Assembly (NCBI GenBank): GCA_964444505.1
Contig: CAYUHF010000004.1
Coordinates: 28,583-92,582 of the forward strand
Direction of reading: 5' to 3'
Source: an uncultured Methanosarcinales archaeon
Lineage (GTDB): Archaea > Nanobdellota > Nanobdellia > Woesearchaeales > JAGVZT01
Length of the DNA: 64,000 nucleotides
Shown: positions 1-64,000 of the stretch, in pieces
Layout of the letters: every line of letters starts with the position of its first letter
Position numbering within the stretch: position 1 is the stretch's first letter
Notes under the pieces: generated by a model
What the model saw: only the letters and a program-made list of their open reading frames with translations
Databases searched by the model: none
Told to the model about the DNA's origin: nothing
Position numbers and translations under genes: made by a program

Positions 1-800
1 CCATTTCTTAAGACTATGGGTGAGACAAGCGAGGCATTGTAGAAGTGAAGGTTTGCAGGGCTATCCATACAGGGAAGTCCGTTTGTATCAAGAGACACCT
101 CTCTTTTTGAGATTGTAATGTATTTTGTTAGATTAAATCCATCAACATTAAGGGTTGTTCCACTATAATTAATCAAAGCCAAATCTGGCTTTCCAATAGT
201 AAGGTTTGGTACATATGCCCATTCACCAGTCTGTCCGGGATCTTCCAGCTGTGAGAGATTTGTTGTCAACTCGTTTTGGAATCCAGTCCAATCTGGATGT
301 GTATCTTCATTGTTTACAGTAAAAAAACCGTCTGTAAAGGATTGTCGTGTCCTGCCACCTCGTGAGGTGGCAACCACACGTATTTTATAGTATGAACTAT
401 CTGTTATCTGAGATGTGTTCCATTGCACCTGATACAGTGTATCTCCATCATTATTTTCTGTACCTAGGTAGCTCCAGCTAGCTAAAGTTGGATCATTTGT
501 GTAGTAGAAATCAACATGATCAACTGTAGAGTTGTCAGAAGGATGAGTTACTGTGACATTTATCAGTGTGGTAGAATTAAATACCCTGCACCTGCATGGA
601 TACTGGTTATTTATGGCTATTGTTCCTACACTTGGCGGTTCCATACCAATGGTTATTGTGAACTCTCCCTGAGAAACAGAATGGGCAGACATCATATCAG
701 GGTTTGAAGTGTAGTAAATAAGGTAATTGCTCATAAGAGAGAATACTACAAAGACTGCTGTAAGTATTGCGAGGGTATTATTAGAGATGCTTTTACTCAT
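1..800 (-). CDS. Partial surface protein (signal anchor plus Ig-like beta domain, many N-x-S/T sequons). The gene runs off the window start and has an in-frame TGA at 693-695, 35 codons after the ATG.
   Basis: Hand translation of the minus strand. The ATG at 800-798 gives MSKSISNNTLAILTAVFVVFSLMSNYLFTTLQTLI, a signal-peptide-like segment. A TGA follows, and the same frame then stays open to position 1 (…TITIGMEPPSVGTIAINNQYPCRCRVFNSTTLINVTV…). This ORF is not in the supplied track because it runs off the window edge. Confidence 0.45.
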   Translation of the reverse strand, partial: MSKSISNNTLAILTAVFVVFSLMSNYLIYYTSNPDMMSAHSVSQGEFTITIGMEPPSVGTIAINNQYPCRCRVFNSTTLINVTVTHPSDNSTVDHVDFYYTNDPTLASWSYLGTENNDGDTLYQVQWNTSQITDSSYYKIRVVATSRGGRTRQSFTDGFFTVNNEDTHPDWTGFQNELTTNLSQLEDPGQTGEWAYVPNLTIGKPDLALINYSGTTLNVDGFNLTKYITISKREVSLDTNGLPCMDSPANLHFYNASLVSPIVLRN

Positions 801-979
801 CAAATCTCCCTCTTTTTATCCAATTTTCCCTCACGGCTGTCTGCAAACAATCACCTTTTCATTTTCATCATTATTGTATTTATATAAATCTTTCTGTCCT
901 TGTGTGGTTTGTTGTGAATTTTCTCTTATTTTTTTAGATCATTTCGAGCTCAATTTTCTTTGACTTACAATCTGTAAAA

Positions 980-3900
980 CTAAGGTATTTCTATTACAAA
1001 AGTTGTTGATTTAGACCCTGCTGGTTCATCTTCTGGCACCCTTATAAGTATATCAACAACAACCTCGTCATTACTGTCAGAATAGTTCAGATCCTTGACT
1101 AACGTTTTATTCTCGGTAGAGAGATTCATCCATGTAGTTTGTGAGCCTGCATAGTCAAATGAGTTTGCTTCAGTCCTTTCATCAGCCTTGAACTGCAGGA
1201 ATGATGTATCTAATGGTGCAAGAGCGCTATCCCAGAAAGCACCAGTCACACCAAAGGTGACATTTACAAAAACATTGCCCATATTCTGTAGAACAAACGG
1301 ATAAGGGTCATCTGATGTTGTGTTTTTTGTTTCAGAAAGATTCATTGAACCAAAGCTGATGGACTCGTTGATGAACTTGACTTCTATGTAGCTCTCTGTT
1401 GTGAAGTTCCAGTCAGAGCTGTTGACATAATCTGTACCATCATATGCCTGGACACGCCAGAAGTATTGTGTGTCTAATTCAAGGTCAGATGTTGGTGTGT
1501 AGTTCTGGTCTTGTGTCTCTACTCCATCAATTGCCGGCGAACTGAAGTCAGAGTTATCATCTATCCAGATATTGTAAGTTAATGAGTCGCTATCGCCATC
1601 ACTACCAGACCATGTGAATTCAGGTCTTCTTGTCCTTATTGAAGTGTTGCCGTTTGTCGGAGTAAGCAGGTTAACTGTCGGCTGAGAGTTTTGGAGGGTT
1701 ATCTCTGCTGAACTCCAGTCAGAATAAAGCTCGCCATCAAATGTCCTCACAGTGCAGTTCCATGTTTCATCTTTAGTTGTGTTGCCGGAGCCAAGAGTTG
1801 ATATAACAGCATTGACATTGTCTGTGAGACCAGTTGTATTCCCGCCAAGCATCTCTTCTGTTCCATTGTACCAGAACCATTCGACAGTAAGAGTTGAATT
1901 CTCACCATCAGTTGGTGTTGCATTGCAACTGATATCATCATCAGTATAAGCAGTCGTAGGTGAGAAAGTAGGAGTTGTTATTTCGGGGTTTGTGTTACAG
2001 TTCTCTGAACTCCAGCTGTTATCCTCACCACAACATAAAGATCCAACTTGTGAACCAGTTGTGCTTTCAGTATCAACATTCCCGTCTATACTGACCTGCG
2101 AATTGCAGTCATAGAACTGACCGCTGTCACACAGTATAGAACTGCTTGAACTTCCGTCACTTAATATTGAGCCGTCATAACAGCAGTCATTGGTTGAAGA
2201 GCCTTCATAGTCTTCATCGCTGTTGCAGCAAAGCAGACCAGATGCATCATAACAGACACCATTGGCTGAATATGATCCACTTTCAATACTTGAATCACAT
2301 GCATTTCCCTCACTGCAGCTTGTACATGAACTTTGGTAGGCACTTCCATCATAGCATGCTTCACCACTGTTATCACATACTCCACCTGAAACACATATCC
2401 CATCAGGATCATAATCACCCCCTAGAACAGATGAATCACATGCATCCCAGTCAGATCCAGAAGAATAGCAAGTACTGCAGTCAGACTGGAAAGAAACATC
2501 ATCATAACAAACGTGTCCGGAGGTGTCACACCCTGATGCTGTACAGGTACCATCCTGAGTGAAGTTCCCTCCAGCATTACTGTCGCAACCATCTCCCGAA
2601 GTTGAACTGCATGATTCAAAGGAATCGTCTTCATCAATATGACATGGATTACCTGTACCACAATCCATTCTAATTTCACTGATATAATCACAACCATATG
2701 TTCCACCAGACGAGTAAGCAGAACTATCATAACATGTACCTGCAGATATACTGTCATAGTCGGTGCTATCTGTACTACAGCCTATTCCACTCTCCATATC
2801 ACAGGTAGTAGCACAATTTCCATTGACACATAATCCAGTACAGCACTCAGATCCAGTAAAGCATGAACTTGGCATTTCTTTACATGTTGAATCTGTTCTA
2901 AATTTCCATACCAACGAATTTGTTGTATCATAATCATCTTGAATAAGAACAGACCAGAGGTACGTGGTTCTTTCTGGTAGATTTTTTAGTTCAGTTGTTG
3001 CTTCTGATCCTGAAATAACATCTGTATTGTTTCCTTTGACTGAAAAATTTACAAATTGACCGGTTGCTACAACATAGCTGGGTGTTAAAAGGGGACTTGG
3101 AGTAGTACTCCCTATTCCTGTCTGGGCATCGCTATTCCATCCCCAGCACATTGCTGAACCATTGACCAAAATTCCACAAGTTGTTGGAGTATCGTCTCCA
3201 GGAAAGATTTGAATAAACCTATTTGTTGTGTTCACATATGAGACATTTACAACTTCGAGGGGTGTTGTGGAACCTATTCCTGTGTTTCCTTGTGGGTTTC
3301 CACCCCAGCAAACTGCCGAACCATTAAGAAGAACTCCACAAGTTGTATCGCCATGAGCTCTCAGGTACTTGAATCTATGTGTTGTATTAACATAAGTCGG
3401 AAACTCTATCTCACTTGGGGATAGACTTCCTATGCCTGTTTTTCCACGAAAGTTACTTCCCCAGCACATTGCTGAACCATTAGCCATCAGACCACAACTG
3501 TATTCCTTACCTGCACTTACAGATATGAATTGATTTGTAGTATTCACATAAATTGGACTTTGCACTTCTCCAGGACTGCTGCTTCCTGCACCACACTGAG
3601 AATCATAATTCTGCCCCCAGCACATTGCTGAACCATTTTCTAAAAGTCCCATTGTGTGGCGGTATGAACTAGGAGCTATTTCTACAAATTTACGCTCACC
3701 GGCAACATAAGAAGGCGAATTAACAGGACTGTTATCATTGCCAATACCTGTCTGTGAATAGGTGTTCCATCCCCAGCACATTCCAGAACCATTGATGAGG
3801 ATACCGCAAGTAGTATCTTCTCCTGCACTTATTGTCGTGAAGTTTGATGGTCCATCAACATATTGAGGGTCATGCTCTTCACTGGATGTATAACCTAGAC

Positions 3901-6900
3901 CCAATTGTCCATATCCATTTGCCCCCCAGCATAAAACAGATCCATTCTCAAGCAAACCACAGGTATGACCTTGTCCACATGCAACATCAATAAAACGGCC
4001 GTTGAAATCAACATATCTGGGGCTTGTGACAGGATCTGGTGAGTCAGACCCAATCCCTGTTTGGCCGTAGGCATTATAACCCCAGCACATCAGGGACCTG
4101 TTTTCAAGTATTCCGCAGGTATAATACTGCCCCACACACATTGACTGTATTTTATCCAGGAAAGTAACATTTGTGTTGTCACTTTCAGCATCTGTTACTG
4201 TAACATTCAAGGTGACATTGTAGTCTATTCCTCTGGCACCTGTGGGTGGATAATTAAGTGTATAAGTGGGATTATAGTTTTTTACTTCATATATAAAGTT
4301 CATTGTAGCTGTATCTGTGCCGTCTGTTACATTAGCCTGAACAGCATGTGTTCCTCTGTCAGAAATTGAAGGATTGTCAGTAATCTGTCCTGACTGGTCA
4401 ATATTGACAATCGAGTCATTGACATCCCAAGTCAGGTCATCATTATCTGCATCAGTGACGTTCAATTGAAGACTCATTGACTCATTATGGAAAAGGGCAT
4501 ACTCTGATATTGTTTCGTCCCAAGCAGGGGCACTATTCTGGATTGTTATTTCAGCAGATTTCCAGTCTGAGTAACTATTACCATCAAAACTCCTGACACT
4601 ACAGTTCCACACATCATCTTTTGATGTATCAGAAGAACTAAGTGTTGAGATAACAGCATTAGATCCATTACTCAGTCCTGTATTCTCTCCGCTATCATGC
4701 TCAGCACAGCTTGCTGTGCAGTTATACCATTTGTATTCAACTGAGAGGGTATTGTTTTCAGTATCAGTTGGTGTTGCATTGCATTTGATGTTGTCATCTG
4801 TGTAAGCTGTTGAAGGTGAGAATGTAGGTGTTGTTATGGTGGGTGCCTCATTCACATCAAATTCGCCACTTCCATATGTTTCAAGCTTTACATAATCTGT
4901 GTAAAGGGAGTTGTGTTCTTCTCTATATTTTTTATCTGGGTGTTTGATGTAGTATCCTTCAGCAGCAAATTCTAGTTTTGTGTAGTTTTCTGGTGCTCCA
5001 AACTCAAGATAATGCTCGTCACCTCTGTTCATAACAAGATAAATATTATCTGATTCCTGCACCATGCTGATGTTTGCATTGGTTATGGATGAGAGTTCCA
5101 CTATTTCTGAGCCATCAACTAATAAATAGATTCTGTCAATGTAGATAGTTTCTTCCAGCTCTCCAGTTATTTTTAGTTTAATCTTGTCTTCTTCAATTTG
5201 TGTTTGGGATATATCTGTAAAGTCAAGATATTCTCTACTTGATGATGTTGCTCCTCCAATGAAATCTGAAAGGAATTCATAACCATTATTATTGTAAGTG
5301 TAAATGTACGGTGAGGATCCTGATCTTACACACCTGACGGGCAAATCTACATTTTTTGACCTATAATAATGTTCAACAGACCCAGAACCAAACCTTACTA
5401 ACCAAGCATATGTTGAACTGTATTCCGATGCTGTACGGTAGGTACTAGATGCGGAGTCATCCCATTCAGGTTCACAGGTATTCTGACCTCCATCACCACC
5501 ATCCCATCCACATGCGTCCACTCCAAGCTGATAGGCCTGACAAGAATCTGGTAAGTCGTCATCATCATCGCAGTAAGGAAGATACCAGTCTTCAAACCCA
5601 CCATGTGACGACTGGCAGCACATATTGCAAGCCCAGTAAGAAACATCTGAACAGTCTCCCGGGCAGTCACCAGCATAGGTTCCATATTTGCCCCAGTCAG
5701 AATCACCTATTGTTTCAGACCACATATCACCGGTTGTTCCACAGTAAACAAAATCATTGCTTAAATTTGTGCTTGTGTTATAACAGTCACTATCAGCACA
5801 ATCAATATATCCATCTCCATCATTGTCTTCTCCGTCTGCACAGCCGTCTGCATAGTTTGTATTGTTCTCATCAGGCATATAAACATACTTTTCTGTTGTT
5901 ACCTTGAAAGCCACTTTTCCATTGGTGTTAACATATGCTTCAGGCGTTGAGGCTTCATAATGGTTAAGTGTCTGGTCAGAAAGTGATGTGAAATCAAGTA
6001 TGTCAAATTGAGTCCAGCTGCTGTCATTGTAATCCCATGCATACAGTGTGGTGTTGTATCCTGACTCATTTTCTCCATATCCTTCCCATGTAATATTAAG
6101 CATGCTTGGTTCTTTTGATGATATGTTGAAGACAAATATCTGGGTATCATATTCCCCTTTGGCATCGGCAAATTCAGTCACCCATCTTGAATTATCAGAC
6201 TCATTGATATTGCCGTAATCTGTTGAAGTGGCTTCGTTGTCATAATCAGTAGGACTTGATGCTGTACCATTTTTCTCAAACGCATTCTTGTTTGTGAGGT
6301 CAGAAAAGTCATAATCAATTATTTTGTCACATGTTCCATCTTCATCACATATCTGGGCATACCATTCAAGTGTACCATCTCCTGACTGGGATGTGTATTC
6401 TGCTTGTGTTGGTGAGGTTGAGTCAGTGGAAGAATATGCAATACATCCTGCCTGCTGGTTATAGTTACAGTTTGTGAAGTCAGTGCTGTCATCTATCAAC
6501 AGCCTTACATTCTTCCCACCGGTAGGATGAGACCAATAAGAAGTGAACATAACCTTTTCTCCCACACTTATTGTTGAGGCATTATCAGTTACATTAATCA
6601 TGGTCAGTACTTCAGGATCATATGCATAATCCGTAACACTGTTTTCGTGACTCTTAAACTCAAACAACAAAGTAGCATAACCTGCCTTATGCATATAGTT
6701 AGAAAGATAACCCGTATTGTCACAAGAATAATCCTCAACTAAAAGCTTTTCAATCTCCAATGAAATAGCAGATTCAAGTTCATTGTATTCAAACATGTTT
6801 CCTTGGAAATCAACCAACTTCAACTCATCCTTAAGTGACTCTTCGCCACACTTGATATCCAAAAACTCCATCTCGTCAAAGGTATCTGGATCATCAGTCA

Positions 6901-8230
6901 AAAACTCAGTCCAGCCGGCATTGGGAGAGGTAATGGTGAGATTGGCAATACCAGTTGTGTTAAAGGCAACTGTCCAAGTCTCACCATCCCTCAGATATGT
7001 ATAGGGGTTGAGTATTGTAATTGATATTTCATAAATCTGGTTTGAAAGATGAGGAACTGTCCACTCCAACATATCTATTAGATTGTTATTGTTGGAGTCA
7101 ATATATTGTACATTTTCAACTTTCTCTTTCCCACTGTCTTTTATCCAATAAACAGTTATTGCTTCTCTTGGAGACTCTTCAATCTCTGTTGAGGCCAGTA
7201 TGTTTTTATAATGTATATCAGAACTGATTATCACTTGTTTTTTGTATTTACTGATTTCCTTTTCTGTCTTTTCTGGTCCAGGTGTCTGGTAACTTATTTC
7301 AACCTCTTTTGTTGTGTTTAATTCAAGTTTCATCTCTTTTGGTTTGCCTGCCTTTAATCTGGAAAACTCTTCAACAGAAAGTTTTCTGTCACCAATATCA
7401 ACTTTAACATCATCACCGGTTTGAATATTATATGCACTTCCAGGGAGTGTGACTGTTTTGACATCCTTGACTCTCTTTAACCAAGTGACAGGCTCCCCGA
7501 CTTTTACTTCTGTGTGATTGAATTCTTCATAGGTAATGTTTTCAGTTGCATTGGGACTTGATACATTAGTGGTTATGTTCTGGGTGGCATTCAGCTCAGT
7601 TGTCAGATTCTCAGTCAAATTCAAAGCAATATTCTCTTCCTCAAATTGCCGGTAAGTGTAGGTTATTGAACTTAGATTCAAAGTGGCGTTTTCAACTATA
7701 ATCCTTAGTGTAGTGTTCGATGGATAATTCTCCAGTAGACATGTCTCTTCACATTCATTGCTGAAGCTTACTAACTGTCGAGATATATTCTCTTTTGTGT
7801 TTGAAATAGATTCATTTGCTGATTGATTGATTACTTGTTCTGTTGTATTTGTCTGATTAACATCTGGATTTGTAAGGTTTAACTCAGTCTGATCCGTGAC
7901 ATTCTTCGCGGTTTCATTAGTGCCAACCAAATTATCAGAAATTCGGTTATTCCCACTTGCATCTGAGCTATAAACTAAAAGCTCATCAAGATAGATTTGA
8001 ACCCTCTCTCCAGAATAACTTCCACTAACAGCAAGCGAAGTCAGATTGCCCTCCAGAGAAAGATTCAACTCAGAGGATTGATTGAAAACCTGATTGATCT
8101 CAAGAGTGGTCTGATTAGTTTCACCAACAGCCATACCCGTAATCTGAGGTCTGATGAAAACAAAAACACCTAGAAGCAGAGCTACAATTAGCACAACTTC
8201 TACAACTTCCCTTGTGTGTTTAGTTTTCAT
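980..8230 (-). CDS. Giant (2416 aa) cell-surface protein. It has an N-terminal signal anchor, dense N-glycosylation sequons, about seven RCC1-like repeats (CWG.N..GQ.G.G), a Cys/Asp/Ser-rich block and two internally duplicated ~100-aa modules.
   Basis: Single uninterrupted ORF. The hydrophobic N-terminus reads VVEVVLIVALLLGVFVF. Repeats of the form CGILENGSAMCWGWN..QTGIG recur seven times. EITTPTFSP.TAYTDD…NCSVRSFDG occurs twice. Confidence 0.8.
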   Translation of the reverse strand: MKTKHTREVVEVVLIVALLLGVFVFIRPQITGMAVGETNQTTLEINQVFNQSSELNLSLEGNLTSLAVSGSYSGERVQIYLDELLVYSSDASGNNRISDNLVGTNETAKNVTDQTELNLTNPDVNQTNTTEQVINQSANESISNTKENISRQLVSFSNECEETCLLENYPSNTTLRIIVENATLNLSSITYTYRQFEEENIALNLTENLTTELNATQNITTNVSSPNATENITYEEFNHTEVKVGEPVTWLKRVKDVKTVTLPGSAYNIQTGDDVKVDIGDRKLSVEEFSRLKAGKPKEMKLELNTTKEVEISYQTPGPEKTEKEISKYKKQVIISSDIHYKNILASTEIEESPREAITVYWIKDSGKEKVENVQYIDSNNNNLIDMLEWTVPHLSNQIYEISITILNPYTYLRDGETWTVAFNTTGIANLTITSPNAGWTEFLTDDPDTFDEMEFLDIKCGEESLKDELKLVDFQGNMFEYNELESAISLEIEKLLVEDYSCDNTGYLSNYMHKAGYATLLFEFKSHENSVTDYAYDPEVLTMINVTDNASTISVGEKVMFTSYWSHPTGGKNVRLLIDDSTDFTNCNYNQQAGCIAYSSTDSTSPTQAEYTSQSGDGTLEWYAQICDEDGTCDKIIDYDFSDLTNKNAFEKNGTASSPTDYDNEATSTDYGNINESDNSRWVTEFADAKGEYDTQIFVFNISSKEPSMLNITWEGYGENESGYNTTLYAWDYNDSSWTQFDILDFTSLSDQTLNHYEASTPEAYVNTNGKVAFKVTTEKYVYMPDENNTNYADGCADGEDNDGDGYIDCADSDCYNTSTNLSNDFVYCGTTGDMWSETIGDSDWGKYGTYAGDCPGDCSDVSYWACNMCCQSSHGGFEDWYLPYCDDDDDLPDSCQAYQLGVDACGWDGGDGGQNTCEPEWDDSASSTYRTASEYSSTYAWLVRFGSGSVEHYYRSKNVDLPVRCVRSGSSPYIYTYNNNGYEFLSDFIGGATSSSREYLDFTDISQTQIEEDKIKLKITGELEETIYIDRIYLLVDGSEIVELSSITNANISMVQESDNIYLVMNRGDEHYLEFGAPENYTKLEFAAEGYYIKHPDKKYREEHNSLYTDYVKLETYGSGEFDVNEAPTITTPTFSPSTAYTDDNIKCNATPTDTENNTLSVEYKWYNCTASCAEHDSGENTGLSNGSNAVISTLSSSDTSKDDVWNCSVRSFDGNSYSDWKSAEITIQNSAPAWDETISEYALFHNESMSLQLNVTDADNDDLTWDVNDSIVNIDQSGQITDNPSISDRGTHAVQANVTDGTDTATMNFIYEVKNYNPTYTLNYPPTGARGIDYNVTLNVTVTDAESDNTNVTFLDKIQSMCVGQYYTCGILENRSLMCWGYNAYGQTGIGSDSPDPVTSPRYVDFNGRFIDVACGQGHTCGLLENGSVLCWGANGYGQLGLGYTSSEEHDPQYVDGPSNFTTISAGEDTTCGILINGSGMCWGWNTYSQTGIGNDNSPVNSPSYVAGERKFVEIAPSSYRHTMGLLENGSAMCWGQNYDSQCGAGSSSPGEVQSPIYVNTTNQFISVSAGKEYSCGLMANGSAMCWGSNFRGKTGIGSLSPSEIEFPTYVNTTHRFKYLRAHGDTTCGVLLNGSAVCWGGNPQGNTGIGSTTPLEVVNVSYVNTTNRFIQIFPGDDTPTTCGILVNGSAMCWGWNSDAQTGIGSTTPSPLLTPSYVVATGQFVNFSVKGNNTDVISGSEATTELKNLPERTTYLWSVLIQDDYDTTNSLVWKFRTDSTCKEMPSSCFTGSECCTGLCVNGNCATTCDMESGIGCSTDSTDYDSISAGTCYDSSAYSSGGTYGCDYISEIRMDCGTGNPCHIDEDDSFESCSSTSGDGCDSNAGGNFTQDGTCTASGCDTSGHVCYDDVSFQSDCSTCYSSGSDWDACDSSVLGGDYDPDGICVSGGVCDNSGEACYDGSAYQSSCTSCSEGNACDSSIESGSYSANGVCYDASGLLCCNSDEDYEGSSTNDCCYDGSILSDGSSSSSILCDSGQFYDCNSQVSIDGNVDTESTTGSQVGSLCCGEDNSWSSENCNTNPEITTPTFSPTTAYTDDDISCNATPTDGENSTLTVEWFWYNGTEEMLGGNTTGLTDNVNAVISTLGSGNTTKDETWNCTVRTFDGELYSDWSSAEITLQNSQPTVNLLTPTNGNTSIRTRRPEFTWSGSDGDSDSLTYNIWIDDNSDFSSPAIDGVETQDQNYTPTSDLELDTQYFWRVQAYDGTDYVNSSDWNFTTESYIEVKFINESISFGSMNLSETKNTTSDDPYPFVLQNMGNVFVNVTFGVTGAFWDSALAPLDTSFLQFKADERTEANSFDYAGSQTTWMNLSTENKTLVKDLNYSDSNDEVVVDILIRVPEDEPAGSKSTTFVIEIP

Positions 8231-8711
8231 TCTTTTCCTTTGCCCTGTGATATATTGTCCAGATTGTCCTCTGATCTCTGTCCAAGAGCTTTGCGACCTC
8301 AGAATACCTCATGCCCTGATCTACAAGATACAGACAGATGCTCTCAAAACAAGTTAGTTTGCTTGTGAAAATATTGAGTGGTATTTTGACCTTGGAATCT
8401 TCTTTTAACTGCTCAGGGAGCTTGTTTTGAGCGTTCTTGTAAGAAACTGCAATATTGCTAGGTGACCTGTCGAGCATTTCTGATATTTCTTTATTTGATA
8501 GTCCTTTTTGGTGAAGATACTTTGTGATACTTTCAAGAATTCCAAGCTCTTTTGTGAATACTGAAGCAGGAAGATAGTCTTTTTTCTCGATTAATACATT
8601 TAATTCGCCTTCCAGGTCGTACTTGTCCCTGATATTTTTGTAAAATGATTCAAGAAACGCATCCAGCAACTTCCTGTCATTTTCTTCTAATATCTCTCGT
8701 ATTTCATGCAT
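8220..8711 (-). CDS. DNA-binding protein with two tandem sigma-70 region-4/LuxR-type HTH motifs. Its 3' end overlaps the start of the giant surface-protein gene by 11 nt.
   Basis: Two HTH-like segments: GLSNKEISEMLDRSPSNIAVSYKNAQNKL and MRYSEVAKLLDRDQRTIWTIYHRAKEK. The operon-like overlap with 980..8230 supports co-transcription. Confidence 0.55.
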   Translation of the reverse strand: MHEIREILEENDRKLLDAFLESFYKNIRDKYDLEGELNVLIEKKDYLPASVFTKELGILESITKYLHQKGLSNKEISEMLDRSPSNIAVSYKNAQNKLPEQLKEDSKVKIPLNIFTSKLTCFESICLYLVDQGMRYSEVAKLLDRDQRTIWTIYHRAKEKNEN

Positions 8712-8760
8712 GAGGTATTTTAAATCTTTTATGTATTTACTTAAATATTTTTCTATATTA

Positions 8761-8796
8761 TTAAATTATATATGTATTTTGTTAAATTATATATGT
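8761..8796. promoter_or_regulatory. Two direct copies of the 15-mer ttaaattatatatgt, 21 nt apart. They lie in the divergent promoter region between the HTH-regulator/giant-protein operon and thrS and are candidate operator sites.
   Basis: Exact 15-nt direct repeat at 8761-8775 and 8782-8796, read from the sequence, in an AT-rich intergenic region with TATA-like tracts. Confidence 0.3.
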
Positions 8797-9066
8797 TCAG
8801 CGACAATTTGTGAACAAGAATCTGGCCCAGTTGCGAAGCTTGCGCTATCCAGTGATCCAGAGCAAGCGACCCTCAAGAGAATACCAAATTAGACTAATTA
8901 AGAGGATTAACATAGCCACAAATATCTGCTCTTTTCAGTAATATTTAAATACACAAAATCTTTTCAAGCTGGTATGGCACGCAAAATTATTTATTTCTCA
9001 ACTACTACAGCGTAAGCCATACATTGTTATTTGGGTCACTAAAAGACATATTACAGGTGAGAGCAA

Positions 9067-10929
9067 ATGAAAGTTGAAATTGATGGAAAAACAAAGGATG
9101 TGGATAAGGGAATTAAACTGTCAGAAATCGCACCAAAAGGTGCTGTAGTTGCCAAACTCAACGGAAAACTGGTTGATTTAAGCACAGAAGTAACAGATGA
9201 CTCCACAATCACTTTCTATGATGCTCACACAGAGGAAGGTCTGGATATTTTAAGACACAGTGCAGCTCATGTCCTTGCTGATGCTGTTAAGAAATTATTT
9301 CCTGATGCACTACCGACAATTGGTCCTGTTGTTGATGAAGGTTTTTATTATGACTTCTATGCAGAGCCCTTTAGTCCAGAGGACTTAGAAAAGATCGAAG
9401 AAGAGATGAAAAAGATAGTCAAGAGAGACGAGAAGTTTAAAAGAATTGAGCTTGAGTTGGATGAGGCAAAAGAGCAGTTCAAGGATAACTCATACAAGAT
9501 TGAGATGGTTGAAGAGTTTGGAGAGAATCTTTCTGCATACAAACATGGTGATTTTATTGACCTTTGCAGAGGTCCTCATATTCCAAGCACGGGGTTCATA
9601 AAAGGTGTAAAACTAACTAAGGTTGCAGGAGCTTACTGGAGAGGAGATGCTAAAAACGAGCAGCTCCAGAGAATTTACGGTATTGCTTTCCCAACAAAAA
9701 AACAGCTTGAGGAATATGTAAAGCAGAGAGAAGAGGCAGAGAAAAGAGACCACAGAAAACTGGGCAAGAGATTAGAGCTTTTCAGCATGCATGAGGAAGG
9801 TCCTGGTTTTATCTTCTGGCTTCCTAATGGTCTTAAGGTTAAAAAAGCTCTTCTTGACTTCTGGAGAAAAAAACACAAAGAAGCTGACTATCTATTAATT
9901 GAAACCCCATTTATTCTGCACAGAAAGCTCTGGGAACAGTCAGGACACTGGGAAAACTACAAAGAAAAGATGTACACTTTGAAGATTGATGACCAGGACT
10001 TTGCAATAAAACCAATGAACTGCCCTGGCGGGATGCTTGTCTACAATGAAAAAATCCATTCATACAGGGAGTTTCCGTTGAGGGTTGGTGAGCTGGGGTT
10101 TGTGCACAGGCACGAGCAGTCAGGTGAGATAAGCGGACTTTTGAGAGTACGTGGATTTTTGCAGGATGACGCTCATATCTACATGACTCCTGAACAGCTT
10201 GAAGATGAAATAATCAATGTTGTCCAGCTGTGCCTTGAATTGTATGAACCGTTTGGTTTTGAATACGAGGTTGAGCTTTCAACAATGCCTGAAAAACATA
10301 TAGGTACAATCAAACAATGGGAGCACTCAACTAATGCTCTTAAAAATGCTCTTGACAGAATGGAAATAGATTACAGGACAAGTGCTGGCGAGGGTGCATT
10401 TTATGGTCCAAAGATTGACTTCCACTTGAAAGATGCTATTGGAAGAACCTGGCAGTGCGGTACAATCCAAGTTGATATGGCTTTACCCGAAAAGTTTGAT
10501 ATGACATATGAAGGAGAAGACGGTGAGAGGCATAGACCCATCACAATCCACAGGGCTCTTTATGGTAGTATCGAGAGGTTTTTGGGAATATTGATTGAGC
10601 ATTATGCTGGAAAATTCCCCATGTGGCTGAGTCCTGAACAGGTCAGGATAATGAGTGTTGCAGACAGGTTTAATCCGTATGCACAAAAGATTGCTGACAA
10701 ATACGAAGAGGCAGGAATCAAGGTAACAACTGATTTCAGATCTGAGTCTGTCGGTAAAAAGATTAGGGATGCGCAGGTTGACTATGTGAATTACATGATT
10801 ATTATTGGCGGAAGAGAAGAAGAAGCAGGAAAGGTTAATGTTCGGACAAGAGAGGAAGAAGTTTTGGGCATGATGGATCCTGATGAGTTCCTGGAAAAGA
10901 TGCTCACAGAGATAAGCGAGAAGAAATAG
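9067..10929 (+). CDS. thrS: Threonyl-tRNA synthetase
   Basis: N-terminal TGS domain and an editing domain with HSAAHVLADAV. Class II core motifs are present (FAIKPMNCPGGMLVY, RVRGFLQDDAHIY). Length is 620 aa. Confidence 0.95.
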   Translation: MKVEIDGKTKDVDKGIKLSEIAPKGAVVAKLNGKLVDLSTEVTDDSTITFYDAHTEEGLDILRHSAAHVLADAVKKLFPDALPTIGPVVDEGFYYDFYAEPFSPEDLEKIEEEMKKIVKRDEKFKRIELELDEAKEQFKDNSYKIEMVEEFGENLSAYKHGDFIDLCRGPHIPSTGFIKGVKLTKVAGAYWRGDAKNEQLQRIYGIAFPTKKQLEEYVKQREEAEKRDHRKLGKRLELFSMHEEGPGFIFWLPNGLKVKKALLDFWRKKHKEADYLLIETPFILHRKLWEQSGHWENYKEKMYTLKIDDQDFAIKPMNCPGGMLVYNEKIHSYREFPLRVGELGFVHRHEQSGEISGLLRVRGFLQDDAHIYMTPEQLEDEIINVVQLCLELYEPFGFEYEVELSTMPEKHIGTIKQWEHSTNALKNALDRMEIDYRTSAGEGAFYGPKIDFHLKDAIGRTWQCGTIQVDMALPEKFDMTYEGEDGERHRPITIHRALYGSIERFLGILIEHYAGKFPMWLSPEQVRIMSVADRFNPYAQKIADKYEEAGIKVTTDFRSESVGKKIRDAQVDYVNYMIIIGGREEEAGKVNVRTREEEVLGMMDPDEFLEKMLTEISEKK

Positions 10930-10941
10930 TACTATAGCCTA

Positions 10942-11121
10942 CCTTGGCCAGATGGAGCAGATCCTGTTTCTATACCTTTCGGCGATGATGTGGACGATGG
11001 CCGGACAGGGGATGCCCCCTCCGGGGTGTCCGGCGAGGAGTGCAACGACGACATCCGTCAACAACATCATCGCCGCAGGATCAAAGGAACAGGACAGGGA
11101 AGCCAACCTTCTGTGCCAAGG
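10942..11121 (+). ncRNA. GC-rich structured RNA of about 180 nt, the largest member of the GGCCAGAUGGAG…CUGUGCC element family. It may be a reduced SRP (7S-like) RNA, given its position immediately upstream of ffh and a CAGGaCaGGGAAGCC motif that resembles SRP domain IV.
   Basis: The 5' end (ccttggccagatgg) pairs with the 3' end (cttctgtgccaagg). There are long internal helices: GGCGAUGAUGU pairs with ACAUCAUCGCC, and GCCGGACA pairs with UGUCCGGC. Local GC content is far above the genome background. Confidence 0.4.
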
Positions 11122-11189
11122 CGGTGGGATTCAAATGAATTTGTTTCTTTTTCAATAATTTTAAAAGTAAAGGTGTATTTACAGGGATT

Positions 11190-12524
11190 ATGGTACTTGA
11201 CAAGCTTGGAAGTTCACTGAGAAGCACTCTAGAAAAGGTTGCTAAGTCTCTTTTTGTAGATGAGAGTCTGGTAAATGAGCTTGTAAAAGATATCCAAAGA
11301 GCACTTCTGAAGGCTGATGTTGATGTCAAGCTTGTTTTTGAACTTTCTGAGGATATAAAAAAAAGGGCTCTTAAAGAGGAGACTCCTGCAGGGATAAGCA
11401 AAAAAGAGTATCTGGTAAAGATTGTCTATGAAGAGCTTGTTAAGTTTCTGGGTGAAGAAGAAAAGACAATTACAATCAAGAAAAAACCTACAAAAATCAT
11501 GCTGGTTGGTCTTTTTGGTTCTGGTAAGACTACTACCACTGCAAAGCTTGGAAGATTTTACCAGAAAAGGGGTTTTAAGGTTGCACTTGTCCAGACAGAC
11601 ACTTACAGACCTGCTGCATTAGAACAGTTAAAACAGCTTGTGGAAAGGGTAGGAATAACTGTTTTTGGTGCAAAGGATGATGCTGTCAAGATATATGAAA
11701 AATATGAAAAAGAGTATTCTAAGTTTGATGTTGTTATTGTTGATACTGCCGGAAGGGATGCACTAAATGATGAGCTTATTGATGAGCTCAACAGACTGAA
11801 CAAAAAAGTTGAGCCTGATGAGACTCTTCTTGTGCTATCTGCTGATATTGGGCAGGCTGCCCAGGAGCAGGCAAGAAAGTTCAGTGAAACAGTTAATGTT
11901 TCCGGTGTGATTCTGACAAAGCTTGATGGTACTGCAAAAGGTGGTGGAGCTTTGACTGCCTGTTCAATTACTGATGCCAAGGTGGTTTTTGTTGGTGTTG
12001 GTGAAAAGCTTGATGACCTCGAAAAATTCAGGCCAAAAAACTTTGTTGGAAGACTTCTTGGCATGGGTGATATTGAAGCTTTGTTGGAAAAAGCACAGCA
12101 TGCAATCTCTGAAGAAAAAGCAGAGGACTTGAGCAAGCGTTTCCTGAAGGGTGAGTTTAATCTTCTTGATTTGTATGAACAGATGGAAGCTATGAGCAAC
12201 ATGGGGCCACTAAAAAAAGTGATGGAGATGATTCCGGGAATGGCAAAGCTTCCTGACAACTTTGTCGAGGTGCAGCAGGAGCGACTTGTGTTGTGGAGGC
12301 ATGCAATGGACTCCATGACAAAACAAGAGCTTGAAGAGCCTGAGATAATAAATGCCGATAGGATTGAGAGGATATCACATGGTTCTGGTGTTCCTGCTTC
12401 TGAGATAAGAGCCCTTCTAAAACAGCATAAACAGAGCAAGAAGATGGCTAAGATGCTCAAAGGGGGAGATCCTGAAAGACTGATGAAAAAACTCCAAAAA
12501 GGAAAAAAGTTTATGCCTAGATAG
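11190..12524 (+). CDS. ffh: Signal recognition particle protein SRP54
   Basis: N domain plus GTPase domain with LVGLFGSGKTTTTAKL and VIVDTAGR, and a Met-rich M domain. Confidence 0.95.
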   Translation: MVLDKLGSSLRSTLEKVAKSLFVDESLVNELVKDIQRALLKADVDVKLVFELSEDIKKRALKEETPAGISKKEYLVKIVYEELVKFLGEEEKTITIKKKPTKIMLVGLFGSGKTTTTAKLGRFYQKRGFKVALVQTDTYRPAALEQLKQLVERVGITVFGAKDDAVKIYEKYEKEYSKFDVVIVDTAGRDALNDELIDELNRLNKKVEPDETLLVLSADIGQAAQEQARKFSETVNVSGVILTKLDGTAKGGGALTACSITDAKVVFVGVGEKLDDLEKFRPKNFVGRLLGMGDIEALLEKAQHAISEEKAEDLSKRFLKGEFNLLDLYEQMEAMSNMGPLKKVMEMIPGMAKLPDNFVEVQQERLVLWRHAMDSMTKQELEEPEIINADRIERISHGSGVPASEIRALLKQHKQSKKMAKMLKGGDPERLMKKLQKGKKFMPR

Positions 12525-12561
12525 GAAAAATTTATTAAGCTCCTTCTGAAATTGAAGCTTT

Positions 12562-12972
12562 ATGGAAAAAGAGTATGTTATGGTTTGTCCCAAATGCAAA
12601 TCGCCAGACATTTATGTTGATAAGTCAAATAAGCTGCAGCCTGCTCTTGGGGTGCCTACAATGTATGGCTGTAACAATTGCGGGCATTCAGGATATACTT
12701 TTCCGGAAGTTGAAATATCTGAGCTGGAAGAATTTGAGGAAGAGATCCGAGCTAAAGGATTAGCATACACAAAAAAGGATAAAACCCCTCTTGTCGATGT
12801 TCAATATGGAAATTTTGTTGTAAGAGTGATTTGGAAAGTGACATCCCCTATACTAGTAGTTCTGGGCATAATTCTATTCTCCAGGAATATTTTTTTAGGT
12901 GGATTTGTAACTTTTTTTGGTCTTGTGTTATTCTACATAACTTATTTCAGGAAGAGTAAATTGCGGGATTAA
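12562..12972 (+). CDS. Membrane protein with an N-terminal zinc ribbon (CPKC…CNNCG) and C-terminal transmembrane helices
   Basis: CxxC…CxxC motif followed by two hydrophobic helices. Confidence 0.45.
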   Translation: MEKEYVMVCPKCKSPDIYVDKSNKLQPALGVPTMYGCNNCGHSGYTFPEVEISELEEFEEEIRAKGLAYTKKDKTPLVDVQYGNFVVRVIWKVTSPILVVLGIILFSRNIFLGGFVTFFGLVLFYITYFRKSKLRD

Positions 12973-13368
12973 ATGGTAAGCTCATTTGTAATAGCTGCGA
13001 TTGTATTATTTCTCATTTTTGTAGCTTATTTTATTGGAAGGATATTGGAAAAACAGAAGTGGAAAAACACAATAGAAATAGAAAGAGAAGATGCTATCAA
13101 GAGGTCAAGGGCTGTATTGAAGGGAAAATTCACTGAGCAGCTGGCACCTTACATGCCGGGTTTCAAGTATTCTCCGACTGAAGTGAGGTTTATTGGGAAG
13201 CCGATTGATTTTATTGTGTTCAAAGGGATGGATAAAAAAGAGCCTGAAGAAGTTGTTTTTGTTGAGGTCAAGTCAGGCAAATCTGGTTTATCAACTCCTG
13301 AAAGAAAGCTAAGGGATTTGATTAAGGAGAAGAAAGTGAGCTGGGAGTTGTACAGGCCTGAGTCTTAG
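12973..13368 (+). CDS. Membrane-anchored endonuclease resembling a Holliday-junction resolvase (Hjc-like, PD-(D/E)xK fold; COG4741-like)
   Basis: N-terminal transmembrane helix. IDFIVF…VVFVEVKSG fits the D…E-V-K nuclease motif. Confidence 0.4.
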   Translation: MVSSFVIAAIVLFLIFVAYFIGRILEKQKWKNTIEIEREDAIKRSRAVLKGKFTEQLAPYMPGFKYSPTEVRFIGKPIDFIVFKGMDKKEPEEVVFVEVKSGKSGLSTPERKLRDLIKEKKVSWELYRPES

Positions 13369-13427
13369 ATTTGTCATATACTTTTGGGTTGCTTGCGATT
13401 TTTTTTAGCAAGCTATAAATATCCTAA

Positions 13428-13518
13428 TTTTTCCTCCGTGGCCAGATGGAGTTGACCGAATATTAGGTCAACGGAATAGGACGCGAAGCGACCGTCTGTG
13501 CCGGGGAGGAGGAAAAAG
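13428..13518 (+). ncRNA. Structured RNA element, family copy 1. Outer stem UUUUUCCUCC/GGAGGAAAAA. Conserved helix GGC-C-AGAUGG / CCGUCU-GU-GCC. Variable hairpin UUGACC-gaauauua-GGUCAA. Conserved 3' module AGGACGCGAAGCGACC.
   Basis: The fold was read directly from the sequence. The 5' side has U opposite G on the 3' side, which favours + strand reading. A TATAAATA box lies at 13414-13421 just upstream. Confidence 0.45.
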
Positions 13519-13658
13519 GATGAAGAATTTTCTTTGCCATGAGATGCTGACTTTAGAAATATTTTAATCTAAGTTTACTACTTTTGTATACTTTTAACTA
13601 ACAAATTCAAATCCAACTACCATAATAAATTTAAACTCAACCATATTCACAACAGCTT

Positions 13659-15431
13659 ATGAAAAGAGTGTGGTTCTTGATTTTGCTTCTTTGTATTCCG
13701 GGTGTTTTTGGAATCTGTTCCTGTACCTGCAACAGGCTGCGGGATCTTAGGTACCCTGGTCCAAAAGAGTATGATATTGATAAGGCGTTTATTGATATGG
13801 AGATTGGTGAGGACGGGAAAATTTATGTGAATGAGACTATTACTTTTGATTTTTATCTGGGTAAATTTTCTTATGCATACAGGGATTTTGAAGTTCCTGT
13901 AAGCGAGGTTTCTGTTACAGAAAACGGCCAGAAAATCTGCTATGATGTACTGGGAGATAGTGTTAAGTGGTATTTTGATGAGAAGAACAACAACAAAAGA
14001 ACTTTTACTATCCACTACACAACCACCAAGGTTGTGACTGTTTATGATGATTATTCTGATTTTTACATGAAGATCTGGGGTGATGAATGGGCTGTTCCTG
14101 TAGAGGATATTGAAGGTGAGATTACTCTTCCTGCAGGAATAGAACCAGAAGAAGTGTATACATGGGGCCACCCTGACCTTTCTGGAAAGATCGGGATGAG
14201 TGACGAGAGAACAGTTGTCTACCAGGCATTTGGTGTGCCAGAAAACCAATGGGTTGAGTTAAGGGTTGCTTATCCTTCTGAGCTTATGTCGTCTTTAGAA
14301 AACGCAGAAAGAATAAAAGGAGATGGGCTTCAAAAAATAATTAGAGAGGAGAGAAGACAGGAAAATCAGAAAGTGTTTATTTTTGCAGGTCTTATAATAC
14401 CTCCTGTGATAATGATTGTTGTTTTTGTTTACCTGTTTTTTAAGTTTGGAAGAGAACCAAAGATTGAATATGATGCAGAATATGAAAGAGAAATACCCTA
14501 TGAATATAGTCCTTCTATTGTGAGTGCGCTTTTGAATCAGCATAGTAAAAAACCAGGCTATTCTGCTTTTGGTGCTGTTGTCCTGGATCTTGTGAGAAGA
14601 AAATACCTTGAGCTCAAAAAAGTTAAAGTAAAAACACTTCTCGGGAAAAGGGATGATTTCCAGATAAGAATGAAAAAGAGTATTTCTGAATACCTTGGTG
14701 ACAGCTCACTTACTTTTTCAGAAAAAAAGGTCTTAAGAATTCTTCATACATTGATGGACAACCGCAAGATTACTTTTTCAGAACTCAAGAGAAAGGCAAA
14801 AACAAAGACAACATTCAGCATGATGATGGATGACTGGAGGTCCAGAGTAAAAATGGAGATTGAGCATATGGATCTTCTTGGAGAGAACAAGCATTACCAA
14901 TATTTTTTTATTGCCTCTGTTGGGCTTTTTGTTGTTGGAAGTATTTTGCTGTTTTTTATTCCACTGGATTTCTTATTTATTGGTGTAGGGTTTGGGTTTA
15001 TTATTGCAGGTGTTGTTTCAATGCTGTTGAATGGAATACTAAATGAAGCTCTTCCAAGAAGAACACCCAAGGGAGCACTTCATTACAAGAAGTGGATGGC
15101 ATTAAAAAGATTTCTTAAGGATTTCAGCGAGCTTAAGAGTGTTTCAACTGATGCAGTTCAATTGTGGGAGCAGTTTCTTGTTTACGCTATTCCACTGGGA
15201 GTTGCCAAAAAGGTTGAGAAAAACATGGAGAGAGTTTTCAAGATATCAGAGAAAAACCCTGTTGTTTTGTATGGAGTCACTTACACAAGCCTGAGCTCTT
15301 TTGACAATTTCACTTCATCAATAAACTCTTTCAGCTCAACAGTGTCACACTCTGCTTCGACTTCAGGATCAGGAGGTTTTAGTGGTGGCGGCGGTGGAGG
15401 AGCTGGTGGTGGAGGGGGCGGGGCAGGCTAA
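13659..15431 (+). CDS. DUF2207-like membrane protein with a signal peptide, an extracellular domain, transmembrane helices and a C-terminal Gly-rich tail
   Basis: Signal sequence MKRVWFLILLLCIPGVFG, internal transmembrane helices, and a C-terminal SGSGGFSGGGGGGAGGGGGGAG tail typical of DUF2207. Confidence 0.5.
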   Translation: MKRVWFLILLLCIPGVFGICSCTCNRLRDLRYPGPKEYDIDKAFIDMEIGEDGKIYVNETITFDFYLGKFSYAYRDFEVPVSEVSVTENGQKICYDVLGDSVKWYFDEKNNNKRTFTIHYTTTKVVTVYDDYSDFYMKIWGDEWAVPVEDIEGEITLPAGIEPEEVYTWGHPDLSGKIGMSDERTVVYQAFGVPENQWVELRVAYPSELMSSLENAERIKGDGLQKIIREERRQENQKVFIFAGLIIPPVIMIVVFVYLFFKFGREPKIEYDAEYEREIPYEYSPSIVSALLNQHSKKPGYSAFGAVVLDLVRRKYLELKKVKVKTLLGKRDDFQIRMKKSISEYLGDSSLTFSEKKVLRILHTLMDNRKITFSELKRKAKTKTTFSMMMDDWRSRVKMEIEHMDLLGENKHYQYFFIASVGLFVVGSILLFFIPLDFLFIGVGFGFIIAGVVSMLLNGILNEALPRRTPKGALHYKKWMALKRFLKDFSELKSVSTDAVQLWEQFLVYAIPLGVAKKVEKNMERVFKISEKNPVVLYGVTYTSLSSFDNFTSSINSFSSTVSHSASTSGSGGFSGGGGGGAGGGGGGAG

Positions 15432-15835
15432 TGAAAAGACTACAGACAGCAGAGCACATCCTGATAAGAACAGTTGAAGCTTATAATGCAGAGCACCATA
15501 AAACTTTTTTCAAACCGAATTTTGCAAAAATTGATGTTTTTTGTTTAAAGGATTTAAGGCCTTTTTTGAAGGGAATTGAAACAAAGGTCAACCAGATTAT
15601 TCAAAAAAACCTGGATGTAAAAACATACACTCTTAAAAGAGATAAGGCCGATGTTTCGCTGGTTAAAATACCTAAGACAGTGAAAAGTATCAGGATAGTT
15701 GAGATAGATGATTTTGACAAAAGAGCATGCAAGGGTTCACATGTTGATAATACAAGAGAAATAGGCACTTTTGTGCTTGATGGTATACAAGAGATTGGAG
15801 ATAAAAAATACAGATTCACTTTTCACGTAGAATGA
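15431..15835 (+). CDS. Protein with a tRNA-synthetase second-additional-domain (AlaX-S/ThrRS editing-like) fold
   Basis: CKGSHV (the C-x-x-x-H zinc motif) and upstream His residues. Length is about 134 aa. Confidence 0.4.
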   Translation: MKRLQTAEHILIRTVEAYNAEHHKTFFKPNFAKIDVFCLKDLRPFLKGIETKVNQIIQKNLDVKTYTLKRDKADVSLVKIPKTVKSIRIVEIDDFDKRACKGSHVDNTREIGTFVLDGIQEIGDKKYRFTFHVE

Positions 15836-16566
15836 AAGTTACTGTTGTTGCTTCGGGGTCAAATGGAAACTGCTGTATGGTTGAGAATAATGGAACTTCT
15901 CTTTTGATAGATGCCGGGAAAAGCTGCAGTGAGATTGAAAAAAGACTCGAAAGACAAGGAAAAAACCTTGACAATCTTAAGGCAATAGTTTTAACCCATG
16001 CCCACACTGACCACACATCTGGTGCAGGGCCTATTTCAAGAAAGTATAACGTGCCTGTCTTTTTGAAAAAAACTATGTATGAAAAGGCAAGGAAAAAAAT
16101 TGGAAAAACACAATACAAGTTTTTCAGTGGGAAGTTCAGGATCAATGGAACTGAGATAACTCCTGTAAAGACTTCACATAGTATTGCTTCTTATGGTTAT
16201 GTTATTGGAAAGTTTGGTTTGTTTACTGATACAGGCATTCCCACGTCTGATATGGAGAAGATAATGCCAAAGCTTGAGGGTGTTCTTCTGGAGTCTAATC
16301 ATGATGTTGATATGCTGATAAACGGGCCTTATCCTTATTATTTAAAACAGCTTATTCTTTCAAATGAGGGCCATCTGAACAATATTGATGCCTGCAATTT
16401 TGTTGAAAATTTTGGAGAAAACATTTCATATGTTCTGCTTGGGCATCTTTCCGGGACAAACAACACTCCGAAAGCTGCAAAACAGACTTTTGAGAGCTTG
16501 GTAAAAAGAAAGGTTGATTTTCATGTGTGCTCCAGAGAAAAACTTAGCGGTACCTGGAAAATATGA
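15832..16566 (+). CDS. Metallo-beta-lactamase-fold hydrolase
   Basis: VLTHAHTDHTSG (HxHxDH motif) and a downstream His. Confidence 0.7.
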   Translation: MKVTVVASGSNGNCCMVENNGTSLLIDAGKSCSEIEKRLERQGKNLDNLKAIVLTHAHTDHTSGAGPISRKYNVPVFLKKTMYEKARKKIGKTQYKFFSGKFRINGTEITPVKTSHSIASYGYVIGKFGLFTDTGIPTSDMEKIMPKLEGVLLESNHDVDMLINGPYPYYLKQLILSNEGHLNNIDACNFVENFGENISYVLLGHLSGTNNTPKAAKQTFESLVKRKVDFHVCSREKLSGTWKI

Positions 16567-16714
16567 TGGGCCCGCCCAGATTTGAACTGGGGATATTCGC
16601 CGTGTAAGGGCGACGTCATTTGTGGCATCTTTTGACCATAGGCGGCCAAGCAAAAGCGCATGCCGTCCCTGTTTTGGTCCATATTAAAAGATGGAGCCAC
16701 TAGACCACGGGCCC
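16567..16714 (-). tRNA. tRNA-Val (anticodon UAC) carrying a ~75-nt intron inside the D-loop
   Basis: Minus strand reads GGGCCCG-UG-GUCU-AGUGG[intron]…UGAC-G-UCGCC-CUUACAC-GGCGA-AUAUC-CCCAG-UUCAAAU-CUGGG-CGGGCCC-A. The acceptor, anticodon and T arms are canonical. CCA is not encoded. Confidence 0.6.
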
Positions 16715-16742
16715 GAATAATAAAACAAATATTGTTTACTAT

Positions 16743-17699
16743 TTAAAGCTTTTTCTTGAGCTCTTCAATTAGTTCCACTGGTGTCGGATCCACTCCGTAC
16801 TTTAAGGCCAGAAAATATGCTGACCAGTAGGCCATGTATATTGCAGAAAAAATCTTTACCAGCTGAGAGCTTCCCTTGATTACTACTTCTGTGCAAGAAG
16901 CCTCTTCTGAGATGATATCTTTTGTAATCTTGAATCTTTTCTGGATCCTTCTGTGGCAGTCATCTTCTCTTACCATGATTACCTTGAAGTCACCGTTAGG
17001 CCTTGTCCAGCCCAGAAGCTCATTATGGTTTAATTCAGGAAAATAGTTGTAGAATGCATTTGTCTTTGCATTCTCGTTTATTGCAATCTTCCACATCTCT
17101 GCTACCATGTATAGTGTGTCTGACCCATAAATAACAGGCAGTCTTCCCTCCATCGAGGTTGCAAGCTCCTCCCCCTTCATCTTGAAGTGAGGGTTCTGCA
17201 GCTTTTTGACAACTTCTTCAACATCAATCTTGACAAAGCCGGAGTTCTCAAGTACTCTTAGCATTGCAAAGGTCATGTAACCGACTGCTAGTCTTGGCTG
17301 TATGCCTTCAGGTATTTCAATTATTGTTTTGTTGTCTTGTTTTGCATTGTCCTTGAGCTTACCGCCGGAGGTTACTGCAATTATCTGTGCTTTGTCTTTT
17401 GCTTCTTTGTATGCTGACAAAGTTTCCTCTGTGTTTCCTGAATAGGATGTGACAAACACAAGTGTTTTTTTGTCTACAAATTTGGGTATTCCATAGCTTT
17501 TATGAACATACACTGGGACATCTGCAACATCCCGGAAAAATGTTTTTATAATATCAGACGGCAGACCTGAGCCACCCATACCGCAAAACAGAATTTTATC
17601 AACTCCTTTAACCTCAATCTTTTCCCCTAATTCATAACCTTTCTTTATTTGTGATGGAAAATCCTCCAGAACTGCAAGCATATTTTGTTTGTCTATCAT
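16743..17699 (-). CDS. Bifunctional phosphoglucose/phosphomannose isomerase (archaeal SIS-domain PGI/PMI)
   Basis: SIS domain features GMGGSG and TSYSGNTEET; length and composition match archaeal PGI/PMI. Confidence 0.65.
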   Translation of the reverse strand: MIDKQNMLAVLEDFPSQIKKGYELGEKIEVKGVDKILFCGMGGSGLPSDIIKTFFRDVADVPVYVHKSYGIPKFVDKKTLVFVTSYSGNTEETLSAYKEAKDKAQIIAVTSGGKLKDNAKQDNKTIIEIPEGIQPRLAVGYMTFAMLRVLENSGFVKIDVEEVVKKLQNPHFKMKGEELATSMEGRLPVIYGSDTLYMVAEMWKIAINENAKTNAFYNYFPELNHNELLGWTRPNGDFKVIMVREDDCHRRIQKRFKITKDIISEEASCTEVVIKGSSQLVKIFSAIYMAYWSAYFLALKYGVDPTPVELIEELKKKL

Positions 17700-17811
17700 T
17701 TGAACACCTCTTTGTATTGTTTGATTGCTGTTTTATATTTAAAAGTTTCGAGAAATGCAATTATAAAAGGCTGGTTTATCCCAAAATGGCATAGAGGATA
17801 CTGATTAAGGT

Positions 17812-17890
17812 TCAATCCTTCCTCTCATGGCACAGACGGTCGCTTAGCGCCCTATTTCGTTCCTATGGAACTACATCTGGCCACGGAAGG
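17812..17890 (-). ncRNA. Structured RNA element, family copy 2, minus strand. Outer stem AUCCUUCC/GGAAGGAU, conserved GGCCAGAUGUAG…GGGCGCUAAGCGACCGUCUGUGCC, variable hairpin GUUCC-aua-GGAAC.
   Basis: Reverse complement of 17812-17890. The outer stem and the variable hairpin differ from copy 1 in a compensatory way. Confidence 0.45.
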
Positions 17891-17920
17891 ATTTCTCAAT
17901 TCTGCACAAAATATCAATCT

Positions 17921-19036
17921 CTAAATAGCATCCTTTATCTTATCTAAAAAATTCTTGTCAGGACTCTCACCTAAAGTATCTGCGTATTCTCTTAAGAGTT
18001 CTTTTTGTTTTTTTGTTAGTTTCTCTGGTGTCTGGACTTTTACTTTAACCATCTCGTCTCCCCTGCCCCTTCCGTTAAGGTGAGGTATTCCTTTGCCTCT
18101 CATCCTCAGAACTGTGTGTGACTGTGTTTTGGGAGGGACTTTGAGCTCTGCTTTTCCTTCTAGTGTTGGAACAGTTATCTCTGACCCAAACACTGCCTGT
18201 GTAAAACTTATTGGGATTTCCACATAGATGTCATCTCCTGCTCTTTCAAATACTTTGTGGGGTTTTATGCGGATCACAACATAGAGATGTCCTGAAGGGC
18301 CTCCATTCTGACCCGCGTGTCCTTCTCCCTGGAGTCTCAGACTTGAACCATCCTCTATCCCCTCTGGAACTTTTATTTCCAGAGTGCTTTCGGTTCTAAT
18401 CTTTCCATTGCCCTGACACTGGGGGCATTTTTCCTTGATTATCTTGCCATCGCCGCCGCATTTTCTGCATCTTGTTCTTGTTGAAACCACACCAAATGGA
18501 GTTCTTCTTGTTATTGATTCCATCCCGCGGCCGTTGCACTGATCACAGGTTTTGAGCGCGCTTTGTGAAGCTGCCCCTGTCCCACCACACTTATCACAGG
18601 TTTCTACTCTCGGGACTTTGATTTTCTTTTTTGTACCAAATGCAGCTTCTTCCAAGGTTATATCCAGTTCATACATCAGGTCAGAGCCTCTTCTTGACCT
18701 GCTCCTGCCAAAAGAGAAGTTTCTCCCGAAAAGCTCATCAAAAATACTGTCAAAATCAAATCTGCCGAAACCAAAATTAGAAAAGTCAAACCTGTTGAAA
18801 TCAAAACCCTGGCTGAATGATGAGTCTGCAGTCCCGAACCTGTCATACTTAGCACGTTTTTCATCATCTGCAAGCACAGATGCTGCCTCGTTTATCTCTT
18901 TGAACTTTTCATGCGCATCCTGGTCTTTGTTCAAATCCGGATGGTATTTTTTAGCAAGTTTTTTGTATGCTTTTTTGATTTCCTGCTTTGATGCATCTTT
19001 TGATACTCCAAGTATTTCATAGTAGTCTTTGGTCAT
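17921..19036 (-). CDS. dnaJ: Chaperone DnaJ
   Basis: J domain with the HPD motif ([10 protein letters not shown]), a G/F-rich region and four CxxCxGxG zinc-finger repeats. Confidence 0.9.
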
Positions 19037-19644
19037 TGTAGTTCATCTCCCAATATCTGTGCAAGTTCCTGTTTGAGCTGTTTTGCATCTTTGAAATGGA
19101 TTGTTGCAAAACCTTTTTTATCTGCTACTTTTATGTTTTTTTCAAGGTCATCAATAAAAACGCACTCACGGGGCTCAAGCTTAAGTCTGGTGAGCAGTAT
19201 GTCAAAAAGTTCTCCATCTGCCTTGAGAACACCGTGTTCAGCAGAGAATATGATAAGGTCAAAGTACTTTGTGAGTTCAAGCCTTTCTACCTGATGCTCA
19301 AAGATACCTTTTATGTGGTCTGACAAGATTGCCAGCTTGTATTTCTGCAACTGTTTTACAATGGAAATTACATCTGGATTGAGTTGAAGATTGTCTCTCA
19401 TTTCTCTTGATATTTTTTCATTTACTTTTTCGTCTATACCCTGGACATTCCTTACAAATTTGTTGAACTCATTTAATGTTATATTGCCTCTCATAAGCTC
19501 TGGCAGATGATTGCTTCCATATACTTTTTCCAGTGCTTCTTCTGGACTGATTTTAAGATGTTGCTTGTATTTTCTAAGTATTTTCAATGTATTTCCTGGT
19601 ATTGTGAGTACATCTCCAAAGTCAAAAATTACTGCTTTTATCAT
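19033..19644 (-). CDS. HAD-superfamily hydrolase
   Basis: N-terminal FDFGDV (DxD motif I) and a HAD-like C-terminus. Confidence 0.55.
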
Positions 19645-20162
19645 CTTATATCTTCAGGGTTAATATCTATTCTTTTAAAAATTTCCTGTTCTAGTTGTTT
19701 TGTCATTTCAACTATTTCCTGGTTGAAGTCAAGATTTGGATATCTTTCCCTTGCATCCCTGAACCTTTCATCTACTGATACTATCTGGTCATGTAGCACT
19801 CTTCTGTCTGCATAGTGAACAATTTTTTCTTCCCATGTGATCAGATCTTTTATAAAGTTGCACCTGTGTTTTTTTGCTGTTTTTCCAAGTTCCAAATAAC
19901 CCATATCAGACAGTATTTTTTCTGTGACTTCTCCATGGTTTGGTTTTCGAAGTGTCTTAATTTTGTCAAGGTCATGCAGCAGTGATGCCCTGTCAACAAG
20001 TTCAACATCAATATCTAAGCCTGACTTCTTTAGTTTATTTGCCAGGAGGACAGAAATCTTGTTTACCTGTAGAGAGTGTCTTAAAACATTTTCTGGAACG
20101 TGTTCTTTGAGAAGCTTTATTGCCTGTTTACGGGTTGGCAGGGACAAGTTTACCCACCTCAT
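19641..20162 (-). CDS. HD-domain phosphohydrolase
   Basis: H…HD motif (RHSLQV…LLHDLDK). Confidence 0.55.
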   Translation of the reverse strand: MRWVNLSLPTRKQAIKLLKEHVPENVLRHSLQVNKISVLLANKLKKSGLDIDVELVDRASLLHDLDKIKTLRKPNHGEVTEKILSDMGYLELGKTAKKHRCNFIKDLITWEEKIVHYADRRVLHDQIVSVDERFRDARERYPNLDFNQEIVEMTKQLEQEIFKRIDINPEDIR

Positions 20163-20847
20163 TCAGCTGGTAATCGGATGCATCTATATTGTCAATTACT
20201 TCAATAATTTCCAGAGGTGATCGAACTTTCCAGTTTGGCTCTGGATCCCATATGAAATCACCTTCAAAACCAGCTCCTACTGCAAATACCTGCAATCCTG
20301 TGAGGTTTGCATTATAGGCAGTTCTAAAATCATTTCTATGGTCACCAACAAAGACAATTGGGCCCTCTACAGCAAGTTCATCAGCGCATCTTATGAGTCC
20401 CTGGGGGTGTGGCTTGTGATAAGCACAGTTATCAGAGCCAACAATAACAGGAAAATACTCAGAAATACCATGGTGTTTAAGTACCGTCCTTATTGTTCCG
20501 GATGTATTGAGTGAATGCACAGCCATGGGGAGCTCTAGAGTTCTGACAAGCTCAGGAATACCTTCATAAAGAGTAACAGGCATACTAAGTTCCTGGTGAT
20601 AATGGTCCCATAGCCCATCTTGAGCCCGTAAGATTTCTTCTTTACTCAGTCCAAGATCTTCATATATCTCAGTGAAGTGATCTACTCTTGAAACAAGGTC
20701 AAGATAATTCTGCTTATCTTCGAGCTGCTCTTTTGGAGGGTGTCCAAGATGTCTACAGATTGCTCTTGTGACATGTCTGTTTGATTCAAATGTTGCTCCT
20801 AATGTGCCGTCATAATCAAAAACAACAGCACAGACATTACTCGTCAT
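20128..20847 (-). CDS. HAD-superfamily hydrolase
   Basis: VVFDYDGTL motif I and a downstream GD motif. Confidence 0.55.
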
Positions 20848-22708
20848 CTTTCACTTCATAGTCAGCATCAACTACTTTCTCATCTTTGGTTTTTTCATTG
20901 GTTTTCTTCTCTGTCTTCTGACCTGCAGCTTGCTGAGCCGCCTGCTGTGCTGCCTGGGCCTGCTGATAAACTTCTGTACCAATTCCCTGGAGAACTTTGT
21001 TTAGCTCATCCATTTTTGAATCAAGTGCATCAAGGTCTTTGTCTTCTTTTTCAAGCATTTCTTTTAGCTCATCCAGATGCTTTTTCACTTCTTCCAGCTT
21101 GTCATCTGATACTTTGCCCTTGAACTCTTCCAGAAGTTTTTCAGTCGAGTAGACCATTGAGTCTGCTTTGTTTACTGTCTCTATTCTCTTTTTTCTTTCT
21201 TTGTCTTCTTCAGCATGTGCTTCTGCTTCTTTTTTCATCTTCTCAATTTCAGCTTCACTCAACTTCTGGGTTGCTGTGATCTTTATGGACTGTTCTTTTC
21301 CTGTTCCAAGGTCTTTTGCAGAAACATTCACAATTCCATCAGCATCAATGTCAAAAGTGACCTCGATCTGTGGTACTCCTCTTGGTGCTGGCGGTATTCC
21401 CACAAGGTCAAAGTTGCCAAGCAGTTTGTTGTCTGCTGCCATTGGTCTTTCACCCTGGAAAACCCTGATGCTTACTGCTCTCTGGTTGTCTGTTGCAGTG
21501 CTGAATACCTTGCTCTTTTCAACTGGAATAGTTGTGTTCCTGTCAATTAACTTTGTAAAAACTCCTCCTAATGTCTCAATTCCAAGACTTAAAGGTGTTA
21601 CATCAAGAAGCAGTACATCTTTTACCTCTCCTGACAAAACACCGCCCTGGATAGCTGCGCCTCTTGCAACACACTCCATAGGATCAATTCCTCTTTCTAT
21701 CTTTTTTCCGACATAGTCCTCTACAAACTTCTGGACTATTGGCATTCTTGTTGGTCCGCCCACGAGAATTACTTTGTTGATATCATCTGGAGTTAGGTTT
21801 GCATCTTTGATTGCCTGCTCCATTGGACCTTTACATTTCTGCACAATCGGCCTTACAAGTTCTTCAAGTTTTGACCTTTTTATTTTCATTACAAGGTGCT
21901 TTGGCCCGTCATCACCACCTGTGATGTATGGGAGGTTTACTTCAGTCTCCATTACATTTGATAGCTCAATTTTTGCAATCTCTGCAGCTTCTTTTACACG
22001 CTGCTTTGCTTTGTTGTCTTTTGATAGATCAACTCCCTCTTTTTTCTTGAACTCAGCAACAATATAGTCAGTAAGGACTTTGTCCATATCAGTTCCACCG
22101 AGCTGGGTGTCACCGCTTGTTGACCTCACTTCAAATACACCTTCGCCAAACTCCATGATTGTTACATCAAGAGTTCCTCCACCAAGGTCAAACACTAGAA
22201 TTGTGTGCTCTTTGTCTGATTTGTCAAGTCCGTATGCAAGTGATGCTGCTGTTGGCTCATTTATTATTCTTACAACATCAAGTCCTGCGATTGCACCTGC
22301 ATCTTTTGTTGCCTGCCTCTGGTTGTCATCAAAATAAGCAGGTACTGTTATTACTGCTTTTTCAACATCTTCTCCCAGAAACTTCTCTGCATCTCTTTTG
22401 ATTTTTTGCAGAATAAATGCAGAAATCTGCTGGGGTGTGTACTCTTTTCCATTTATCTTGTACTTATGGTTTGTACCCATCTTTCTCTTGGCTGCAGTTA
22501 CTGTTCTTTCAGGGTTTGTTACTGCCTGCCTTTTTGCAGGCTCACCAACTAAAAGCTGTCCGTCTTCTGTAAATGCAACTACGCTGGGAAAGGCCTTACC
22601 GTAAAGTGTAACTCCTTCTTCACTTGGAATTACTCTTGGCTTTCCTGCCTCAAGATATGCTGCCGCTGAATTACTTGTACCTAAATCAATTCCGATTATC
22701 TTTGACAT
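20837..22708 (-). CDS. dnaK: Chaperone DnaK (Hsp70)
   Basis: [10 protein letters not shown] and DLGGGTLD motifs; 623 aa. Confidence 0.95.
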
Positions 22709-23312
22709 CTAAATCACCTATTGCTTGTTTTAAAGATTCTAATTCTTTTATCACAGGACCGTGTCCTGGTATTATCACATCAGCAACATCAAGTATTTTT
22801 TTGATGCTCTGATCAAGATCATCATTGAAATAATCTGCAAACTCTTCTCTGTTCAATATGTGGTGAGCGTTTATCACATCTCCCGAGACAACTATTGTTT
22901 GTTTTCCCGGAACAACAACTGAGATGTGGCTGTGAAAGTGGCCTGGTGTTGACATTATCTTCACTCCAGGAATTTGAATGTCTTCTGGTTTTTCATAGAT
23001 CTCAACTCCTTCAGGAGTCCATACAACCTGGCCGTTGACTATTGTCTTGTCTTTGAAAAGATAATTGTTAAAACAGTGGTCTATGTGAAAGTGAGTGTTA
23101 ATCACATAATCAATGTCCTCTGCTTTAAGTCCTCTTTTTGAGAGTTCCTGGATGAGTTTTGTTTCATAGCCCCTGTAACCTGTGTCAACAAGGATATTTT
23201 TCTCGCCCCGAATTAGGGTCACACTTGAACAGATTGGTTTTACTTCATGGATTAGTCTGCCTTCAGCATCCTTATCTCCATGCACTCCCTCTATAAGTAC
23301 TTCAACTTTCAT
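22686..23312 (-). CDS. Metallo-beta-lactamase-fold protein
   Basis: NTHFHIDHC motif and a GHGPV segment. Confidence 0.55.
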
Positions 23313-23614
23313 TCTTCCAGTGCTTTTTTCCTAAGCTGATCAACACGCTCGTCAGTAAGTATTGGTTTTGGTTTTTTGACATGTTTTCTAAACGAAATCA
23401 CATCAACTGATTCCAGAAACTTAACCAGTTTTCTGAAATTGAACTCATCATAGTCTTTTAGTGAACCCAATGCTTCATAGAGACTCTGGTCATAACACAT
23501 AAGCTCTATGTCATCGGGTTTGCATTTAATAAGAGTGTCAATTCTGTCACTTGTTCCCAAAAAATACTTCAATACTGCGCTTGCTCTAATCAACATGCTC
23601 TGTTTGTTTTCCAT
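23309..23614 (-). CDS. Hypothetical protein
   Basis: ORF with operon-type overlaps inside the heat-shock gene block. Confidence 0.35.
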   Translation of the reverse strand: MENKQSMLIRASAVLKYFLGTSDRIDTLIKCKPDDIELMCYDQSLYEALGSLKDYDEFNFRKLVKFLESVDVISFRKHVKKPKPILTDERVDQLRKKALEE

Positions 23615-24131
23615 TTTCCCTCCGTAAATCGTGATAGTCTAAATACTTCTCGAGTAATTCTTTTGATAGTAATTCGTGAAGGTCTGCCCCAGGTATGGGG
23701 TCTTTGAATTTGATATAATTAGCATACTGTCTTACTGACTCTGGATCATTCTTGTCAACAAGATAGTTTACATAAAACCACTGCAGCAGCTCTTCTCCAT
23801 ATGGTCTGCATGTGGCAACTTTGCAATGGAGTGGTTTTACTGGATGGATACTGCAGCCTTCTTCTTTAAGGAATACACACCTGCCGTAAGGTTTATCCTT
23901 TTTTATTGTCCGTGGTCTTAAAAACTCTCTATGAAATATTCGTTGTTTGTCAAGATAGTTTTCTTTTACTTGTTTTGGTGTCAGGTTCAAAAACTCTGCA
24001 ATATTCAATAAATCATCTTCTACCAAAAATCCTGTGGTGAACTTGCAGCAGTGATTTGACCTGTCACAGGTGCTCCCGAGTTCAATCACTTTTTTCTTTG
24101 GTGTTTTTGTTGTTATTATCATTTCCCTCAC
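23586..24131 (-). CDS. YkgJ/UPF0153-family cysteine-cluster (putative Zn/Fe-chelating) protein
   Basis: CDRSNHCC…GRCVFL…GCSIHPVKPLHCKVATC Cys pattern. Confidence 0.5.
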   Translation of the reverse strand: MREMIITTKTPKKKVIELGSTCDRSNHCCKFTTGFLVEDDLLNIAEFLNLTPKQVKENYLDKQRIFHREFLRPRTIKKDKPYGRCVFLKEEGCSIHPVKPLHCKVATCRPYGEELLQWFYVNYLVDKNDPESVRQYANYIKFKDPIPGADLHELLSKELLEKYLDYHDLRRENGKQTEHVD

Positions 24132-24537
24132 TTACAATTACCTTTGGATGCCTAATAATTATGCTGTCCAGCTTGTAGCCTTTTGATACTTCTTCAACTA
24201 TTTCTCCTTTGGGCTTGTCACTGCAGTTTCTGCATATACAGTCATGTATGTTAGGATCAAATTTGCCTTCTGCCTGTATTGGCTCAAGTCCAAGGTTTTT
24301 CAGGCTTGAGATAAGCTGGTTGTAGAGGGGTTTTACTGCCTCTTCCTGTTTTGCGTTCTCAAAACTGTCAAGAACAGGAAGGATCTTTCTTAAGACAAGT
24401 ACCTTCCCCATCCTGACATAGTTTTCCTCTGATTTTTCTGTGCGTTTCTTGTAATTCTCAAAATTTGCCTGCACTCTTTTCAAGAGGTCTGTTAGTTCTT
24501 TGATCTCCTCTTCTTTTTTCTTTAGCTCTTCTGACAA
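24082..24537 (-). CDS. grpE: Nucleotide exchange factor GrpE (short form)
   Basis: Coiled-coil N-terminus (ANFENYKKR), a C-terminal beta domain, and a position upstream of dnaK. Confidence 0.65.
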   Translation of the reverse strand: MSEELKKKEEEIKELTDLLKRVQANFENYKKRTEKSEENYVRMGKVLVLRKILPVLDSFENAKQEEAVKPLYNQLISSLKNLGLEPIQAEGKFDPNIHDCICRNCSDKPKGEIVEEVSKGYKLDSIIIRHPKVIVSEGNDNNNKNTKEKSD

Positions 24538-24565
24538 CTTACTCCCCCCTCTAAAAAACCATTGA

Positions 24566-25006
24566 TTACTCTATTTTAATCTTTCTCTTCTTTGACTCTT
24601 TGTCTTTTGGCACTTCAACTCTCAAAACACCGTTTTTGTATGATGCCTTGGCCTTGTTCGGATCCACATTTGCAGGCAATGCCTGTCTTCTGTAGAACTG
24701 TGATCTTCCGACAGAGTATGTTTTTATCCCTTCTTTTTCTTCTTTGTGTTCTGTTTCTTTTTCCACCGTAACTTCAATATAATCATCTGTGATGTTTAGT
24801 TCAATGTCATCTTTGTCTGCTCCTGGAATCTCAAAACAGCTGATAACTGAATTCTCTGTTTCGTAACAGTCAGCTACTGCTGGCCTGAACTCTTCTCTTG
24901 GAGCAGGTAGATTTCTTTCTGCTGGAAGTCCAAATGCTCTGTCAAACTCTTTTTGCATCCTTCTCATTTCATCAAAAATATCCCAATACATAGTATCCAC
25001 CTCCAT
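24566..25006 (-). CDS. Small heat-shock protein (Hsp20/alpha-crystallin family)
   Basis: Alpha-crystallin domain with a C-terminal G-x-L motif (GVLRVEVPK). Confidence 0.8.
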   Translation of the reverse strand: MEVDTMYWDIFDEMRRMQKEFDRAFGLPAERNLPAPREEFRPAVADCYETENSVISCFEIPGADKDDIELNITDDYIEVTVEKETEHKEEKEGIKTYSVGRSQFYRRQALPANVDPNKAKASYKNGVLRVEVPKDKESKKRKIKIE

Positions 25007-25011
25007 TTGTT

Positions 25012-25512
25012 ATGTTGACCTTAAGTCAACCACGTTTATTTGTAATGAACATCTCATATATAAAGGTTTCGGTAAAATTTATAAAACAGGATTGCATTAG
25101 CTTTATTATGATCATTCATCACAAGATAACAATTATAAGACAGACCCGGCCAAAACAGCCAAACATCAACCGTGAACTTCAATGGTTTGGAAAATCCCTT
25201 GGTCTGTTTAAATCAAGAGACAAGGACAGGTCTTGCTATCGGATATTTGTCGAGCTTCTCAAAAGTTCAAAAAAGGGTGACGGGCTGACTTCTGATGAGA
25301 TAGCAGAAAGAGCAGAGTTGTCAAGGGGAACAGTTGTTCACCATCTTAACCATCTGATGGATTCTGGAATTGTCATCAGAAGTCACAAGAAATATCATCT
25401 CAGAAATGACAGTCTGGAGATGCTTATAGAAGAATTAGAAAAAGATGTTCTTAGAACATTAAATAATCTAAAAACTATTGGTCAAAGAATTGACAAAAGA
25501 CTTGATCACTGA
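25012..25512 (+). CDS. Winged-HTH transcriptional regulator divergent from hsp20, a candidate heat-shock regulator. The true start is probably an internal Met.
   Basis: C-terminal DEIAERAELSRGTVVHHLNHLMDSGIVIR HTH segment and the divergent arrangement with the chaperone genes. Confidence 0.45.
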   Translation: MLTLSQPRLFVMNISYIKVSVKFIKQDCISFIMIIHHKITIIRQTRPKQPNINRELQWFGKSLGLFKSRDKDRSCYRIFVELLKSSKKGDGLTSDEIAERAELSRGTVVHHLNHLMDSGIVIRSHKKYHLRNDSLEMLIEELEKDVLRTLNNLKTIGQRIDKRLDH

Positions 25513-25895
25513 AGTTCTTCTGGTTGTTCTTTTTGTCTGTAGATTTTTGCAAATGCAGGTGTGCAAACAATATAGTCATCGCCAAACCCGGCAATGTCCC
25601 CGTCAATTGCATCACAGGTCTTTTTGAGCTTGTTGATTGCTCTCTTGAGCTCGATGAGATCCTTATCCTTTATAGGTCTTATGTTGACTAATGCTATTGT
25701 ATAACCTTCCCGTAATGCCTTTAGTATTGGCTTTACATCAGAAAAATCACCTATGTTGTATGGTCTTACAGTGATTTCTGCATTGTCGTCATCATAATCA
25801 GTCTCAAGCTCTACATACTCCTGCTCAACTTCCTGGAACACGTCCGGTTCCGATCCAAATCCCAACCCTTTTTTGATGTCTGAAAAGAAACTCAT
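25506..25895 (-). CDS. sepF: Cell-division protein SepF homolog
   Basis: About 130 aa. Contains …YTIALVNIRPIKDKDLIELKRAINKL…DGDIAGFGDDYIVCTP, which matches the SepF/DUF552 pattern. ftsZ is present in the window. Confidence 0.55.
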   Translation of the reverse strand: MSFFSDIKKGLGFGSEPDVFQEVEQEYVELETDYDDDNAEITVRPYNIGDFSDVKPILKALREGYTIALVNIRPIKDKDLIELKRAINKLKKTCDAIDGDIAGFGDDYIVCTPAFAKIYRQKEQPEELQ

Positions 25896-26001
25896 CTTAC
25901 CCTCCTTGTAACACTAAAACACATTACTTATAATACCTATTTAAATTTTTCGAAAACAAGAGACCGCAAGAAATTTAAAGTTCCGGGTAAAACATCATGC
26001 T

Positions 26002-26688
26002 ATGAAAACACCAATTCTTGTAATTAATTTCAAGACTTACAAAAAAGGCTCAAATGATGATGCAGTAAAGATGGCCAGGCTTTGTGACAGGATTGCCAGG
26101 GAAAAAAAAGCTAATATTGCAATTGCTGTGCAGGCACTTGATCTGTACAGAGTAGCTAAAGAAGTTGAGATTCCTGTTTTTATCCAGCATATTGACAATA
26201 TTGATTATGGTGCCAATACAGGACATATTGTCCCGGCTGCAGCCAAAGAGTATGGTGCTTCGGGGTGTGTTATCAACCATTCAGAAGACAGTGTTGACCT
26301 TTTGAAGATTGAAGGAACAATAAAAAAAGCAAGAGAGATTGGTCTTACAAGTCTGGTCTGTGCTCCTCTGCCAGAGATTGCTGCAGAGATAACAAAGTAC
26401 CAGCCAGACCTGATTGCATTTGAGCCTCCTGAACTTATCGGAAGTGAAACAAGCGTGAGTGATGCTGAGCCAGAGATTATTGCAGAAGCAGTAAAAGACG
26501 TCAAGGATGTTTTTGATATTCCTGTTTTGTGTGGTGCTGGAATCAAGAGCAGGCATGATGTAGAGGTTGCAATTGATCTTGGTTCTGCAGGTGTTTTTGT
26601 AGCATCACATATCGTGAAGGCAGATAACCCAGAAAAAAAGATTATCGAACTTGTAGAGGGCTTAGATGGGAGCAAGGGGAATAATTAG
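26002..26688 (+). CDS. tpiA: Triosephosphate isomerase (archaeal short type)
   Basis: LVINFKTY, INHSE and GAG motifs; about 225 aa. Confidence 0.8.
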   Translation: MKTPILVINFKTYKKGSNDDAVKMARLCDRIAREKKANIAIAVQALDLYRVAKEVEIPVFIQHIDNIDYGANTGHIVPAAAKEYGASGCVINHSEDSVDLLKIEGTIKKAREIGLTSLVCAPLPEIAAEITKYQPDLIAFEPPELIGSETSVSDAEPEIIAEAVKDVKDVFDIPVLCGAGIKSRHDVEVAIDLGSAGVFVASHIVKADNPEKKIIELVEGLDGSKGNN

Positions 26689-26866
26689 GGATGTTTTTCT
26701 TTTGTACCTTGGAGTCAGGCTGGTAGCTGTTTGGTTGTTTGGTGCAAAGTTTACTGTTCTTCTTGGGTTTATGGTAGTTATTATGATGCTTTCTTCTGCA
26801 TGGTTTTTTCTTGAGAGATTTGGTGTTCTGTAGGTCAGAGATTGTTTTAATCGAAAGTTATTTAAT

Positions 26867-28978
26867 TTGAGATTGATAGTAATTTTTTGGGATATGATTA
26901 TAAAAAAAATTGAGCTTAGGAATATCAGAAGCTATGTTTCTGAAGAGATTGAATTTCCAAACGGTTCTGTGCTTCTCTCTGGAGAGATCGGCTCTGGAAA
27001 GAGTTCCATTCTTCTTGCTGTGGAGTTTGCCCTTTTTGGAATTGCAAGGGGTGTTCTTTCTGGAACAAGTCTCTTGAGAGTTGGAACTGACAAAGGTCAT
27101 GTGGTTCTTAGTTTTAAAGCCGGCAAAAAAGATATTGTCATCAAAAGAACACTAAAGAGATCCAGTGGTGATGTAAGGCAGGATTCGGGTTATATTATTA
27201 TTGACGGCAAAAAGGAGGAGGCCAGTCCTGTTGAGCTCAAGAGCAGGGTTCTTGAACTTCTTGGATATCCTGAAGAACTTTTGACAAAAAGCAAATCTTT
27301 GATTTACAGATATACTGTTTATACACCACAGGAGGAGATGAAAAGAATTCTTACTGAACAGAGCCAGTACAGGCTGGAGACTTTAAGAAAAATTTTCCAG
27401 ATGGACCGGTACAAAAAAATAAGGGAAAATGCAGGGATACTTATTGATGCACTCAAGGACAGGAGCAATGAGCTCAGGGGACAGGTGCATGATCTGGATG
27501 ATAAGAAAGAGGCACTTCTGGATATCAAAGATGACCTTGAGGAAAAAGAGAAAATACTTGAGGTAGTTAATGAAAAAAGCGGAAAGCTGAAACAAAAGAT
27601 TGATGATAAGAAAAAAGAGATTGAAAAAAATGAGAAAAAAGCCAAGGAATTAAATGAGCTCAAAAATAAAAGAGATATTCTCCATCAGCGGCTCAAAGAT
27701 ATTGTGAAAAACTCTAATGAAAAAAGCAGGAAAATCAAAGAACTGGAGAATGAATCAGAAGAAATTGAAAAAAGACTTGAGAGTATTGAAGCCAAAAAGA
27801 TTGATATTGAGCCAATAACAAAAAAGCTTGAGCAGGCTCAGAAGAAAAAAGATAATCTCATAAAAAACCAGGCTGAATACAGACAGGAGATTAAGAACAG
27901 AAAACAGAAGATAAAAGATGCAAAGGAGCTTATGGAAAAGATTTCCAGCCTTGCAAAATGTCCTCTGTGCCTGCAGGATGTTTCAAAATCTCATATTGAA
28001 AGAATAATAAATGAGAAAAAACAAGAGATTGAAGTTCTGGAAGATGATATTGGCAAATTTGAACAAAAACTTGATAAGACCAAAAAAGATCTTGAAGAGC
28101 TTGGTATTGAAAAACTCAAGGAAAAAGAGAAAAAAGCCCATGAACAGAATCTGAGGTGTCAGAAAAAGAAAAACCTAAGTGAGAAACTGGATGAGAAAAA
28201 GAACAACATCTCAGAATTAAGAGAGGAACTAAAGGAGCTTAAAAAACAGATAGGAAGAATCAATATTGAGAAAAGAGAAATCTCAGAAGAAATTGCGGAT
28301 TATAAAGAGATTGGTGAAAAGACAAAATCTCTTAAAAAAGAGTTTGACGAACTGCAGAAAAAAGAGAAGAAAATTGATATTGAAAAAACAAAGATAAAAA
28401 CTGAGGTTAAGAGTCTTAATGAAAACAAAGAAAGACTGCAAAAAGAGATAACTGAGAAAAAAGAGGCAAAAAAGGAGCTTAAGAGTGTCTCAAGAAAACA
28501 GGGCTGGTTGGCAGATCAGTTTGTGCCCTTGATGGTGAATATGGAACAGCATGTTATGATGAGGGTTTTCCAGGAGTTTAATGAGATTTTCCAGGAATTT
28601 TTTGATATTCTTCTTGAAGGCGAGTATATGTCAGTAAGATTAGATGAGGAGTTTAGTCCTGTTATAAACCAGAGGGGTCATGAGATTAGTTATGAAGATT
28701 TATCTGGTGGTGAGAAGACAAGTATTGCGCTTGCATACAGGCTGGCATTAAACAAAGTTATTAATGATATCATTGAGAATATCAAGACAAAAGATATTAT
28801 TGTTCTTGATGAGCCGACTGATGGTTTTTCCACTCAGCAGCTTGACAAGATAAGAGATGTCTTGGACATATTAAATATCAAGCAGACTATCCTTGTGAGC
28901 CACGAGTCAAAGATTGAAAGTTTTGTAGAAAACATTATTCACATCACAAAAAGACAAAATATCAGCAGGGCTTACTGA
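26867..28978 (+). CDS. rad50: Rad50-type SMC-like ATPase
   Basis: Walker A (GEIGSGKSS), a long coiled coil with a central CPLC zinc hook, and a C-terminal LSGGEK signature plus a D-loop (ILDEP). Confidence 0.75.
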   Translation: MRLIVIFWDMIIKKIELRNIRSYVSEEIEFPNGSVLLSGEIGSGKSSILLAVEFALFGIARGVLSGTSLLRVGTDKGHVVLSFKAGKKDIVIKRTLKRSSGDVRQDSGYIIIDGKKEEASPVELKSRVLELLGYPEELLTKSKSLIYRYTVYTPQEEMKRILTEQSQYRLETLRKIFQMDRYKKIRENAGILIDALKDRSNELRGQVHDLDDKKEALLDIKDDLEEKEKILEVVNEKSGKLKQKIDDKKKEIEKNEKKAKELNELKNKRDILHQRLKDIVKNSNEKSRKIKELENESEEIEKRLESIEAKKIDIEPITKKLEQAQKKKDNLIKNQAEYRQEIKNRKQKIKDAKELMEKISSLAKCPLCLQDVSKSHIERIINEKKQEIEVLEDDIGKFEQKLDKTKKDLEELGIEKLKEKEKKAHEQNLRCQKKKNLSEKLDEKKNNISELREELKELKKQIGRINIEKREISEEIADYKEIGEKTKSLKKEFDELQKKEKKIDIEKTKIKTEVKSLNENKERLQKEITEKKEAKKELKSVSRKQGWLADQFVPLMVNMEQHVMMRVFQEFNEIFQEFFDILLEGEYMSVRLDEEFSPVINQRGHEISYEDLSGGEKTSIALAYRLALNKVINDIIENIKTKDIIVLDEPTDGFSTQQLDKIRDVLDILNIKQTILVSHESKIESFVENIIHITKRQNISRAY

Positions 28979-29013
28979 AATATTTATAAATTCTCTTTGT
29001 TTCTCTAGTTAGT

Positions 29014-29169
29014 ATGGATACAAAAATAATTCTTGTCGGTGTTGGGATTGTGGCAGCTTTTATTGCTTTCAAGTTATTCAGGAGAGCGCCTGATTTTGAT
29101 GTACAGGAGTACTACAATGATATTCTAACTTCTGAAAAGTACAAGGTCAAGGGTCAGTTTGAAGAGTGA
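29014..29169 (+). CDS. Small (51 aa) single-pass membrane protein
   Basis: Hand-translated ORF: MDTKIILVGVGIVAAFIAFKLFRRAPDFDV… It is below the size cutoff of the supplied track. Confidence 0.3.
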   Translation: MDTKIILVGVGIVAAFIAFKLFRRAPDFDVQEYYNDILTSEKYKVKGQFEE

Positions 29170-29732
29170 TGAAGGGTCTTCTTCTTGTTTCTGGTGGTAT
29201 TGACAGTCCTGTTGCAGGTTATAGGATGCTGCAAAGGGGAATGGAGCTTGATGCTATTCACTTCAGAAACAATGGTGGTTTGGATACTGTAAAAAAACTT
29301 CTCAAAAAAATAGGGATTAAAAGACTCATCCTTGTTGATCATGTGCCTAACCAAGAAGAGATTCTTAAAGTTAAAAGAAAGTATCACTGTATTGTTTGCA
29401 AAAGAGTGATGTACAGGATAGCTGCTGGTTTAGGCTATGATTGTCTTGTGACTGGTGAGAATCTTGCCCAGGTTGCATCCCAGACAATGGCAAATCTGGT
29501 TATTCTTGATGAAGCTGTGGATATTCCTGTTTTCAGGCCACTTATTGGCTTTGAAAAACAGGAGATTATTGATGAGGCCAAAGAGATTGGTACTTTTAAG
29601 ACAAGCATCAGCTACAACAAGGCGTGTCCATATGTACCAAAGCACCCTCTGACAGCAGCACAGCTGGAAAAAGTAAAACAAGAAGAAAAGAAAATAGAAA
29701 TCAAATCAAAATACAAGGTTTTAGAGCTCTAA
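29166..29732 (+). CDS. ThiI-like PP-loop ATP pyrophosphatase domain protein with no THUMP domain
   Basis: LLVSGGIDSPVAGY PP-loop motif. Confidence 0.55.
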   Translation: MMKGLLLVSGGIDSPVAGYRMLQRGMELDAIHFRNNGGLDTVKKLLKKIGIKRLILVDHVPNQEEILKVKRKYHCIVCKRVMYRIAAGLGYDCLVTGENLAQVASQTMANLVILDEAVDIPVFRPLIGFEKQEIIDEAKEIGTFKTSISYNKACPYVPKHPLTAAQLEKVKQEEKKIEIKSKYKVLEL

Positions 29733-29960
29733 GGCTTGTTTTAATGCCTGTTTGTTGAATCCTACAATTATTTCCCCGTCAACATCTGTCACTGGCACTC
29801 CCATCTGCCCTGATTTTTCAACCATTTCTTTGGCAGCTTTTTTGTCTGAAGCCACATTGACTTCCTGGAATTCAACATTGTTCTCTTTTAAAAATTTCTT
29901 CACCACACTGCACCAGGGGCATGTTGGTGTTGAATATACTGTTACATTCATGATGATCAA
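29721..29960 (-). CDS. Glutaredoxin-like protein
   Basis: CPWC active site within a thioredoxin fold of about 79 aa. Confidence 0.7.
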   Translation of the reverse strand: MIIMNVTVYSTPTCPWCSVVKKFLKENNVEFQEVNVASDKKAAKEMVEKSGQMGVPVTDVDGEIIVGFNKQALKQALEL

Positions 29961-30126
29961 CCTCCTGTTTAAAAATAAAATAACACCTTATTTAAAACTT
30001 ACTCTCCTCCACAGCATCCGCCCATATTTTCTCACCTCAAGTTACTGGAAGACCTGTTTTTAGATATATGTTGTGTTTGAGTGTTAAAAAACAAGTTTAA
30101 TATATCACCTTTTGTTATAGGTTTTT

Positions 30127-30762
30127 ATGGGAAAAGTAGTTGTTGCTCCTGTTGGACATAATATGGATGCTCTTTTTGTCGGAATAAAAGAGCTTTCTAC
30201 TGACAAGGTCATTCTTGTCGCTGATGAAGATATGAAGAACAAGGCTGAGGAAGTAAAACAAAAACTTGAGACTTTCCAGATTCCAGCCCGAATAAAGATG
30301 GTCAAGGGAAATCTCTGGGAAAGCATGTTTGAAGCCATGGCTCAGATAAAAAAACTTGAAAAAGATGTAATTGTCAATGTTTCTACTGGTGACTCGGGCG
30401 GCTCCGGGTGTGCTGCGTGTTCTGCTGCGTTTGTGAATGGACTTAAAGCAATAACTGTCAGAAAAGGTGAAGTAAATGTGCTTCCATTTTTGAAATTCAA
30501 CTATTATTCTTCTATTTCAGACAGGAAAAAAGAGATCCTTAAATTAATTTACAGTGAAAAAGAGTGCTGCAGCTCTCTCCAGATGCTTTCGGAGCTGAGT
30601 GGTATGAGTCTTCCTCTTGTTAGTTATCACATCAACGGCAATCTCAAGTCAGAGGGACTTGAAGATATGGGTCTGGTTAAGACTGAAGAAATAAAAGGAA
30701 AAGTTAGTGTCAGTCTTACAACTATGGGAAGACTTCTTATAAAAGGTTATATCAACTCCTGA
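30127..30762 (+). CDS. Putative ligand-sensing regulator with a Rossmann/CARF-like N-domain and a C-terminal winged HTH (Csa3-like architecture)
   Basis: The N-terminus runs as strand-Gly then strand (VVVAPVGH…DKVILVAD…VNVSTGDSG) and resembles the CARF core. The C-terminal segment LSELSGMSLPLVSYHINGNLKSEGL resembles a wHTH. Confidence 0.35.
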   Translation: MGKVVVAPVGHNMDALFVGIKELSTDKVILVADEDMKNKAEEVKQKLETFQIPARIKMVKGNLWESMFEAMAQIKKLEKDVIVNVSTGDSGGSGCAACSAAFVNGLKAITVRKGEVNVLPFLKFNYYSSISDRKKEILKLIYSEKECCSSLQMLSELSGMSLPLVSYHINGNLKSEGLEDMGLVKTEEIKGKVSVSLTTMGRLLIKGYINS

Positions 30763-31984
30763 GTCTTTCTGCCTCAAGTATTCTTCTTACTGCAAGTATA
30801 TCAGCTGCAAGTCTCATGTGCACATCCATTTCCTGCTGTATTTCATAGACGTCATTGAATGACTCGACCATTATTTCCTTGAGCCGGTCTATGACCTCTT
30901 TTTCTTTCCAGTAATATCCCTGTAGATTCTGCACCCATTCAAAATAGCTGACTGTAACACCGCCTGCATTTGCAAGTATGTCGGGAACAACTGGTATTTC
31001 CTTTTCATGCAGGATATCATCTGCTTCTGGTGTTGTGGGACCATTTGCCATCTCCAGTATTGCGTTTGCCCTGATATCATCTGCATTTTCCTTTGTTATC
31101 TGGTTTTCAAGTGCTGCAGGAACAAGTATATCAACATCCATTGTCAAAAGCTCTTCATTGGTCATCTGTTCTGCAAATCCTTTCAGGCTTCCTGTTTCTT
31201 CTTTGTATTCCAGTGCATCTGTGACTGAAAGACCTTCTTCATCAAACACTGCACCGCTGGAATCACTTAATGCAACAATTTTATAGTTCCATTCTTCAAG
31301 TATTTTTGCAAGATATGAGCCCACGTTACCAAAGCCCTGGATTGCAACTGTTGTCTCTTTTGGCTGCCAGTTCTTGGTTTTTAAAAATTCTCTTAGAACA
31401 AATGCCCCTCCCTGTGAGGTGGCATAATTTCTCCCCTTTGAGCCTCCAATAGGAACTGGTTTTCCAGTAATAAAACCAGGGTAATGACCTCCTTTGATCT
31501 TTTCATATTCATCAAGCATCCATGCCATTATCTGCGGGTTTGTATATACATCTGGGGCAGGAATATCCTTGTGAGGACCGACATACTGGTGCATTTTCTG
31601 GACATAACCTCTTGATAGTTTCTGTAGCTCATCATCAGAAAGCTCCTTAGGGTTTACAACAACTCCTCCTTTTGCCCCTCCGTAAGGTATGCCTACTACT
31701 GCACACTTTAATGCCATCCAGAAAGCTAGACTCTTGACTTCCCCAAGATTCACATCCGGGTGAAACCTTATCCCTCCTTTGGTTGGTCCTCTGGCATCGT
31801 TGTACTGGACTCTGTAACCCTGGTAATAGTTTAGCGTTCCATTATCCATTTTCACTGGAATCTTGAACTCAAAAACCCTGTTTGGGGTTTTTAGAATATT
31901 TTTATCTTTGTCAGTTAAATCCATAGTTTCAGAAATTTCATCTATCTGTGATAAGACATTGTCAAAAACATCCATAACAAACAC
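30752..31984 (-). CDS. gdhA: Glutamate dehydrogenase
   Basis: GGAKGG, QGFGNVG and the C-terminal domain are conserved. Confidence 0.9.
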   Translation of the reverse strand: MFVMDVFDNVLSQIDEISETMDLTDKDKNILKTPNRVFEFKIPVKMDNGTLNYYQGYRVQYNDARGPTKGGIRFHPDVNLGEVKSLAFWMALKCAVVGIPYGGAKGGVVVNPKELSDDELQKLSRGYVQKMHQYVGPHKDIPAPDVYTNPQIMAWMLDEYEKIKGGHYPGFITGKPVPIGGSKGRNYATSQGGAFVLREFLKTKNWQPKETTVAIQGFGNVGSYLAKILEEWNYKIVALSDSSGAVFDEEGLSVTDALEYKEETGSLKGFAEQMTNEELLTMDVDILVPAALENQITKENADDIRANAILEMANGPTTPEADDILHEKEIPVVPDILANAGGVTVSYFEWVQNLQGYYWKEKEVIDRLKEIMVESFNDVYEIQQEMDVHMRLAADILAVRRILEAERLRS

Positions 31985-32054
31985 CTCAAGAGAAGTATAA
32001 TTACTCTGTTTTTAAATATATTGTACAAGAGTTAAAAAAGAAATTTAAAAAAAT

Positions 32055-33881
32055 TTAACACTGGCCTGTGGCCGGTGCTTCTCCGCTGCTTGCAAGCTCA
32101 GTCTCGCACTCTGATGGTGCATCTTCGTAAGCTTCACAAAGAGCGTCTTTGTAGTTTTCAGGTTCTCTTCCAGATGAGTGTTTTACACCATCAATAAATA
32201 CTGTTGGTGATCCGGAGACTCCAAACTGCTGAGTTAACTCAAGCTGTTCTTCTGCAATCTCCAGGCCTTCCTGTTCTTCGCATTGTGAAATCACTTCAGT
32301 ATCTAATCCAAGATCCTCTGCTACTGCTTCCCAGCATGTATCAGCGTTCTGGTAAGTGCACTCATCATTCATTGCAAGCGCAAACTCAAAGAACTCTGCT
32401 GTTCCCATTTTTTCGTAAACACAGAGTTCTCTTATGTTCTGGTTTAGCTCCTGAACACCGTGCATAGAACAGTATGACCCGTCTCCAAGACAGTAATCAT
32501 CTCCTCCTCCCCTGTAATTCTCATAGATTACATAACGAGGATTGAACTGTGCCTTGTCCTGCAATAGTTGATAGACTGGTTCGATTCCTTCTTCTGCCTG
32601 GTTACCATATGGACAGTAACTCATTATAAAGAAGTCAATCTGAGGCATGTTATCTCCTGTTTCAATCCCTCTTTCTGCAAGGTGCTCCTGTCTTTTATCA
32701 TCACTTACAAAGTAGGATGCTCCTGTAACACTGTCCTTTAGTTTCCAGTAATCACCGGTTTCTTCAAATGAACCTTTCAGCTGGGCATTATCCTGCCAGG
32801 ATTTTGTGTTCTCAACATTGCTTTCAAACAGGTATGCTGGAACATAAGTTATTCCAAGTTCATCTACCAGAGCTTTTCCTTGTTCAGAATCAACATCAAT
32901 GTTTTCCTGGGTTAGTCCCGGGAATAACTGGTTTGAAACAGTCAAAATTCTCGATGTATCACAAGAACTGCACTCATCATCATTAAGAACAATAAGTTCT
33001 ACTGGTTCTGGCTCAACATATGTGCATTCTGCATCTTCTGTCCCTGGATTCTCACAAACAGGAATCATGTTATCCTTTGCAGGGCAGTCTGTGTCTTGTG
33101 CACATACAGGAATTCCTTCACACTCTGGCTCTTCGTCAAGGTAAGCACACACTGCTCTCTGGAATGAGATTTCGTCTCTTCCACCACTGTAAGGCTCTTC
33201 ATTAAAATAGATTGTCGGGCTTCCTGTTGCTCCAACTTCTCTTGCTCTTTCTGCACTTTCCCTTAAGAGCTGCATTCCTTCTTCACCTTCATAACATTCC
33301 CTGACTTTTTCAACATCAAGACCAGCTTCTTCTGCACACTGCTCCCAGTTGTCTGGAATCTGGTTTGCGTTTTCATTCATGCACACAATCATATCCATGA
33401 ATTTTTCTGGATTGTGTTCTGCTGCGCAAAGCTGGACAATGTTTCCCTTCACTTCTGAAATACCATGCATTGAGCACAGATCCTCAACACAATATGTGTC
33501 TTCCTGTCCCTGATACCTCTCAGGAGAAGACATGATGAAGTGGAGATTAAAATCAACATTTTCTCCCATCTTGTCAAGAACTGGCTTCATTGCGTCTTCA
33601 ACCTGTGTTCCGTAAGGACACTGGCTCATGACGTAGAAGTCCACAGGTACTTTGTCACCAGAATCTCCATTTACTGGAGCTGGCACATCCCTGTTGGACA
33701 GCATTATTGCTGCAATTGCAACAATAAAGACAACAACTGCAACCAGAGCTGCATTTTTCATTGTACTCTTCTTAATCATTATTACATTAGAATCATTTTC
33801 CGATTTTTTAGACTTTTTTCTTATCTTATGTGATTTTGGTTTTGCCAAGTATACCACCCTATAGTATCCGGAAAGTAACAC
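32055..33881 (-). CDS. Membrane-anchored secreted protein with two tandem GILT-like (gamma-interferon-inducible lysosomal thiol reductase family) domains
   Basis: Present twice: YVMSQCPYG… and CSMHG..E…N….C, which resemble the GILT CxxC-like motif and signature. An N-terminal transmembrane helix is present. The protein is very Cys-rich. Confidence 0.4.
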   Translation of the reverse strand: MLLSGYYRVVYLAKPKSHKIRKKSKKSENDSNVIMIKKSTMKNAALVAVVVFIVAIAAIMLSNRDVPAPVNGDSGDKVPVDFYVMSQCPYGTQVEDAMKPVLDKMGENVDFNLHFIMSSPERYQGQEDTYCVEDLCSMHGISEVKGNIVQLCAAEHNPEKFMDMIVCMNENANQIPDNWEQCAEEAGLDVEKVRECYEGEEGMQLLRESAERAREVGATGSPTIYFNEEPYSGGRDEISFQRAVCAYLDEEPECEGIPVCAQDTDCPAKDNMIPVCENPGTEDAECTYVEPEPVELIVLNDDECSSCDTSRILTVSNQLFPGLTQENIDVDSEQGKALVDELGITYVPAYLFESNVENTKSWQDNAQLKGSFEETGDYWKLKDSVTGASYFVSDDKRQEHLAERGIETGDNMPQIDFFIMSYCPYGNQAEEGIEPVYQLLQDKAQFNPRYVIYENYRGGGDDYCLGDGSYCSMHGVQELNQNIRELCVYEKMGTAEFFEFALAMNDECTYQNADTCWEAVAEDLGLDTEVISQCEEQEGLEIAEEQLELTQQFGVSGSPTVFIDGVKHSSGREPENYKDALCEAYEDAPSECETELASSGEAPATGQC

Positions 33882-33900
33882 TTATTTAAAAATTTAACCT

Positions 33901-34374
33901 TTAGTATGTTCTTGGGGGCATTTCATTGTAGAAATTGCTTTTTTTACCATAGGCACTTCTCTCAAGGTTTGTGAGCCTCTGGTTGAGGTTTTCAAGATAG
34001 CTTTTTATAGTATCCAGCTTGCTAGAGATAATTTCTAACTCTTTTGATATGCTGTAATGCTGCTGGTTATTCTGAGGTTGACTGAACTGGTTTCTCATGC
34101 CAAAGCTTTCCTGCTGGCGTTGTGCATACTGGCTATTCTGCGTGTTCTGGTTGTCAAAGCTGGGATACTGACTTGAAGGGTATTGTTGCTGGGGTCTGTC
34201 TAGACCAATATTGCTTTCCAGTTCCTGGTTCATCTGATTATCAAGTCCAGGACCTCTCATACCCAAATCAGGAGAATTCCCCATACTCTGGTTATCCACC
34301 CCAAAGTCATCAAAATCATCCTCTTTTTTCCAGAACATGAGCTTTTTCAGGTTCATAAGTAAAACTGGGTACAA
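33901..34374 (-). CDS. Q/N-rich low-complexity protein with a C-terminal coiled coil
   Basis: QQYPSSQYPSFDNQNTQNSQYAQRQQ… and then LENLNQRLTNLE. Confidence 0.4.
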   Translation of the reverse strand: MYPVLLMNLKKLMFWKKEDDFDDFGVDNQSMGNSPDLGMRGPGLDNQMNQELESNIGLDRPQQQYPSSQYPSFDNQNTQNSQYAQRQQESFGMRNQFSQPQNNQQHYSISKELEIISSKLDTIKSYLENLNQRLTNLERSAYGKKSNFYNEMPPRTY

Positions 34375-34391
34375 TCAGTTTATAAATTTTG

Positions 34392-34913
34392 TCATAAGTA
34401 AGAATCACAATGGCAAAAACCCAGTTCTTCAATCAGATCTTTTAAAGCCTCTTCTGTTTCCGGCACTCTCTTCCAAATCTGCTCATGCTTTGCCTTATAT
34501 GATTCTGAGATAAGGTTCCATTTCTGGAGAAGCTCCCAGCCAGTTGTTAAGTGTTCAAGAAGCTTATCACAACTTTGCGGGCTGTCCATGTAACTACCAA
34601 ATTCATCTACATGAGTGTGTAATCTATGTGATAAAAGGTTCCATGCCCGCTGTTCTAATTCTAATGGATTTACTGGTGCAAGTAACAAATCAGAATAAGC
34701 AGAATCAAAATCATACACCCATAAAGACATCCTAGAATGCATATGTAATAATCTGGACAAATCAGGATACTCTCCTTTTTTTAATCCCTCAATTGACGTT
34801 GAATATTCAATATAAGCCCATGATAAGAAACCTGCACAGTACCAAATCTTGCAGCTGTCTACTACTTCCAATTCTAATTCACTTAACATTTTGCAATCAT
34901 ATAATAGTAACAC
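34392..34913 (-). CDS. Hypothetical protein
   Basis: ORF only; no family recognised. Confidence 0.35.
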   Translation of the reverse strand: MLLLYDCKMLSELELEVVDSCKIWYCAGFLSWAYIEYSTSIEGLKKGEYPDLSRLLHMHSRMSLWVYDFDSAYSDLLLAPVNPLELEQRAWNLLSHRLHTHVDEFGSYMDSPQSCDKLLEHLTTGWELLQKWNLISESYKAKHEQIWKRVPETEEALKDLIEELGFCHCDSYL

Positions 34914-35024
34914 TTATAAATAGATTTTGCCTCTAATATATTAATTAGTACAGTTTAAAGCAAACATTTATAAATGTCGTTTACTTAACATCAACTGTAG
35001 TAATTCTAACTTACAGGTACAAAA

Positions 35025-35912
35025 ATGCAACTCAACAAACGTTGTCCTGAGTGCGGCATGCAACAGCTAGCCCACAACAAGGAAAAAGGAGAAGTTTACT
35101 GCAAGAACTGTGGTCTTGTACTAGACAGCAGTGGGATTGACTTTGGCCCTGAATGGAGAAGTTTTGATGATGAAGGCCAGTCAAGAAGGCGGGCAGGTGC
35201 ACCTCTATCCTATACTATGGAAGACAGGGGTCTGGGTACTTCTATTAAGAATTCTGATATTTACAAAACTGATGATAAGAGAAAGTATATGCGGCTTAAG
35301 AGATGGCAGACTCGTTCAAGGACTGCTATTGAAAGGAATCTGCGTATTGCACTTTCTGAACTTAAAAGAGTTTCTTCAATATTAAAACTTCCTCACTATG
35401 CAGAAGAAGAGATTGCAAGAATATACACACAGGCTGCCTATAAGGGGTTGTCAACAGGAAGGTCAATTGAAGGACTTCTTGCTGGTGCAATTTATGCTGT
35501 TTTAAGAATGCATGATATCCCAAAAACACCTGAAGAGGTTTCGGAAGCAACAGGCGTTGATGTGAAAAAGGTTTTCTGGAACTACAAACACATATCTAGA
35601 AATCTTAATCTAAAGACAATGCCTATTGATCCTGTAAGTTATGTCCACAGGTTTGGGTCAAAACTAGACCTTGATCCTGAAACTAAAGCTAAGGCAACAA
35701 AGATTGTTCTTAAGGCAAAAGAAAAGCATCTTCTTTCTGGCAGAAGCCCAAAGGGCATTGCTGCAGGTGCACTCTACATAGCATCCAAACTGAATGAAGA
35801 GAACAGGACACAGGATGAAGTTGCAAAAGCATCTGGTGTGACATCAGTAACAGTAAGGAATTCTTACAAGATCTTTGATGAGAATCTTGATCTAAAAGCT
35901 GCTGTTGCATAG
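35025..35912 (+). CDS. tfb: Transcription initiation factor TFB (TFIIB)
   Basis: N-terminal zinc ribbon (CPECG…CKNCG) and two cyclin-like repeats. Confidence 0.9.
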   Translation: MQLNKRCPECGMQQLAHNKEKGEVYCKNCGLVLDSSGIDFGPEWRSFDDEGQSRRRAGAPLSYTMEDRGLGTSIKNSDIYKTDDKRKYMRLKRWQTRSRTAIERNLRIALSELKRVSSILKLPHYAEEEIARIYTQAAYKGLSTGRSIEGLLAGAIYAVLRMHDIPKTPEEVSEATGVDVKKVFWNYKHISRNLNLKTMPIDPVSYVHRFGSKLDLDPETKAKATKIVLKAKEKHLLSGRSPKGIAAGALYIASKLNEENRTQDEVAKASGVTSVTVRNSYKIFDENLDLKAAVA

Positions 35913-36039
35913 TTTGATACTCAAGTTGAAATTCTATAGTTTCTGGGAAATTTAATTCTGAGAAGGGAAATCCTTTATCTTAGCCCAAAACAAAAAAATT
36001 TAAATACTAACATGCAGATTGTTGTTCTAGAGGTGAACT

Positions 36040-36453
36040 ATGGCAGACTTTGTAATCATACCGGCGCTTGTTATGGGAATTATTATCGGGCTTGTAGAAT
36101 TATTGTTTGTACATGCTGATGAGGGTGCAATGGGTATGACATGGATTTCTCATGGTCTGCATGCACTGCCTTTTACTATTCTTTTTGTGTTTGTAAGTAT
36201 GAATATTCACTTTGTTTTGGGGCTTATTGGTGTTTCTATCACAGAATCTTTTGCTGTAGTATTGGGTGTTAGAATTGTGGTTGCAATTGTTGCAATGATA
36301 AAAATTGCAGGCGCTGCAGCAATATCACCTGGTATGAGAGGTGTTGGTGAAAAGCTACCTCACACACTTATAATTGGTGCTTTGGTATTTGCAGCACCTT
36401 ATGCATGGGATCTGTTTCTTGCAGGTATAATCGGACCTATGCTTCCTTTTTAG
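36040..36453 (+). CDS. Membrane protein, hypothetical
   Basis: Four hydrophobic helices. Confidence 0.4.
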
Positions 36454-36640
36454 GCATTGGTCTTTTTACTGTTATTGGAATTACTCCTTCTTTGTATTCC
36501 AGTTTTGCAATTGCAACAGGATTGTATCTGAGTTCTTCAAGCTCTTTATCAGACAGGTTGACTAGATAAGGGGCACCCATAGAAATCTGGAGTGCCCTTG
36601 ACCCAATCATTCTGGCCCTTTCAAACTTGGTGTATTTCAT
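36437..36640 (-). CDS. rpoK: DNA-directed RNA polymerase subunit Rpo6/RpoK
   Basis: [22 protein letters not shown] matches the RpoK/omega core. Confidence 0.75.
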
Positions 36641-37419
36641 TTTAGGAGTTTTCTCAGCTCTTCAGACTTTTTCATTCCAAGCTCAACCATCTGTTCAACT
36701 TCTTCAAGAGTCAATGCCTCGTCTTCTCCTTTCTGGAGAGCGCAAAGCTTGCCGTCTTCTGTAGTTGCTACTGTAAGTCTTGAATCTGCTGCCTCTTCCT
36801 CTTTTAAGAGCGGGTCAATTAACAGATGTTCTCCTATTCTTATGACTGTTACACCTACTGGTGTTTTTGTCAGTGGTACACTCTTGTCTGTCTTTTTCTT
36901 GTAGTCAACAACACCATCCTCGTAAACAGGAAATTTTGCATCTCTTAAAGCTGCTATAGCTCCAATTGAAGCTGCATCCCTGATGTTTCCTTCATGGTTG
37001 AGTGTGACAACATCTATGTTTAACAGCCAGCACTTTTCTCCTTTTTCTATACAGAGATCTTTCAGGTCTACTGCTTTGCTTTCCCGGATTGCCCTGTCAA
37101 CAACTCTTGCAATCTCTATTGCATTCTTGCCAGGCGGTCCTGGTTCAAATTCTGGAGATGACATAGGCAGAAGTTCTGCATTTACTATGATTACTCCTTC
37201 TTCTGGTCTGTCTGAGAATGGTGATCCAACACTCATCTTCACACCCACAATAACTTCTGTTTCTCCCATCTTGACCCTTGCTGAGCCCTCTGCTGTCCTT
37301 ACAGTACCAGTCTCAATCTCAACTGGCCTGTACTCTTCAAAGTCTCTGCCGTCATATCTTACTCCCTGTTCAAGGGATTTTAGCATGTGATTCTTTAAGT
37401 TCTCATTCATTATCATCAC
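36637..37419 (-). CDS. rrp42: Exosome complex component Rrp42 (RNase PH-like)
   Basis: RNase PH fold, with its position 3' of rrp41. Confidence 0.8.
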
Positions 37420-38119
37420 CTGTGTAACGCTCCTTCAATGCATTCTTCTGAATCTCGTAAATCTTTCCAGAAGCTTTTATTCCCATCTTTATCGCTTTGA
37501 TCAGGTCGTCTTTTTCAATTATTCCGTCCATCTGCAAAAGTGAGATTTTCTGTGTGCTTGGAACTATTGCCAGAGGAATGTCTGCTACCTCTCCTTCTGT
37601 TGCCTCTTCTTCATAATTCAGGTCAACAAGCAATGTATCATTCACTTTTCCTGCTGCTACAGCTACCACAAGATCGTTTAGTGGTATTCCTGCATCAGCT
37701 AAAGCCATTGATGCTGCACATATTCCTGCACATCGTGAGCCTGCATCTGTTTCTGTAAAGTTGATGTAAACATCTACAACTGCATTTGGATATTCACTAA
37801 GATCCACTACTGGCAAAAGTGCCTTCTGCGTCACAAGAGATATTTCTTCTGCTCTCCTGCTGTGGCCAGGTCTTATCCTGTCACCCATTCCCGAAAAAGG
37901 CATCATGCTGTACTGGCATCTCAGGACTCCTTTTTTAGGATCCTGCAGAAACCTTGGGTGCAGCTCTCTTGGACCATACACAGCTGCATATGCTGCTGTT
38001 TTTCCAATCTTGAAATATGCTGATCCGTCTGCTCTCTTAATTACTCCTGTCTTTGCTTGTATAGGTCTAAGCTCGTCTAGTTTTCTACCATCTGGTCTCT
38101 TGAAAGCCATTCTATTCAC
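37403..38119 (-). CDS. rrp41: Exosome complex exonuclease Rrp41
   Basis: RPDGR…LRP; RNase PH catalytic subunit features. Confidence 0.85.
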   Translation of the reverse strand: MNRMAFKRPDGRKLDELRPIQAKTGVIKRADGSAYFKIGKTAAYAAVYGPRELHPRFLQDPKKGVLRCQYSMMPFSGMGDRIRPGHSRRAEEISLVTQKALLPVVDLSEYPNAVVDVYINFTETDAGSRCAGICAASMALADAGIPLNDLVVAVAAGKVNDTLLVDLNYEEEATEGEVADIPLAIVPSTQKISLLQMDGIIEKDDLIKAIKMGIKASGKIYEIQKNALKERYTGDDNE

Positions 38120-38801
38120 CCTCTAAAAACTCTTTTACCACATCAGTAAGTCCACTGATATGCGACTTTCGATCAATCATCTTAATTGCTTCTACTGCCT
38201 TGACTTCATCTTTTGGTTTTCCTGATACCCATACAAGACCGTTTTGGCCAACAATAATCTCGCAGTTTGTTGCTGATTTTACTGTCATTACCATTGATCC
38301 GCCTCTCCCGATTACTCTTGGGACTTTGGCGCAGGATATCTTGACAACCCTTCCATCTTCCAGCTTTTTCAGCCTTCTGTCCTTCATGGTAAGGTCAATC
38401 AGATTCTGGCTTGTCACATTAATTATTTTGGTGACAACATAATCTCCGACATCAAACCATTTGGTCAGGTCAGCTCCTCTCTTGATGTACTGAGTGGTTG
38501 CCTCTTTCATTGAAATCATGGCAGTGTATGCAGAGTTAATCTCAACTCTCCATCCGCCAATACTAATATCACTAATTCTTCCAATAATAACATCATCGAC
38601 ACTTGGAAGATATCTTCCTGATAAAGGAATTAATTTGACTACCCTTTTTCTGGGGTTCATAAGTCCAAGCTTTTTTGCTATTATCTTATCATCTTTCCTG
38701 TAAGTTCCGTAGCCCGGAAGATAGTCCATGCCTTCTGCAAGCACTTCTCCTGGTGCCACAACATTTCTAGGTTCTACTTTAAGTTGCTCCAATATTATCA
38801 C
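38112..38801 (-). CDS. rrp4: Exosome RNA-binding subunit Rrp4 (S1 plus KH)
   Basis: S1 domain (GDYVVTKI) and a KH domain, upstream of rrp41. Confidence 0.75.
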   Translation of the reverse strand: MIILEQLKVEPRNVVAPGEVLAEGMDYLPGYGTYRKDDKIIAKKLGLMNPRKRVVKLIPLSGRYLPSVDDVIIGRISDISIGGWRVEINSAYTAMISMKEATTQYIKRGADLTKWFDVGDYVVTKIINVTSQNLIDLTMKDRRLKKLEDGRVVKISCAKVPRVIGRGGSMVMTVKSATNCEIIVGQNGLVWVSGKPKDEVKAVEAIKMIDRKSHISGLTDVVKEFLEGE

Positions 38802-39523
38802 CTTGTACTAACTATTTTACTTTCTAATTCTCCTTTTGTAAGTTTGTTCAATTTGTTGAAAAGCTGGTCCCTGACTCCTCCCGGGATTTCAATTACACTT
38901 ACCCATGAGCCGTCATCCTGCCAGTCTTCTTTGAGTATTTGTCCGTATTTTTTTACAATAGGATATGCTTTTACTGCAGATTCTGAGTCCATCTTGAGTT
39001 CAATTTCCTGTATCTCAATTCTTATCGGAATTACTGGCCTTAGTGCATCAATTATATCCTGCACTTGTTCTTTTGCACTCCTGAACTCATCAATCTTGAC
39101 CTTTGCCTCCTCCATTGCGTTTTTTATTCTCTGGGGAGGGTGTGGTGCGTGAGTCTTAGGGTCAACCGCCTGTCTCTGGATTATTGTGACAATCTGGTTG
39201 AACTTCTGCTCTCTTAGCTGTTTTCTGTACTCAGCTGTAAGCTGAATCTCGCCCTCTTTGATGATTGTCTCTGCAACTGCAAGCTCATCATCAGTCTCAA
39301 ATATCTGCTGCATTGCAGTCTCTGATGCCCTAAGTCCTTTCTTTGCATCAGAAAAAACATGCTCGCTTTTCAAAACATCTCTGATTGTGACATTTTTTCC
39401 CTGCTTGAATTCAACAGCTTTATCAGCGTCAACAACAACCTCAAACTCCTGTCCGCCTTTTCTTAAGCGAGCCAAGTTTAGGCTGATCTTATCTGACCTG
39501 TCATAAATGGCCTTTCTGGACAT
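38798..39523 (-). CDS. Ribosome maturation protein SBDS (Sdo1)
   Basis: FEVVVDADKAVEFKQGK; a conserved member of the exosome superoperon. Confidence 0.8.
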   Translation of the reverse strand: MSRKAIYDRSDKISLNLARLRKGGQEFEVVVDADKAVEFKQGKNVTIRDVLKSEHVFSDAKKGLRASETAMQQIFETDDELAVAETIIKEGEIQLTAEYRKQLREQKFNQIVTIIQRQAVDPKTHAPHPPQRIKNAMEEAKVKIDEFRSAKEQVQDIIDALRPVIPIRIEIQEIELKMDSESAVKAYPIVKKYGQILKEDWQDDGSWVSVIEIPGGVRDQLFNKLNKLTKGELESKIVSTR

Positions 39524-39526
39524 TTA

Positions 39527-40252
39527 TCATTTCACCTCTTTGTGGATCTTCTTGATCTCAGGGTTGTTCACACTAACCATTTTCTTGTCATCTGTCTTGA
39601 CATAAGCTGCATCAACCCTGTCCAGGTTGAACTCTTTTCCCAAGAACTTTGTTAGTGCTCCAATTGCAAGCTTCAGCCCGTCTTCTACACTCATTGATTC
39701 TTTGTAATCTGAATGAAGTATTGCTTCAACTTCAGCTTCTCCTTCTCCTATGACAACAGCCTTGTACTGGAAAAATATTCCTGTAGGGTCTGTCTCAAAC
39801 AGTTTTGGACCGTCTTCATCTACACCTGCTATAAGAAGTGAGACTCCAAATGGTCGAAGACCACCTGACTGTGTGCACATCTGTTTTAGATCTGCAATAT
39901 CTTTTACTATAGATGTTGTGTCAACAGGAGTGTCATATGTTACTCTATGCTGCTGTGCTTTTGTCCTTGCTCTTTCTATAAGCACTCTTGCGTCAGAAAG
40001 TATTCCTGAAGCTGTTGCAATGATATGATCATCAATCTGGTGTATTTTTTCTACTCCTTCTGCAACTATCAGCTTGTCTACTATTCTTTTATCTGTAACA
40101 AGAACTACTCCATCCTTACAGACTATTCCTATTGCTGTTGAGCCCTGTTTTACAGTCTTTTTTGCATACTCAACCTGCAATAATCTTCCGTCAGGACTAA
40201 ATAATGTTTTTGCTCTATCATAACCCATTAACTGGTGTGGCATTGGTTTCAT
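39527..40252 (-). CDS. psmA: Proteasome alpha subunit
   Basis: YDRAKTLFSPDGRLLQVEYA N-terminal motif. Confidence 0.9.
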   Translation of the reverse strand: MKPMPHQLMGYDRAKTLFSPDGRLLQVEYAKKTVKQGSTAIGIVCKDGVVLVTDKRIVDKLIVAEGVEKIHQIDDHIIATASGILSDARVLIERARTKAQQHRVTYDTPVDTTSIVKDIADLKQMCTQSGGLRPFGVSLLIAGVDEDGPKLFETDPTGIFFQYKAVVIGEGEAEVEAILHSDYKESMSVEDGLKLAIGALTKFLGKEFNLDRVDAAYVKTDDKKMVSVNNPEIKKIHKEVK

Positions 40253-40253
40253 T

Positions 40254-40607
40254 TTATTTCACCTCACTCAATGCTTTGTTCAATATACCTGAAACATATA
40301 CTGAGCGTAATATTGTATTTTCCAGATTTGTCATAACAAGGGCTGCTTTTAATTTATCAACATAGTTGTGTGCAACTCTTATTACTCCTCTGTTGTTTTT
40401 GGATTCTAGAAACATCAATCCTGCTTTTGAGACATCTATTTCGCCAAAAAGTCTAATCATGGTCTCTCTAATAGCTTCTGTAACATTAGATGCATCACGG
40501 TCAGATATGACCTCAAAGACCAAATAACGTTTTTTTTCCCTCAATGCTGGTATTAATGATTTCATCTTCACCAGAGAAAAAAGTATCCGTCCTTTCCTTT
40601 TTCTCAC
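40254..40607 (-). CDS. RNase P protein component Pop5/Rnp2
   Basis: About 117 aa, KRYLVFEV…, in the first position of the conserved Pop5-psmA-SBDS-rrp4-rrp41-rrp42 superoperon. Confidence 0.6.
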   Translation of the reverse strand: MRKRKGRILFSLVKMKSLIPALREKKRYLVFEVISDRDASNVTEAIRETMIRLFGEIDVSKAGLMFLESKNNRGVIRVAHNYVDKLKAALVMTNLENTILRSVYVSGILNKALSEVK

Positions 40608-40779
40608 TCAGTAATTGGTAAATAAGTTTTCTTTATAAATGTATCGCAGATATATATTTTTTAGTGGTTGATTTGGTGTAGTTTTCGTAAAAGCAGTGTT
40701 TAGTATGTCTGAAGTCTAAGATTTTCTGTCCTATCAATCACAGTACATGCGACTTAAAAAAAGATTAAGCATATAAATA

Positions 40780-41859
40780 ATGCAGATATATCCACAGAAT
40801 ATGGTTAAGCCTGATTACAACAACTGTATTGTTAATGTAGTTAATGCAATTTCTGAATATTTCGACGGTCCTGTTTACCATAAACCTATTGATATTGAAC
40901 TTGACAAGAAGAGGGTTGTTTTTATTATTCTTGACGGACTTGGATATGAGTTTTTAAAGAAAAACAAAGGGTACATTTTTGAGAATTCCAGAAAAATAAG
41001 CACTGTTTTTCCTTCTACTACAGCAACTGCATTAACATCTTTTCTTACAGGGTTAACACCACAGGAGCATGCAGTTACAAGCTGGTTTACTTATCTTAAG
41101 GAGCTCGGGTCAATTGCAAGAATTCTTCTTTTTGAACCAAGGGCAGGAAGCAACCCATTTGATGCAGATATCAAAAAAGTTCTTGATTTAGAACCAATAT
41201 TTCCTGACTCACGATATATCATGCCTGAAAAGAATGTTAATTCTCCATACACCAAGCTTTTAACTGGAAAATCCAGTGGTTATTCAGATCTCAGTGGGTT
41301 TTTTGAAGAGATAAGAAAATCAAAAGAAGAGCTTGTCATTGGCTACTGGCCGCTTATTGATACCTTGAGCCACAACCACGGAACAACTGATAAAAAAGTA
41401 ATACAACACTTCAGAGAGATTGAAAAAGGCATTAAAAAAATGGACAAAAGTGATTTTAACCTTGTTATAACCTCTGATCACGGGCTACTTGATACACCGA
41501 ATATTTTGAGACTAAAAGATTATCCTGTACTAGAGCAAAGCATGGTTATGCCTTTTTGCGGAGAGCCAAGAGTAAGATTCTGTTATGTTAGACCTTTTAT
41601 GACCAAGGAGTTTGAAAGCTGTGCAAAAAGGATTGATAAGTGCGAACTTTTCAGGAGCAAAGAGCTTCTTCACAAGGGTTATTACGGCAAAGGGAAAGTC
41701 AATCCCAAGATGTTTGACAGGATTGGTGATTACACTCTTGTTATGAAAGAGAATTTTATTTTCAAGGATTTGATTCCTAGTGAAGAGAGAAAAGAATATC
41801 CGGCAAACCACGGGGGTTTGAGCAAAGAAGAGATGCATGTTCCCCTTTTTGTTAAGTGA
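40780..41859 (+). CDS. Alkaline-phosphatase-superfamily metalloenzyme (type I phosphodiesterase/nucleotide pyrophosphatase-like)
   Basis: FIILDGLGYE, FPSTTATALTSFLTG (nucleophile Thr), ITSDHG and ANHGG. Confidence 0.55.
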   Translation: MQIYPQNMVKPDYNNCIVNVVNAISEYFDGPVYHKPIDIELDKKRVVFIILDGLGYEFLKKNKGYIFENSRKISTVFPSTTATALTSFLTGLTPQEHAVTSWFTYLKELGSIARILLFEPRAGSNPFDADIKKVLDLEPIFPDSRYIMPEKNVNSPYTKLLTGKSSGYSDLSGFFEEIRKSKEELVIGYWPLIDTLSHNHGTTDKKVIQHFREIEKGIKKMDKSDFNLVITSDHGLLDTPNILRLKDYPVLEQSMVMPFCGEPRVRFCYVRPFMTKEFESCAKRIDKCELFRSKELLHKGYYGKGKVNPKMFDRIGDYTLVMKENFIFKDLIPSEERKEYPANHGGLSKEEMHVPLFVK

Positions 41860-41898
41860 GCAATACTTTTATAAATTAAGATTGACACTCTTCCTTTC

Positions 41899-42300
41899 AT
41901 GAAAAAGTGGCTGATACTCATACTCTTAATCTTGGCTGCATGCACTCAGCCTATTCCTGAAAATAAGACTACTAACTCCACAGGTGACAGACCTCGTGTG
42001 CAGGGAGTTGATGTCAAATACTGCGAGGCTCTTGGATATAAGTATGAATATGTTAAGGTTGATGACAGAAAAAGAGGCTACTGCGTATTTCCAAATGGTG
42101 AGAGGTGTGAATCATTTGATTTTGTCACAGGTAAATGCGGCAGAGAGTTTAGTCTTTGTGAATTAAAAGGTTATACTTTAAAGATTGGTGTTGAACAGCA
42201 CTCTGATGTTAATATTACTTATGCAATCTGCATATTTCCTGACGGCAGTTACTGCAAAGAAGTTGATTTTTTCCACAGAAAGTGTCACATTACCTGGTGA
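41899..42300 (+). CDS. Secreted lipoprotein with two DUF333-like Cys repeats
   Basis: Lipobox-like ILAAC; repeats YCVFPNGERCESFDFVTGKCG and ICIFPDGSYCKEVDFFHRKC. Confidence 0.4.
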   Translation: MKKWLILILLILAACTQPIPENKTTNSTGDRPRVQGVDVKYCEALGYKYEYVKVDDRKRGYCVFPNGERCESFDFVTGKCGREFSLCELKGYTLKIGVEQHSDVNITYAICIFPDGSYCKEVDFFHRKCHITW

Positions 42301-43193
42301 CATGCTTTTATTATGTGTTCTGAAGTAAGACCATATTCTTTTAAGAGTTGTTCGGGTTTTCCTGACTGGCCAAACCTGTCACCTACTCCTACTCTTTTTA
42401 CTGGCACAGGATAGTTTTCTGATAAGACCTCACAAACAGCCCCTCCAAGTCCTCCTATGACATGATGGTCTTCTGCTGTGACAACTGCTCCTGTTTTTTT
42501 TGCTGAGTTAACTATTGTTTCTATGTCTATTGGTTTTATTGTGTGAATATTTACAACCTCTATGTCAAGCTCTGTGTTTTTGGCTGCATCAAGTGCTTTT
42601 GAGACCATCAGGCCTGTTGCAAAAACAGTGACATCAGAGCCCTTTCTTAAGATGTTTGCCTTTCCAACTTCAAAAAAGGATTCAAAATCAGTGAGTTCTG
42701 GAACAGCATTCCTGCTGAACCTGATGTAAACCGGGCCTTTTATTCTCACTGCTTTGTGTACTGCCTTTTTGGTTTCCATGTAGTCACATGGAGAAATCAC
42801 AGTAAAGTTTGGGAGTACTCTTGTGAGTGCAATGTCCTCTATTGCCTGGTGGGTTGCTCCATCCTCACCAATATGCACACCACAATGGCTGGCTCCTATT
42901 TTTACATTGGCGTTTGCATAGGCAATGCTCTGTCTTAACTGGTCATAACACCTGCTTGTTGCAAAAACACCAAAAGTGCTGATAAAGGGAATTTTCCCGC
43001 AAAAGCTAAGTCCTGCTGCAATTCCAGCCATGTTTGCTTCTGCTATCCCCACTTCAAAATATCTTTCTGGAAAAGCTTCATGAAATTTTTTTATTCTCAG
43101 ACTTGGTGACAAGTCAGCACTCAGGACTACCACATTACTGTTTTCACCAACTTCTACAAGTGCATCACCGTATCCATCTCTTGTTTTTTTCAT
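42285..43193 (-). CDS. Transketolase, C-terminal section
   Basis: Pyrimidine-binding and C-terminal domains in a split archaeal gene. Confidence 0.85.
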   Translation of the reverse strand: MKKTRDGYGDALVEVGENSNVVVLSADLSPSLRIKKFHEAFPERYFEVGIAEANMAGIAAGLSFCGKIPFISTFGVFATSRCYDQLRQSIAYANANVKIGASHCGVHIGEDGATHQAIEDIALTRVLPNFTVISPCDYMETKKAVHKAVRIKGPVYIRFSRNAVPELTDFESFFEVGKANILRKGSDVTVFATGLMVSKALDAAKNTELDIEVVNIHTIKPIDIETIVNSAKKTGAVVTAEDHHVIGGLGGAVCEVLSENYPVPVKRVGVGDRFGQSGKPEQLLKEYGLTSEHIIKACHQVM

Positions 43194-43984
43194 AATTCCT
43201 CCAGTGCTTTTTCAAGCTGTTGTTGTGTTGGTGCCTTGCCGTGCCACTCTGCCTTGTCTTCCATAAATGAGACTCCTTTTCCCTTAACTGTATTTGCAAT
43301 TATTACAACTGGTTTTTCTGGTTTGTATTCAAATGCCTCTATGATTTCTTCAATATCATGGCCATTGATTTCAATAACATGCCAGCCAAAAGACTCCCAT
43401 TTTTCTTTTAGCGGGCAGACACACATCACATCATGTGTTGGTCCGCACAGCTGGACTTTATTTCTGTCAATTATTGCGCATAGGTTTTCCAGTTTGTAGT
43501 GGGACGCACACATTGCAGCTTCCCACACCTGTCCTTCCTGAAGCTCGCCATCTCCAATCATGCAGAATATACGGTTGTCTTTTTTGTCCAGTGCAAGTGC
43601 CATTCCAACTGCAATACTCAACCCCTGACCAAGTGAGCCTGTGCTGGCTTCTATTCCTGGAAGATCTTTTTTTGACGGGTGTCCCTGGAGTCTTGAATTT
43701 ATCTGTCTTAAATTGTCAAGTTCCTGGACTGGAAAATAACCTGATCTTGCCAGAGCTGCATATAACACAGGACATGCATGACCCTTTGATAAAACAAACC
43801 TGTCCCTGTCTTCCCATTCTGGGTTCTCTGGCTTGTGGTTCATAACTCTGAAATACAATACTGCCATGATATCTGCAGCACTCAGGCTGCCGCCAGGGTG
43901 ACCACTCTTTGCCAGGGTGATCATCTTTAAAGAATCTATTCTTAACTGCCTTGCTATGCTATAAAGCTCCTGCGTATCTTTCAT
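43190..43984 (-). CDS. Transketolase, N-terminal section (TPP-binding)
   Basis: GHPGGSLS and GDGELQEG motifs. Confidence 0.85.
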   Translation of the reverse strand: MKDTQELYSIARQLRIDSLKMITLAKSGHPGGSLSAADIMAVLYFRVMNHKPENPEWEDRDRFVLSKGHACPVLYAALARSGYFPVQELDNLRQINSRLQGHPSKKDLPGIEASTGSLGQGLSIAVGMALALDKKDNRIFCMIGDGELQEGQVWEAAMCASHYKLENLCAIIDRNKVQLCGPTHDVMCVCPLKEKWESFGWHVIEINGHDIEEIIEAFEYKPEKPVVIIANTVKGKGVSFMEDKAEWHGKAPTQQQLEKALEEL

Positions 43985-45206
43985 GTCTTTCCTCCAGTCT
44001 TAAGAGCTGGTTGTATTTTGCTGTCCTTTCTCCTCTTGCTGGTGCACCTGCTTTGATCATGCCTTTTCCAAGTCCTACAGCAAGGTCAGCAATAAATGGG
44101 TCGCATGTCTCCCCGCTCCTGTGAGAAACCATGACACCCCAGCTGTTTTTTCGTGCAATTCTTGCTGCTTCAAATGCTTCAGTAAGTGTTCCTATCTGGT
44201 TGACCTTGAGCAAAAGACAGTTGCACGCATTGTATCCCAGTGCCTTTCTTATTCTGTCTGGGTTTGTTACAGTGAGGTCGTCTCCCACAATGTTTACGTT
44301 TTTTCCGATGCTTTTTACAAGTTTTGAGAATGACTGAAAGTCTTCTTCATGAAAAGGGTCTTCAATAGAGACCAGCGGATAATCATGGACAAGGTCTTCG
44401 TAAAAACCAACAAGCTGTTCTTCATCTAGTTTGTGGCCGTCAAGATGATATTTTCCTTCTCTGTAGAAATATGAGGCTGCAGCATCTATTGCAAACTTGA
44501 TGTATTTCTGGTTTCCTGTATTTTCGATTGCCTCCATCAAAAGGTCAAAGGCTTCTCTGACAGTTGATACATTTGGGGCAAAACCCCCTTCATCTCCAAG
44601 GCCTGTTGAACCTGGCCCGATTTTCTTGTTGATTACTCTTTTTAATTCGTGATATGTTTCACATGCGAGTCTTAGTGATTTTGAAAATGTTCTTGCAGCT
44701 GGGACAATCATGAACTCCTGAAAAGCAAGCTTGTTATCTGCATGTTCTCCGCCGTTTATTATATTCATGAAAGGAACAGGGAGTAGAAATTTATGGTTGT
44801 GTGCCAGTTCTCCAAGATATTCTTCATAGTACATGTGCTTGCAGTGTGCTGCTGCTCTTGAACAGGCAATGCTGACACCAAGAATTGCATTTGCTCCAAG
44901 GTTGCTCTTGTTCTCTGTGCCGTCAAGCGCAATCATTGTCTTGTCAATCTTTTCCTGGTTAGTTACATCCATACCAACCAGTTTTTCGAATATTTTTGTG
45001 TTGACGTTTCTTACTGCTTTTGTTACACCTTTGCCATCATACTTTGCTGCCTTGTCTCTTAGTTCAAGAGCTTCGTGTTTTCCTGTTGATGCACCGCTCG
45101 GTACCTTGGCGCGGCCTCTCCATACCTGTGTTGCAACATCAACTTCTATTGTCGGGTTGCCTCTTGAATCAAGAATTTGTCTTGCCTTGATATTTTTGAT
45201 TTTCAT
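43959..45206 (-). CDS. eno: Enolase
   Basis: SHRSGETCD and IKLNQIG-like motifs; 415 aa. Confidence 0.9.
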   Translation of the reverse strand: MKIKNIKARQILDSRGNPTIEVDVATQVWRGRAKVPSGASTGKHEALELRDKAAKYDGKGVTKAVRNVNTKIFEKLVGMDVTNQEKIDKTMIALDGTENKSNLGANAILGVSIACSRAAAHCKHMYYEEYLGELAHNHKFLLPVPFMNIINGGEHADNKLAFQEFMIVPAARTFSKSLRLACETYHELKRVINKKIGPGSTGLGDEGGFAPNVSTVREAFDLLMEAIENTGNQKYIKFAIDAAASYFYREGKYHLDGHKLDEEQLVGFYEDLVHDYPLVSIEDPFHEEDFQSFSKLVKSIGKNVNIVGDDLTVTNPDRIRKALGYNACNCLLLKVNQIGTLTEAFEAARIARKNSWGVMVSHRSGETCDPFIADLAVGLGKGMIKAGAPARGERTAKYNQLLRLEERHERYAGAL

Positions 45207-46117
45207 TTGATTATCTCCAGAGTTTCAGAAGCTATTGTGATATTTTTTTCTTTTTCAACTCTTTTTAGAATTGCAGTACTTATCTTGCTTTTAAACTTTC
45301 TCCTGCTGCGGGCGTTTGTGACAAATCTTATATGCAGGTTTATCCAGTTGTCTGTAAGTTCAATGTATATTGTGGGCTCAAGATCTTTTGACATGTAAAA
45401 ATACTTTTCTTTGAGCGTTGACACTCCCTTGTCCACCATTGGATAAAGGTCTTTTGTCTTGTCCTTTACTGTTTTTTTGATGAGCTTTTGTGCTTTTTTC
45501 CAGTCACTGCCATATCTTATGGGAAGCTGTATCTCGTCCCAGATAAACTCGTGATCTTTGGTGTAGTTGTTTACTGGTGATGTCAATACAAAACCATTTG
45601 GTATCATTGTTAGTCTTCCTGTTGGCTGGTCACCAGACACCCACTCCTTGATTTCCATTATTGTTGTGTATAATGGATTTATGTCAATGACATCTCCGTC
45701 TTTTCCCTCAATCTCTATTCTGTCGCCCACACTGTAGAGATTTGAAAAAACAAGGGTAAGCCCGCCTGCAAGATTTTTTATGTAGTCTCTTAGTGCAAAT
45801 GTTGCTGCAGCGCCAATCAGGCCGTAAGAGACAAGAAGTTCTCTCGGGTTTTCAATCCAGATGTGAAGAACAATCATTAAAGAAAAAATTATCTGCAATA
45901 TGCCTATTGCTTTCTGGAATGCGTATCGTGTTTTCATGTTTTTGATTTTTTTGCCTACTACCTTGTCAATCATATCAGCCAGGAAAAATATTGCTGCAAG
46001 GGCAAAAAAGGACATGTAACCTTTTTCTACATAGGTGTGCGGGTAATAGAAGTTAGCTCCCCAGAGAAAAAGTCCCAGGATAACAAACATAATCATAATA
46101 ACTCTGGGTTTGCTCAT
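45203..46117 (-). CDS. Mechanosensitive ion channel (MscS family)
   Basis: Transmembrane helices followed by a beta domain (VGDRIEIEGKDGDVIDI…). Confidence 0.7.
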   Translation of the reverse strand: MSKPRVIMIMFVILGLFLWGANFYYPHTYVEKGYMSFFALAAIFFLADMIDKVVGKKIKNMKTRYAFQKAIGILQIIFSLMIVLHIWIENPRELLVSYGLIGAAATFALRDYIKNLAGGLTLVFSNLYSVGDRIEIEGKDGDVIDINPLYTTIMEIKEWVSGDQPTGRLTMIPNGFVLTSPVNNYTKDHEFIWDEIQLPIRYGSDWKKAQKLIKKTVKDKTKDLYPMVDKGVSTLKEKYFYMSKDLEPTIYIELTDNWINLHIRFVTNARSRRKFKSKISTAILKRVEKEKNITIASETLEIIK

Positions 46118-46138
46118 GTCAACAATTCCTGAATTTAC

Positions 46139-46834
46139 TTATTTAAATATTTTGAATTGCTCTGGAGTAGAAATAAGATCAAAAAGCTGGATCGCTTTTT
46201 TAAAATCTCTGTACCTGAACTGTGGCCAGGGTTTTCCTGAAAAATAAATCAGTGAGTCAGCACTGTCCCACAGCAGAAATCCATTTGTTTTTTTTGGACC
46301 GTTGATTATTATTAGCTCAGGTGCCATATATGACATGTAGATATCTTCTTTTATCATTTCCTTGTCAATTGCATCAGGATCCAGCTTTCCTGCCTGGATT
46401 CTTCTTGCGAGAAGTCTGCATGCATCAACAATCTCCTGCTGTCCGTCATATTTGATACATAGATTGAGGAAGTATTTGTCAAAGTCTTTTGTCTCATCAA
46501 TTAATCTCTTGCATGCATCAACAATTCTTGTCGGGAGATTGTACCATTTTCCAACAACTGAAACCTTGAACTGGTTTTCAACAATGTCTTTGCTCTCTCT
46601 AAGCTCATTTAACAGAATGTGAAGCATCTCCATTGTTTTGGCAACATCTTTTGGGGTTTTGGCATCAAGAAGATACAATGTCATTACAGGTATTTCCAGT
46701 TTTATCTGGCCTCTTATCAGTTCATGGACTATGTCATTTCTTTCCTCAAAGAGTTCCTGGGAGGTCTTTCTTCTTTTCTCAGCCCAGGAAGCTGCATCTT
46801 TTTCAAGTGAGACTGCAATGTGGTTTAGTGTCAT
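46139..46834 (-). CDS. cis-Prenyltransferase (UppS) family paralog with substituted catalytic residues, probably non-catalytic
   Basis: Aligns to UppS throughout (HIAVSLEKDAASWAEKRRK against HVAIIMDGNGRWAKK; NGFLLWDSADSLIYF against SNFLLWQIAYAELYF). The catalytic D26, N28 and R30 equivalents are substituted and the C-terminal RxG motif is absent. Confidence 0.5.
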   Translation of the reverse strand: MTLNHIAVSLEKDAASWAEKRRKTSQELFEERNDIVHELIRGQIKLEIPVMTLYLLDAKTPKDVAKTMEMLHILLNELRESKDIVENQFKVSVVGKWYNLPTRIVDACKRLIDETKDFDKYFLNLCIKYDGQQEIVDACRLLARRIQAGKLDPDAIDKEMIKEDIYMSYMAPELIIINGPKKTNGFLLWDSADSLIYFSGKPWPQFRYRDFKKAIQLFDLISTPEQFKIFK

Positions 46835-46888
46835 TCAAGAGTAATTTAAAAACAAGATTTATAAAGATTATCATTTTCTGCATCAAAT

Positions 46889-47746
46889 ATGCTTGAACAA
46901 TTGGCTTATGCAGTTTCTTTTCTGTCATTAGGTGTTGCATCTTACTGTGACCTTAGGACAAGAGAGGTTCCTGACTGGATAAGTTATGGCACAATTTTTT
47001 TTGGTTTTGGAACAAGGATTCTTTTCAGTCTTTATGCACATTCATGGATGCCTCTTGTTTCCGGACTGCTTGGTTTTCTTGCTTTTCTTGTTATTGGTGT
47101 AGTGATGTATTACACTGGCCAGTGGGGTGGAGGGGACAGCAAGATTGTGATGGGTGTTGGAGCACTTATTGGTCTTAGGCCGTATCTTCATATACCTGAA
47201 TTATTGGTCTTCTGGATGTTTTCGATTTTTGTTGGGGCTTTTTACGGCATGGGTTACAGTATTTATCTTGCTGCAGCAAACAAGAAAAAGTTTTTGTCTG
47301 AGTTTCGGGAAAAAAGGAAAAAACACACAAAAAAGATTATTGCTGCGGTTGTGTTGTCTTTGATTTTTTTTGCAGCATCATTCAGGTTTTCTGATCCTGT
47401 TATGCAGACCACTATGCTGATGTTTCCTTTGGCAACTCTGCTTCTGATTTACATGTGGGTTTTTGTCAAATCAGTTGAGAACTCTGCAATGATCAAATCA
47501 GTTCCTGTTGAAAAATTAACAGAGGGTGACTGGATTGTCGAGGATATTGTTGTTGATGGTGAGTTTATATGGGGCCCTAAGAAACTTGGTATTGAGAAAA
47601 GCAAGATTGAAAAACTCAAAAAACTAAAAGAGAAAGGAAAAATTGAGAGAGTCAAGATTAAAGAAGGGATACCATTTGTTCCGACTTTTTTTGTCTCAAT
47701 AATTCTTACTTATATTTTTGGTTCTATTAACTTTGTGCTTTGGTAG
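46889..47746 (+). CDS. Archaeal type IV prepilin/preflagellin peptidase (A24 family, PibD/FlaK-like)
   Basis: CDLRTREVPD (first catalytic Asp) and GGGDSK (second catalytic Asp), with multiple transmembrane helices. Confidence 0.7.
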   Translation: MLEQLAYAVSFLSLGVASYCDLRTREVPDWISYGTIFFGFGTRILFSLYAHSWMPLVSGLLGFLAFLVIGVVMYYTGQWGGGDSKIVMGVGALIGLRPYLHIPELLVFWMFSIFVGAFYGMGYSIYLAAANKKKFLSEFREKRKKHTKKIIAAVVLSLIFFAASFRFSDPVMQTTMLMFPLATLLLIYMWVFVKSVENSAMIKSVPVEKLTEGDWIVEDIVVDGEFIWGPKKLGIEKSKIEKLKKLKEKGKIERVKIKEGIPFVPTFFVSIILTYIFGSINFVLW

Positions 47747-47822
47747 TTATGCTTTTAATAATTTGAGAAACAGTGCTAGTAATTTCATGTTTAAGAAATA
47801 CTTTTATGTTTTTTATAGGAAT

Positions 47823-47907
47823 CCTTCCATGGCCAGGCAGAGGTTCGGTGTTTTGAGAACTGTAGCAGGGCAATCGTAAAATAAGAGCTTGACCGTCTTT
47901 GCCAGGG
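47823..47907 (+). ncRNA. Structured RNA element, family copy 3 (CCAUGGCCAGGCAGAGG…GACCGUCUUUGCCAGGG). Further hairpins extend to about 47968.
   Basis: Same terminal-helix arrangement as copies 0-2. Downstream stem-loops GUUCAAG-ggaaa-CUUGAAC and GUAAAUUC-guuu-UGAAUUUAC follow, then GGUGGGAUUC, which also follows copy 0. Confidence 0.35.
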
Positions 47908-47994
47908 TGTGTTCAAGGGAAACTTGAACGCCAGTAAATTCGTTTTGAATTTACGTTGGTGGGATTCCTACTAACCTAAGATAGAGAATTATTT

Positions 47995-48771
47995 ATGGTT
48001 AAAAGTTTAGAAAGATATTTAAAGCTTTATAAGAAAGAAATTTGCATGCACAAAGTGTTAAACCTTCTTGACAGGATCAAAAAGTACTTTGCATTTTCGC
48101 CTAAGGAAATCAAGAGCATGGTTATTGCCATTCTTGTGCTTGGGCTGGTTGTTGGTTTTAATGACGGAAGGGATAAATTTATTGCTCCTTTGTGGCTTAT
48201 GAATCTTTTTAACAGTATTGTTGTGGTTGCACTTGCTGTTCTTGTAAGAGAGAGTGCGAGAAGAATATCTGGTCTTAAATTTGCACACAAGGTGGAGATG
48301 AAGCTCTGGCTTGTTGGCCTTGGAATTGCGCTTATTGCTTCGCTTATCAGCAATGGAAAGCTGTGGTTTCTTGCATATGGAGGCATGGTTGTCAGTCTTA
48401 TGCCAAAGCAGAGGATCGGGAGTTTCAGATATGGTATAAGTTATCATGACATGGCTGGCATGGCTTATGCAGCTGTCTTTGCAAACCTGGCTTTAGCAGG
48501 AATTTTTAGAATGCTTAGTTTTCTTCCAAGTCCACTAATTGACCTTTCAATAAAGGTTAATGTTCTTTTTGCAATTTTGAATATGATTCCTATTCCACCG
48601 CTTGACGGGAGTGTTATCTTTTTTGGCTCAAGAGGGGGGTATATTTTTTCACTTGCACTAACTGCTGCTTATTCAGTGCTGATACTTTATACAGGGATTG
48701 TTGTATCTCTTCTGGGTTCCCTGGCGTTTGCAGCTCTGGCAATTGTATTATTTATCATTTATGTAGAATGA
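47995..48771 (+). CDS. Site-2-protease (M50)-like polytopic membrane protein; no HExxH motif is evident
   Basis: NMIPIPPLDGS matches the S2P LDG motif. No clear HExxH was found in the N-terminal helices. Confidence 0.4.
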   Translation: MVKSLERYLKLYKKEICMHKVLNLLDRIKKYFAFSPKEIKSMVIAILVLGLVVGFNDGRDKFIAPLWLMNLFNSIVVVALAVLVRESARRISGLKFAHKVEMKLWLVGLGIALIASLISNGKLWFLAYGGMVVSLMPKQRIGSFRYGISYHDMAGMAYAAVFANLALAGIFRMLSFLPSPLIDLSIKVNVLFAILNMIPIPPLDGSVIFFGSRGGYIFSLALTAAYSVLILYTGIVVSLLGSLAFAALAIVLFIIYVE

Positions 48772-49064
48772 ACATCACAAAGAACTGGGTTGAGTACATG
48801 TTTGGGATACTTCTAGTTTGTGGTCTTTTGATGGCTTATTTTATTTCAAGTGCTTTTTTGAGTTTTGTTATTGTTTTGATTTGCGGTATGATTGCAGGAA
48901 GGATTTTTAGGTCTCAGAGAAGGTTTCCTGTTTTTGTGATTATTAGTGGTTTTATTCTTGGATATATTATGGGTAGCCAGTTTCACAAAGGTCTAACACT
49001 TGTGTTTTTTGTTCTGGGGGTAGTTGGTTATAATTTTTTGAATAAAAGTTTTCTTGAAGAGTGA
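48768..49064 (+). CDS. Small membrane protein, hypothetical
   Basis: Three hydrophobic helices. Confidence 0.35.
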   Translation: MNITKNWVEYMFGILLVCGLLMAYFISSAFLSFVIVLICGMIAGRIFRSQRRFPVFVIISGFILGYIMGSQFHKGLTLVFFVLGVVGYNFLNKSFLEE

Positions 49065-49110
49065 AGTTTTTCGTAAGTTTTATTAATATTTACGTTTTCT
49101 AGTAATAAAG

Positions 49111-49236
49111 ATGCCTAAAAAATGCATTATCTGTGAGGATGAAGCTGAGTATGGTATAAGGGGTACCAGCGACTATTACTGCAAGAAATGCGCTAAAGAG
49201 AACTTTGCTGATCTTGGACTTCTGGAAAAATTATAG
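49111..49236 (+). CDS. Small (41 aa) zinc-ribbon protein
   Basis: Hand-translated ORF: MPKKCIICEDEAEYGIRGTSDYYCKKCAKENFADLGLLEKL, with CxxC…CxxC. Confidence 0.35.
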   Translation: MPKKCIICEDEAEYGIRGTSDYYCKKCAKENFADLGLLEKL

Positions 49237-50088
49237 GTTTGCCGCACCAAACAATGCTGCGTTTCTAAGTTTTGATTTTCTTATAGTTGCCTTCATCATT
49301 GACCTTTTTTCAATCTCATCAATCATTGAGGAGAAGAAAAAAGACCAGGAGTTTGAAATTTTTCCTCCCAGAAGAATTATGTCAGGATCAAGCATGTAGA
49401 TTATGTTTGTGATTCCTATGCCCAATAGTTTGCCGTATTCATGAAATGTGTCTTGTGCTGCTTTGTTGTTCTGCACTGCAAGCTGGTAGACTTTTTTTGG
49501 ACTGTGTGCTTCTAATCCGTGTTTTCTTGCAATTGTCATAAGTCCTCTTGCACTTACATGCTCTTCAAGACAGCCCTGGTTGCCGCACTTGCTTTTTGGG
49601 CCTTTATAGTCTATTGTGTGGTGGCCAAACTCGCACGCATTGCCTTTTCCGTGATAGATTTTTTTGTTTATTACAAGTCCTCCCCCGACACCTGTGCCCA
49701 ATGTTAGTCCTGCTATTGTGTTTTTATTTTGTCCATGGCCGTACAGTGCTTCTCCAAGAACAAAACAACTGGCATCATTATCTACTTTTACAGGAAGTTT
49801 GAATTTTTTTTCAAGAATTCCTTTGAGTGGTGTGTTTTTGAATGGCAGGTTTGGTGTTCGGTGGATTATACCGTTTTTGCAGTCCAAAGGTCCTGGACAA
49901 CCCACTCCTATTGATTGGGCTTTTGATGTAACAACATAATCTATTGTTGAGATTATTCTTTCTACTACTTCATCACATCCTTGTTCTGGTTTTGTCTTGG
50001 TGACTTTGCTGTCAATTATCTTGTCAGCAATAATTAGTGCTGCTTCTATTTTGCTTCCGCCAATATCAACTCCAACTGTGTAAGGCAT
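49231..50088 (-). CDS. ROK-family glucokinase
   Basis: VGVDIGGSKIE and the Cys-rich ROK signature (CGNQGCLE). Confidence 0.75.
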   Translation of the reverse strand: MPYTVGVDIGGSKIEAALIIADKIIDSKVTKTKPEQGCDEVVERIISTIDYVVTSKAQSIGVGCPGPLDCKNGIIHRTPNLPFKNTPLKGILEKKFKLPVKVDNDASCFVLGEALYGHGQNKNTIAGLTLGTGVGGGLVINKKIYHGKGNACEFGHHTIDYKGPKSKCGNQGCLEEHVSARGLMTIARKHGLEAHSPKKVYQLAVQNNKAAQDTFHEYGKLLGIGITNIIYMLDPDIILLGGKISNSWSFFFSSMIDEIEKRSMMKATIRKSKLRNAALFGAANL

Positions 50089-50129
50089 GATTTATGTTTT
50101 TGTTTGCTTGGTATATATAATTTGCGGAG

Positions 50130-50783
50130 TCATATTTCTGTGAGTTTTTTTGGGATTTTGTTCCAGTCATCCATAAAACATTTTAAACCTGTGTCTGACA
50201 GAGGATGGCAAAACATTTTTTCAAGTACTTTGAATGGTATTGTTGCAATGTCTGCTCCTATCAGTGCTGCCTGTTTTACATGTGCAGGATGCCTTATAGA
50301 TGCTGCAAGTACTTTTGAGCTGAACCCATAGTTTTCTTTTATCTGAACCATTTCTGCAATGAGCTCTATTCCGTCCTGTCCTGCATCATCAACTCTTCCG
50401 ATGAATGGACTTATGTAGTATGCTCCTGCTTTTGCTGCTAAAAGGGCCTGGTTTGCAGAGAATACAAGTGTGACATTGCACTTTACATCTGGTATGCTCC
50501 TGACTGCCTTGATTCCTTCTACAGTCATGGGGATTTTGACAACTACTTTTTTGTCTATTTCTGATAGTATTTTTGCTTCTCTTATCATTCCCTGTGCATT
50601 GTCTGAGACTGCTTCTGCTGAAACTGATTTGATTTCAGGGATTTTGCATATTTCACTTATTACTTGTTTGAAGTTTTTGTTTACTTTTGAAATTAAGCTT
50701 GGGTTAGTTGTAACTCCTGTTATTCCCCAGCTTGCTGCTTTTGCTATTTCAGATATTTCTGCTGTATCAACAAATAGTTCCAT
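50130..50783 (-). CDS. Transaldolase / fructose-6-phosphate aldolase (short type 3B)
   Basis: [13 protein letters not shown]…GVTTNPSL; 217 aa. Confidence 0.8.
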
Positions 50784-50900
50784 TTGAGATCACCTGTTTT
50801 TGAAAAAGAAATCTGGTGTATTTAAGGATTGCTGAAAACCGAAAGGTTTTTATATGATAGTACTATTTTATATACTAAATATTGTTATATTAGTACTAAT

Positions 50901-51050
50901 ATGGTGAAAATTGTTGATAACAACGGGCAGTACAAGGTAACTCTACCTAAGACTCTTGTAATAGATAAGGGATGGGTAGGAGGTACTGTGATCAGGTTTG
51001 TTGAGGACTTGGAAGGGAGGGTTTTCTTGAAGGTGGTCAAGAATGAATAG
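50901..51050 (+). CDS. AbrB/MazE/SpoVT-type swapped-hairpin DNA-binding protein. It lies immediately upstream of surface-protein gene 1 and overlaps it.
   Basis: MVKIVDNNGQYKVTLPKTLVIDKGWVGGTVIRFVEDLEGRVFLKVV. This is the internal Met of track ORF 50829..51050. Confidence 0.45.
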   Translation: MVKIVDNNGQYKVTLPKTLVIDKGWVGGTVIRFVEDLEGRVFLKVVKNE

Positions 51051-54000
51051 GAAGACTCTTGTTTTGCTGTTTTTATTGTGTCTGCCTTTAGTTTTTGGTC
51101 TGAACTTCAGGGTAAAGGATGACTCCAGCACTTTCTTTATGGTAAATGGCAGTTCGGGTTTTGTTGGCGTGGGTCTGATTAATCCTATTGCTCTTTTTCA
51201 TGTCAATGGCAATGCGTATGTTGATGGTGATCTGAATGTTACTGGGACTATTTTTGGAGGAAGTCCTGTCAAGGTTGGTGGTGGGTTGAATATTACTTCA
51301 GGGGATTTGTATTTCCCTGACGGGACTTCCCAGAGTACTGCTGCTGCAGGCAGCAGCACAGAAGACGTGCAGGATGCTGCCTGGGATGTCACAACTGGTA
51401 CTCAGACTCATATCACTGTTACTTACCAGGATGACAATAATGAAGTTGATTTTGTGGTGAGTGATGACTGGTATGACTCTCCATCTGACGTCACCGGTGG
51501 GTTTGGGTGCAGTGAGCCTGACGAGTATCTTGCTGGTGATGGGAACTGTTATTCTGAGTATGATGCTGGTGATGACTTAGTTGATGATATCAATGAATGG
51601 GATTCGCAGTGTACTGACTGTGTTGGAAATGATGATTTGAATCCGAACAGTGTTGATCTTACTAGTGATGCTCTTAGCTCAGAGTATGCTGGGACCGGGC
51701 TTACAGGGGGTGGTAGCTCGGCTCTCAGTGTCAATACAGGAAATGGTTTGGATACAAGCGGTGATAGCGTGATTGCTGATGCAGGCTCTGGAGTGATTGT
51801 CAACTCCACTGGTATTAACACCAATATTAGCTATCTGAATGCCAGGTGTGCTGATATCACTGGTTCTTCTGACCTGTGTGATGGTGAAGATGCTGGTGTG
51901 GGTAGCTGTGATGACTGTTCCGGTACTTTTGTGGATGAAGGACAGAGTAACTCCATAACTTCTGGGATGGTTGACTTTAATTATGCTGGGTCTGCTTCTG
52001 AGGGTGGTCCCGCTTCATCTGGTGATTCTGCTACTGGGTTCTTCAGCTCAGGGTCAATTTCTACTACCCATACTGATGCCAAGTGTACTGACTCCGGTTG
52101 TGCTGATGATATTGCTTCATGCTCTGATGTTAATTCATGCACTATTGATGCCGAAAGTATGGAAGGAACTGATTTTGGAACTTTAACTAATGGCTACTAT
52201 TGTGTGTATGATTCTACCAGTACTGAAGTTGATTGTAATGTCCAGTATACTACTGCAACTGATACCGACTGTGCTTCTGATTCTGTATTGATGGGTGATG
52301 GTACTTGCGATACTAAGAGCAGCTTCGGTGATGGAACTGGAACTGATGACCAGACCTTGGCTGAGGTGCTGTCTTCTGGTTCTACAAGCACTACTAACCA
52401 GAACATCATTATTTCTGATGGAAGTATTTGTGCTGATAACGGTGGAGGAACCTGTGCAGGTTCCACCGATGGCTACATCTATGCTGATGTGTTCTATGAT
52501 AATGCTGGGTTTGTGGTTGACGGAGATATCACTGCTGTCAGCTCTGGTGAGGGTACTAAAGGTGGCACTTCCGATGGAGCCGCAACTATTGAGTTTGACT
52601 GCTCTGAGGTCGCAAGCACTCATCTTGCTTGCTCTGGTGAGGATATTTATGTCTCGACTGACTTTGAAGAAGAAGCTCATTGCACTGAGCATGACGGCAA
52701 CTATCTGTCATGTGATGGAGAGGAGTTAGATGTTGATGCATCTTCAGTGTGCTCTGCATGCAGCTATGACAACTATGGTGACTGGAACATATGTGATGAT
52801 GATGGTGACTGTTATAATGTTGTTGGGGCTAATGATGTAAGGTTTACGAGCTCTTCTGGGTACATCACCACCAATCTTATCAATGGTGATGACGGGGATG
52901 AGAATATCAACCTTGGATTAGGCTCAATAGGTGCTTGCTCTAATATCTGTACTGATGACGACGATCCTGAAGCAGGTGATGTTGCCTGGACTGATCTAAC
53001 TGATGATGGCACGTTTACTGATACAAAATTCTGCACATTTGACTCAGGAAACAGCAGGATTAACTGTGACTCTGATGCTGGTGGTGGATTATGGACGAAT
53101 TCTTCTCATGATGCGACTTATAATGATGGAAATGTCATTACTCAAAACAACATTGAAGCTCTTGGTTACCTTTTTTCACCAAAGATAATATCAAACAATA
53201 TATCTTTCAATACAATTGAACAGTTAGATGCAGAGGTTGCTTCAGGTTGGACCAACGTATATTCTCAAACATATTCTTGGCAATCCTTCACTCCATCTGT
53301 ATCTGGTTTATTAAAAAAAATAAGCTTACATATGGAAACTGCACCGAGTGACAATGTAACTGTACAAGTTCTCACAGGACAAGGTGGCGGGGGAACTGAA
53401 TTGACAACAGGTTTTGTTGATAGCCCTTCAGACGGTTGGAATACAATAGAACTCGAAAAACCAGTAATGGTTGAAAAAGACACATTATACACAATTTACT
53501 GGACAACTGGAGGTGATACATTAAAATATTACATCAATACAAACAACCCTTATTCTGGAGGAAGAGAAAGATGGGGCTCATCAAATGATTTGTACTTCCG
53601 TACATACATCATTCCTGCTGACAGCAACATATTCCATATCTCTGAAGATGGCAAGATAATAATATCTGGAGAATCATCTCTTCAAGGAGATACAAACATT
53701 CAAGGAGATACAAACATAAGTGGCACACTTTATGGAGGTAATGGAGAAAAGACATTTGGAGGACTAAATGTGAGCGGTAATGTTTTCCAGGAATTAAGAG
53801 ACCCAGTCAATGTGGGTGGAACAAGTGCTGCGGATTATGGCCAAGATGTTTTTGTTTCGGGAGATTACGCCTATGTTACAAGCTATTCAACAGGGGATGA
53901 CCTTGAAATTTTTGATGTCTCTGACCCCACTAATCCAACTAAAATTGGTGGAGCAGGAACACCTAGTACAGCAAATGAAGTTTTTGTTTCAGGAAAGTAT

Positions 54001-55215
54001 GCATATGTTGTAAGCACCAGCAGTGGTGATGAACTTTCTGTTTTTGATGTCTCTGACCCTTCTAATCCTTATCTGGCTGGTTCTGCCAATCTTGCAACAA
54101 GCGGGCGCGATGTCTATGTATCTGGGAATTATGCTTATGTAGTTAGCTCTTCAACAGGGGATGACCTTGAAATTTTTGATGTCTCTGATCCTACTAATCC
54201 CTCAAAGGTTGGAGGTGCTGAAGCTGCAACATCTGCGCTGAGCGTTTATGTCTCTGGTAATTATGCCTACGTTACAAGCTATTCGACAGGGGATGACCTT
54301 GAAATTTTTAATGTATCTGACCCTTCCAATCCAACTAAAGTTGGTGGAGTGGGTACTGCAGACAGTGCGAGAGATATAGTTGTTTCAGGAAAGTATGCTT
54401 ACGTAACGAGTGATTCGACTGGAGATGATCTTGAAATCTTCAATATCTCTGACCCTTCCAATCCAACTAAAGTTGGTGGAGTGGGTGCATCAGCAAACGC
54501 AAATGCTCTTGCAATATCAGGGGATTATGCATATGTTGGGTCAGATACAGCCGGGGATGAACTAGAGATTTTTGATATTTCTGATCCTACCAGTCCATTT
54601 AAGGTTGGAGGTGCAGCAGCAACATCCACTGTTTTTGGAATGTCAGTGTCAGGAAGATACATTTATTTGGCAGTTTTTTCAGGAGATGAACTATCAATCT
54701 ATGAAATACCCGGTATCACTACACCTGTATCAGAAATAGGAAATCTAAAAGCCGACAATGCATTTATTTCAAACAGACTTACAGTAGATAGTGATATCTA
54801 TGCAAAAAATGGCATCAGTGCACAGAATGCACAGTTCACAAATGACCTTGGTGTCGGGGGAGATATTTATGCTGCTGGTGACATCACTGCCGGTGGCTCC
54901 TGTTGTGCTGACTATGTGTTTGAGGATAACTATTCTCTTATGAGTCTTGAGGAGCTTGAGAAATTTGTGAATGAGAACAAGCATCTTCCTGGTATTTCAT
55001 GTGATGATTCTGTTAGTCTGAGCAGGCAGGAAAAGCTTGTTGAGAAGATTGAGGAATTGACTCTTTATACTTTTGAGCAGGAAAAGAAGATAAAAACACT
55101 AAAACAAGAAAAGGATAATGATGTCAAAGAATTAAGAGAACAAAATAAAGCTCTTAAAGAACTTGTTTGTCTTGACCACCCAGATGCAGAAATATGCAGA
55201 GGTGGTTCTGCATGA
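51043..55215 (+). CDS. Large (1390 aa) secreted/cell-surface protein. It has a signal peptide, a tail-fibre-like N-module, a Cys/Asp-rich region, about ten LVIVD-type beta-propeller repeats, and a C-terminal coiled-coil module shared with the downstream paralog.
   Basis: Signal sequence LVLLFLLCLPLVFG. N-module GSPVKVGGGLNITSGDLYF. Repeats of the form YAYV.S..TGDDLEIFDVSDPSNPTKVGG. C-terminus GDITAGGSCCADYVFEDNYSLMSLEELEKFVNENKHLPGI…. Confidence 0.8.
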   Translation: MNRKTLVLLFLLCLPLVFGLNFRVKDDSSTFFMVNGSSGFVGVGLINPIALFHVNGNAYVDGDLNVTGTIFGGSPVKVGGGLNITSGDLYFPDGTSQSTAAAGSSTEDVQDAAWDVTTGTQTHITVTYQDDNNEVDFVVSDDWYDSPSDVTGGFGCSEPDEYLAGDGNCYSEYDAGDDLVDDINEWDSQCTDCVGNDDLNPNSVDLTSDALSSEYAGTGLTGGGSSALSVNTGNGLDTSGDSVIADAGSGVIVNSTGINTNISYLNARCADITGSSDLCDGEDAGVGSCDDCSGTFVDEGQSNSITSGMVDFNYAGSASEGGPASSGDSATGFFSSGSISTTHTDAKCTDSGCADDIASCSDVNSCTIDAESMEGTDFGTLTNGYYCVYDSTSTEVDCNVQYTTATDTDCASDSVLMGDGTCDTKSSFGDGTGTDDQTLAEVLSSGSTSTTNQNIIISDGSICADNGGGTCAGSTDGYIYADVFYDNAGFVVDGDITAVSSGEGTKGGTSDGAATIEFDCSEVASTHLACSGEDIYVSTDFEEEAHCTEHDGNYLSCDGEELDVDASSVCSACSYDNYGDWNICDDDGDCYNVVGANDVRFTSSSGYITTNLINGDDGDENINLGLGSIGACSNICTDDDDPEAGDVAWTDLTDDGTFTDTKFCTFDSGNSRINCDSDAGGGLWTNSSHDATYNDGNVITQNNIEALGYLFSPKIISNNISFNTIEQLDAEVASGWTNVYSQTYSWQSFTPSVSGLLKKISLHMETAPSDNVTVQVLTGQGGGGTELTTGFVDSPSDGWNTIELEKPVMVEKDTLYTIYWTTGGDTLKYYINTNNPYSGGRERWGSSNDLYFRTYIIPADSNIFHISEDGKIIISGESSLQGDTNIQGDTNISGTLYGGNGEKTFGGLNVSGNVFQELRDPVNVGGTSAADYGQDVFVSGDYAYVTSYSTGDDLEIFDVSDPTNPTKIGGAGTPSTANEVFVSGKYAYVVSTSSGDELSVFDVSDPSNPYLAGSANLATSGRDVYVSGNYAYVVSSSTGDDLEIFDVSDPTNPSKVGGAEAATSALSVYVSGNYAYVTSYSTGDDLEIFNVSDPSNPTKVGGVGTADSARDIVVSGKYAYVTSDSTGDDLEIFNISDPSNPTKVGGVGASANANALAISGDYAYVGSDTAGDELEIFDISDPTSPFKVGGAAATSTVFGMSVSGRYIYLAVFSGDELSIYEIPGITTPVSEIGNLKADNAFISNRLTVDSDIYAKNGISAQNAQFTNDLGVGGDIYAAGDITAGGSCCADYVFEDNYSLMSLEELEKFVNENKHLPGISCDDSVSLSRQEKLVEKIEELTLYTFEQEKKIKTLKQEKDNDVKELREQNKALKELVCLDHPDAEICRGGSA

Positions 55216-55793
55216 GGAAAAGATACTTTATATTTCTCTTAATGCTTTTGCCCGGAGTTCTTGCCCTGAACTTCAGGGTGAAGGATGACTCCAGCACTTT
55301 TTTTATGGTAAATGGCAGTTCTGGGTATGTTGGTGTGGGTCTGATTAATCCTATTGCTCTTTTTCATGTCAATGGCAATGCTTATGTTGATGGTGACCTT
55401 AATGTTACTGGTACTATCTTTGGAGGGAGTCCTGTCAAGGTTGGTGGTGGGTTGAATATTACTTCAGGGGATTTGTATTTTTCTGATGGGAGTTCTATGA
55501 GTAGTGCTTCTGCTGGTGGAGGATCCAGCATATGGACCAACTCATCAGGAAATGCAACGTTTACATCAGGCAATGTTGGAATTGGAACAACCACACCTGA
55601 ATACAGACTCGAATTAGTCGGAGATTTCAAAATATCTGATCCTTCAGGAAATGCTGAGATCAAAACAGCAGATACAGCTTATTTATCAAAAGAATGGTCC
55701 ACAAGTTCTGAATTCAACGAGACAGGTACAACATTTACTTCAGGAATCTTAGCTAGTGAAACACACAATGATCTGAGGTTGAAGACAACATGA
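55194..55793 (+). CDS. Short paralog consisting of the signal peptide and N-module only. It may be a cassette or fragment.
   Basis: The N-terminus is about 94% nucleotide-identical to 51043-51360 and is followed by WTNSSGNATFTSGNVGIGTTTP. Confidence 0.5.
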   Translation: MQRWFCMRKRYFIFLLMLLPGVLALNFRVKDDSSTFFMVNGSSGYVGVGLINPIALFHVNGNAYVDGDLNVTGTIFGGSPVKVGGGLNITSGDLYFSDGSSMSSASAGGGSSIWTNSSGNATFTSGNVGIGTTTPEYRLELVGDFKISDPSGNAEIKTADTAYLSKEWSTSSEFNETGTTFTSGILASETHNDLRLKTT

Positions 55794-58700
55794 AAAAAAA
55801 TTATCTACTATTCTTGTTTGTAATTAGTCTGGCTTCAACAATCTGTTTTTCAGAAACTTTGTACGATAAAACAGCATCCGCAGCTGCTGAAAATAAAGGT
55901 TTGATGCCTCCTGAAAACACATTACAAAAGTACACTTCAAGAGGACAGTGGTTGCTGGAAGTGCCGTCAGAAAGAACAAGGATCAGCAGCACATATAAAA
56001 TAATGAATTCAGACAACACCTTTTCAGAAGAATATATTTCCATATTGCATCAGAAGTCACTTCACTACAAAAAAGATGGCAAATGGGAGAAGATTGATCC
56101 TACACTTGAAAAAATTCCTGGAGGGTGGAAGACAAAAGACAATGACTTGAGTGTGAAATTCACAAATTATAACACAGATTGGCCTTTTTCCATCTCACGT
56201 AAAGGAGAATATACTCTCAAACAAAAAGAATTTGCAATTGGTTACTATGATGATAAATTCAACATCCTTGAAACTTTCAAATCAAGCAATGCTCTTTTAG
56301 AAAGTGATAGTAATTCAATAATCTATCCTGAGGTTTTCCCTGGAATAAACATTAAATATACATCTGATCACGACTACGTAAAAAAAGATGTAATAATCAG
56401 ACAGAGTGCAAAAGAAAAATTACTTGATGAAATCTCAAATTTTGATCAGGAGGGCTGGTTAACACTTGGTACCCGAATTGATTTTTCCGAAAACAATGGA
56501 TGGTATATTGATATGCAGGAAGGAGAAGAAAAAAGGGGGCCTATTCATATTAGAAAAGGTGAATCAGCAAATGACCAGCTTTCCAGAGGCATAATCTATG
56601 ATGAAAGTGGAAATAGAATTATTGCAAAATATAAACTAATAGATGACAATAGATATGGTAAACTTCTTTTAACAATGATACCTCTAGAGTGGGTTAAAAA
56701 ATCAAATGGAGATATTACAATTGATCCCACCTACTATGCAACAAGTGCTGACGGCTACTTCCATTTTGTCAATGAGACATACTCAAATGTCAGAGATGGT
56801 TCTACCGGTGACAGAGGTTGCTATGATACCTTTGATTATGTATGTGCAGGTCAACACGAAAATACAGGGAGCTCAGGCTACACTATCTACAGAGGTTATT
56901 ATGAATTTAACACAACTGGAATTCCAGATGATGCGACAATAACTGAAGCAAGAATATTTCTCAATGAAGAATTAGTAAGTAATGACTATGATTTCAATGT
57001 GAGTATTTACCATTACAACTGGAGTTCTCCTCTTTGCAACAGCCAGTATTCTAACTGGGTTGGAGCTTACGGTGCTTCAGCATCTTTTGAAGGAATCTTA
57101 GTTGATACGGCAGATGGATGGACAGGAGATACCTGGAAAAACATTTCACTGAACACAAGCAGAATTAATCCTGGTGATTACACAAGGTATAGCATTGTCT
57201 CTGAAGAAGACGTAAACAATAATGTACCCCCAGACAACACAGAAGCATGGGTCTGTCCCAACAGTGCTGATACTGCAGGTACGACAGAAGATCCATATCT
57301 AAGCATAACATACACAACCCCCACTTATGTAACAGGATGGCACAATTGGACTTCAGAAACAATTGACGGCGGGAGCAGTCAATACAGACCAAACATCTTA
57401 AAAGCATCATGGACTTTGGACGGATCTGACAATATTACTCCTAAGTTTCAGGTTTTAGGATCTGACACAGGAAGTTTCAGCGGAGAAGAAAGTGTTTATC
57501 CTGGTTCAGGTGAGTATTATCAGGACGGTACTTCATATGACATAAATAACAATGTTGCTCTAGATATTTCATCTGATATAAATGCCTCGTACAGATATTG
57601 GAAGGTAAGAGTTTCTATTACAACTGGCACGGACACAGGAGATACTCCCAGAGTTGAGGAGATTGTCCTTGAGGATTCAAAATCACTAACTCTGCAATCA
57701 TCAGGTCAAAGAGTGGGAATCGGAACAACATCACCTCTGTCAATCTTTCATGTGAATGGCAATTCGCTGTTTGTAGGGGATGTAAATATTACAGGGACAT
57801 TATATGGAGGAAGTCCTGTCAAGGTTGGCGGGGGATTGAATATGACTTCTGGGGGTTTGTACTTTTCTGATGGGAGTTCTATGAATAGTGCTCCCGCTGG
57901 TGGATTATGGACGAATTCTTCTCATGATGCTACTTATACTGATGGAAATGTTGGAATCGGAACTAGTTCACCGGATGACCAGTTGGATGTTGATCCTTCT
58001 ACTCCTGATGGGATATCAGAAATCTCTAAAGGAGGTTCAATTCCCAATATGGGCTATCCATGGGGCTTACATGTAGTTGGAGACTATGCATATGTTGTCT
58101 CACCCACCTATCAAAGCCTGTCAATTATTGACATATCTGACCCTGAAAATCCCTTAGGATTGTCAGAACTGACATCTTCAGATTTAGGGATTGATTTTCG
58201 TGCTCATGATATTTTTGTGTCTAGTGGTTATGCATATTGCAGCTTACAAGATTCTGGCCTTGCGGTAATCGATATATCAAACCCATTAACTCCATATCTT
58301 GTAGGTTTGGTAAACTCTAGTGATCCAGATATTTCTTCATTTGACAGCACCTATACATTTTATGTTTCAGGAAAATATGCCTACCTTGGAGATACAACTT
58401 ATGACAATGGTTTTCATGGTGCATTTGGTGTAGTTGATATCTCTGATCCCAGTAATCCTGACGCTATAGCTATGGTAAATAGTTCCGACTCCAATATAAC
58501 CCATATGAAGCTTCCTCAAAAAATCAAGGTAAGTGGAGGCTACGCTTATGTTGTTTCAGGTGGTTATGGTGGAGGGAGCCTCGCGATAATAAATATTACA
58601 GATCCAGCACAGCCAGATGCAGTTTCTGAGATTATAAACGGAACTGATCCAGACTGCCCGAACTGGGGTTCACTGTATAATTTAGATATAAGGGGGAACC

Positions 58701-59500
58701 TGGCATATGTGGTTGACAGATATAACGTTGGGGGTCTGTCAGTCGTAGACATCTCAGACAAATCTAATCCTGATTGTATAGGGTATGTTAACACATCTGA
58801 TCCAGATTTTTCTCTAACATACTGCGAAGCTGGCTATCCTGTTGGAGATTTTTATTACATGGTCGGGAGGAATGGAGTTGCTTTAATCGACATATCTGAT
58901 CCAATGAATCCTGATGTTGTTGACCAGCTTCTTGGGTCTAATGATCCCAATGTTTCTCTAAATCAACCACAGGATATTCAAGTTGTGGGTAACTATGCCT
59001 ATACTGTCAACTATCAAGGTCATTCCTTCTCAGTTATAAAACTCGATGGTGCAAATATTCCGACCGCAAACATAGGATCAATAAATTCTGATACCCTCAA
59101 CGTTATGGAGAATCTTCACGTTTCGGGGGATATTTACTCATATGGAATCCATTCCAAAGATGGTCTTTTTACAGGCGACCTAGCATCCAGTGGAGATATT
59201 TATGCTGTCGGCGACATCACTGCCGGTGGCTCGTGCTGTGCTGACTATGTGTTTGAGGATAACTATTCTCTTATGAGCCTTGAAGAGCTTGAGAAATTTG
59301 TTAATGAGAATAAGCATCTTCCGGGCATTTCATGTGATGATTCTGTTAGTCTGAGCAGGCAGGAGAAGTTGGTTGAGAAGATTGAGGAATTAACTCTTTA
59401 TACTTTTGAGCAGGAAAGAAAGATAAAAGAACAAAAACAGGAAATAGAAGATATGAAAAACAGATTAGAAAAACTCGAAACAACTATTCAGGACCCTTAG
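55790..59500 (+). CDS. Large (1236 aa) secreted/cell-surface protein, paralog of 51043..55215. It has its own signal peptide, a distinct N-region, an internal copy of the tail-fibre-like module, LVIVD repeats, and a near-identical C-terminal module.
   Basis: MKKNYLLFLFVISLASTICFS signal sequence; internal RVGIGTTSPLSIFHVNGN…GSPVKVGGGLNMTSGGLYF; LVIVD-like repeats (YAYVVS…LSIIDISDPENP); a C-terminal ~90 aa block about 93% nucleotide-identical to 54870-55215. Confidence 0.8.
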   Translation: MKKNYLLFLFVISLASTICFSETLYDKTASAAAENKGLMPPENTLQKYTSRGQWLLEVPSERTRISSTYKIMNSDNTFSEEYISILHQKSLHYKKDGKWEKIDPTLEKIPGGWKTKDNDLSVKFTNYNTDWPFSISRKGEYTLKQKEFAIGYYDDKFNILETFKSSNALLESDSNSIIYPEVFPGINIKYTSDHDYVKKDVIIRQSAKEKLLDEISNFDQEGWLTLGTRIDFSENNGWYIDMQEGEEKRGPIHIRKGESANDQLSRGIIYDESGNRIIAKYKLIDDNRYGKLLLTMIPLEWVKKSNGDITIDPTYYATSADGYFHFVNETYSNVRDGSTGDRGCYDTFDYVCAGQHENTGSSGYTIYRGYYEFNTTGIPDDATITEARIFLNEELVSNDYDFNVSIYHYNWSSPLCNSQYSNWVGAYGASASFEGILVDTADGWTGDTWKNISLNTSRINPGDYTRYSIVSEEDVNNNVPPDNTEAWVCPNSADTAGTTEDPYLSITYTTPTYVTGWHNWTSETIDGGSSQYRPNILKASWTLDGSDNITPKFQVLGSDTGSFSGEESVYPGSGEYYQDGTSYDINNNVALDISSDINASYRYWKVRVSITTGTDTGDTPRVEEIVLEDSKSLTLQSSGQRVGIGTTSPLSIFHVNGNSLFVGDVNITGTLYGGSPVKVGGGLNMTSGGLYFSDGSSMNSAPAGGLWTNSSHDATYTDGNVGIGTSSPDDQLDVDPSTPDGISEISKGGSIPNMGYPWGLHVVGDYAYVVSPTYQSLSIIDISDPENPLGLSELTSSDLGIDFRAHDIFVSSGYAYCSLQDSGLAVIDISNPLTPYLVGLVNSSDPDISSFDSTYTFYVSGKYAYLGDTTYDNGFHGAFGVVDISDPSNPDAIAMVNSSDSNITHMKLPQKIKVSGGYAYVVSGGYGGGSLAIINITDPAQPDAVSEIINGTDPDCPNWGSLYNLDIRGNLAYVVDRYNVGGLSVVDISDKSNPDCIGYVNTSDPDFSLTYCEAGYPVGDFYYMVGRNGVALIDISDPMNPDVVDQLLGSNDPNVSLNQPQDIQVVGNYAYTVNYQGHSFSVIKLDGANIPTANIGSINSDTLNVMENLHVSGDIYSYGIHSKDGLFTGDLASSGDIYAVGDITAGGSCCADYVFEDNYSLMSLEELEKFVNENKHLPGISCDDSVSLSRQEKLVEKIEELTLYTFEQERKIKEQKQEIEDMKNRLEKLETTIQDP

Positions 59501-60311
59501 GCTGTGCTACGCCGGGAATGCCTGCTTCAACAACATCCGGCTCTAAGACTTCTTTGATGATCATTGTTGGAATTCCAACTTCTATCATTCTTGCCTCGAT
59601 TACACCATCTGGCTGACCTTTCATGTTTGCAAGTATGTCTTTTGCCTTTTCCATGTACTCTTCTTTCTTCTCTTCCATCTCTTCCTGCAGCTTTTTCTTT
59701 TCTTCTTCCAGCTGCTTTCTCTCTTCTGCTGTGATTTCTGTCTTTTCTTCTTTTATCTGCTTGTCAAACTTGCCTTCATTTATTGCCTTTGTTGCCTCTT
59801 TTCCGGCCATGCCCTCTACAAGAACTCCCATTGACCTGCATGTACCTACAACTTCTTTGACCTTTTGCTTGAGGTCTTTTCCAAGAAGGTCATCTTCTTT
59901 CATCTTGGCAACTTTGATGACCTGCTCAATAAGAATATCAGCAACTTTATACTCTAATGGATTTGATGAACCTTTCTGCATCTTAGCTTCTTTCATGATA
60001 AGCTGAGAAACAGGTGGTGTACCAACACTGATTGAAAATTCTTTAGAATCTGTATCTACAGAAACCTTAACAGGAACCTGCATTCCGGAAAAACTTGCAG
60101 TTTTAGTGTTTATCTCGTTTATTACCTGGCCAATATTAACCCCTAATGGACCTAAAGCTGGACCAAGTGGTGGTGCGGCTGTTGCCTTGCCACCTTCTAC
60201 AAGTGCTTCAACTGTTTCTGTAGCCATATAAATAAGGGATTGAGGATAATATTTAAATCTTACTCTTAATTTATTCACTTTAGAAATTTCATGGTGGATT
60301 CCCCTTGTCAC
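59484..60311 (-). CDS. rpl11: Ribosomal protein uL11 with a C-terminal K/E-rich extension of about 85 aa
   Basis: GGKATAAPPLGPALGPLGVNIGQVINEIN is the L11 N-domain. The extension reads KQIKEEKTEITAEERKQLEEEKKKLQEEMEEKKEEY… The likely true start is the internal Met (MATETVEAL). Confidence 0.7.
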   Translation of the reverse strand: MTRGIHHEISKVNKLRVRFKYYPQSLIYMATETVEALVEGGKATAAPPLGPALGPLGVNIGQVINEINTKTASFSGMQVPVKVSVDTDSKEFSISVGTPPVSQLIMKEAKMQKGSSNPLEYKVADILIEQVIKVAKMKEDDLLGKDLKQKVKEVVGTCRSMGVLVEGMAGKEATKAINEGKFDKQIKEEKTEITAEERKQLEEEKKKLQEEMEEKKEEYMEKAKDILANMKGQPDGVIEARMIEVGIPTMIIKEVLEPDVVEAGIPGVAQPKGPE

Positions 60312-60349
60312 AGACGGGTGTTCCCTACCTATGGGATGCTGGAGAAATC

Positions 60350-60811
60350 CTATTCTTCTCTTCTAATGACCTTTACAGCATCAAGACTTAAGGTTATTGG
60401 GATTGGTACAGCTGCCTCGAGAAGCTCAACAACAACTTCTTCCTTGTCCTTGTCAACTCTTGTGATCCTTGCTTTTTCTCTTTTGAAAGGTCCTGATATT
60501 ATCTCTGCAATATCATTCTTTCGTATGTCCATCTCTACTTTCTTGGATGGCTCAAGCATATGCTCAATTTCCCTGTAGTCGACTTCTTTGGGCAGAACTC
60601 CTCTCGCGTAAGGGATCTTGTATGCTGCTTCTTCTGCTGCTCTCCTGTTCTCTGCTTCAAGGAAGATGTATCCTCTAAGGCCGTATGGTCTTATGACTGA
60701 GTAAACCTCAAGTCCTTTTTTGACAGCATTTGAGCTGACAAAATCCATTACCTGATCTTCCCTGTTTGCTGTTGTTCTTAATGCAAAAATATGAACGTCT
60801 TCCATTTTCAT
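60350..60811 (-). CDS. spt5: Transcription elongation factor Spt5 (NusG homolog)
   Basis: NGN domain plus KOW (AEIISGPFKREKARITRVD). Confidence 0.8.
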   Translation of the reverse strand: MKMEDVHIFALRTTANREDQVMDFVSSNAVKKGLEVYSVIRPYGLRGYIFLEAENRRAAEEAAYKIPYARGVLPKEVDYREIEHMLEPSKKVEMDIRKNDIAEIISGPFKREKARITRVDKDKEEVVVELLEAAVPIPITLSLDAVKVIRREE

Positions 60812-60975
60812 CTAAATAACTGCCATAGCATCTGAAGCAGAAAGCCAATAAACCCGATAAGAATCATCCCAAGACCTGAAACCTTGACAATGGTCTTGAA
60901 TTCTTCACTGGTTGGCTTTTTTGTAATCTTCAGAACTCTTATGTATTCTTTGAATGTTTTTTTAAGTTTTTTCAT
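60805..60975 (-). CDS. secE: Protein translocase subunit SecE/Sec61-gamma
   Basis: Hand-translated 57-aa ORF ending in a transmembrane helix (GLGMILIGFIGFLLQMLW). It lies between ftsZ and spt5 as in other archaea. Confidence 0.55.
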
Positions 60976-60976
60976 T

Positions 60977-62071
60977 TTAGTCCACAAATTCTATTCCAAG
61001 TTCGTTTTCAATCTCTTTTTGTCTTCTGTCTCTTAATCCAGATCCTGGCCCCAGAATCTGAGGACTTTGTACTCCTGTAACTATAAGCATTGTCCTGATG
61101 TTATTTGATAAGTCTTCATAAATCTGTGCTCCCCAGATGATGTGTGCTTCATCAGACAACTTGTCTGAAACAGCCTCTACTACCTTTCGTGCCTCATCCA
61201 GTGTCATGTCAGGACCACCGGCAACATTTATCAGAGCTCCATTAGCTCCGGTAATATCTACATCTAAAAGCGGGTTTTGTATTGCTTTTTCAACTGCCTC
61301 GACAGCCCTGTTTTCTGAGTCAGCCTCTCCTATTCCAATAAGAGCAACTCCACCGCCCTTCATAACTGTTCTGATGTCTGCAAAGTCAAGGTTGACTAGT
61401 CCTGCTTTGGTTACCATCTCTGCAATTCCCTTGACTGCATTTGTCAATATCTCATCTGCAACCTTGAATGCTGTGTGAAGCGGCAGGTCAGGTGCCAGCT
61501 CAAGCAGCTTATCGTTGGGTATAACAATTAATGTGTCAACAATGGCCTCAAGTTTCTCAAGGCCCATGACTGCGTTTTCATATCTTCTGTGGCCTTCCAT
61601 TGCAAAGGGTAATGTTACAACGCCAACTGTCAGCGCCCCCTGTCTTTTTGCAAGTTCTGCCACAACTGGAGCAGACCCTGTACCTGTTCCGCCGCCAAGT
61701 CCACAGGTTATAAAGACCATGTCTGCGCCCTTGATTGCCTTTTTTAGCTCCATTTCTGACTCTCGCGCAGCTTCTTCACCAATTTTTGGATTAGAGCCTG
61801 CACCAAGTCCATTTGTGAGTTCACGGCCGATTAATACTTTCTTGTCAGCTGTTGTGTATAATAAATCCTGGGCATCTGTGTTGAGTGCTATTGTCTCGGC
61901 TCCAGCAATGCCAACCTCACTTATTCGCGTGATTGTGTTGCCTCCTCCTCCACCTGCACCGACAACTTTGATTTTAGCCTTGTGAGTAGCAAGCAGTTCT
62001 TCAAGCTCGGCATCTAAAACATTGCCCTGCATGCTTTCCCTTTCCCGTTCCTCATCAAGAATAACGTTCAA
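60977..62071 (-). CDS. ftsZ: Cell-division GTPase FtsZ
   Basis: GGGTGTG tubulin signature, T7 loop, 364 aa. Confidence 0.95.
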
Positions 62072-62113
62072 AATAACACCTCATACCCTTATAAAGTACT
62101 TTCATATTTAAAT

Positions 62114-62749
62114 CTAACTATTGATTTCTGCTTCCAGACCAATTAATTCTTTTATCTCTTCTTTGAGTTTATTTTCAACTTCTTTGTTGAGCTCCTCAGA
62201 GAGTTTTACAGTTGCTTTTTTGTCCTCTACTGTCACTTCTGGTTCTTCATTGAGCAGAAGTTTTACAAGTGACTCTACTTTTTCTTTGTCATCTTCAATT
62301 TTTTTATTTATTTTTACTTCGTACACAAGATCTTTGCTTGCAAGCGGGTGGTTGAAATCAACTATAACTCTTCCGCCGCTTACTCTTTTTATTGTTCCAA
62401 CTGCACCGTCAATATTAACCTGCAGACCTGGAATAAGCTGGACATTTCTCTCCTTAAATATTCTGGCAGGAAGAAGCTTTAGCAGATTAGCTTTCTTTTT
62501 TCCAAAACCATCCTCAGGAGGAACTTTGACTTCAAACTCTTGTCCTACTTTTTTTCCCACAAGCTTCTTGTCAAGTCCTTCAAGTATTTGTCCTTCACCC
62601 ACACAGATTGTGACAGGACCATACTGCAAATGTTCTTCATGAAGGCCAGCTTGTTTGGCTGTTTTTTCATCTGTTGTGTCAAAAACAATATCCTCATCAG
62701 CCAGTTTTCCAGTATATTCAATTTCAATAAAGTCTTTCTTCTCAATCAT
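62114..62749 (-). CDS. FKBP-type peptidyl-prolyl cis-trans isomerase (long archaeal type)
   Basis: N-terminal FKBP domain (IEYTGKL…DGFGK) with an insert-in-flap-like C-terminal region. Confidence 0.7.
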   Translation of the reverse strand: MIEKKDFIEIEYTGKLADEDIVFDTTDEKTAKQAGLHEEHLQYGPVTICVGEGQILEGLDKKLVGKKVGQEFEVKVPPEDGFGKKKANLLKLLPARIFKERNVQLIPGLQVNIDGAVGTIKRVSGGRVIVDFNHPLASKDLVYEVKINKKIEDDKEKVESLVKLLLNEEPEVTVEDKKATVKLSEELNKEVENKLKEEIKELIGLEAEINS

Positions 62750-62871
62750 GGCTGAATTGAACTGAAGAGAATTAATAAGTTTTTTGGATTTAGCTTCTTT
62801 CAGACTATATTCTGGAATAGATATTGACTTGCAACTACAGATCCAATCACGTATTATCTGACTGCAAAAAA

Positions 62872-63603
62872 TTACACAATATACAAACCTACTGCCATGA
62901 CAAGCATTCCAAGAAATATTCCAAATATCACTGGATGACTTGATTTGCTCTCATAGACATGAGGCAGGAGCTCATCAAAGCTGATAAAAACCATTACTCC
63001 TGCAACTGCAGCGAGTACAATGCTGAGCAAAGTGGTGCTCAAGAATTGATGCAGGAAAAGATAGGCAACTATTGCTCCAACAGGTTCAGCAAGGCCAGAC
63101 AAGGCACTGTACAAAATTGCCTTGGTCTTTTTTTTGGTGGCACAATATATGGGCATTGCAACTGCCACTCCTTCTGGTATATTGTGAAGAGCTGTTGCTA
63201 ATGCAACGGTAAGACCAATTCTTATATCATACATAGATGAGAAAAGCACTGCTATTCCTTCTGGAAAGTTGTGTATTCCTATTCCTAGGGCAACTAGCTT
63301 TCCACATCTATCTAGATCATTGCACTTACAGGAAGATTCACTTTCGTAGGAGTGAGGCAAAAGAACATCCACAATATAGATTATCAACATTCCCACAAAA
63401 AAACTAATTACTGCTTTTAGATAACCAAGTTGTGCAACTGATTCAGGCAGAAGTTCTACAAAAGAAAGATAGATCATAACACCTGCAGAAAAACCCATTG
63501 CTATACTCAAAAATTTCTTTTTTGGCTCAACAAAAAAAACCAGGGCTCCGCCAAGAATTGTTGAGAATCCTGCAAGAATTGTCAGCATTAATCCCTGTAT
63601 CAT
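62872..63603 (-). CDS. zupT: ZIP-family zinc transporter (ZupT-like)
   Basis: HNFPEGIAV and HNIPEGVAVA metal-binding transmembrane motifs. Confidence 0.75.
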   Translation of the reverse strand: MIQGLMLTILAGFSTILGGALVFFVEPKKKFLSIAMGFSAGVMIYLSFVELLPESVAQLGYLKAVISFFVGMLIIYIVDVLLPHSYESESSCKCNDLDRCGKLVALGIGIHNFPEGIAVLFSSMYDIRIGLTVALATALHNIPEGVAVAMPIYCATKKKTKAILYSALSGLAEPVGAIVAYLFLHQFLSTTLLSIVLAAVAGVMVFISFDELLPHVYESKSSHPVIFGIFLGMLVMAVGLYIV

Positions 63604-63681
63604 TGCAAAAAACTAAGGCAAAGGCACTTTTAAATCTAATTGTTAGAAAGATTAAAAAATAAAACACTGTTTTTGTGAATT

Positions 63682-64000
63682 ATGATAATTATAATATCTG
63701 GTCTTCCAGGTGCTGGCAAAAGTTCTGTTGCAAAGAGAATTGCAAAAAAGCTTGGATACAAGCACTATTCTACTGGTGATATCCAAAGAGAGATTGCAAA
63801 TGAGAAGGGACTTACGATTGCCCAGCTGGGAGAGCTTGAGGCAGAAGATAAATCAATTGATCTTATGATTGACAACAAGACAAAACAGATTGTTAATGAG
63901 AAAGACAAAATTGTGATGGATTCATGGCTTGCTCCTAATTTTGTTAATGATGCATTTTGTGTTTTTCTCAAGTGTGATATGGATGAGAGGGCAAGAAGAA
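63682..64000 (+). CDS. cmk: Cytidylate kinase (archaeal type); 3' end is truncated by the window
   Basis: MIIIISGLPGAGKSSVAKRIAKKLGYKHYSTGDIQRE P-loop N-terminus. Confidence 0.6.
   Translation, partial: MIIIISGLPGAGKSSVAKRIAKKLGYKHYSTGDIQREIANEKGLTIAQLGELEAEDKSIDLMIDNKTKQIVNEKDKIVMDSWLAPNFVNDAFCVFLKCDMDERARR

Follow-up and report, generated by a model that had tools for sequence, protein, structure and literature searches.

What are the GC-rich structured segments that recur between genes of an uncultivated DPANN (Woesearchaeota-like) archaeon: small RNAs of their own, signals within messenger RNAs, or repeats of DNA? The whole stretch that was analysed (64 kb, below the window) contains four copies of such a segment, named here c10942, c13428, c17812 and c47823 (Table 1). 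Each is present where an earlier sequence-only reading had placed it. Together they form a true family of structured elements that is present in several copies.

Exact copies of the 12-mer GGCCAGATGGAG are located at 10946 and 13440, and there are further matches at 17871-17882(-), with one mismatch, and at 47831, with three mismatches. The 3' module GACCGTCTGTGCC is present with zero to two mismatches at 13490, 17829-17841(-), 47891 and 11105. A 5' module with a 3' module 20-220 nt after it, both on one strand, was observed four times, whereas the mean number expected is 0.045 (maximum 1) from 200 third-order Markov simulations. The copies c13428 and c17812 are 91% identical over 33 nt (E 2e-6) and 95% identical over 19 nt (short-word BLAST). 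Each copy stands out as a local peak of GC against 39.5% in the genome, and all fold far better than shuffled sequence (z-scores -6.2, -4.6, -2.8 and -4.5). They lie in sense orientation between tandem housekeeping genes of the same direction, so the proposed intergenic, gene-sense placement holds for the entire set. Three copies are clustered within 7 kb, and the two most similar ones form an inverted pair 4.3 kb apart. The suggested fifth copy at 8822-8872 is not supported: neither the family's covariance model (E<=10, filters off) nor short-word BLAST recovers it, and it has only GGCC(C)AG and AAGCGACC in common with the family.

Table 1. Positions of the element copies, their helices and linkers, partial modules and adjacent boxes in the window
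Feature	Position	Strand	Sequence or description
c10942	10938-11131	+	largest copy, about 194 nt
c10942 P0	10938-43 / 11123-28	+	CCUACC / GGUGGG
c10942 P1	10944-55 / 11107-19	+	UUGGC-CAGAUGG / CCUUCUG-U-GCCAA
c10942 variable arm	10956-11106	+	GC-rich rod of ~150 nt; perfect 10-, 12- and 8-bp stems; branched tip
c13428	13421-13521	+	101 nt; encloses 13428-13518, the interval of the sequence-only reading
c13428 extended P0	13421-37 / 13505-21	+	AUCCU-AA-UUUUUCCUCC / GGAGGAGGAA-AA-AGGAU
c13428 P1	13439-49 / 13492-503	+	UGGC-CAGAUGG / CCGUCUG-U-GCCG
c13428 P2	13451-72	+	GUUGACC[GAAUAUUA]GGUCAAC
c13428 J23	13473-81	+	GGAAUAGGA
c13428 P3	13482-90	+	CGC[GAA]GCG
c17812	17814-17893	-	80 nt
c17812 P0	17893-85 / 17822-14	-	AAUCCUUCC / GGAAGGAUU
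c17812 P1	17884-73 / 17839-27	-	GUGGC-CAGAUGU / CCGUCUG-U-GCCAU
c17812 GAGA bulge	17826-23	-	
c17812 P2	17871-59	-	GUUCC[AUA]GGAAC
c17812 J23	17858-50	-	GAAAUAGGG
c17812 P3	17849-41	-	CGC[UAA]GCG
c47823	47819-47969	+	most diverged copy, about 150 nt
c47823 P0	47819-27 / 47958-66	+	AAUCCUUCC / GGUGGGAUU
c47823 P1	47828-42 / 47893-905	+	5' strand AUGGCCAGGCAGAGG; 3' strand CCGUCUU-U-GCCAG
Solo partial 3' module	13531-13544	+	TCTTTGCCATGAGA; 13/14 matches to UCUGUGCCAUGAGA of the family
Second partial 3' module	17785-17794	-	TCTATGCCAT; read by eye; about 35 nt past the 3' module of c17812 itself
TATAAATA box	13414-13421	+	abuts c13428; preceded by a T8 tract (13400-07) in a small hairpin
TTTATA box	47811-47816	+	abuts c47823; preceded by T5

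Each copy folds into a long bulged hairpin, in which the outer stem P0 is followed by P1, a stem that hardly varies (GGC-C-AGAUGG / CCGUCU-GU-GCC) and has a C/GU internal loop as well as a bulged U. The junction that P1 closes is composed of a purine-rich strand GRAAUAGGR (J23), a tiny GCGAAGC-type hairpin (P3) and a variable arm. The arm ranges from 5 bp to about 150 nt, and the sequence of the basal helix is conserved. In c47823 an inner hairpin of its own replaces P2 and P3, and two additional hairpins (47907-31 and 47934-54) separate P1 from the 3' strand of P0. The 5' and 3' modules are collinear in all four copies. The full 3' module AGGRCGCKAAGCGACC, which the sequence-only reading had given to all of them, was found only in c13428 and c17812, c10942 and c47823 retaining only its final 12-17 nt. 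The elements do not appear to be coding. The reading frame opened by an ATG within P1 has 68 codons in c10942 and only 6 in c13428 and 1 in c17812, and thus is not a gene.

The evidence favours a structure at the level of RNA, or of a single strand, with the polarity of the genes. The sense folds are stronger than the antisense ones by 5-17 kcal/mol in three copies; the numbers of G·U pairs per copy are 4, 2, 8 and 2 in the sense strand versus 0, 0, 0 and 5 in the antisense strand; and P0 and P1 have about nine positions of the G·U type versus one A×C position. In an alignment of three copies 81% of cells are paired, compared to 40-53% in slid controls. Only four pairs in this alignment changed on both sides, all of them in P0, and 31 of 500 shuffles equal that number; P1 has no double changes. 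The outer stems, initially described as compensatory, are largely homologous: the 5' strand AAUCCUUCC is identical in two copies and the 3' strand GGUGGGAUU in two others, with one clear flip between U-A and A-U, the remaining changes being one-sided. The claim of selection on RNA structure, as opposed to a DNA repeat, is overstated, as covariation across the four paralogs is formally non-significant. Several signs are those of a DNA repeat, namely a solo relic of the 3' module, the absence of the family from relatives and the clustering of three copies in 7 kb.

No known RNA class accounts for the elements. Rfam 15 produced no matches at the gathering score and none at E<=1 in the whole window. 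At E<=10, in a 9.5-kb region and two isolated copies, only generic long-hairpin (miRNA-precursor) noise was obtained. In the isolated elements this noise consisted of MIR4371, MIR6426, RAGATH-5, Methylosinus-1 and sR52, scoring 8-19 bits against thresholds of 50-145 bits; the sR52 match (E=5.8) falls on the purine tail. None of the Rfam families, including hammerhead, Y RNA, RNase P, 5S and riboswitches, came near its gathering threshold. The initial statement that the elements could not be placed in a known class thus agrees with Rfam from the gathering score through E<=10. The same is true of the statement that they are not tRNAs: ARAGORN found no tRNAs, and the Rfam tRNA model (RF00005) finds none of the elements at E<=10, its sole match being a true tRNA-Val at 16575-16630. 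The segment CCGUGGCCAGAUGG partly resembles tRNA positions 5-19, a resemblance contradicted by its pairing with the distal 3' module. The intron in the D-loop of this tRNA-Val starts with CUCCAUCU, the complement of AGAUGGAG; since local alignment in both orientations is no better than that of shuffled sequence (z<=1.3), the likeness was dismissed as a coincidence.

Boxes of C/D and H/ACA RNAs are missing from the sequence, as had been noted. Where a C/D RNA would have a C box (RUGAUGA) close to its 5' end and a D box (CUGA) close to its 3' end, the 5' module has AGAUGGA or AGAUGUA and the 3' module UCUGU or UCUUU, with no tandem G·A pairs. For H/ACA, in which ACA would follow the lower stem, the trinucleotide after P1 is GGG, AUG, AGG or AAG, and the 5' side of the would-be pocket has 1-2 nt (A/AG). 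A bulge-helix-bulge (BHB), with a 4-bp helix between 3-nt bulges on opposite strands, does not fit either. At the P0/P1a and P1a/P1b boundaries of every copy it is the 3' strand that has the unpaired bases (GAGA/GGGA/GC and a single U), while the 5' strand has 0-1 nt there; by contrast, in the tRNA-Val intron of the window the helix GUGG/CCAC is flanked by CUC and AAA on opposite strands. The BHB, C/D and H/ACA patterns, and also the cores of K-turns and hammerheads, were compared by eye with the aligned copies and did not fit.

The signal recognition particle (SRP) RNA deserves separate mention, as the sequence-only reading had suggested it for the largest copy. The elements would then be divergent members or fragments of this class or of its Alu domain, which is hardly credible. 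The copy c10942 indeed lies immediately upstream of SRP54 and is a long rod with a branched tip, and the order of helix, hairpin, linker, hairpin and helix in the small copies is superficially similar to that of the Alu 5' domain. However, the SRP covariance models have no match at E<=10 with lax filters, either on the 236-nt segment or on the 9.5-kb region, and a GNAR tetraloop with AGCA in the helix-8 topology was not seen by eye in 10956-11106. The spacer between the threonyl-tRNA synthetase (ThrRS) gene and SRP54 contains no such RNA in the closest relatives. Seven 21-kb SRP54 neighbourhoods also lack SRP RNA, and thus its linkage to SRP54 is not a feature of the clade. Likeness to archaeal SRP (7S) RNA is limited to the SRP54-adjacent position, rod-like shape and branched apex of c10942, whereas the motifs of helices 8 and 6 are missing from the elements, the length is about 190 nt as compared to about 300 nt, and the ends of c10942 are common to three small paralogs that cannot be SRP RNAs. 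Moreover, SRP RNA as a universal gene would be expected across related genomes, while the element has no homolog in 80 related loci. The SRP RNA reading is largely ruled out.

The family seems to be confined to one lineage. The covariance-model search, which the sequence-only reading had proposed for related archaea, yielded no homologs in 80 Woesearchaeota SRP54 neighbourhoods (1.17 Mb), and a motif-pair scan of related loci gave a chance match only. In the closest relatives, the orthologous spacers between ThrRS and SRP54 do not contain the element. An exact-module scan of JGI metagenomes produced one chance match, inside a coding gene, and viral contigs produced none. A search of 5.8 billion proteins gave 73% identity for the best SRP54 other than the sequence itself, and thus no comparison at the species or genus level is possible. 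Analogous GC-rich repeat families were considered in the relatives, where the GC islands are mostly intron-containing tRNA genes. A 7.1-kb Logan contig is identical and shorter, and does not extend the sequence beyond the window.

The surroundings of the copies contain several candidate signals. The distance from the upstream stop codon is 9-73 nt: c10942 starts 9 nt past the ThrRS stop (10929), and c17812 starts 27 nt past the stop of DnaJ (17921). T-rich runs occur 10-13 nt past two copies, before the TATA box of the next gene. For example, c10942 is followed by the run TTTGTTTCTTTTTC at 11140-53 and then by SRP54's own TATA box (11160-67). Neither a TATA box nor a T-tract was found between c47823 and the ATG at 47995, and therefore this copy probably belongs to the leader or operon spacer of the gene that starts there. 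TATA-like boxes abut c13428 and c47823. In this genome, TATA boxes and starts are about 26-30 nt apart, as judged from SRP54, DUF2207 and tRNA-Val. At this distance the box of c13428 predicts a start near A13444, inside the 5' strand of P1, and that of c47823 a start near A47840, at the homologous position. Thus the upstream box noted in the sequence-only reading does exist as TATAAATA, but its predicted start is within P1 and not upstream of the element, so that the transcripts of c13428 and c47823 starting from these boxes would lose P0 and half of P1.

The solo 3' module next to c13428 begins 29 nt past the 3' module of the copy itself and has a 10-mer in common with c17812 and a 9-mer in common with c47823. 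Either it is what remains of a duplication or of a copy that has decayed, or it offers the 5' strand of P1 another 3' partner; as a relic, it points to turnover at the DNA level. The evidence for the similar module near c17812 is weaker.

Our tentative preference, made by analogy, is a structured repeat of the REP/MITE-like kind that is specific to the lineage, is transcribed and, as RNA, serves for punctuation or stability. The family would consist of genome-specific GC-rich intergenic modules transcribed with the neighbouring genes or in their sense, and would work in the mode of bacterial REP/BIME or Correia-type elements. As RNA, a very stable hairpin after or between cistrons may serve as punctuation: it would block decay by the 3'->5' exosome or in the 5'->3' direction and would set stable mRNA ends beside oligo-U terminators. 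The invariant P1 and the junction would probably be the binding or processing site of one sequence-specific protein. As DNA, the family may spread and decay by duplication, insertion or recombination, which would explain both its confinement to the lineage and the relics. Transcription and the RNA ends are predicted from sequence features. This preference is supported by the count above chance, the strong folds, the sense bias, the location between tandem genes and the two copies 9 and 27 nt past stop codons. It is also supported by the T-rich runs, the exosome genes Rrp41, Rrp42 and Rrp4 encoded in the same window (36637-38729), the conserved base with a variable arm, the relic, the absence elsewhere and the lack of an Rfam family. 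On the other hand, no transposase, RAYT, integrase or reverse transcriptase was seen in the 47 ORFs scanned (about 51 kb of the window; the scan left out five ORFs at 59484-63603 and the giant ORFs), and none of the four copies has target-site duplications at the P0 ends. Four copies in 64 kb is the count, while REP-like families are defined by many per genome. The copy c13428, behind the T8 tract and a good TATA box, is more like an independent small transcription unit, and the conserved junction of J23 and P3 seems over-elaborate for a simple exonuclease roadblock.

According to the main rival, the copies are paralogous stand-alone genes of small RNAs of about 60-200 nt. This is possible, although we consider it somewhat less likely. 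Their products would be small RNAs related as siblings, or else the RNA subunit of a putative RNP, and each gene would have its own promoter and oligo-T terminator. P1 and the junction would be the core to which protein binds, and the variable arm would be an expansion segment. In this case the T8 terminator and TATAAATA upstream of c13428 and TTTTCTTT downstream would bracket a transcription unit, the next gene having its own TATA box. The canonical TTTATA of c47823 has an equal spacing to the homologous A of AGA(U)GG, and ATATTTTG is located about 30 nt upstream of GUGGC in c17812. A conserved core, maintained helices and a variable arm are also in line with RNA genes, and by analogy the architecture resembles that of Y-RNA-like RNPs, in which a long terminal helix has conserved bulges, the interior varies and a U-tract is present. 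However, c10942 has no promoter-like motif and follows a stop codon by 9 nt, and c47823 continues into the next gene with no terminator. The predicted starts are not at a fixed distance from P0 and P1, and with two of them the 5' strands of the very helices that define the family would be lost. The family is also missing from all relatives searched, a relic half-copy is present, and no partner protein gene is evident in the window. A more novel reading, which we regard as quite unlikely, is an undescribed class of small structured RNAs of DPANN, with a protein-binding or catalytic three-way-junction core formed by the invariant P1 with its bulged U, the linker GRAAUAGGR and a GAA-triloop hairpin. 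Its arm could expand from 5 bp to about 150 nt. Expression of the paralogs from internal promoters as well as by read-through would yield two isoforms that differ in activity, one a closed hairpin and the other open and truncated at the 5' end.

There are two further readings. The element may be purely a DNA-level object, that is, a mobile palindrome of the MITE/REP/PATE type or a site of recombination; its hairpin would then be relevant only when the DNA is single-stranded or cruciform, and its transcription would be incidental. We find this unlikely. The ends are indeed similar to terminal inverted repeats, as AATCCTTCC...GGAAGGATT of c17812 is a perfect 9-bp inverted repeat, and the perfect 8-12-bp stems of the c10942 rod suggest a young palindrome; the relic half-copy, the lineage restriction and the inverted pair point in the same direction. 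P3 is the GCGAAGC motif, an extraordinarily stable mini-hairpin of DNA. However, the excess of G·U (G·T) pairs over A×C and the stronger sense fold would not be expected from a symmetric cruciform, although G·T is tolerated as well by elements that act as single-stranded DNA, such as those of the IS200/IS605 or attC type. The copies take the direction of the local genes, including those of a short plus-strand block at 46.9-49 kb, and not one replication direction; and there are neither target-site duplications nor a transposase or Y1/RAYT gene among the ORFs scanned. Finally, the element could be a cis-regulatory leader, in which the pyrimidine-rich 5' strand of P0 (CCUCC/CCUUCC/CCUACC, similar to an anti-Shine-Dalgarno sequence) sequesters the purine-rich 3' strand (GGAGG/GGAAGG/GGUGGG, similar to a Shine-Dalgarno box) and controls the downstream start, possibly depending on whether transcription starts upstream of the element or inside it. 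Internal TATA boxes would indeed give transcripts that lack the sequestering strand. The Shine-Dalgarno core in this genome is GGUG/GAGGUG, and mini-ORFs are found at GGAGG-7 nt-AUG (13508-13522; 15 codons) and at GGUGGG-8 nt-AUG (11123-11136; 7 codons); c47823 is directly upstream of a gene with no TATA box of its own. However, the mini-ORFs are not conserved, and none is in register in c17812; SRP54, DUF2207 and PGI have their own promoters downstream of the element; the genes flanking the copies are functionally unrelated; and in c47823 the distance of 28 nt between GGUGGG and the ATG is too large for a Shine-Dalgarno role. A leader of this kind is improbable indeed.

Among known systems, the transcribed repeat that we prefer is close to REP/BIME, which also consist of short, imperfect, GC-rich palindromes whose stem sequence and bulges are conserved, and which are strictly intergenic, present in multiple copies and species-specific in sequence. 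These are co-transcribed with the flanking genes, often just past stop codons, as is suggested for the element by its position and sense bias. In enterobacteria and pseudomonads REP elements can shield upstream mRNA from 3'->5' exonucleases. The likeness is in general features, the GTAG-type 5' tetranucleotide being outside the comparison. Unlike REP/BIME, the element has an archaeal host. REP is a simple hairpin of 35-40 nt, whereas the element combines a two-tier stem with a three-way junction, and has a linker that is single-stranded and conserved and an arm whose size ranges from 5 bp to about 150 nt. There are tens to hundreds of REP copies per genome versus four extragenic copies in the 64 kb considered here, and no Pfam transposase domain corresponding to RAYT (the IS200/IS605-type Y1 transposase) occurs in the 47 ORFs. 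With MITEs, such as the Correia/NEMIS elements of Neisseria and the SM-type elements of Sulfolobus, the family shares inverted-repeat ends, variable or mosaic interiors, lineage restriction and relic fragments, and these are transcribed into long processed hairpins that affect the stability of neighbouring mRNAs. However, no direct repeat flanks any of the four copies and no parent IS with matching ends was found in the window. Further, MITE interiors are usually neutral, whereas J23 and P3 in the core of the element are conserved and its G·U content is strand-asymmetric.

Y RNAs and other small RNP scaffolds are similar in size (about 80-110 nt), in the end-to-end helix with conserved bulges around a variable interior, in having several clustered paralogs and in the U-tract that follows. 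They differ in that the element has no match to Rfam Y_RNA or YrlA and is not conserved in related genomes, one copy is probably inside an mRNA leader, and no Ro/TROVE gene is among the ORFs scanned. Integron attC sites have imperfectly paired conserved ends, extrahelical bases, a centre of variable length, structure conserved over sequence, single-strand bias and the orientation of adjacent genes, as here. However, there are no R''/R' core sites (RYYYAAC / GTTRRRY) and no integrase is among the ORFs scanned; instead of cassettes, the neighbours are single-copy housekeeping genes (ThrRS, SRP54, DnaJ, PGI and the like) with their own promoters.

The family overturns no current views, and its general significance is limited by the apparent restriction to one lineage. 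To our knowledge, almost no non-coding RNA has been experimentally characterised in DPANN archaea, whose genomes are tiny. If the preferred reading is true, the elements would be among the first candidate post-transcriptional punctuation or stability signals in DPANN, and would provide a handle for locating the protein that binds or processes them. If instead they are mobile palindromes, they would document REP/MITE-like repeat dynamics in a reduced archaeal genome.

The first and second conserved strands of the element, namely the 5' and 3' modules claimed in the sequence-only reading, are present in four intervals of the window, here called copies c10942, c13428, c17812 and c47823. The 5' 12-mer GGCCAGATGGAG occurs without mismatches at 10946 and 13440; the versions at 17871-17882(-) and 47831 deviate from it in one and three positions, respectively. 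The 3' module GACCGTCTGTGCC occurs with 0-2 mismatches at 13490, 17829-17841(-), 47891 and 11105. The 5' module is followed by the 3' module on the same strand at 20-220 nt four times in the window, the expectation from 200 third-order Markov simulations of the window being 0.045 on average and 1 at maximum. Between c13428 and c17812, a segment of 33 nt is 91% identical (E 2e-6) and another of 19 nt is 95% identical. All copies are local peaks of GC content, which is 39.5% in the window and up to 80% in 40-nt windows of c10942, and three of the four are found inside 7 kb. Three copies were used to build a covariance model, with which they score 108, 87 and 54 bits. Owing to its 150-nt insertion, c10942 gives only a weak match (12.5 bits, E 0.25), and no further copies were found in the window by this model with filters off.

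Coordinates of the elements and of other features. Positions are those of the window, except for L-numbers, which are related Woesearchaeota loci from the set of 80 SRP54 neighbourhoods
Feature	Position (strand)	Distance from upstream stop (gene)	TATA-like box	Predicted start
c10942	10938-11131 (+)	9 nt (ThrRS)	no promoter-like motif	
c13428	13421-13521 (+)	60 nt (Hjc-like)	TATAAATA, 13414-13421, right after T8 tract	~A13444
c17812	17814-17893 (-)	27 nt (DnaJ)	ATATTTTG (weaker), 17907-17914	~17884
c47823	47819-47969 (+)	73 nt (A24 peptidase)	TTTATA, 47811-47816, after T5 tract	~A47840
Hairpin, T8 in loop	13389-13413			
Hairpin	8835-8870			
tRNA-Val(UAC) gene	16567-16714 (-)			
tRNA-Val intron	about 16622-16696			
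Exosome superoperon	36637-40252 (-)			
Divergent spacer	8711-9067			
Giant ORF, 2416 aa	980-8230 (-)			
Giant ORF, 1390 aa	51043-55215 (+)			
Giant ORF, 1236 aa	55790-59500 (+)			
tRNA-like GC island, L026	~9804-9911			
tRNA-like GC island, L030	~9756-9879			
tRNA-like GC island, L043	~2725-2836			
tRNA-like GC island, L059	~4431-4546			
tRNA-like GC island, L060	~9406-9515			
tRNA-like GC island, L072	~3158-3359			
AdoCbl-II riboswitch match, L033	5148-5224 (-)			

The outer stem P0 is homologous between copies, with the 5' strand AAUCCUUCC, the 3' strand GGWRGGAUU and the common outermost pairing AUCC/GGAU. The P0 of c13428 is longer, with 15 bp interrupted by an A·A/A·A internal loop, and extends over 13421-13521. 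P0 encloses the stem P1, (G)UGGC-CAGAUGG with CCGUCUG-U-GCCR, which hardly varies between copies. Every copy has the bulged U in P1 and unpaired purines (GAGA, GGGA or GC) in the 3' strand at the P0-P1 boundary. The junction closed by P1 holds, in the two short copies, the hairpin P2 (GUUGACC/GGUCAAC or GUUCC/GGAAC), a purine linker (GGAAUAGGA or GAAAUAGGG) and the 3-bp hairpin P3 (CGC-GAA/UAA-GCG). In c10942, a rod of about 150 nt takes the place of P2; it has a branched tip and contains perfect stems of 10, 12 and 8 bp. Copy c47823 has its own inner hairpin and two additional hairpins between P1 and the P0 3' strand. The four folds, at -46.1 kcal/mol (z -6.2), -34.0 (z -4.6), -48.9 (z -2.8) and -88.3 (z -4.5), are much more stable than those of dinucleotide shuffles.

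The sequence-only reading ascribed compensatory changes to selection on RNA structure. The structural evidence is weaker than it implied. In the three-copy alignment 81% of cells are paired versus 40-53% with slid partners. Double-sided changes occur in four pairs only, all in P0, and were matched by 31 of 500 shuffles; P1 has five invariant pairs, three with one-sided changes and none with double changes. In a manual four-copy table, P0 has one clean U-A to A-U flip between c17812 and c10942, with c47823 as the U·U intermediate, and P1 of c47823 has A-U changed to G·U and U·G to C-G. More convincing is the arm, which differs between copies in sequence or length and yet is a hairpin in all of them. 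The strands are also asymmetric: in three copies the sense fold exceeds the antisense one in stability by 11, 5 and 17 kcal/mol, in the fourth by 2 kcal/mol, and there are 4, 2, 8 and 2 G·U pairs in the sense folds versus 0, 0, 0 and 5 in the antisense ones.

Judging by the annotation of all SRP54 relatives, the best of which is 73% identical, the host is a DPANN archaeon similar to Woesearchaeota. The window is core chromosome, with genes for ThrRS, SRP54, Hjc-related nuclease, DUF2207, AlaX-like protein, DnaK/DnaJ/Hsp20, PGI, TIM, TFB, Rrp41, Rrp42, Rrp4, SBDS, proteasome alpha, enolase and transketolase. A scan of 47 ORFs, covering about 51 kb of the window apart from the giant ORFs and five others at 59484-63603, revealed no gene for a transposase, integrase, reverse transcriptase or TROVE protein. 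The three giant ORFs probably encode surface proteins and contain internal coding repeats: a 132-nt tandem unit occurs six times at 53853-54631, repeats at 3111-4123 are spaced by 156-162 nt (one by 309 nt), and segments of 160-300 nt are duplicated between the two plus-strand ORFs. An HTH-protein gene (-) and ThrRS (+) are separated by a divergent spacer of 356 bp, very rich in AT, which coincides with a sign change of gene orientation and cumulative GC skew, and contains ATCCAGTGATCCAG; orc1/cdc6 was not found among the ORFs scanned. Two hairpins with an identical GCTTGC/GCAAGC stem, one between the Hjc-like gene and c13428, the other inside the region 8822-8872 proposed earlier as a fifth copy, may be a second small hairpin family or a chance match.

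All four elements lie between two genes of the same direction and are oriented likewise, and T-rich runs are located within 10-13 nt 3' of c10942 and c13428. TATA-like boxes adjoin three of the four. Given a TATA-to-start spacing of about 26-30 nt, calibrated on SRP54, DUF2207 and the tRNA-Val gene, the predicted starts lie inside P1 or at its edge, A13444 and A47840 being the homologous A of AGA(U)GG in the P1 5' strand. Such starts would yield 5'-truncated isoforms unable to form P0. Thus two kinds of transcripts are conceivable, read-through ones with the closed P0/P1 hairpin and internally initiated ones without the 5' strands. The presence of G·U pairs in P0 suggests that the complete hairpin may well be formed by some RNA.

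It is very unlikely that the elements belong to a known RNA class. Rfam 15 gave no matches at the gathering score or at E<=1, and isolated copies produced only noise of the miRNA-precursor hairpin type. ARAGORN found no tRNA, and the sequences contain no C/D boxes, ACA boxes or tandem G·A K-turns. Every bulge is on one strand; in this the elements differ from the tRNA-Val intron, located 1-3 kb from two copies, which has a genuine bulge-helix-bulge. The earlier suggestion that the largest copy may be SRP RNA fails on model score, on motifs and on comparison with relatives. In the three closest ones, the spacer between ThrRS and SRP54 is AT-rich or coding, without any such RNA, and SRP RNA is absent from seven SRP54 neighbourhoods.

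The tRNA-Val gene is the sole tRNA gene found in the 64 kb. Its D-loop intron of about 75 nt follows G18, and the junctions form a relaxed bulge-helix-bulge with a GUGG/CCAC helix and CUC and AAA bulges on opposite strands. The gene was missed by ARAGORN, and Rfam covers positions 9-63 only (E=2.8); after in silico intron removal ARAGORN reports tRNA-Val(tac). Many related Woesearchaeota have GC-rich islands resembling tRNA genes whose introns are multiple or non-canonical, and several islands lie immediately 5' of SRP54; ARAGORN recognizes only 4 of 49. A locus of archaeon GW2011_AR15 contains an AdoCbl-II riboswitch match (40 bits, gathering threshold 36.5), which is unusual in an archaeon.

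The covariance model has no matches in 1.17 Mb from 80 related genomes. The gapped exact-module scan of JGI metagenomes produced a single chance match inside an ORF, and viral contigs gave none. The sole other assembly of the organism is identical across its 7.1 kb. Within the reach of these searches, the family is restricted to the host lineage. It has no curated match and is visible in one MAG only.

We tentatively consider the best fit to be a palindromic repeat that is transcribed, specific to this genome and of the REP/BIME or Correia type: the base is conserved while the tip varies freely, the copies are in sense orientation, follow stop codons and precede T-runs, and the family is limited to one lineage and has left a putative relic. 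The latter is a solo 14-mer TCTTTGCCATGAGA downstream of c13428, agreeing with the family P1 3' strand plus bulge in 13 of 14 positions; it and a weaker partial module TCTATGCCAT downstream of c17812 either remain from duplication and decay at the DNA level or serve as alternative partners for pairing. The main rival, a set of paralogous small RNA genes, is possible but doubtful; it agrees with the conserved junction and with the terminator-promoter-element-terminator layout of c13428. A purely DNA-level palindrome is unlikely, and the strand asymmetry in fold energy and G·U pairs speaks for a single-stranded molecule with the polarity of the genes, in the simplest case RNA.

A leader sequestering the Shine-Dalgarno box seems quite unlikely. 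SRP54 and DUF2207, the next genes after c10942 and c13428, look leaderless, as each has a TTTAAA-type box of its own some 27 nt upstream of the ATG, and PGI has its own TATA box and a GAGGUG Shine-Dalgarno sequence. Copy c47823 is probably part of the leader of the gene at 47995, since there is neither a TATA nor a Shine-Dalgarno box between it and the ATG.

Species-specific palindromic repeats are a familiar phenomenon; to our knowledge, DPANN archaea have not been reported to contain REP-like structured repeats. Structure and placement of the copies are observed, whereas transcription, protection and protein binding are inferences. As a transcribed repeat, the element would form a very stable hairpin punctuating transcripts. 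It might protect them from the exosome encoded in the window, define 3' ends, or serve as a processing or protein-binding site, which would be the invariant P1 with the junction. The classical archaeal exosome superoperon, with an Rrp42/Rrp41-like RNase PH pair, Rrp4, SBDS and proteasome alpha, shows that the organism is equipped for the 3'->5' decay against which a terminal hairpin would act.

Follow-up and report, generated by a model that had tools for sequence, protein, structure and literature searches.

A disrupted tRNA-Val(UAC) gene with a single 75-nt D-loop intron and an archaeal bulge–helix–bulge splicing motif

Can a tRNA gene that standard tRNA finders reject, and whose D-loop is interrupted by 75 nucleotides, still encode a usable tRNA? 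The question is raised by positions 16714..16567 (minus strand) of the window, the 64,000-nt stretch of DNA that was analysed. The locus is a genuine tRNA-Val(UAC) gene with one 75-nt D-loop intron that carries the archaeal splicing signal. By sequence reading the gene is complete, being 148 nt long when the discriminator base A73 is counted, and CCA is absent from its encoded 3′ end. Taken together with the comparative evidence below, it is very probably functional and supplies tRNA-Val(UAC) to a Woesearchaeota-like DPANN archaeon, being interrupted by a single bulge–helix–bulge (BHB) intron of 75 nt between positions 20a and 21. Read 5′ to 3′ on the minus strand from 16714 to 16567, with the 75-nt insert in brackets, the gene is:

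GGGCCCG-UG-GUCU-AGUGGCU[CCAUCUUUUAAUAUGGACCAAAACAGGGACGGCAUGCGCUUUUGCUUGGCCGCCUAUGGUCAAAAGAUGCCACAA]A-UGAC-G-UCGCC-CUUACAC-GGCGA-AUAUC-CCCAG-UUCAAAU-CUGGG-CGGGCCC-A

Its parts are as follows.

16695..16714, minus strand: 5′ exon, tRNA positions 1-20a (acceptor strand GGGCCCG, U8 G9, D-stem strand GUCU, D-loop AGUGGCU)
16620..16694, minus strand: intron, 75 nt, at D-loop position 20a/21, a long imperfect hairpin
16567..16619, minus strand: 3′ exon, tRNA positions 21-73 (A21, UGAC, G26, anticodon arm UCGCC-CUUACAC-GGCGA, variable loop AUAUC, T arm CCCAG-UUCAAAU-CUGGG, acceptor strand CGGGCCC, A73)
16604..16606, minus strand: anticodon UAC, by sequence reading

In gene coordinates the 5′ exon spans 1-20, the intron 21-95 and the 3′ exon 96-148. 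An earlier, sequence-only reading had proposed a tRNA-Val(UAC) whose D-loop contains an intron of about 75 nt, and the 75-nt insert at 20a/21, with exons that together give an ARAGORN-valid tRNA-Val, bears this out. The canonical acceptor stem, anticodon arm, variable loop and T arm, and the split D-stem halves, can all be seen in the minus strand as that reading described. Its estimate of about 110 nt between position 7 and the anticodon arm was too high; the distance is 94 nt, and 94 - 19 = 75. All cloverleaf stems of the spliced tRNA are perfectly paired, with the sole exception of a U13-U22 pair in the D-stem that is found family-wide.

ARAGORN detected 0 tRNAs in the whole 64-kb window, likewise 0 with its intron options, and a tRNA-Gly that it called in the window at a lowered score threshold was rejected as spurious. 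Rfam likewise reported no tRNA in the 64-kb window at gathering score. At a loose threshold, Rfam family RF00005 matched only the 3′ part of the gene (anticodon and T arms, 16575-16630), at 20 bits against a cut-off of 29 bits. When the insert was deleted in silico, ARAGORN called tRNA-Val(TAC) in 142/210 junction combinations, and splicing at the junctions predicted from the BHB motif gave a 73-nt tRNA-Val(tac) with a full canonical cloverleaf. Recognition by ARAGORN, one of the finders that the sequence-only reading had offered as a check, fails for the unspliced gene and succeeds once the insert is removed at the predicted junctions. The spliced 73-nt sequence has the features by which a tRNA-Val(UAC) was judged: a 7-bp acceptor stem, D, anticodon and T arms, U8, A14, G18 G19, A21, U33, a T-loop of the form UUCRANY and a discriminator base. 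A window-wide Rfam search at E <= 10, combined with a custom T-arm and acceptor scan, revealed no further disrupted tRNAs or tRNA halves, and tRNA-Val(UAC) at 16567..16714 is the sole tRNA gene detected in the 64 kb.

Rejection by standard finders could be taken to mean that the locus is a dead tRNA pseudogene, in which a 75-nt insertion, left by a mobile element or a replication slip, is never removed. Against this, both exons are intact, the cloverleaf stems are paired (except for the family-wide U13-U22) and A73 is present. Furthermore, the insert has no terminal repeats, no target-site duplication and no second copy in the window. When the intron was compared by blastn with the window and with every locus collected here, its only full-length match was itself (16694-16620), and no homologous intron turned up. 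A pseudogene is very improbable on these grounds and on others that emerge from the structure of the insert and from related genes.

The archaeal BHB motif, the substrate of the splicing endonuclease, is defined as a central helix of 4 bp with a 3-nt bulge at either end, one on each strand (PMC7714728). The D-loop insert forms a 4-bp helix with a 5′ bulge CUC and a 3′ bulge AAA, so that, against the pseudogene reading, it sits exactly in a BHB. The elements of the motif are listed below.

16697..16700, minus strand: central helix, 5′ strand GUGG (tRNA G15 U16 G18 G19), pairing with CCAC at 16622-16625
16622..16625, minus strand: central helix, 3′ strand CCAC, the last paired nucleotides of the intron; YAC of this strand was imposed by the search pattern used to collect related genes
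16694..16696, minus strand: 5′ bulge C-U-C, with the predicted 5′ splice site after the second nucleotide (between U20a and C)
16619..16621, minus strand: 3′ bulge A-A-A, with the predicted 3′ splice site after the second nucleotide (between A and A21)
16686..16693, minus strand: inner (intron) helix, 5′ strand CAUCUUUU, pairing with AAAAGAUG over 8 bp
16626..16633, minus strand: inner (intron) helix, 3′ strand AAAAGAUG, pairing with CAUCUUUU

In gene coordinates, G15 U16 G17 G18 pair with C90 C91 A92 C93, C19 U20 C21 form the 5′ bulge, A94 A95 A96 form the 3′ bulge, and the 8-bp inner helix joins C22-U29 with A82-G89. The minimum free energy (MFE) of the precursor fold is about -60.5 to -60.7 kcal/mol (z = -3.84 against dinucleotide shuffles; 0/200 shuffles as stable). 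The hairpin noted in the sequence-only reading, in which CAUCUUUU pairs with AAAAGAUG, is thus upheld, as is its suggestion that a BHB would be found at the exon–intron junctions: the 4-bp central helix and 3-nt bulges are present, and the motif is backed by covariation across 20 related genes.

The conformer with the 4-bp helix and the 5′ bulge at 19-21 has a free energy of -59.9 kcal/mol, at most 0.8 above the MFE of -60.7. The unconstrained MFE slides the 5′ bulge by one C, giving a 5-bp helix (G15-C19) and a bulge of U20-C22. Since either C19 or C22 can pair with G89, the 5′ bulge of the window gene can slide, and the junction read from this gene alone is ambiguous by one register. The MFE register was rejected: it would give a 9-nt D-loop unlike that of an intron-less ortholog (L004), and other family members, L012 among them, can form only the 4-bp helix with the 19-21 bulge. 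Cleavage after the second nucleotide of both bulges leaves a mature D-loop AGUGGCUA and a valid tRNA, and the same rule recovers the textbook 37/38 junction in L001 and L002. Applied to the window gene, this rule places the intron between Sprinzl positions 20a and 21, at 16694..16620. The predicted mature D-loop, AGUGGCUA, matches letter for letter the uninterrupted one of L004, a syntenic ortholog, which independently confirms the predicted splice junction. The 5′ exon/intron junction is therefore defined by BHB geometry together with the identity of the resulting D-loop to that of L004.

The 3′ side of the motif is less regular. The 3′ bulge is a clean 3 nt only if A14-U22 and U13.G23 pair, in a fold of -54.9 kcal/mol, about 5 kcal/mol less stable than the D-stem register. 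The lowest-energy folds keep the D-stem register, with pairs G10-C25, U11-A24 and C12-G23, which puts the 3′ splice site within a 2x4 internal loop (U13 A14 / A A A U22). Covariation does not separate these 3′-bulge registers because the nucleotides involved are invariant across the family. In the strict hBHBh′ arrangement, flanking helices h and h′, each of at least 2 bp, close both bulges. Here the inner helix has 8 bp and is backed by covariation, and the outer helix would consist only of A14-U22/U13.G23, whose nucleotides are invariant.

From these folds, it is possible, though not the favoured reading, that the intron is real but that its motif is relaxed (BHL or HBh′-like), with the 3′ site in an internal loop and a specialised, broad-specificity endonuclease needed for its removal; describing it as a strict BHB would then be mistaken. 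The internal loop of the lowest-energy folds is in keeping with this, as are 3/20 family members with just 3/4 central-helix pairs. Published work points the same way: a narrow-specificity EndA barely cuts even a strict BHB in the D-loop (PMC3241643), and DPANN alpha4 EndAs carry an extra L3 loop that is correlated with tRNA gene disruption (PMC5829648). However, the 5′ bulge, the 4-bp central helix and their 3-nt spacing are canonical in 17/20 genes, and an outer helix of two pairs, A14-U22/U13.G23, is able to close the bulge on the 3′ side and could be stabilised by the enzyme. The distinction is, moreover, a detail of enzyme specificity that leaves the nature of the feature unchanged. The BHB of tRNA-Val(UAC) is nearly strict rather than strongly relaxed.

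Related genes were collected with a pattern that requires an insert between GGTCTAGTGGY and YACNNATGACNYCGCC; it matched 11 loci among GTDB species genomes and 9 among metagenomes. One of the 11 GTDB loci, L016, was discarded as a false positive within a bacterial coding region. A near-exact pattern of the 3′ exon gave 0 matches in genome contigs, so that no near-identical representative of the species is present there. Besides the window gene, 19 other distinct tRNA-Val genes from archaeal MAGs and metagenomes carry an insert at the identical site, making a family of 20 with the anticodons UAC, CAC and GAC. Their 20a/21 inserts span 18-75 nt (n=20), the window intron being the longest. The GUGG/CYAC central helix is complete (4/4 bp) in 17/20 genes and has 3/4 bp in the other 3/20; the 5′ bulge is 3 nt long in 20/20 and reads YYN (YUN in 19/20), and the 3′ bulge reads ANA. 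Removal of the inserts at 20a/21, 37/38 and 59/60 turns 20/20 genes into a 73-nt ARAGORN-valid tRNA-Val, introns at 37/38 and 59/60 being present as well in many of the 20.

The sequence of the inner helix varies gene by gene across all 20. In an alignment of a mini-substrate made up of the D-stem, the BHB and the first 6 inner-helix pairs (n=20 genes), the paired fraction of cells is 91.9%; shuffled alignments give 73.5 ± 1.8%, and the observed value was reached in 0/500 shuffles. Compensatory, two-sided changes occur at 6/6 of the inner-helix pairs counted, and pairing falls to only 30-55% when the 3′ partner is slid by ±1 to 3 columns. The search pattern imposed the YAC of the central helix, A21 and UGAC. 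The inner helix and its 3-nt offset from the central helix were not imposed and therefore provide independent support for the motif. By blastn, intron sequences are unrelated among the 20 genes except in two near-identical pairs, L001/L002 and L002b/L026. The same site is thus filled in 19 other genes by unrelated sequences whose helix is kept by compensatory changes, which indicates purifying selection on a processing signal and argues against a dead pseudogene.

A stable insert, the longest of the 20 introns, with an intron MFE of -22.5 kcal/mol, could also in principle be a self-splicing group I or group II intron, or host a small RNA such as a C/D-box guide. Some archaeal tRNA introns do encode C/D-box guides, as in Haloferax tRNA-Trp. 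Group I introns, for their part, occur in Woesearchaeota (PMC6125680). Such an element is nevertheless extremely improbable here. At 75 nt, the insert is far below the size of group I and II introns, whose catalytic core comprises a few hundred nucleotides; no Rfam family lies over it even at E <= 10; and it contains neither a C box (RUGAUGA) nor a D box (CUGA). Only the BHB is conserved in the family, intron sequence and length being variable apart from the pairs L001/L002 and L002b/L026.

The titles of the records that carry the 20a/21 insert name Woesearchaeota, Nanoarchaeota, Aenigmatarchaeota and Thermoplasmatota. Two loci, L014 at 4551 (plus strand) and L010 at 4479 (plus strand), have the same D-loop intron site in tRNA-Val(UAC) on contigs titled Thermoplasmatota or Thermoplasmata. 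The tRNA gene of L014 has a thiolase gene as a neighbour, and the best named matches of this thiolase, at 78-91% identity, come from Methanofastidiosia and Bathyarchaeia, although thiolase is too conserved to place the contig. As these thiolase relatives lie outside DPANN, the 20a/21 site likely extends beyond that group, and it is probably not confined to DPANN.

Some related tRNA-Val genes have three introns each (20a/21, 37/38 and 59/60): L015 at 3238 (minus strand); L002 at 5791 (plus strand), which is the same as L003 at 2941 and L008 at 6440; L020 at 16, L022 at 1118 and L023 at 50 (all plus strand); and L026 at 434 (minus strand). After in-silico splicing, all of these yield 73-nt valid tRNAs. 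In the BHB of their 59/60 introns, T-loop nucleotides U54-A57 (UUCA) pair with UGAA, which lies at the intron's 3′ end.

The same-strand upstream neighbour of the window tRNA gene encodes a bifunctional phosphoglucose/phosphomannose isomerase (PGI/PMI; 17699..16743, minus strand). In the contigs of the closest PGI/PMI homologs, tRNA-Val(UAC) likewise lies directly downstream of PGI/PMI. The introns of these tRNA genes compare as follows.

Window locus: D-loop 20a/21, 75 nt; 37/38, none; T arm, none
L001: D-loop 20a/21, 22 nt; 37/38, 12 nt; T arm, none
L002 / L003: D-loop 20a/21, 22 nt; 37/38, 15 nt; T arm, none
L004: D-loop intact, AGUGGCUA; 37/38, none; T arm, about 135 nt

That tRNA-Val genes directly downstream of PGI/PMI carry introns in relatives too is a further point against a dead pseudogene in the window. 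The order PGI/PMI–tRNA-Val(UAC) is kept in the window, L001, L002, L004 and L015, with a different intron complement in each; the complements across these loci are D75, D36+AC45+T43, D22+AC12, D22+AC15 and T arm only. The comparison of these syntenic tRNA-Val orthologs indicates fast intron gain and loss.

In L004 (5009-5210; GCA_018263355.1, a Woesearchaeota MAG), about 135 nt are inserted in the T arm of the tRNA-Val downstream of PGI/PMI. An internal UUCAAA suggests that this insert may comprise two separate introns, at about 53/54 and at 59/60. An ordinary tRNA-Gly(GCC) gene lies about 130 nt downstream of this tRNA-Val. At positions 5135-5239 of L002 (CAYHAM010000012.1), a run of N precedes a second copy of the 3′ portion of tRNA-Val(UAC). 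This looks like a scaffolding or assembly duplication; the Logan assembly of the region (L003) has neither gap nor duplicate. The record title of CAYHAM010000012.1, 'uncultured Methanosarcinales', conflicts with its Woesearchaeota-like PGI/PMI.

The nearest relatives of the window PGI/PMI are 56-66% identical to it, and the named ones come from Woesearchaeota MAGs. On the strength of these homologs, the contig is placed among the Woesearchaeota/Nanobdellota (DPANN), DPANN being one of the two groups, with Thermoproteota, that the sequence-only reading had named for such introns. Genes for TFB, exosome, SBDS and proteasome components in the window confirm an archaeal chromosome. On the other side of the tRNA gene, a gene for an MBL-fold protein (Pfam Lactamase_B; 15832-16566, plus strand) is convergent with it, and its TGA stop codon at 16564-16566 touches A73 at 16567. 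The two genes do abut without a gap, as had been noted, but the MBL-fold gene lies downstream of the tRNA and not upstream. Two candidate expression signals flank the tRNA gene.

16740..16747, minus strand: TTTAAATA, a TATA-like box at -33..-26 (counted from G1) that shares bases with the PGI/PMI stop codon, TAA
16558..16561, minus strand: T-run, 6 nt past the discriminator base, within the 3′ end of the MBL-fold gene that converges on the tRNA

Judged by sequence and position, TTTAAATA is a probable archaeal promoter element, and similar A/T boxes are found about 24-36 nt upstream of most related tRNA-Val genes. Similarly, the T-run at 16558..16561 is a probable transcription stop, a T-run occurring within the first trailer bases of most related tRNA-Val genes too.

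Established archaeal tRNA splicing (PMC7714728, PMC4090602) offers the model by which the exon–intron anatomy, the BHB and the conserved, covarying site may be linked to a mature product; transcription, cleavage, ligation and the type of endonuclease are proposed by analogy with it. Transcription would start from the promoter whose TATA box shares bases with the stop codon of PGI/PMI, upstream. In the precursor, the D-loop GUGG (G15-G19) would pair with CCAC at the 3′ end of the intron, forming a BHB continuous with the 8-bp intron helix. EndA would then cleave after the second nucleotide of each bulge, and an RtcB-type ligase would join the exons and probably circularise the intron. Finally, RNase P, tRNase Z and the CCA-adding enzyme would produce the finished 73-nt tRNA with its D-loop AGUGGCUA. 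Neither EndA nor RtcB was found among the 45 window ORFs scanned with Pfam. Wild-type Archaeoglobus fulgidus EndA hardly cleaves even a strict BHB placed in the D-loop, a substrate that enzymes with an extra loop do cleave (PMC3241643), and in DPANN alpha4 EndAs the L3 loop correlates with more tRNA gene disruption (PMC5829648). By analogy, it is plausible that a broad-specificity endonuclease processes the tRNA-Val(UAC) intron, as the sequence-only reading had suggested.

A D-loop BHB intron such as that of tRNA-Val(UAC) is an already documented kind of feature and implies no new mechanism. Kaneta et al. described a D-loop intron at 20b/21 in the pre-tRNA-Glu(UUC) of Methanopyrus kandleri, whose mature tRNA is seen by RNA-seq (PMC5829648). 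As in that gene, the intron of the window gene lies immediately 5′ of A21 and would be removed via a BHB-type motif formed between D-loop and intron. A further shared point is co-occurrence with a canonical 37/38 intron in one tRNA, which in the present case is seen in relatives of the window gene. The two differ in that the gene described here is for Val and belongs to another phylum. Furthermore, the M. kandleri motif was described as a relaxed HBh′, whereas the 5′ half of the motif in the window gene is strictly canonical.

Hirata et al. observed that the D-loop BHB intron of Aeropyrum pernix pre-tRNA-Thr2(UGU) is spliced both in vivo and in vitro and that EndA alone suffices (PMC3241643). 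This intron shares with that of the window gene a BHB at a non-standard, D-loop position. In contrast to the window gene, its host is a crenarchaeon with a heterotetrameric EndA bearing a Crenarchaea-specific loop, and the tRNA is for Thr rather than Val.

Multi-intron and otherwise disrupted tRNA genes are known in Thermoproteales and DPANN (PMC4033280, PMC4090602), and an epsilon2 EndA is known from ARMAN-2 (PMC3239211). For DPANN, one Woesearchaeota genome among them, published work describes increased disruption of tRNA genes and predicted tRNA sets that are incomplete, and it notes that disrupted genes of this sort often make DPANN genomes seem short of tRNAs (PMC5829648). Considered family-wide, the tRNA-Val genes resemble the disrupted tRNAs of Thermoproteales and DPANN in their non-canonical intron positions, in having up to three introns, in rapid turnover and in being missed by finders. 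Unlike the multi-intron tRNAs of those groups, the window gene has one intron, and the 20a/21 site is common to three Val isoacceptors in MAGs labelled as several phyla. In the literature searched, neither this recurrence of 20a/21 in three Val isoacceptors across MAGs of several phyla nor the differing intron complements of syntenic tRNA-Val orthologs was found described. Recognition of tRNA-Val(UAC) brings the decoding repertoire of a reduced genome closer to completion, and the 20-gene family is a usable dataset for the spread of non-canonical tRNA introns and their co-evolution with the splicing endonuclease.

It is conceivable, but unlikely, that 20a/21 is an old, selectively maintained intron position specific to tRNA-Val, shared by the three isoacceptors, by DPANN lineages and by at least one archaeon outside them (L014), and that it is retained for the way in which the BHB ties up G15-G19 of the precursor. 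If so, this could set the order of a D-loop modification (archaeosine at G15, for example) or of a folding step, or act as a gate for it, and the intron could also shield the tRNA-Val gene from integrating elements; 20a/21 would then be a rare conserved, functional, non-canonical tRNA intron position. Alternatively, the 20a/21 introns may be neutral insertions that recur.

Several other genes of the window may be recorded. A stand-alone, tRNA_SAD-only protein of 134 aa (AlaX/ThrRS editing-like) is encoded at 15431-15835 (plus strand), with a 4-nt overlap with the start of the MBL-fold gene at 15832-16566. A complete ThrRS that includes a tRNA_SAD domain of its own is encoded 4.5 kb away, at 9067-10929 (plus strand). 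Giant surface-type proteins are frequent in DPANN genomes, and the window contains very large ORFs at 980-8230 (minus strand), 51043-55215 (plus strand) and 55790-59500 (plus strand), of 2416, 1390 and 1236 aa. At 17921-24537 (minus strand), dnaJ, dnaK and grpE are interleaved with genes for two HAD hydrolases, an HD-domain protein, a second MBL-fold protein and a CxxCxxCC protein.

Follow-up and report, generated by a model that had tools for sequence, protein, structure and literature searches.

Related surface protein systems

C-terminal intramolecular chaperones are known from phages, examples being Peptidase_S74 of endosialidases and Peptidase_G2 of phi29-like appendages. LVIVD-repeat cell-surface proteins have been described in Methanosarcina and in other archaea and bacteria (Adindla et al. 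2004, PMC2447325), and among cultivated DPANN archaea an operon of nanohaloarchaea encodes LamG proteins, a trimeric-autotransporter-like protein and an R-type pyocin knob protein, the knob domain being also a tail-fibre-related part (PMC10266531). In Apilactobacillus kunkeei, the available part of the description of Giant1-5 presents tandem large surface proteins that evolve by recombination and gene conversion (PMC12863079).

The locus described here lies in a window of 64 kb, by which we mean the whole stretch of DNA analysed, and comprises three large or fibre-like protein genes (g1, g2 and g3) behind a small gene. As in the LVIVD surface proteins, g1 and g3 carry tandem repeats of ~42-44 aa within secreted, multi-domain proteins, with PF08309 scores well above the Pfam threshold, but here the propeller is set in a fibre-type scaffold, preceded by a GIGT module and followed by a helical C-module and coiled coil, and the genes make up a tandem mosaic (PMC2447325). 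The nanohaloarchaeal surface proteins, thought to act in host recognition, are likewise large, acidic (pI about 4) and Sec-secreted; they differ in phylum, in size (about 9 kaa, against 1.2-1.4 kaa here) and in domains, since the present proteins combine LVIVD, GIGT and C-module parts and lack LamG, Ig and VirB4-like domains, and young conversion tracts between paralogues are a feature of the present locus, unlike the nanohaloarchaeal operon (PMC10266531). With Giant1-5, as far as the available part of that account goes, the likeness is one of kind only: consecutive same-strand genes for large extracellular proteins with some common modules, in which the domains are unrelated and the host here is archaeal (PMC12863079).

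Operon organization and the small upstream gene

The genes and the region preceding them are as follows.

50830..50900, + strand: AT-rich promoter-like region, read from the sequence
50901..51050, + strand: small AbrB/SpoVT-like gene, 49 aa (ORF)
51043..55215, + strand: g1, secreted modular protein, 1390 aa (ORF)
55212..55793, + strand: g2, 193 aa from its likely start (longest ORF 55194-55793, 199 aa)
55790..59500, + strand: g3, modular and secreted, with a signal peptide of its own, 1236 aa (ORF)

Boxes of the TTTATATA type, 25-55 nt before the first ATG, probably represent the archaeal TATA/BRE. The stop of the small gene overlaps the ATG of g1 by 8 nt and g2 is joined to both neighbours by ATGA overlaps, so that the chain of four genes shows overlaps of 8, 4 and 4 nt with all reading frames intact, and by this layout the four appear to form one translationally coupled operon. 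The coordinates given for g1 and g3 by an earlier sequence-only reading, which had seen three same-strand genes, were retained; its g2 start at 55194 most likely has to be moved to 55212, because this start produces the ATGA overlap with the g1 stop and an NCBI protein 100% identical to g2 (P0115) is 193 aa long. The secreted proteins have pI values of 4.05-5.08 (4.05 for g1), and g1, g2 and g3 each contain one hydrophobic segment, at the N-terminus, with no further transmembrane segments and no recognisable membrane or cell-wall anchor.

An AbrB-like protein overlapping the start of g1 had also been proposed. The overlap is there; the 49-aa protein itself has no Pfam match, while 29 of its 33 homologous representatives in a library of 1.8 billion proteins match PF04014 (best E 2.3e-12), and a PDB profile search placed SpoVT (2ro5) and AbrB-family structures (2l66/5itj) at the top with E 0.025-0.06. 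It can thus be regarded as AbrB/SpoVT-like through family evidence only, a transitive assignment. Its size and sequence pattern agree with the swapped-hairpin DNA-binding proteins of the AbrB/SpoVT/MazE family (PF04014; Sso7c4, PDB 2l66), of which single- and tandem-domain versions exist, but unlike these systems it falls below every threshold, has no toxin partner and is coupled to a surface-protein gene. At two other loci (L085 and L086) a homologue of the small gene immediately precedes a large GIGT-fibre gene; in two more (L082 and L084) no fibre gene follows the AbrB-like homologue within the short sequence at hand.

Modules of the three proteins

The following features were recognised within g1, g2 and g3.

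51100..51315, + strand: g1 N-module, aa 20-91 (LNFRVKDD...SGDLYF), core of the g1/g2 block
51316..53088, + strand: g1 acidic, Cys-rich insert, aa 92-682, by composition
53082..53135, + strand: g1 WTNSS junction motif, 96% identical to g3 57898-57951
53287..53517, + strand: DUF4082-like domain of g1, aa 749-825 (PF13313, E 4e-6)
53662..53790, + strand: degenerate second N-type module of g1, aa 874-916, by alignment (blastp of g1 880-986 against g2)
53839..54714, + strand: g1 seven-bladed LVIVD beta-propeller (PF08309, E 2.8e-42, 6 stretches)
54859..55110, + strand: g1 C-terminal module, aa 1273-1356 (GDIYAAGDITAGGSCCADYVFEDNY...HLPGI...KIEELTLYTF...), common to g3
55111..55212, + strand: g1-specific coiled-coil end with the Cys pair CLDHPDAEIC
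55266-55481, + strand: g2 N-module
55530-55622, + strand: g2 WTNSS-GIGT unit
55853-57685, + strand: g3 N-terminal region, 610 aa, with only a weak DUF7948 match
57686..57991, + strand: g3 internal N-type module and WTNSS-GIGT unit, aa 633-734, collinear with g2
58061..59050, + strand: g3 seven-bladed LVIVD propeller (PF08309, E 2e-33, 5 stretches)
59192..59443, + strand: g3 C-terminal module, aa 1135-1218, common to g1

The LVIVD propellers, recognised earlier from their repeats, were borne out by the domain search, with seven blades in each protein, those of g1 being counted from the translation, where the Pfam match covers 6 stretches. The period in g1 is 44 aa (132 nt, visible as 132-nt direct repeats); the blades of g3 are longer and more diverged, and g3 has 37.7% amino acid identity to the C-terminal half of g1 over 618 aa. 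The PF13313 match in g1 scores 27.3 bits, just under the Pfam cut-off of 28.4.

The acidic region of g1 (30 Cys and D+E = 20% in aa 101-690) separates elements that adjoin in g2 and g3, is present in triplicate in an NCBI protein (P0001), and has at either end a motif (aa 101-150 and 638-682) in common with a protein of a tailed-virus contig (P0016 of L001; 57-62% identity over 45-51 aa). The degenerate N-type copy of g1 directly precedes the propeller, the same arrangement as in g3, whose internal module and WTNSS-GIGT unit have 74-77% nucleotide identity to g2 and g1. The 56-aa tail of g2 is unique, with no hidden homology in other frames, and the structure model of g2, with a pLDDT of 60, was too poor for use.

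For the C-module, AlphaFold2 predicts a short helix and a long helix (pLDDT 80.5). Beyond it, the ending of g1 recurs in a protein of locus L056 (CLDHPEASIC) and in related form in P0001 and P0118. Most of the 97 homologues of the module are Bacteroidota proteins of 120-300 aa, some of them named 'tail fiber protein'. Placed terminally and with a coiled coil after it, the module resembles the chaperone domains of phage fibres and tailspikes, and relatives with GIGT repeats bear in its place S74 (P0137, P0014 and P0002) or a G2-IMC-like domain (P0125). Unlike phage chaperone domains it matches neither PF13884 nor PF11962, has no relative among solved structures, and is not preceded by a cleavage motif of the Ser-Asp-x-Arg-x-Lys type. 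Membership of Peptidase_S74 is not supported: Pfam gave no such match, and the profile similarity to S74 drops to 2.8% probability once the coiled coil is removed.

It is possible, if unlikely, that g1-g3 are secreted but take no part in cell attachment, being structural proteins associated with the envelope or S-layer, or binding or enzymatic propellers for substrates, the shared modules serving only in assembly. LVIVD and the related propellers matched below threshold (choice-of-anchor B, SBP56) have no defined ligand, and no adhesin-specific domain was found in g1-g3; on the other hand, modules of the fibre type and a distribution that is variable and lineage-specific recall proteins for recognising a host or partner rather than core envelope proteins, which argues weakly for attachment.

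Viral relatives and chromosomal setting

The likeness to tail fibres noted before holds in a looser sense. None of g1, g2 and g3 reaches a PHROG or Pfam tail-fibre model, and searches with the Pfam phage-fibre families and Peptidase_S74 gave no match, but their modules occur in IMG/VR proteins that do match PHROG tail-fibre families: a viral 1937-aa protein with the N-module and WTNSS-GIGT unit (E 4.3e-47) and a protein ending in the C-module (L092, E 9.9e-56). The C-module was found in 36 IMG/VR viral loci, where it forms the C-terminus of proteins 221-2086 aa long, tail-fibre-type proteins among them, and other viral C-module proteins adjoin tail-fibre or head genes. In 50,697 GenBank phage records, tblastn with the C-module (window and viral copies) and with g2 returned nothing, and the viral link therefore rests on uncultivated IMG/VR contigs.

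With all three shared module types present in viral contigs, g1-g3 might be receptor-binding proteins of an integrated-virus remnant or of a virus-derived particle, which we consider improbable. The flanks consist of housekeeping genes (transaldolase, ROK kinase, L11, Spt5, SecE and FtsZ), capsid, portal, terminase and integrase genes are absent in and beside the locus, the GC values of 0.38-0.42 in the 2-kb windows over 50001-60000 are covered by the range of the rest of the window (0.36-0.43), and the signal peptides are of the Sec type expected of cellular secreted proteins.

The host is a DPANN archaeon (Woesearchaeota) of the small symbiont type, in agreement with the archaeal origin proposed from the sequence alone. 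In the closest genomes found (L017 and L044, FtsZ 87-89% identical) the ROK kinase gene directly follows that of L11, without the operon, and none of 54 related loci encodes relatives of g1-g3; the operon is lineage-specific, at a variable chromosomal position.

Shared blocks and their exchange

Blocks of DNA shared between the paralogues had been reported as ~94% identical over ~105 codons for g1 and g2, including the signal peptide, and as extending to the C-termini for g1 and g3. Both blocks are present, with different dimensions. The g1/g2 block (51090-51350 and 55256-55516) has 90.4% identity over 261 nt (87 codons) and takes in no more than the final residues of the signal peptides, which are themselves unlike. 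The block of g1 and g3 (g3 copy 59192-59444) has 91.7% identity over 253 nt (84 codons) and is followed by unlike ends of 34 codons in g1 and 18 in g3. An N-type copy inside g3 at about residue 630, seen earlier, was recovered (g1 nt 154-308 against g3 nt 1957-2111, 76.8% identical). A further block of 54 nt, new to this analysis, is 96% identical between g1 53082-53135 and g3 57898-57951. Chance similarity is far exceeded (blastn E about 1e-102), and the blocks are sharply bounded: at each edge identity drops from 87-100% to 25-35% over no more than 30 nt.

At four-fold sites the difference is 0.26 in the g1/g2 block and 0.19 in the g1/g3 block, compared with 0.75 in the flanking propeller and stalk of g1 and g3; the internal N-type module and WTNSS-GIGT unit of g3 differ by 0.50-0.53 from g2 and g1. 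By this contrast between blocks and flanks, the blocks mark gene-conversion or module-exchange tracts younger than the remaining gene sequence, and they seem to have been under purifying selection since the exchange. Their mismatches are mostly synonymous (15 synonymous and 9 non-synonymous; 13 and 4). Exchange between genomes is supported by the apparently chimeric P0001, 85% identical to g1 over aa 1-638, with the g1-type N-module joined to the same downstream sequence throughout, and unrelated in its C-terminal half. The description of these genes as modular, recombined paralogues is thus upheld.

Since the source is evidently metagenome-assembled and assemblers can be led astray by repeats of 250-300 nt, the blocks could in principle be artefacts of assembly or binning, with chimeric joins at repeats. 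This is very improbable, because about 10% of positions are unlike between the copies, for the most part synonymously, and the frames and ATGA overlaps are all intact; the independent P0001 has the same N-module-to-downstream junction over 638 aa.

Programmed cassette variation, in which the shared modules would be sites of high-frequency recombination within a population, swapping heads or ends and so altering attachment specificity or evading recognition, had also been suggested; the sharp edges, the evidence of conversion, the chimeric P0001 and the variable chromosomal position would suit it. We nevertheless think it improbable that such a system operates here: each copy is a complete gene, translationally coupled and equipped with a signal peptide of its own, and no silent or promoterless cassettes occur in the 64-kb window, the four-fold-site differences of about 20-26% accumulated in the blocks mean that the last exchange was not recent, the scanned flanks contain no recombinase, invertase or reverse transcriptase, the mismatches show no adenine bias or other signature of a DGR, and a metagenome scan found no close variants. 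What the blocks record is most probably mosaic evolution over evolutionary time and not programmed switching.

Proposed role of the operon

On balance, and with modest confidence, we favour the reading of the locus as a lineage-specific Woesearchaeota operon of secreted, fibre-like surface proteins with mosaic modules and propeller heads. Its products would be three Sec-secreted, acidic proteins, presumably located at the cell surface and built from parts that also seem to serve in tail fibres of uncultivated viruses and in small secreted proteins of Bacteroidota: the GIGT-type N-module with its 'W-T-N-S-S...NVGIGT' repeat junction, the acidic Cys-rich insert of g1 and, in g1 and g3, the helical C-terminal module with the coiled coil after it. 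The LVIVD propeller of g1 and g3 would be the likely ligand-binding head, binding the surface of a partner, and g2 may be a minimal fibre stub bearing the N-module of g1. The N- and C-modules may act as oligomerisation or docking elements, the latter apparently occupying the position of the intramolecular-chaperone or trimerisation domain of phage fibres, and the AbrB-like protein may control the operon. The whole is plausibly a cell-attachment locus, of an ordinary kind.

Arrangement of the genes

The locus is made up of a small gene and three plus-strand ORFs, which lie where the sequence-only reading had placed them except for the start of g2:

50901-51050, small upstream ORF, AbrB/SpoVT-like, 49 aa
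51043-55215, plus strand, g1, 1390 aa
55194-55793, plus strand, longest ORF of g2, 199 aa
55790-59500, plus strand, g3, 1236 aa

The start of g2 is probably at 55212 and not at 55194, because initiation there produces an ATGA overlap with the stop codon of g1 and the same start is used in an identical NCBI protein (P0115). Adjacent genes overlap by 8 nt (AbrB-like/g1), 4 nt (g1/g2) and 4 nt (g2/g3), and the four genes therefore form one translationally coupled unit; TATA-like boxes are found in an AT-rich stretch 5' of the first ATG. That g2 might be what a frameshift has left of a longer gene was considered and rejected: the tail has no homology in other frames, and the gene overlaps both of its neighbours by ATGA.

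Architecture of the encoded proteins

All three proteins are acidic (pI 4.05-5.08), each with one N-terminal hydrophobic segment and no further membrane segment. Their parts, including a module common to g1 and g2 (N-module), a module near the C-termini of g1 and g3 (C-module) and a junction motif (WTNSS-GIGT unit), are as follows:

g1, N-terminal, before the N-module: signal peptide
g1, aa 20-91: N-module
g1, aa 92-682: acidic, Cys-rich insert (30 Cys within aa 101-690)
g1, after the insert: WTNSS junction
g1, after the WTNSS junction: DUF4082-like domain, slightly under threshold
g1, aa 874-916: degenerate second N-type module
g1, aa 933-1224: predicted seven-bladed LVIVD propeller, then a short stalk
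g1, aa 1273-1356: C-module
g1, end: coiled coil with CLDHPDAEIC
g2, whole protein: signal peptide, N-module, WTNSS-GIGT unit and a unique 56-aa tail
g3, N-terminal part: its own signal peptide and a 610-aa region without domain assignment
g3, aa 633-734: N-type module and WTNSS-GIGT unit
g3, remainder: predicted seven-bladed LVIVD propeller, stalk, C-module and short coiled coil

The internal segment of g3 (aa 633-734) is collinear with g2, and in g1 the acidic insert of 590 aa holds the same two elements apart. In their C-terminal halves g1 and g3 are paralogous and collinear (37.7% identity over 618 aa). The LVIVD repeats that had been recognized by eye were borne out by the PF08309 model, with scores of 142.2 bits for g1 and 113.9 bits for g3 against a gathering cut-off of 20.2, seven repeats being readable in each sequence; among NCBIfam models only a sub-threshold choice-of-anchor-B match was obtained. 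An AlphaFold2 model of g2 (pLDDT 60, pTM 0.29) was too poor for a fold search.

Shared DNA blocks and their age

Comparison of the genes by blastn gave four pairs of similar segments: g1 nt 48-308 with g2 nt 63-323 (90.4% over 261 nt), g1 nt 3817-4069 with g3 nt 3403-3655 (91.7% over 253 nt), g1 nt 154-308 with g3 nt 1957-2111 (76.8%) and a 54-nt stretch, g1 2040-2093 with g3 2109-2162 (96%). The same four pairs were found again by a repeat search, together with a 132-nt periodicity in the g1 propeller. The N and C blocks previously described are thus present, but at identities a few points lower than those first given, and their limits differ: the signal peptides, said to be covered by the N block, are dissimilar and lie outside it, and the C block, taken for the C-terminus itself, ends 34 codons (g1) and 18 codons (g3) ahead of the stop codons.

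At every block edge, 30 nt suffice for identity to fall from 87-100% to the random level, and the differences inside the blocks are chiefly synonymous (15/9 and 13/4). As a measure of age we used the proportion of four-fold sites, in codons for identical residues, at which the third bases differ:

Differences at four-fold sites between paralogous segments
N block, g1/g2: 0.26
C block, g1/g3: 0.19
Propeller and stalk, g1/g3: 0.75 (saturated)
Internal module of g3 against g1 or g2: 0.50-0.53
Blades of g1 against one another: 0.53

This contrast indicates that the blocks are much younger than the genes surrounding them. They are best read as products of gene conversion or module transfer, with purifying selection afterwards, and the exchange is not very recent. 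An assembly artefact is unlikely given that the copies are 10% diverged and their reading frames intact.

Cassette-based variation, suggested by the sequence-only reading, gained no support, since all the copies are complete, coupled genes and the 64 kb window has no silent partial donor cassettes; a tblastn search with the modules within the window found no further copy. Programmed switching shares one trait with what is observed, namely gene conversion between copies that leaves sharp-edged blocks far younger than their flanks, but a metagenome scan with the N-module alignment retrieved only relatives of 27-53% identity and no strain variants, and neither a recombinase nor a reverse transcriptase was present among the neighbours scanned (for reverse transcriptase, the genes at 40780-50783 and the neighbouring ones downstream, which are housekeeping genes), so that such switching is a conjecture. 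A diversity-generating retroelement (DGR) target was also rejected, the mismatches being spread over all bases with no adenine bias.

The C-terminal module

Homologues of the C-module (n = 97) are mostly secreted Bacteroidota proteins of 120-300 aa with GIGT motifs, named 'tail fiber protein', 'bZIP transcription factor' or 'hypothetical'. The consensus of the module, after which comes a coiled coil, is [W/C]xDYVFEDxYxLxSLxELExFIxENKHLPxIP...KIEELTLY. Searched as a profile against PDB sequences, the module gave no match; its AlphaFold2 model (pLDDT 80.5) consists of two helices, one short and one long, for which Foldseek found no match in the PDB and a fold search of BFVD returned one borderline match, an uncharacterised Megaviridae protein (E 6e-3).

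This end of the proteins had been likened to the intramolecular-chaperone domains of tail spikes, with Peptidase_S74 as the candidate family. The S74 model (PF13884) had no match up to E 10 in the C-terminal 171 aa of g1 and none in the whole of g1 or g3, and no SDxRxK-like motif could be read ahead of the module in either sequence. In hhalign comparisons with four S74 domains a probability of 62% was obtained with the coiled coil included and only 2.8% once it had been trimmed; the assignment of the C-module as an S74 domain was therefore rejected.

In viral data the module stands at the extreme C-terminus of proteins of 221-2086 aa in 36 IMG/VR loci. One such protein (L092) matches PHROG tail-fibre families (phrog_9942, E 9.9e-56), two others (L101 and L111) are encoded next to tail-fibre genes and a fourth (L093) has a major head gene nearby; the shortened loop of the g1 and g3 copies also occurs in some viral copies. 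The C-terminus of relatives carrying GIGT repeats is variously the C-module, S74 (P0137, E 7.9e-19) or a Peptidase_G2-IMC-like domain (P0125), the S74 model being matched by P0137, P0014 and P0002. The C-module thus takes the place of known fibre-assembly domains in these proteins, and it may be an alternative to the intramolecular chaperones known to end phage fibres. It is an unnamed and widespread module, ending tail-fibre-type proteins of uncultivated viruses as well as hundreds of small secreted proteins of Bacteroidota.

Relationship to viral tail fibres

The description of the proteins as tail-fibre-like proved right at the level of modules, which are homologous to those of tail-fibre-type proteins, but not at that of whole proteins, since g1-g3 match no tail-fibre model: PHROG searches returned only families of unknown function and Pfam searches matched no phage-fibre family. 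A viral protein of 1937 aa (L081), which matches PHROG tail-fibre families (phrog_18345, E 4.3e-47), has the N-module and its WTNSS-GIGT junction as its repeat unit, and the same unit is repeated in a protein of at least 4921 aa encoded on a metagenome contig. The latter (L060, Ga0214919_10001064) is a single frame of at least 4921 codons in which six or more g2-like modules are found and which extends past the end of the locus; an alternative genetic code, considered for this contig, is wrong given this single ORF. Both end motifs of the g1 insert are common to a tailed-virus protein, P0016 (57-62% identity), the contig of which also encodes portal, major head and tape-measure proteins. P0016 (1628 aa; L001, Ga0255054_10000225, 5420-10306) repeats the two acidic motifs that bound the insert.

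A tblastn search of 50,697 GenBank phage records with the C-module (the copy in the window and a viral one) and g2 found nothing, and the viral link is therefore drawn from uncultivated contigs. Viral scans with the acidic region of g1, and a first one with g2 alone, likewise gave nothing. These shared modules could be taken to mean that the locus is itself of viral origin, which is unlikely, however, as its flanks are housekeeping genes, it lies outside any module of virion structural genes and its proteins carry Sec signal peptides.

Genomic setting and relatives

When GTDB was scanned with the neighbouring L11 protein, the best relatives (52-71% identity) were nearly all Woesearchaeota/Nanoarchaeota MAGs and no genome exceeded about 70% L11 identity; the window therefore comes from a DPANN archaeon of a species outside the GTDB representatives searched. 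The gene order FKBP-FtsZ-SecE-Spt5-L11 is conserved. In L017 and L044, the genomes closest to it (FtsZ 87-89% identical), L11 is directly followed by the ROK kinase gene, located in the window as follows:

49231-50088, ROK kinase

From this adjacency it follows that about 9.4 kb, with a transaldolase gene, the small gene and g1-g3, are absent there, and relatives of g1-g3 are missing from all 54 related loci. GC content in 2-kb windows over 50001-60000 (0.38-0.42) is inside the range found elsewhere in the window (0.36-0.43).

Several other features of the window were recorded. The L11 gene (59484-60311, minus strand) is convergent with g3, their 3' ends sharing 17 nt (59484-59500), and its product is prolonged at the C-terminus by a Glu/Lys-rich stretch of about 85 aa, which is kept across the 54 Woesearchaeota/Nanoarchaeota genomes retrieved (query residues 1-228 matched). 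About 3 kb 5' of the locus lies a gene for an archaeal type IV prepilin/preflagellin peptidase (46889-47746, plus strand; Peptidase_A24, E 1.1e-13), also found near ROK in L017 and L044. A second giant secreted protein of 2416 aa (980-8230, minus strand), with an RCC1-like propeller (PF25390, E 1.7e-51) and Cys-rich stretches, is unrelated to g1-g3; upstream of its gene, overlapping it by 11 nt, a 163-aa helix-turn-helix protein is encoded (8220-8711, minus strand), which makes this the window's second pair of a small DNA-binding gene and a giant surface protein.

When g2, P0001 and P0115 were looked up by exact sequence, no recorded contig was obtained. The protein P0001, encoded on a different archaeal contig at NCBI, corresponds to g1 aa 1-638 at 85% identity; beyond aa 638 part of the insert occurs in two extra copies, and the C-terminal region is a different one, G2-IMC-like and lacking a propeller. 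A metagenome protein (L056) joins an N-type module and a collar-like region to a C-terminal region of the P0001 type and the 'CLDHPxAxIC' ending of g1. These combinations indicate that modules are shuffled between genomes as well. The L056 protein (Ga0315533_1000237, 8264-12295; 1343 aa) has a His-rich tail-collar-like region, an 'AEW...GIIS' domain also seen in P0001, an ending of the g1 type, 'CLDHPEASIC', and a C-terminal hydrophobic anchor. At another locus, L083 (ERZ26696514 ctg238233, 2-11245), a giant LVIVD and Peptidase_S74 gene is seemingly split into three overlapping ORFs; as a parallel 'large-small-large' case it was set aside, being probably one gene broken by frameshift errors in a contig of 1.81x coverage.

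The AbrB-like gene

The small upstream protein had been assigned to the AbrB/MazE fold. Its homologous family is indeed PF04014, but the window protein itself has no Pfam match up to E 10 and, as a single query, none in the PDB. An exhaustive search gave 33 representatives, in which a domain of about 45 aa occurs once or twice; 29 of the 33 match PF04014 (MazE/SpoVT-AbrB; best E 2.3e-12), and the profile has its best PDB matches, with marginal E values (0.025-0.06), in SpoVT and in archaeal proteins of the AbrB family. In L085 and L086 the homologue lies directly 5' of a large secreted GIGT-fibre gene, in one case with a 4-nt overlap, and two other contigs are too short or have no GIGT-fibre gene after the homologue. 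The pairing, seen in three of five contexts, is thus recurrent and not universal. On two contigs, stretches 3' of the homologues (L082 350-560 and L084 720-885) have similar translations in a frame with stop codons, which suggests a conserved non-coding element.

Implications for partner recognition

How DPANN archaea recognize and hold on to their partner cells is largely unknown (PMC11329633), and most candidate recognition proteins have been inferred on the basis of surface proteins that are large and lineage-specific (PMC10266531). Surface proteins with LVIVD repeats have been on record since 2004 (PMC2447325), and cultivated DPANN archaea have large acidic surface proteins and operons with tail-fibre-related domains, presumed to be host-interaction factors (PMC10266531), from which this locus differs in its other domain set and its clear mosaicism. 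A fuller scheme can be imagined, and we regard it as improbable as a whole: that partner recognition is built here from virus tail-fibre parts, with trimeric propeller-headed fibres, a third, as yet undescribed class of C-terminal assembly module beside S74 and G2, specificity altered through the swapping of heads and ends among paralogues and with viruses, and control by a dedicated AbrB-like regulator that accompanies genes of this type.

No general principle is changed by these results, and the lead they offer is incremental but usable. The locus constitutes a compact, testable recognition candidate in Woesearchaeota, composed of a stub protein and two fibre-like proteins with predicted propeller heads, and it brings with it a small putative regulator that recurs beside similar genes in other archaeal contigs; the chief gains are the unnamed C-terminal fibre module and this recurring AbrB-like partner gene.
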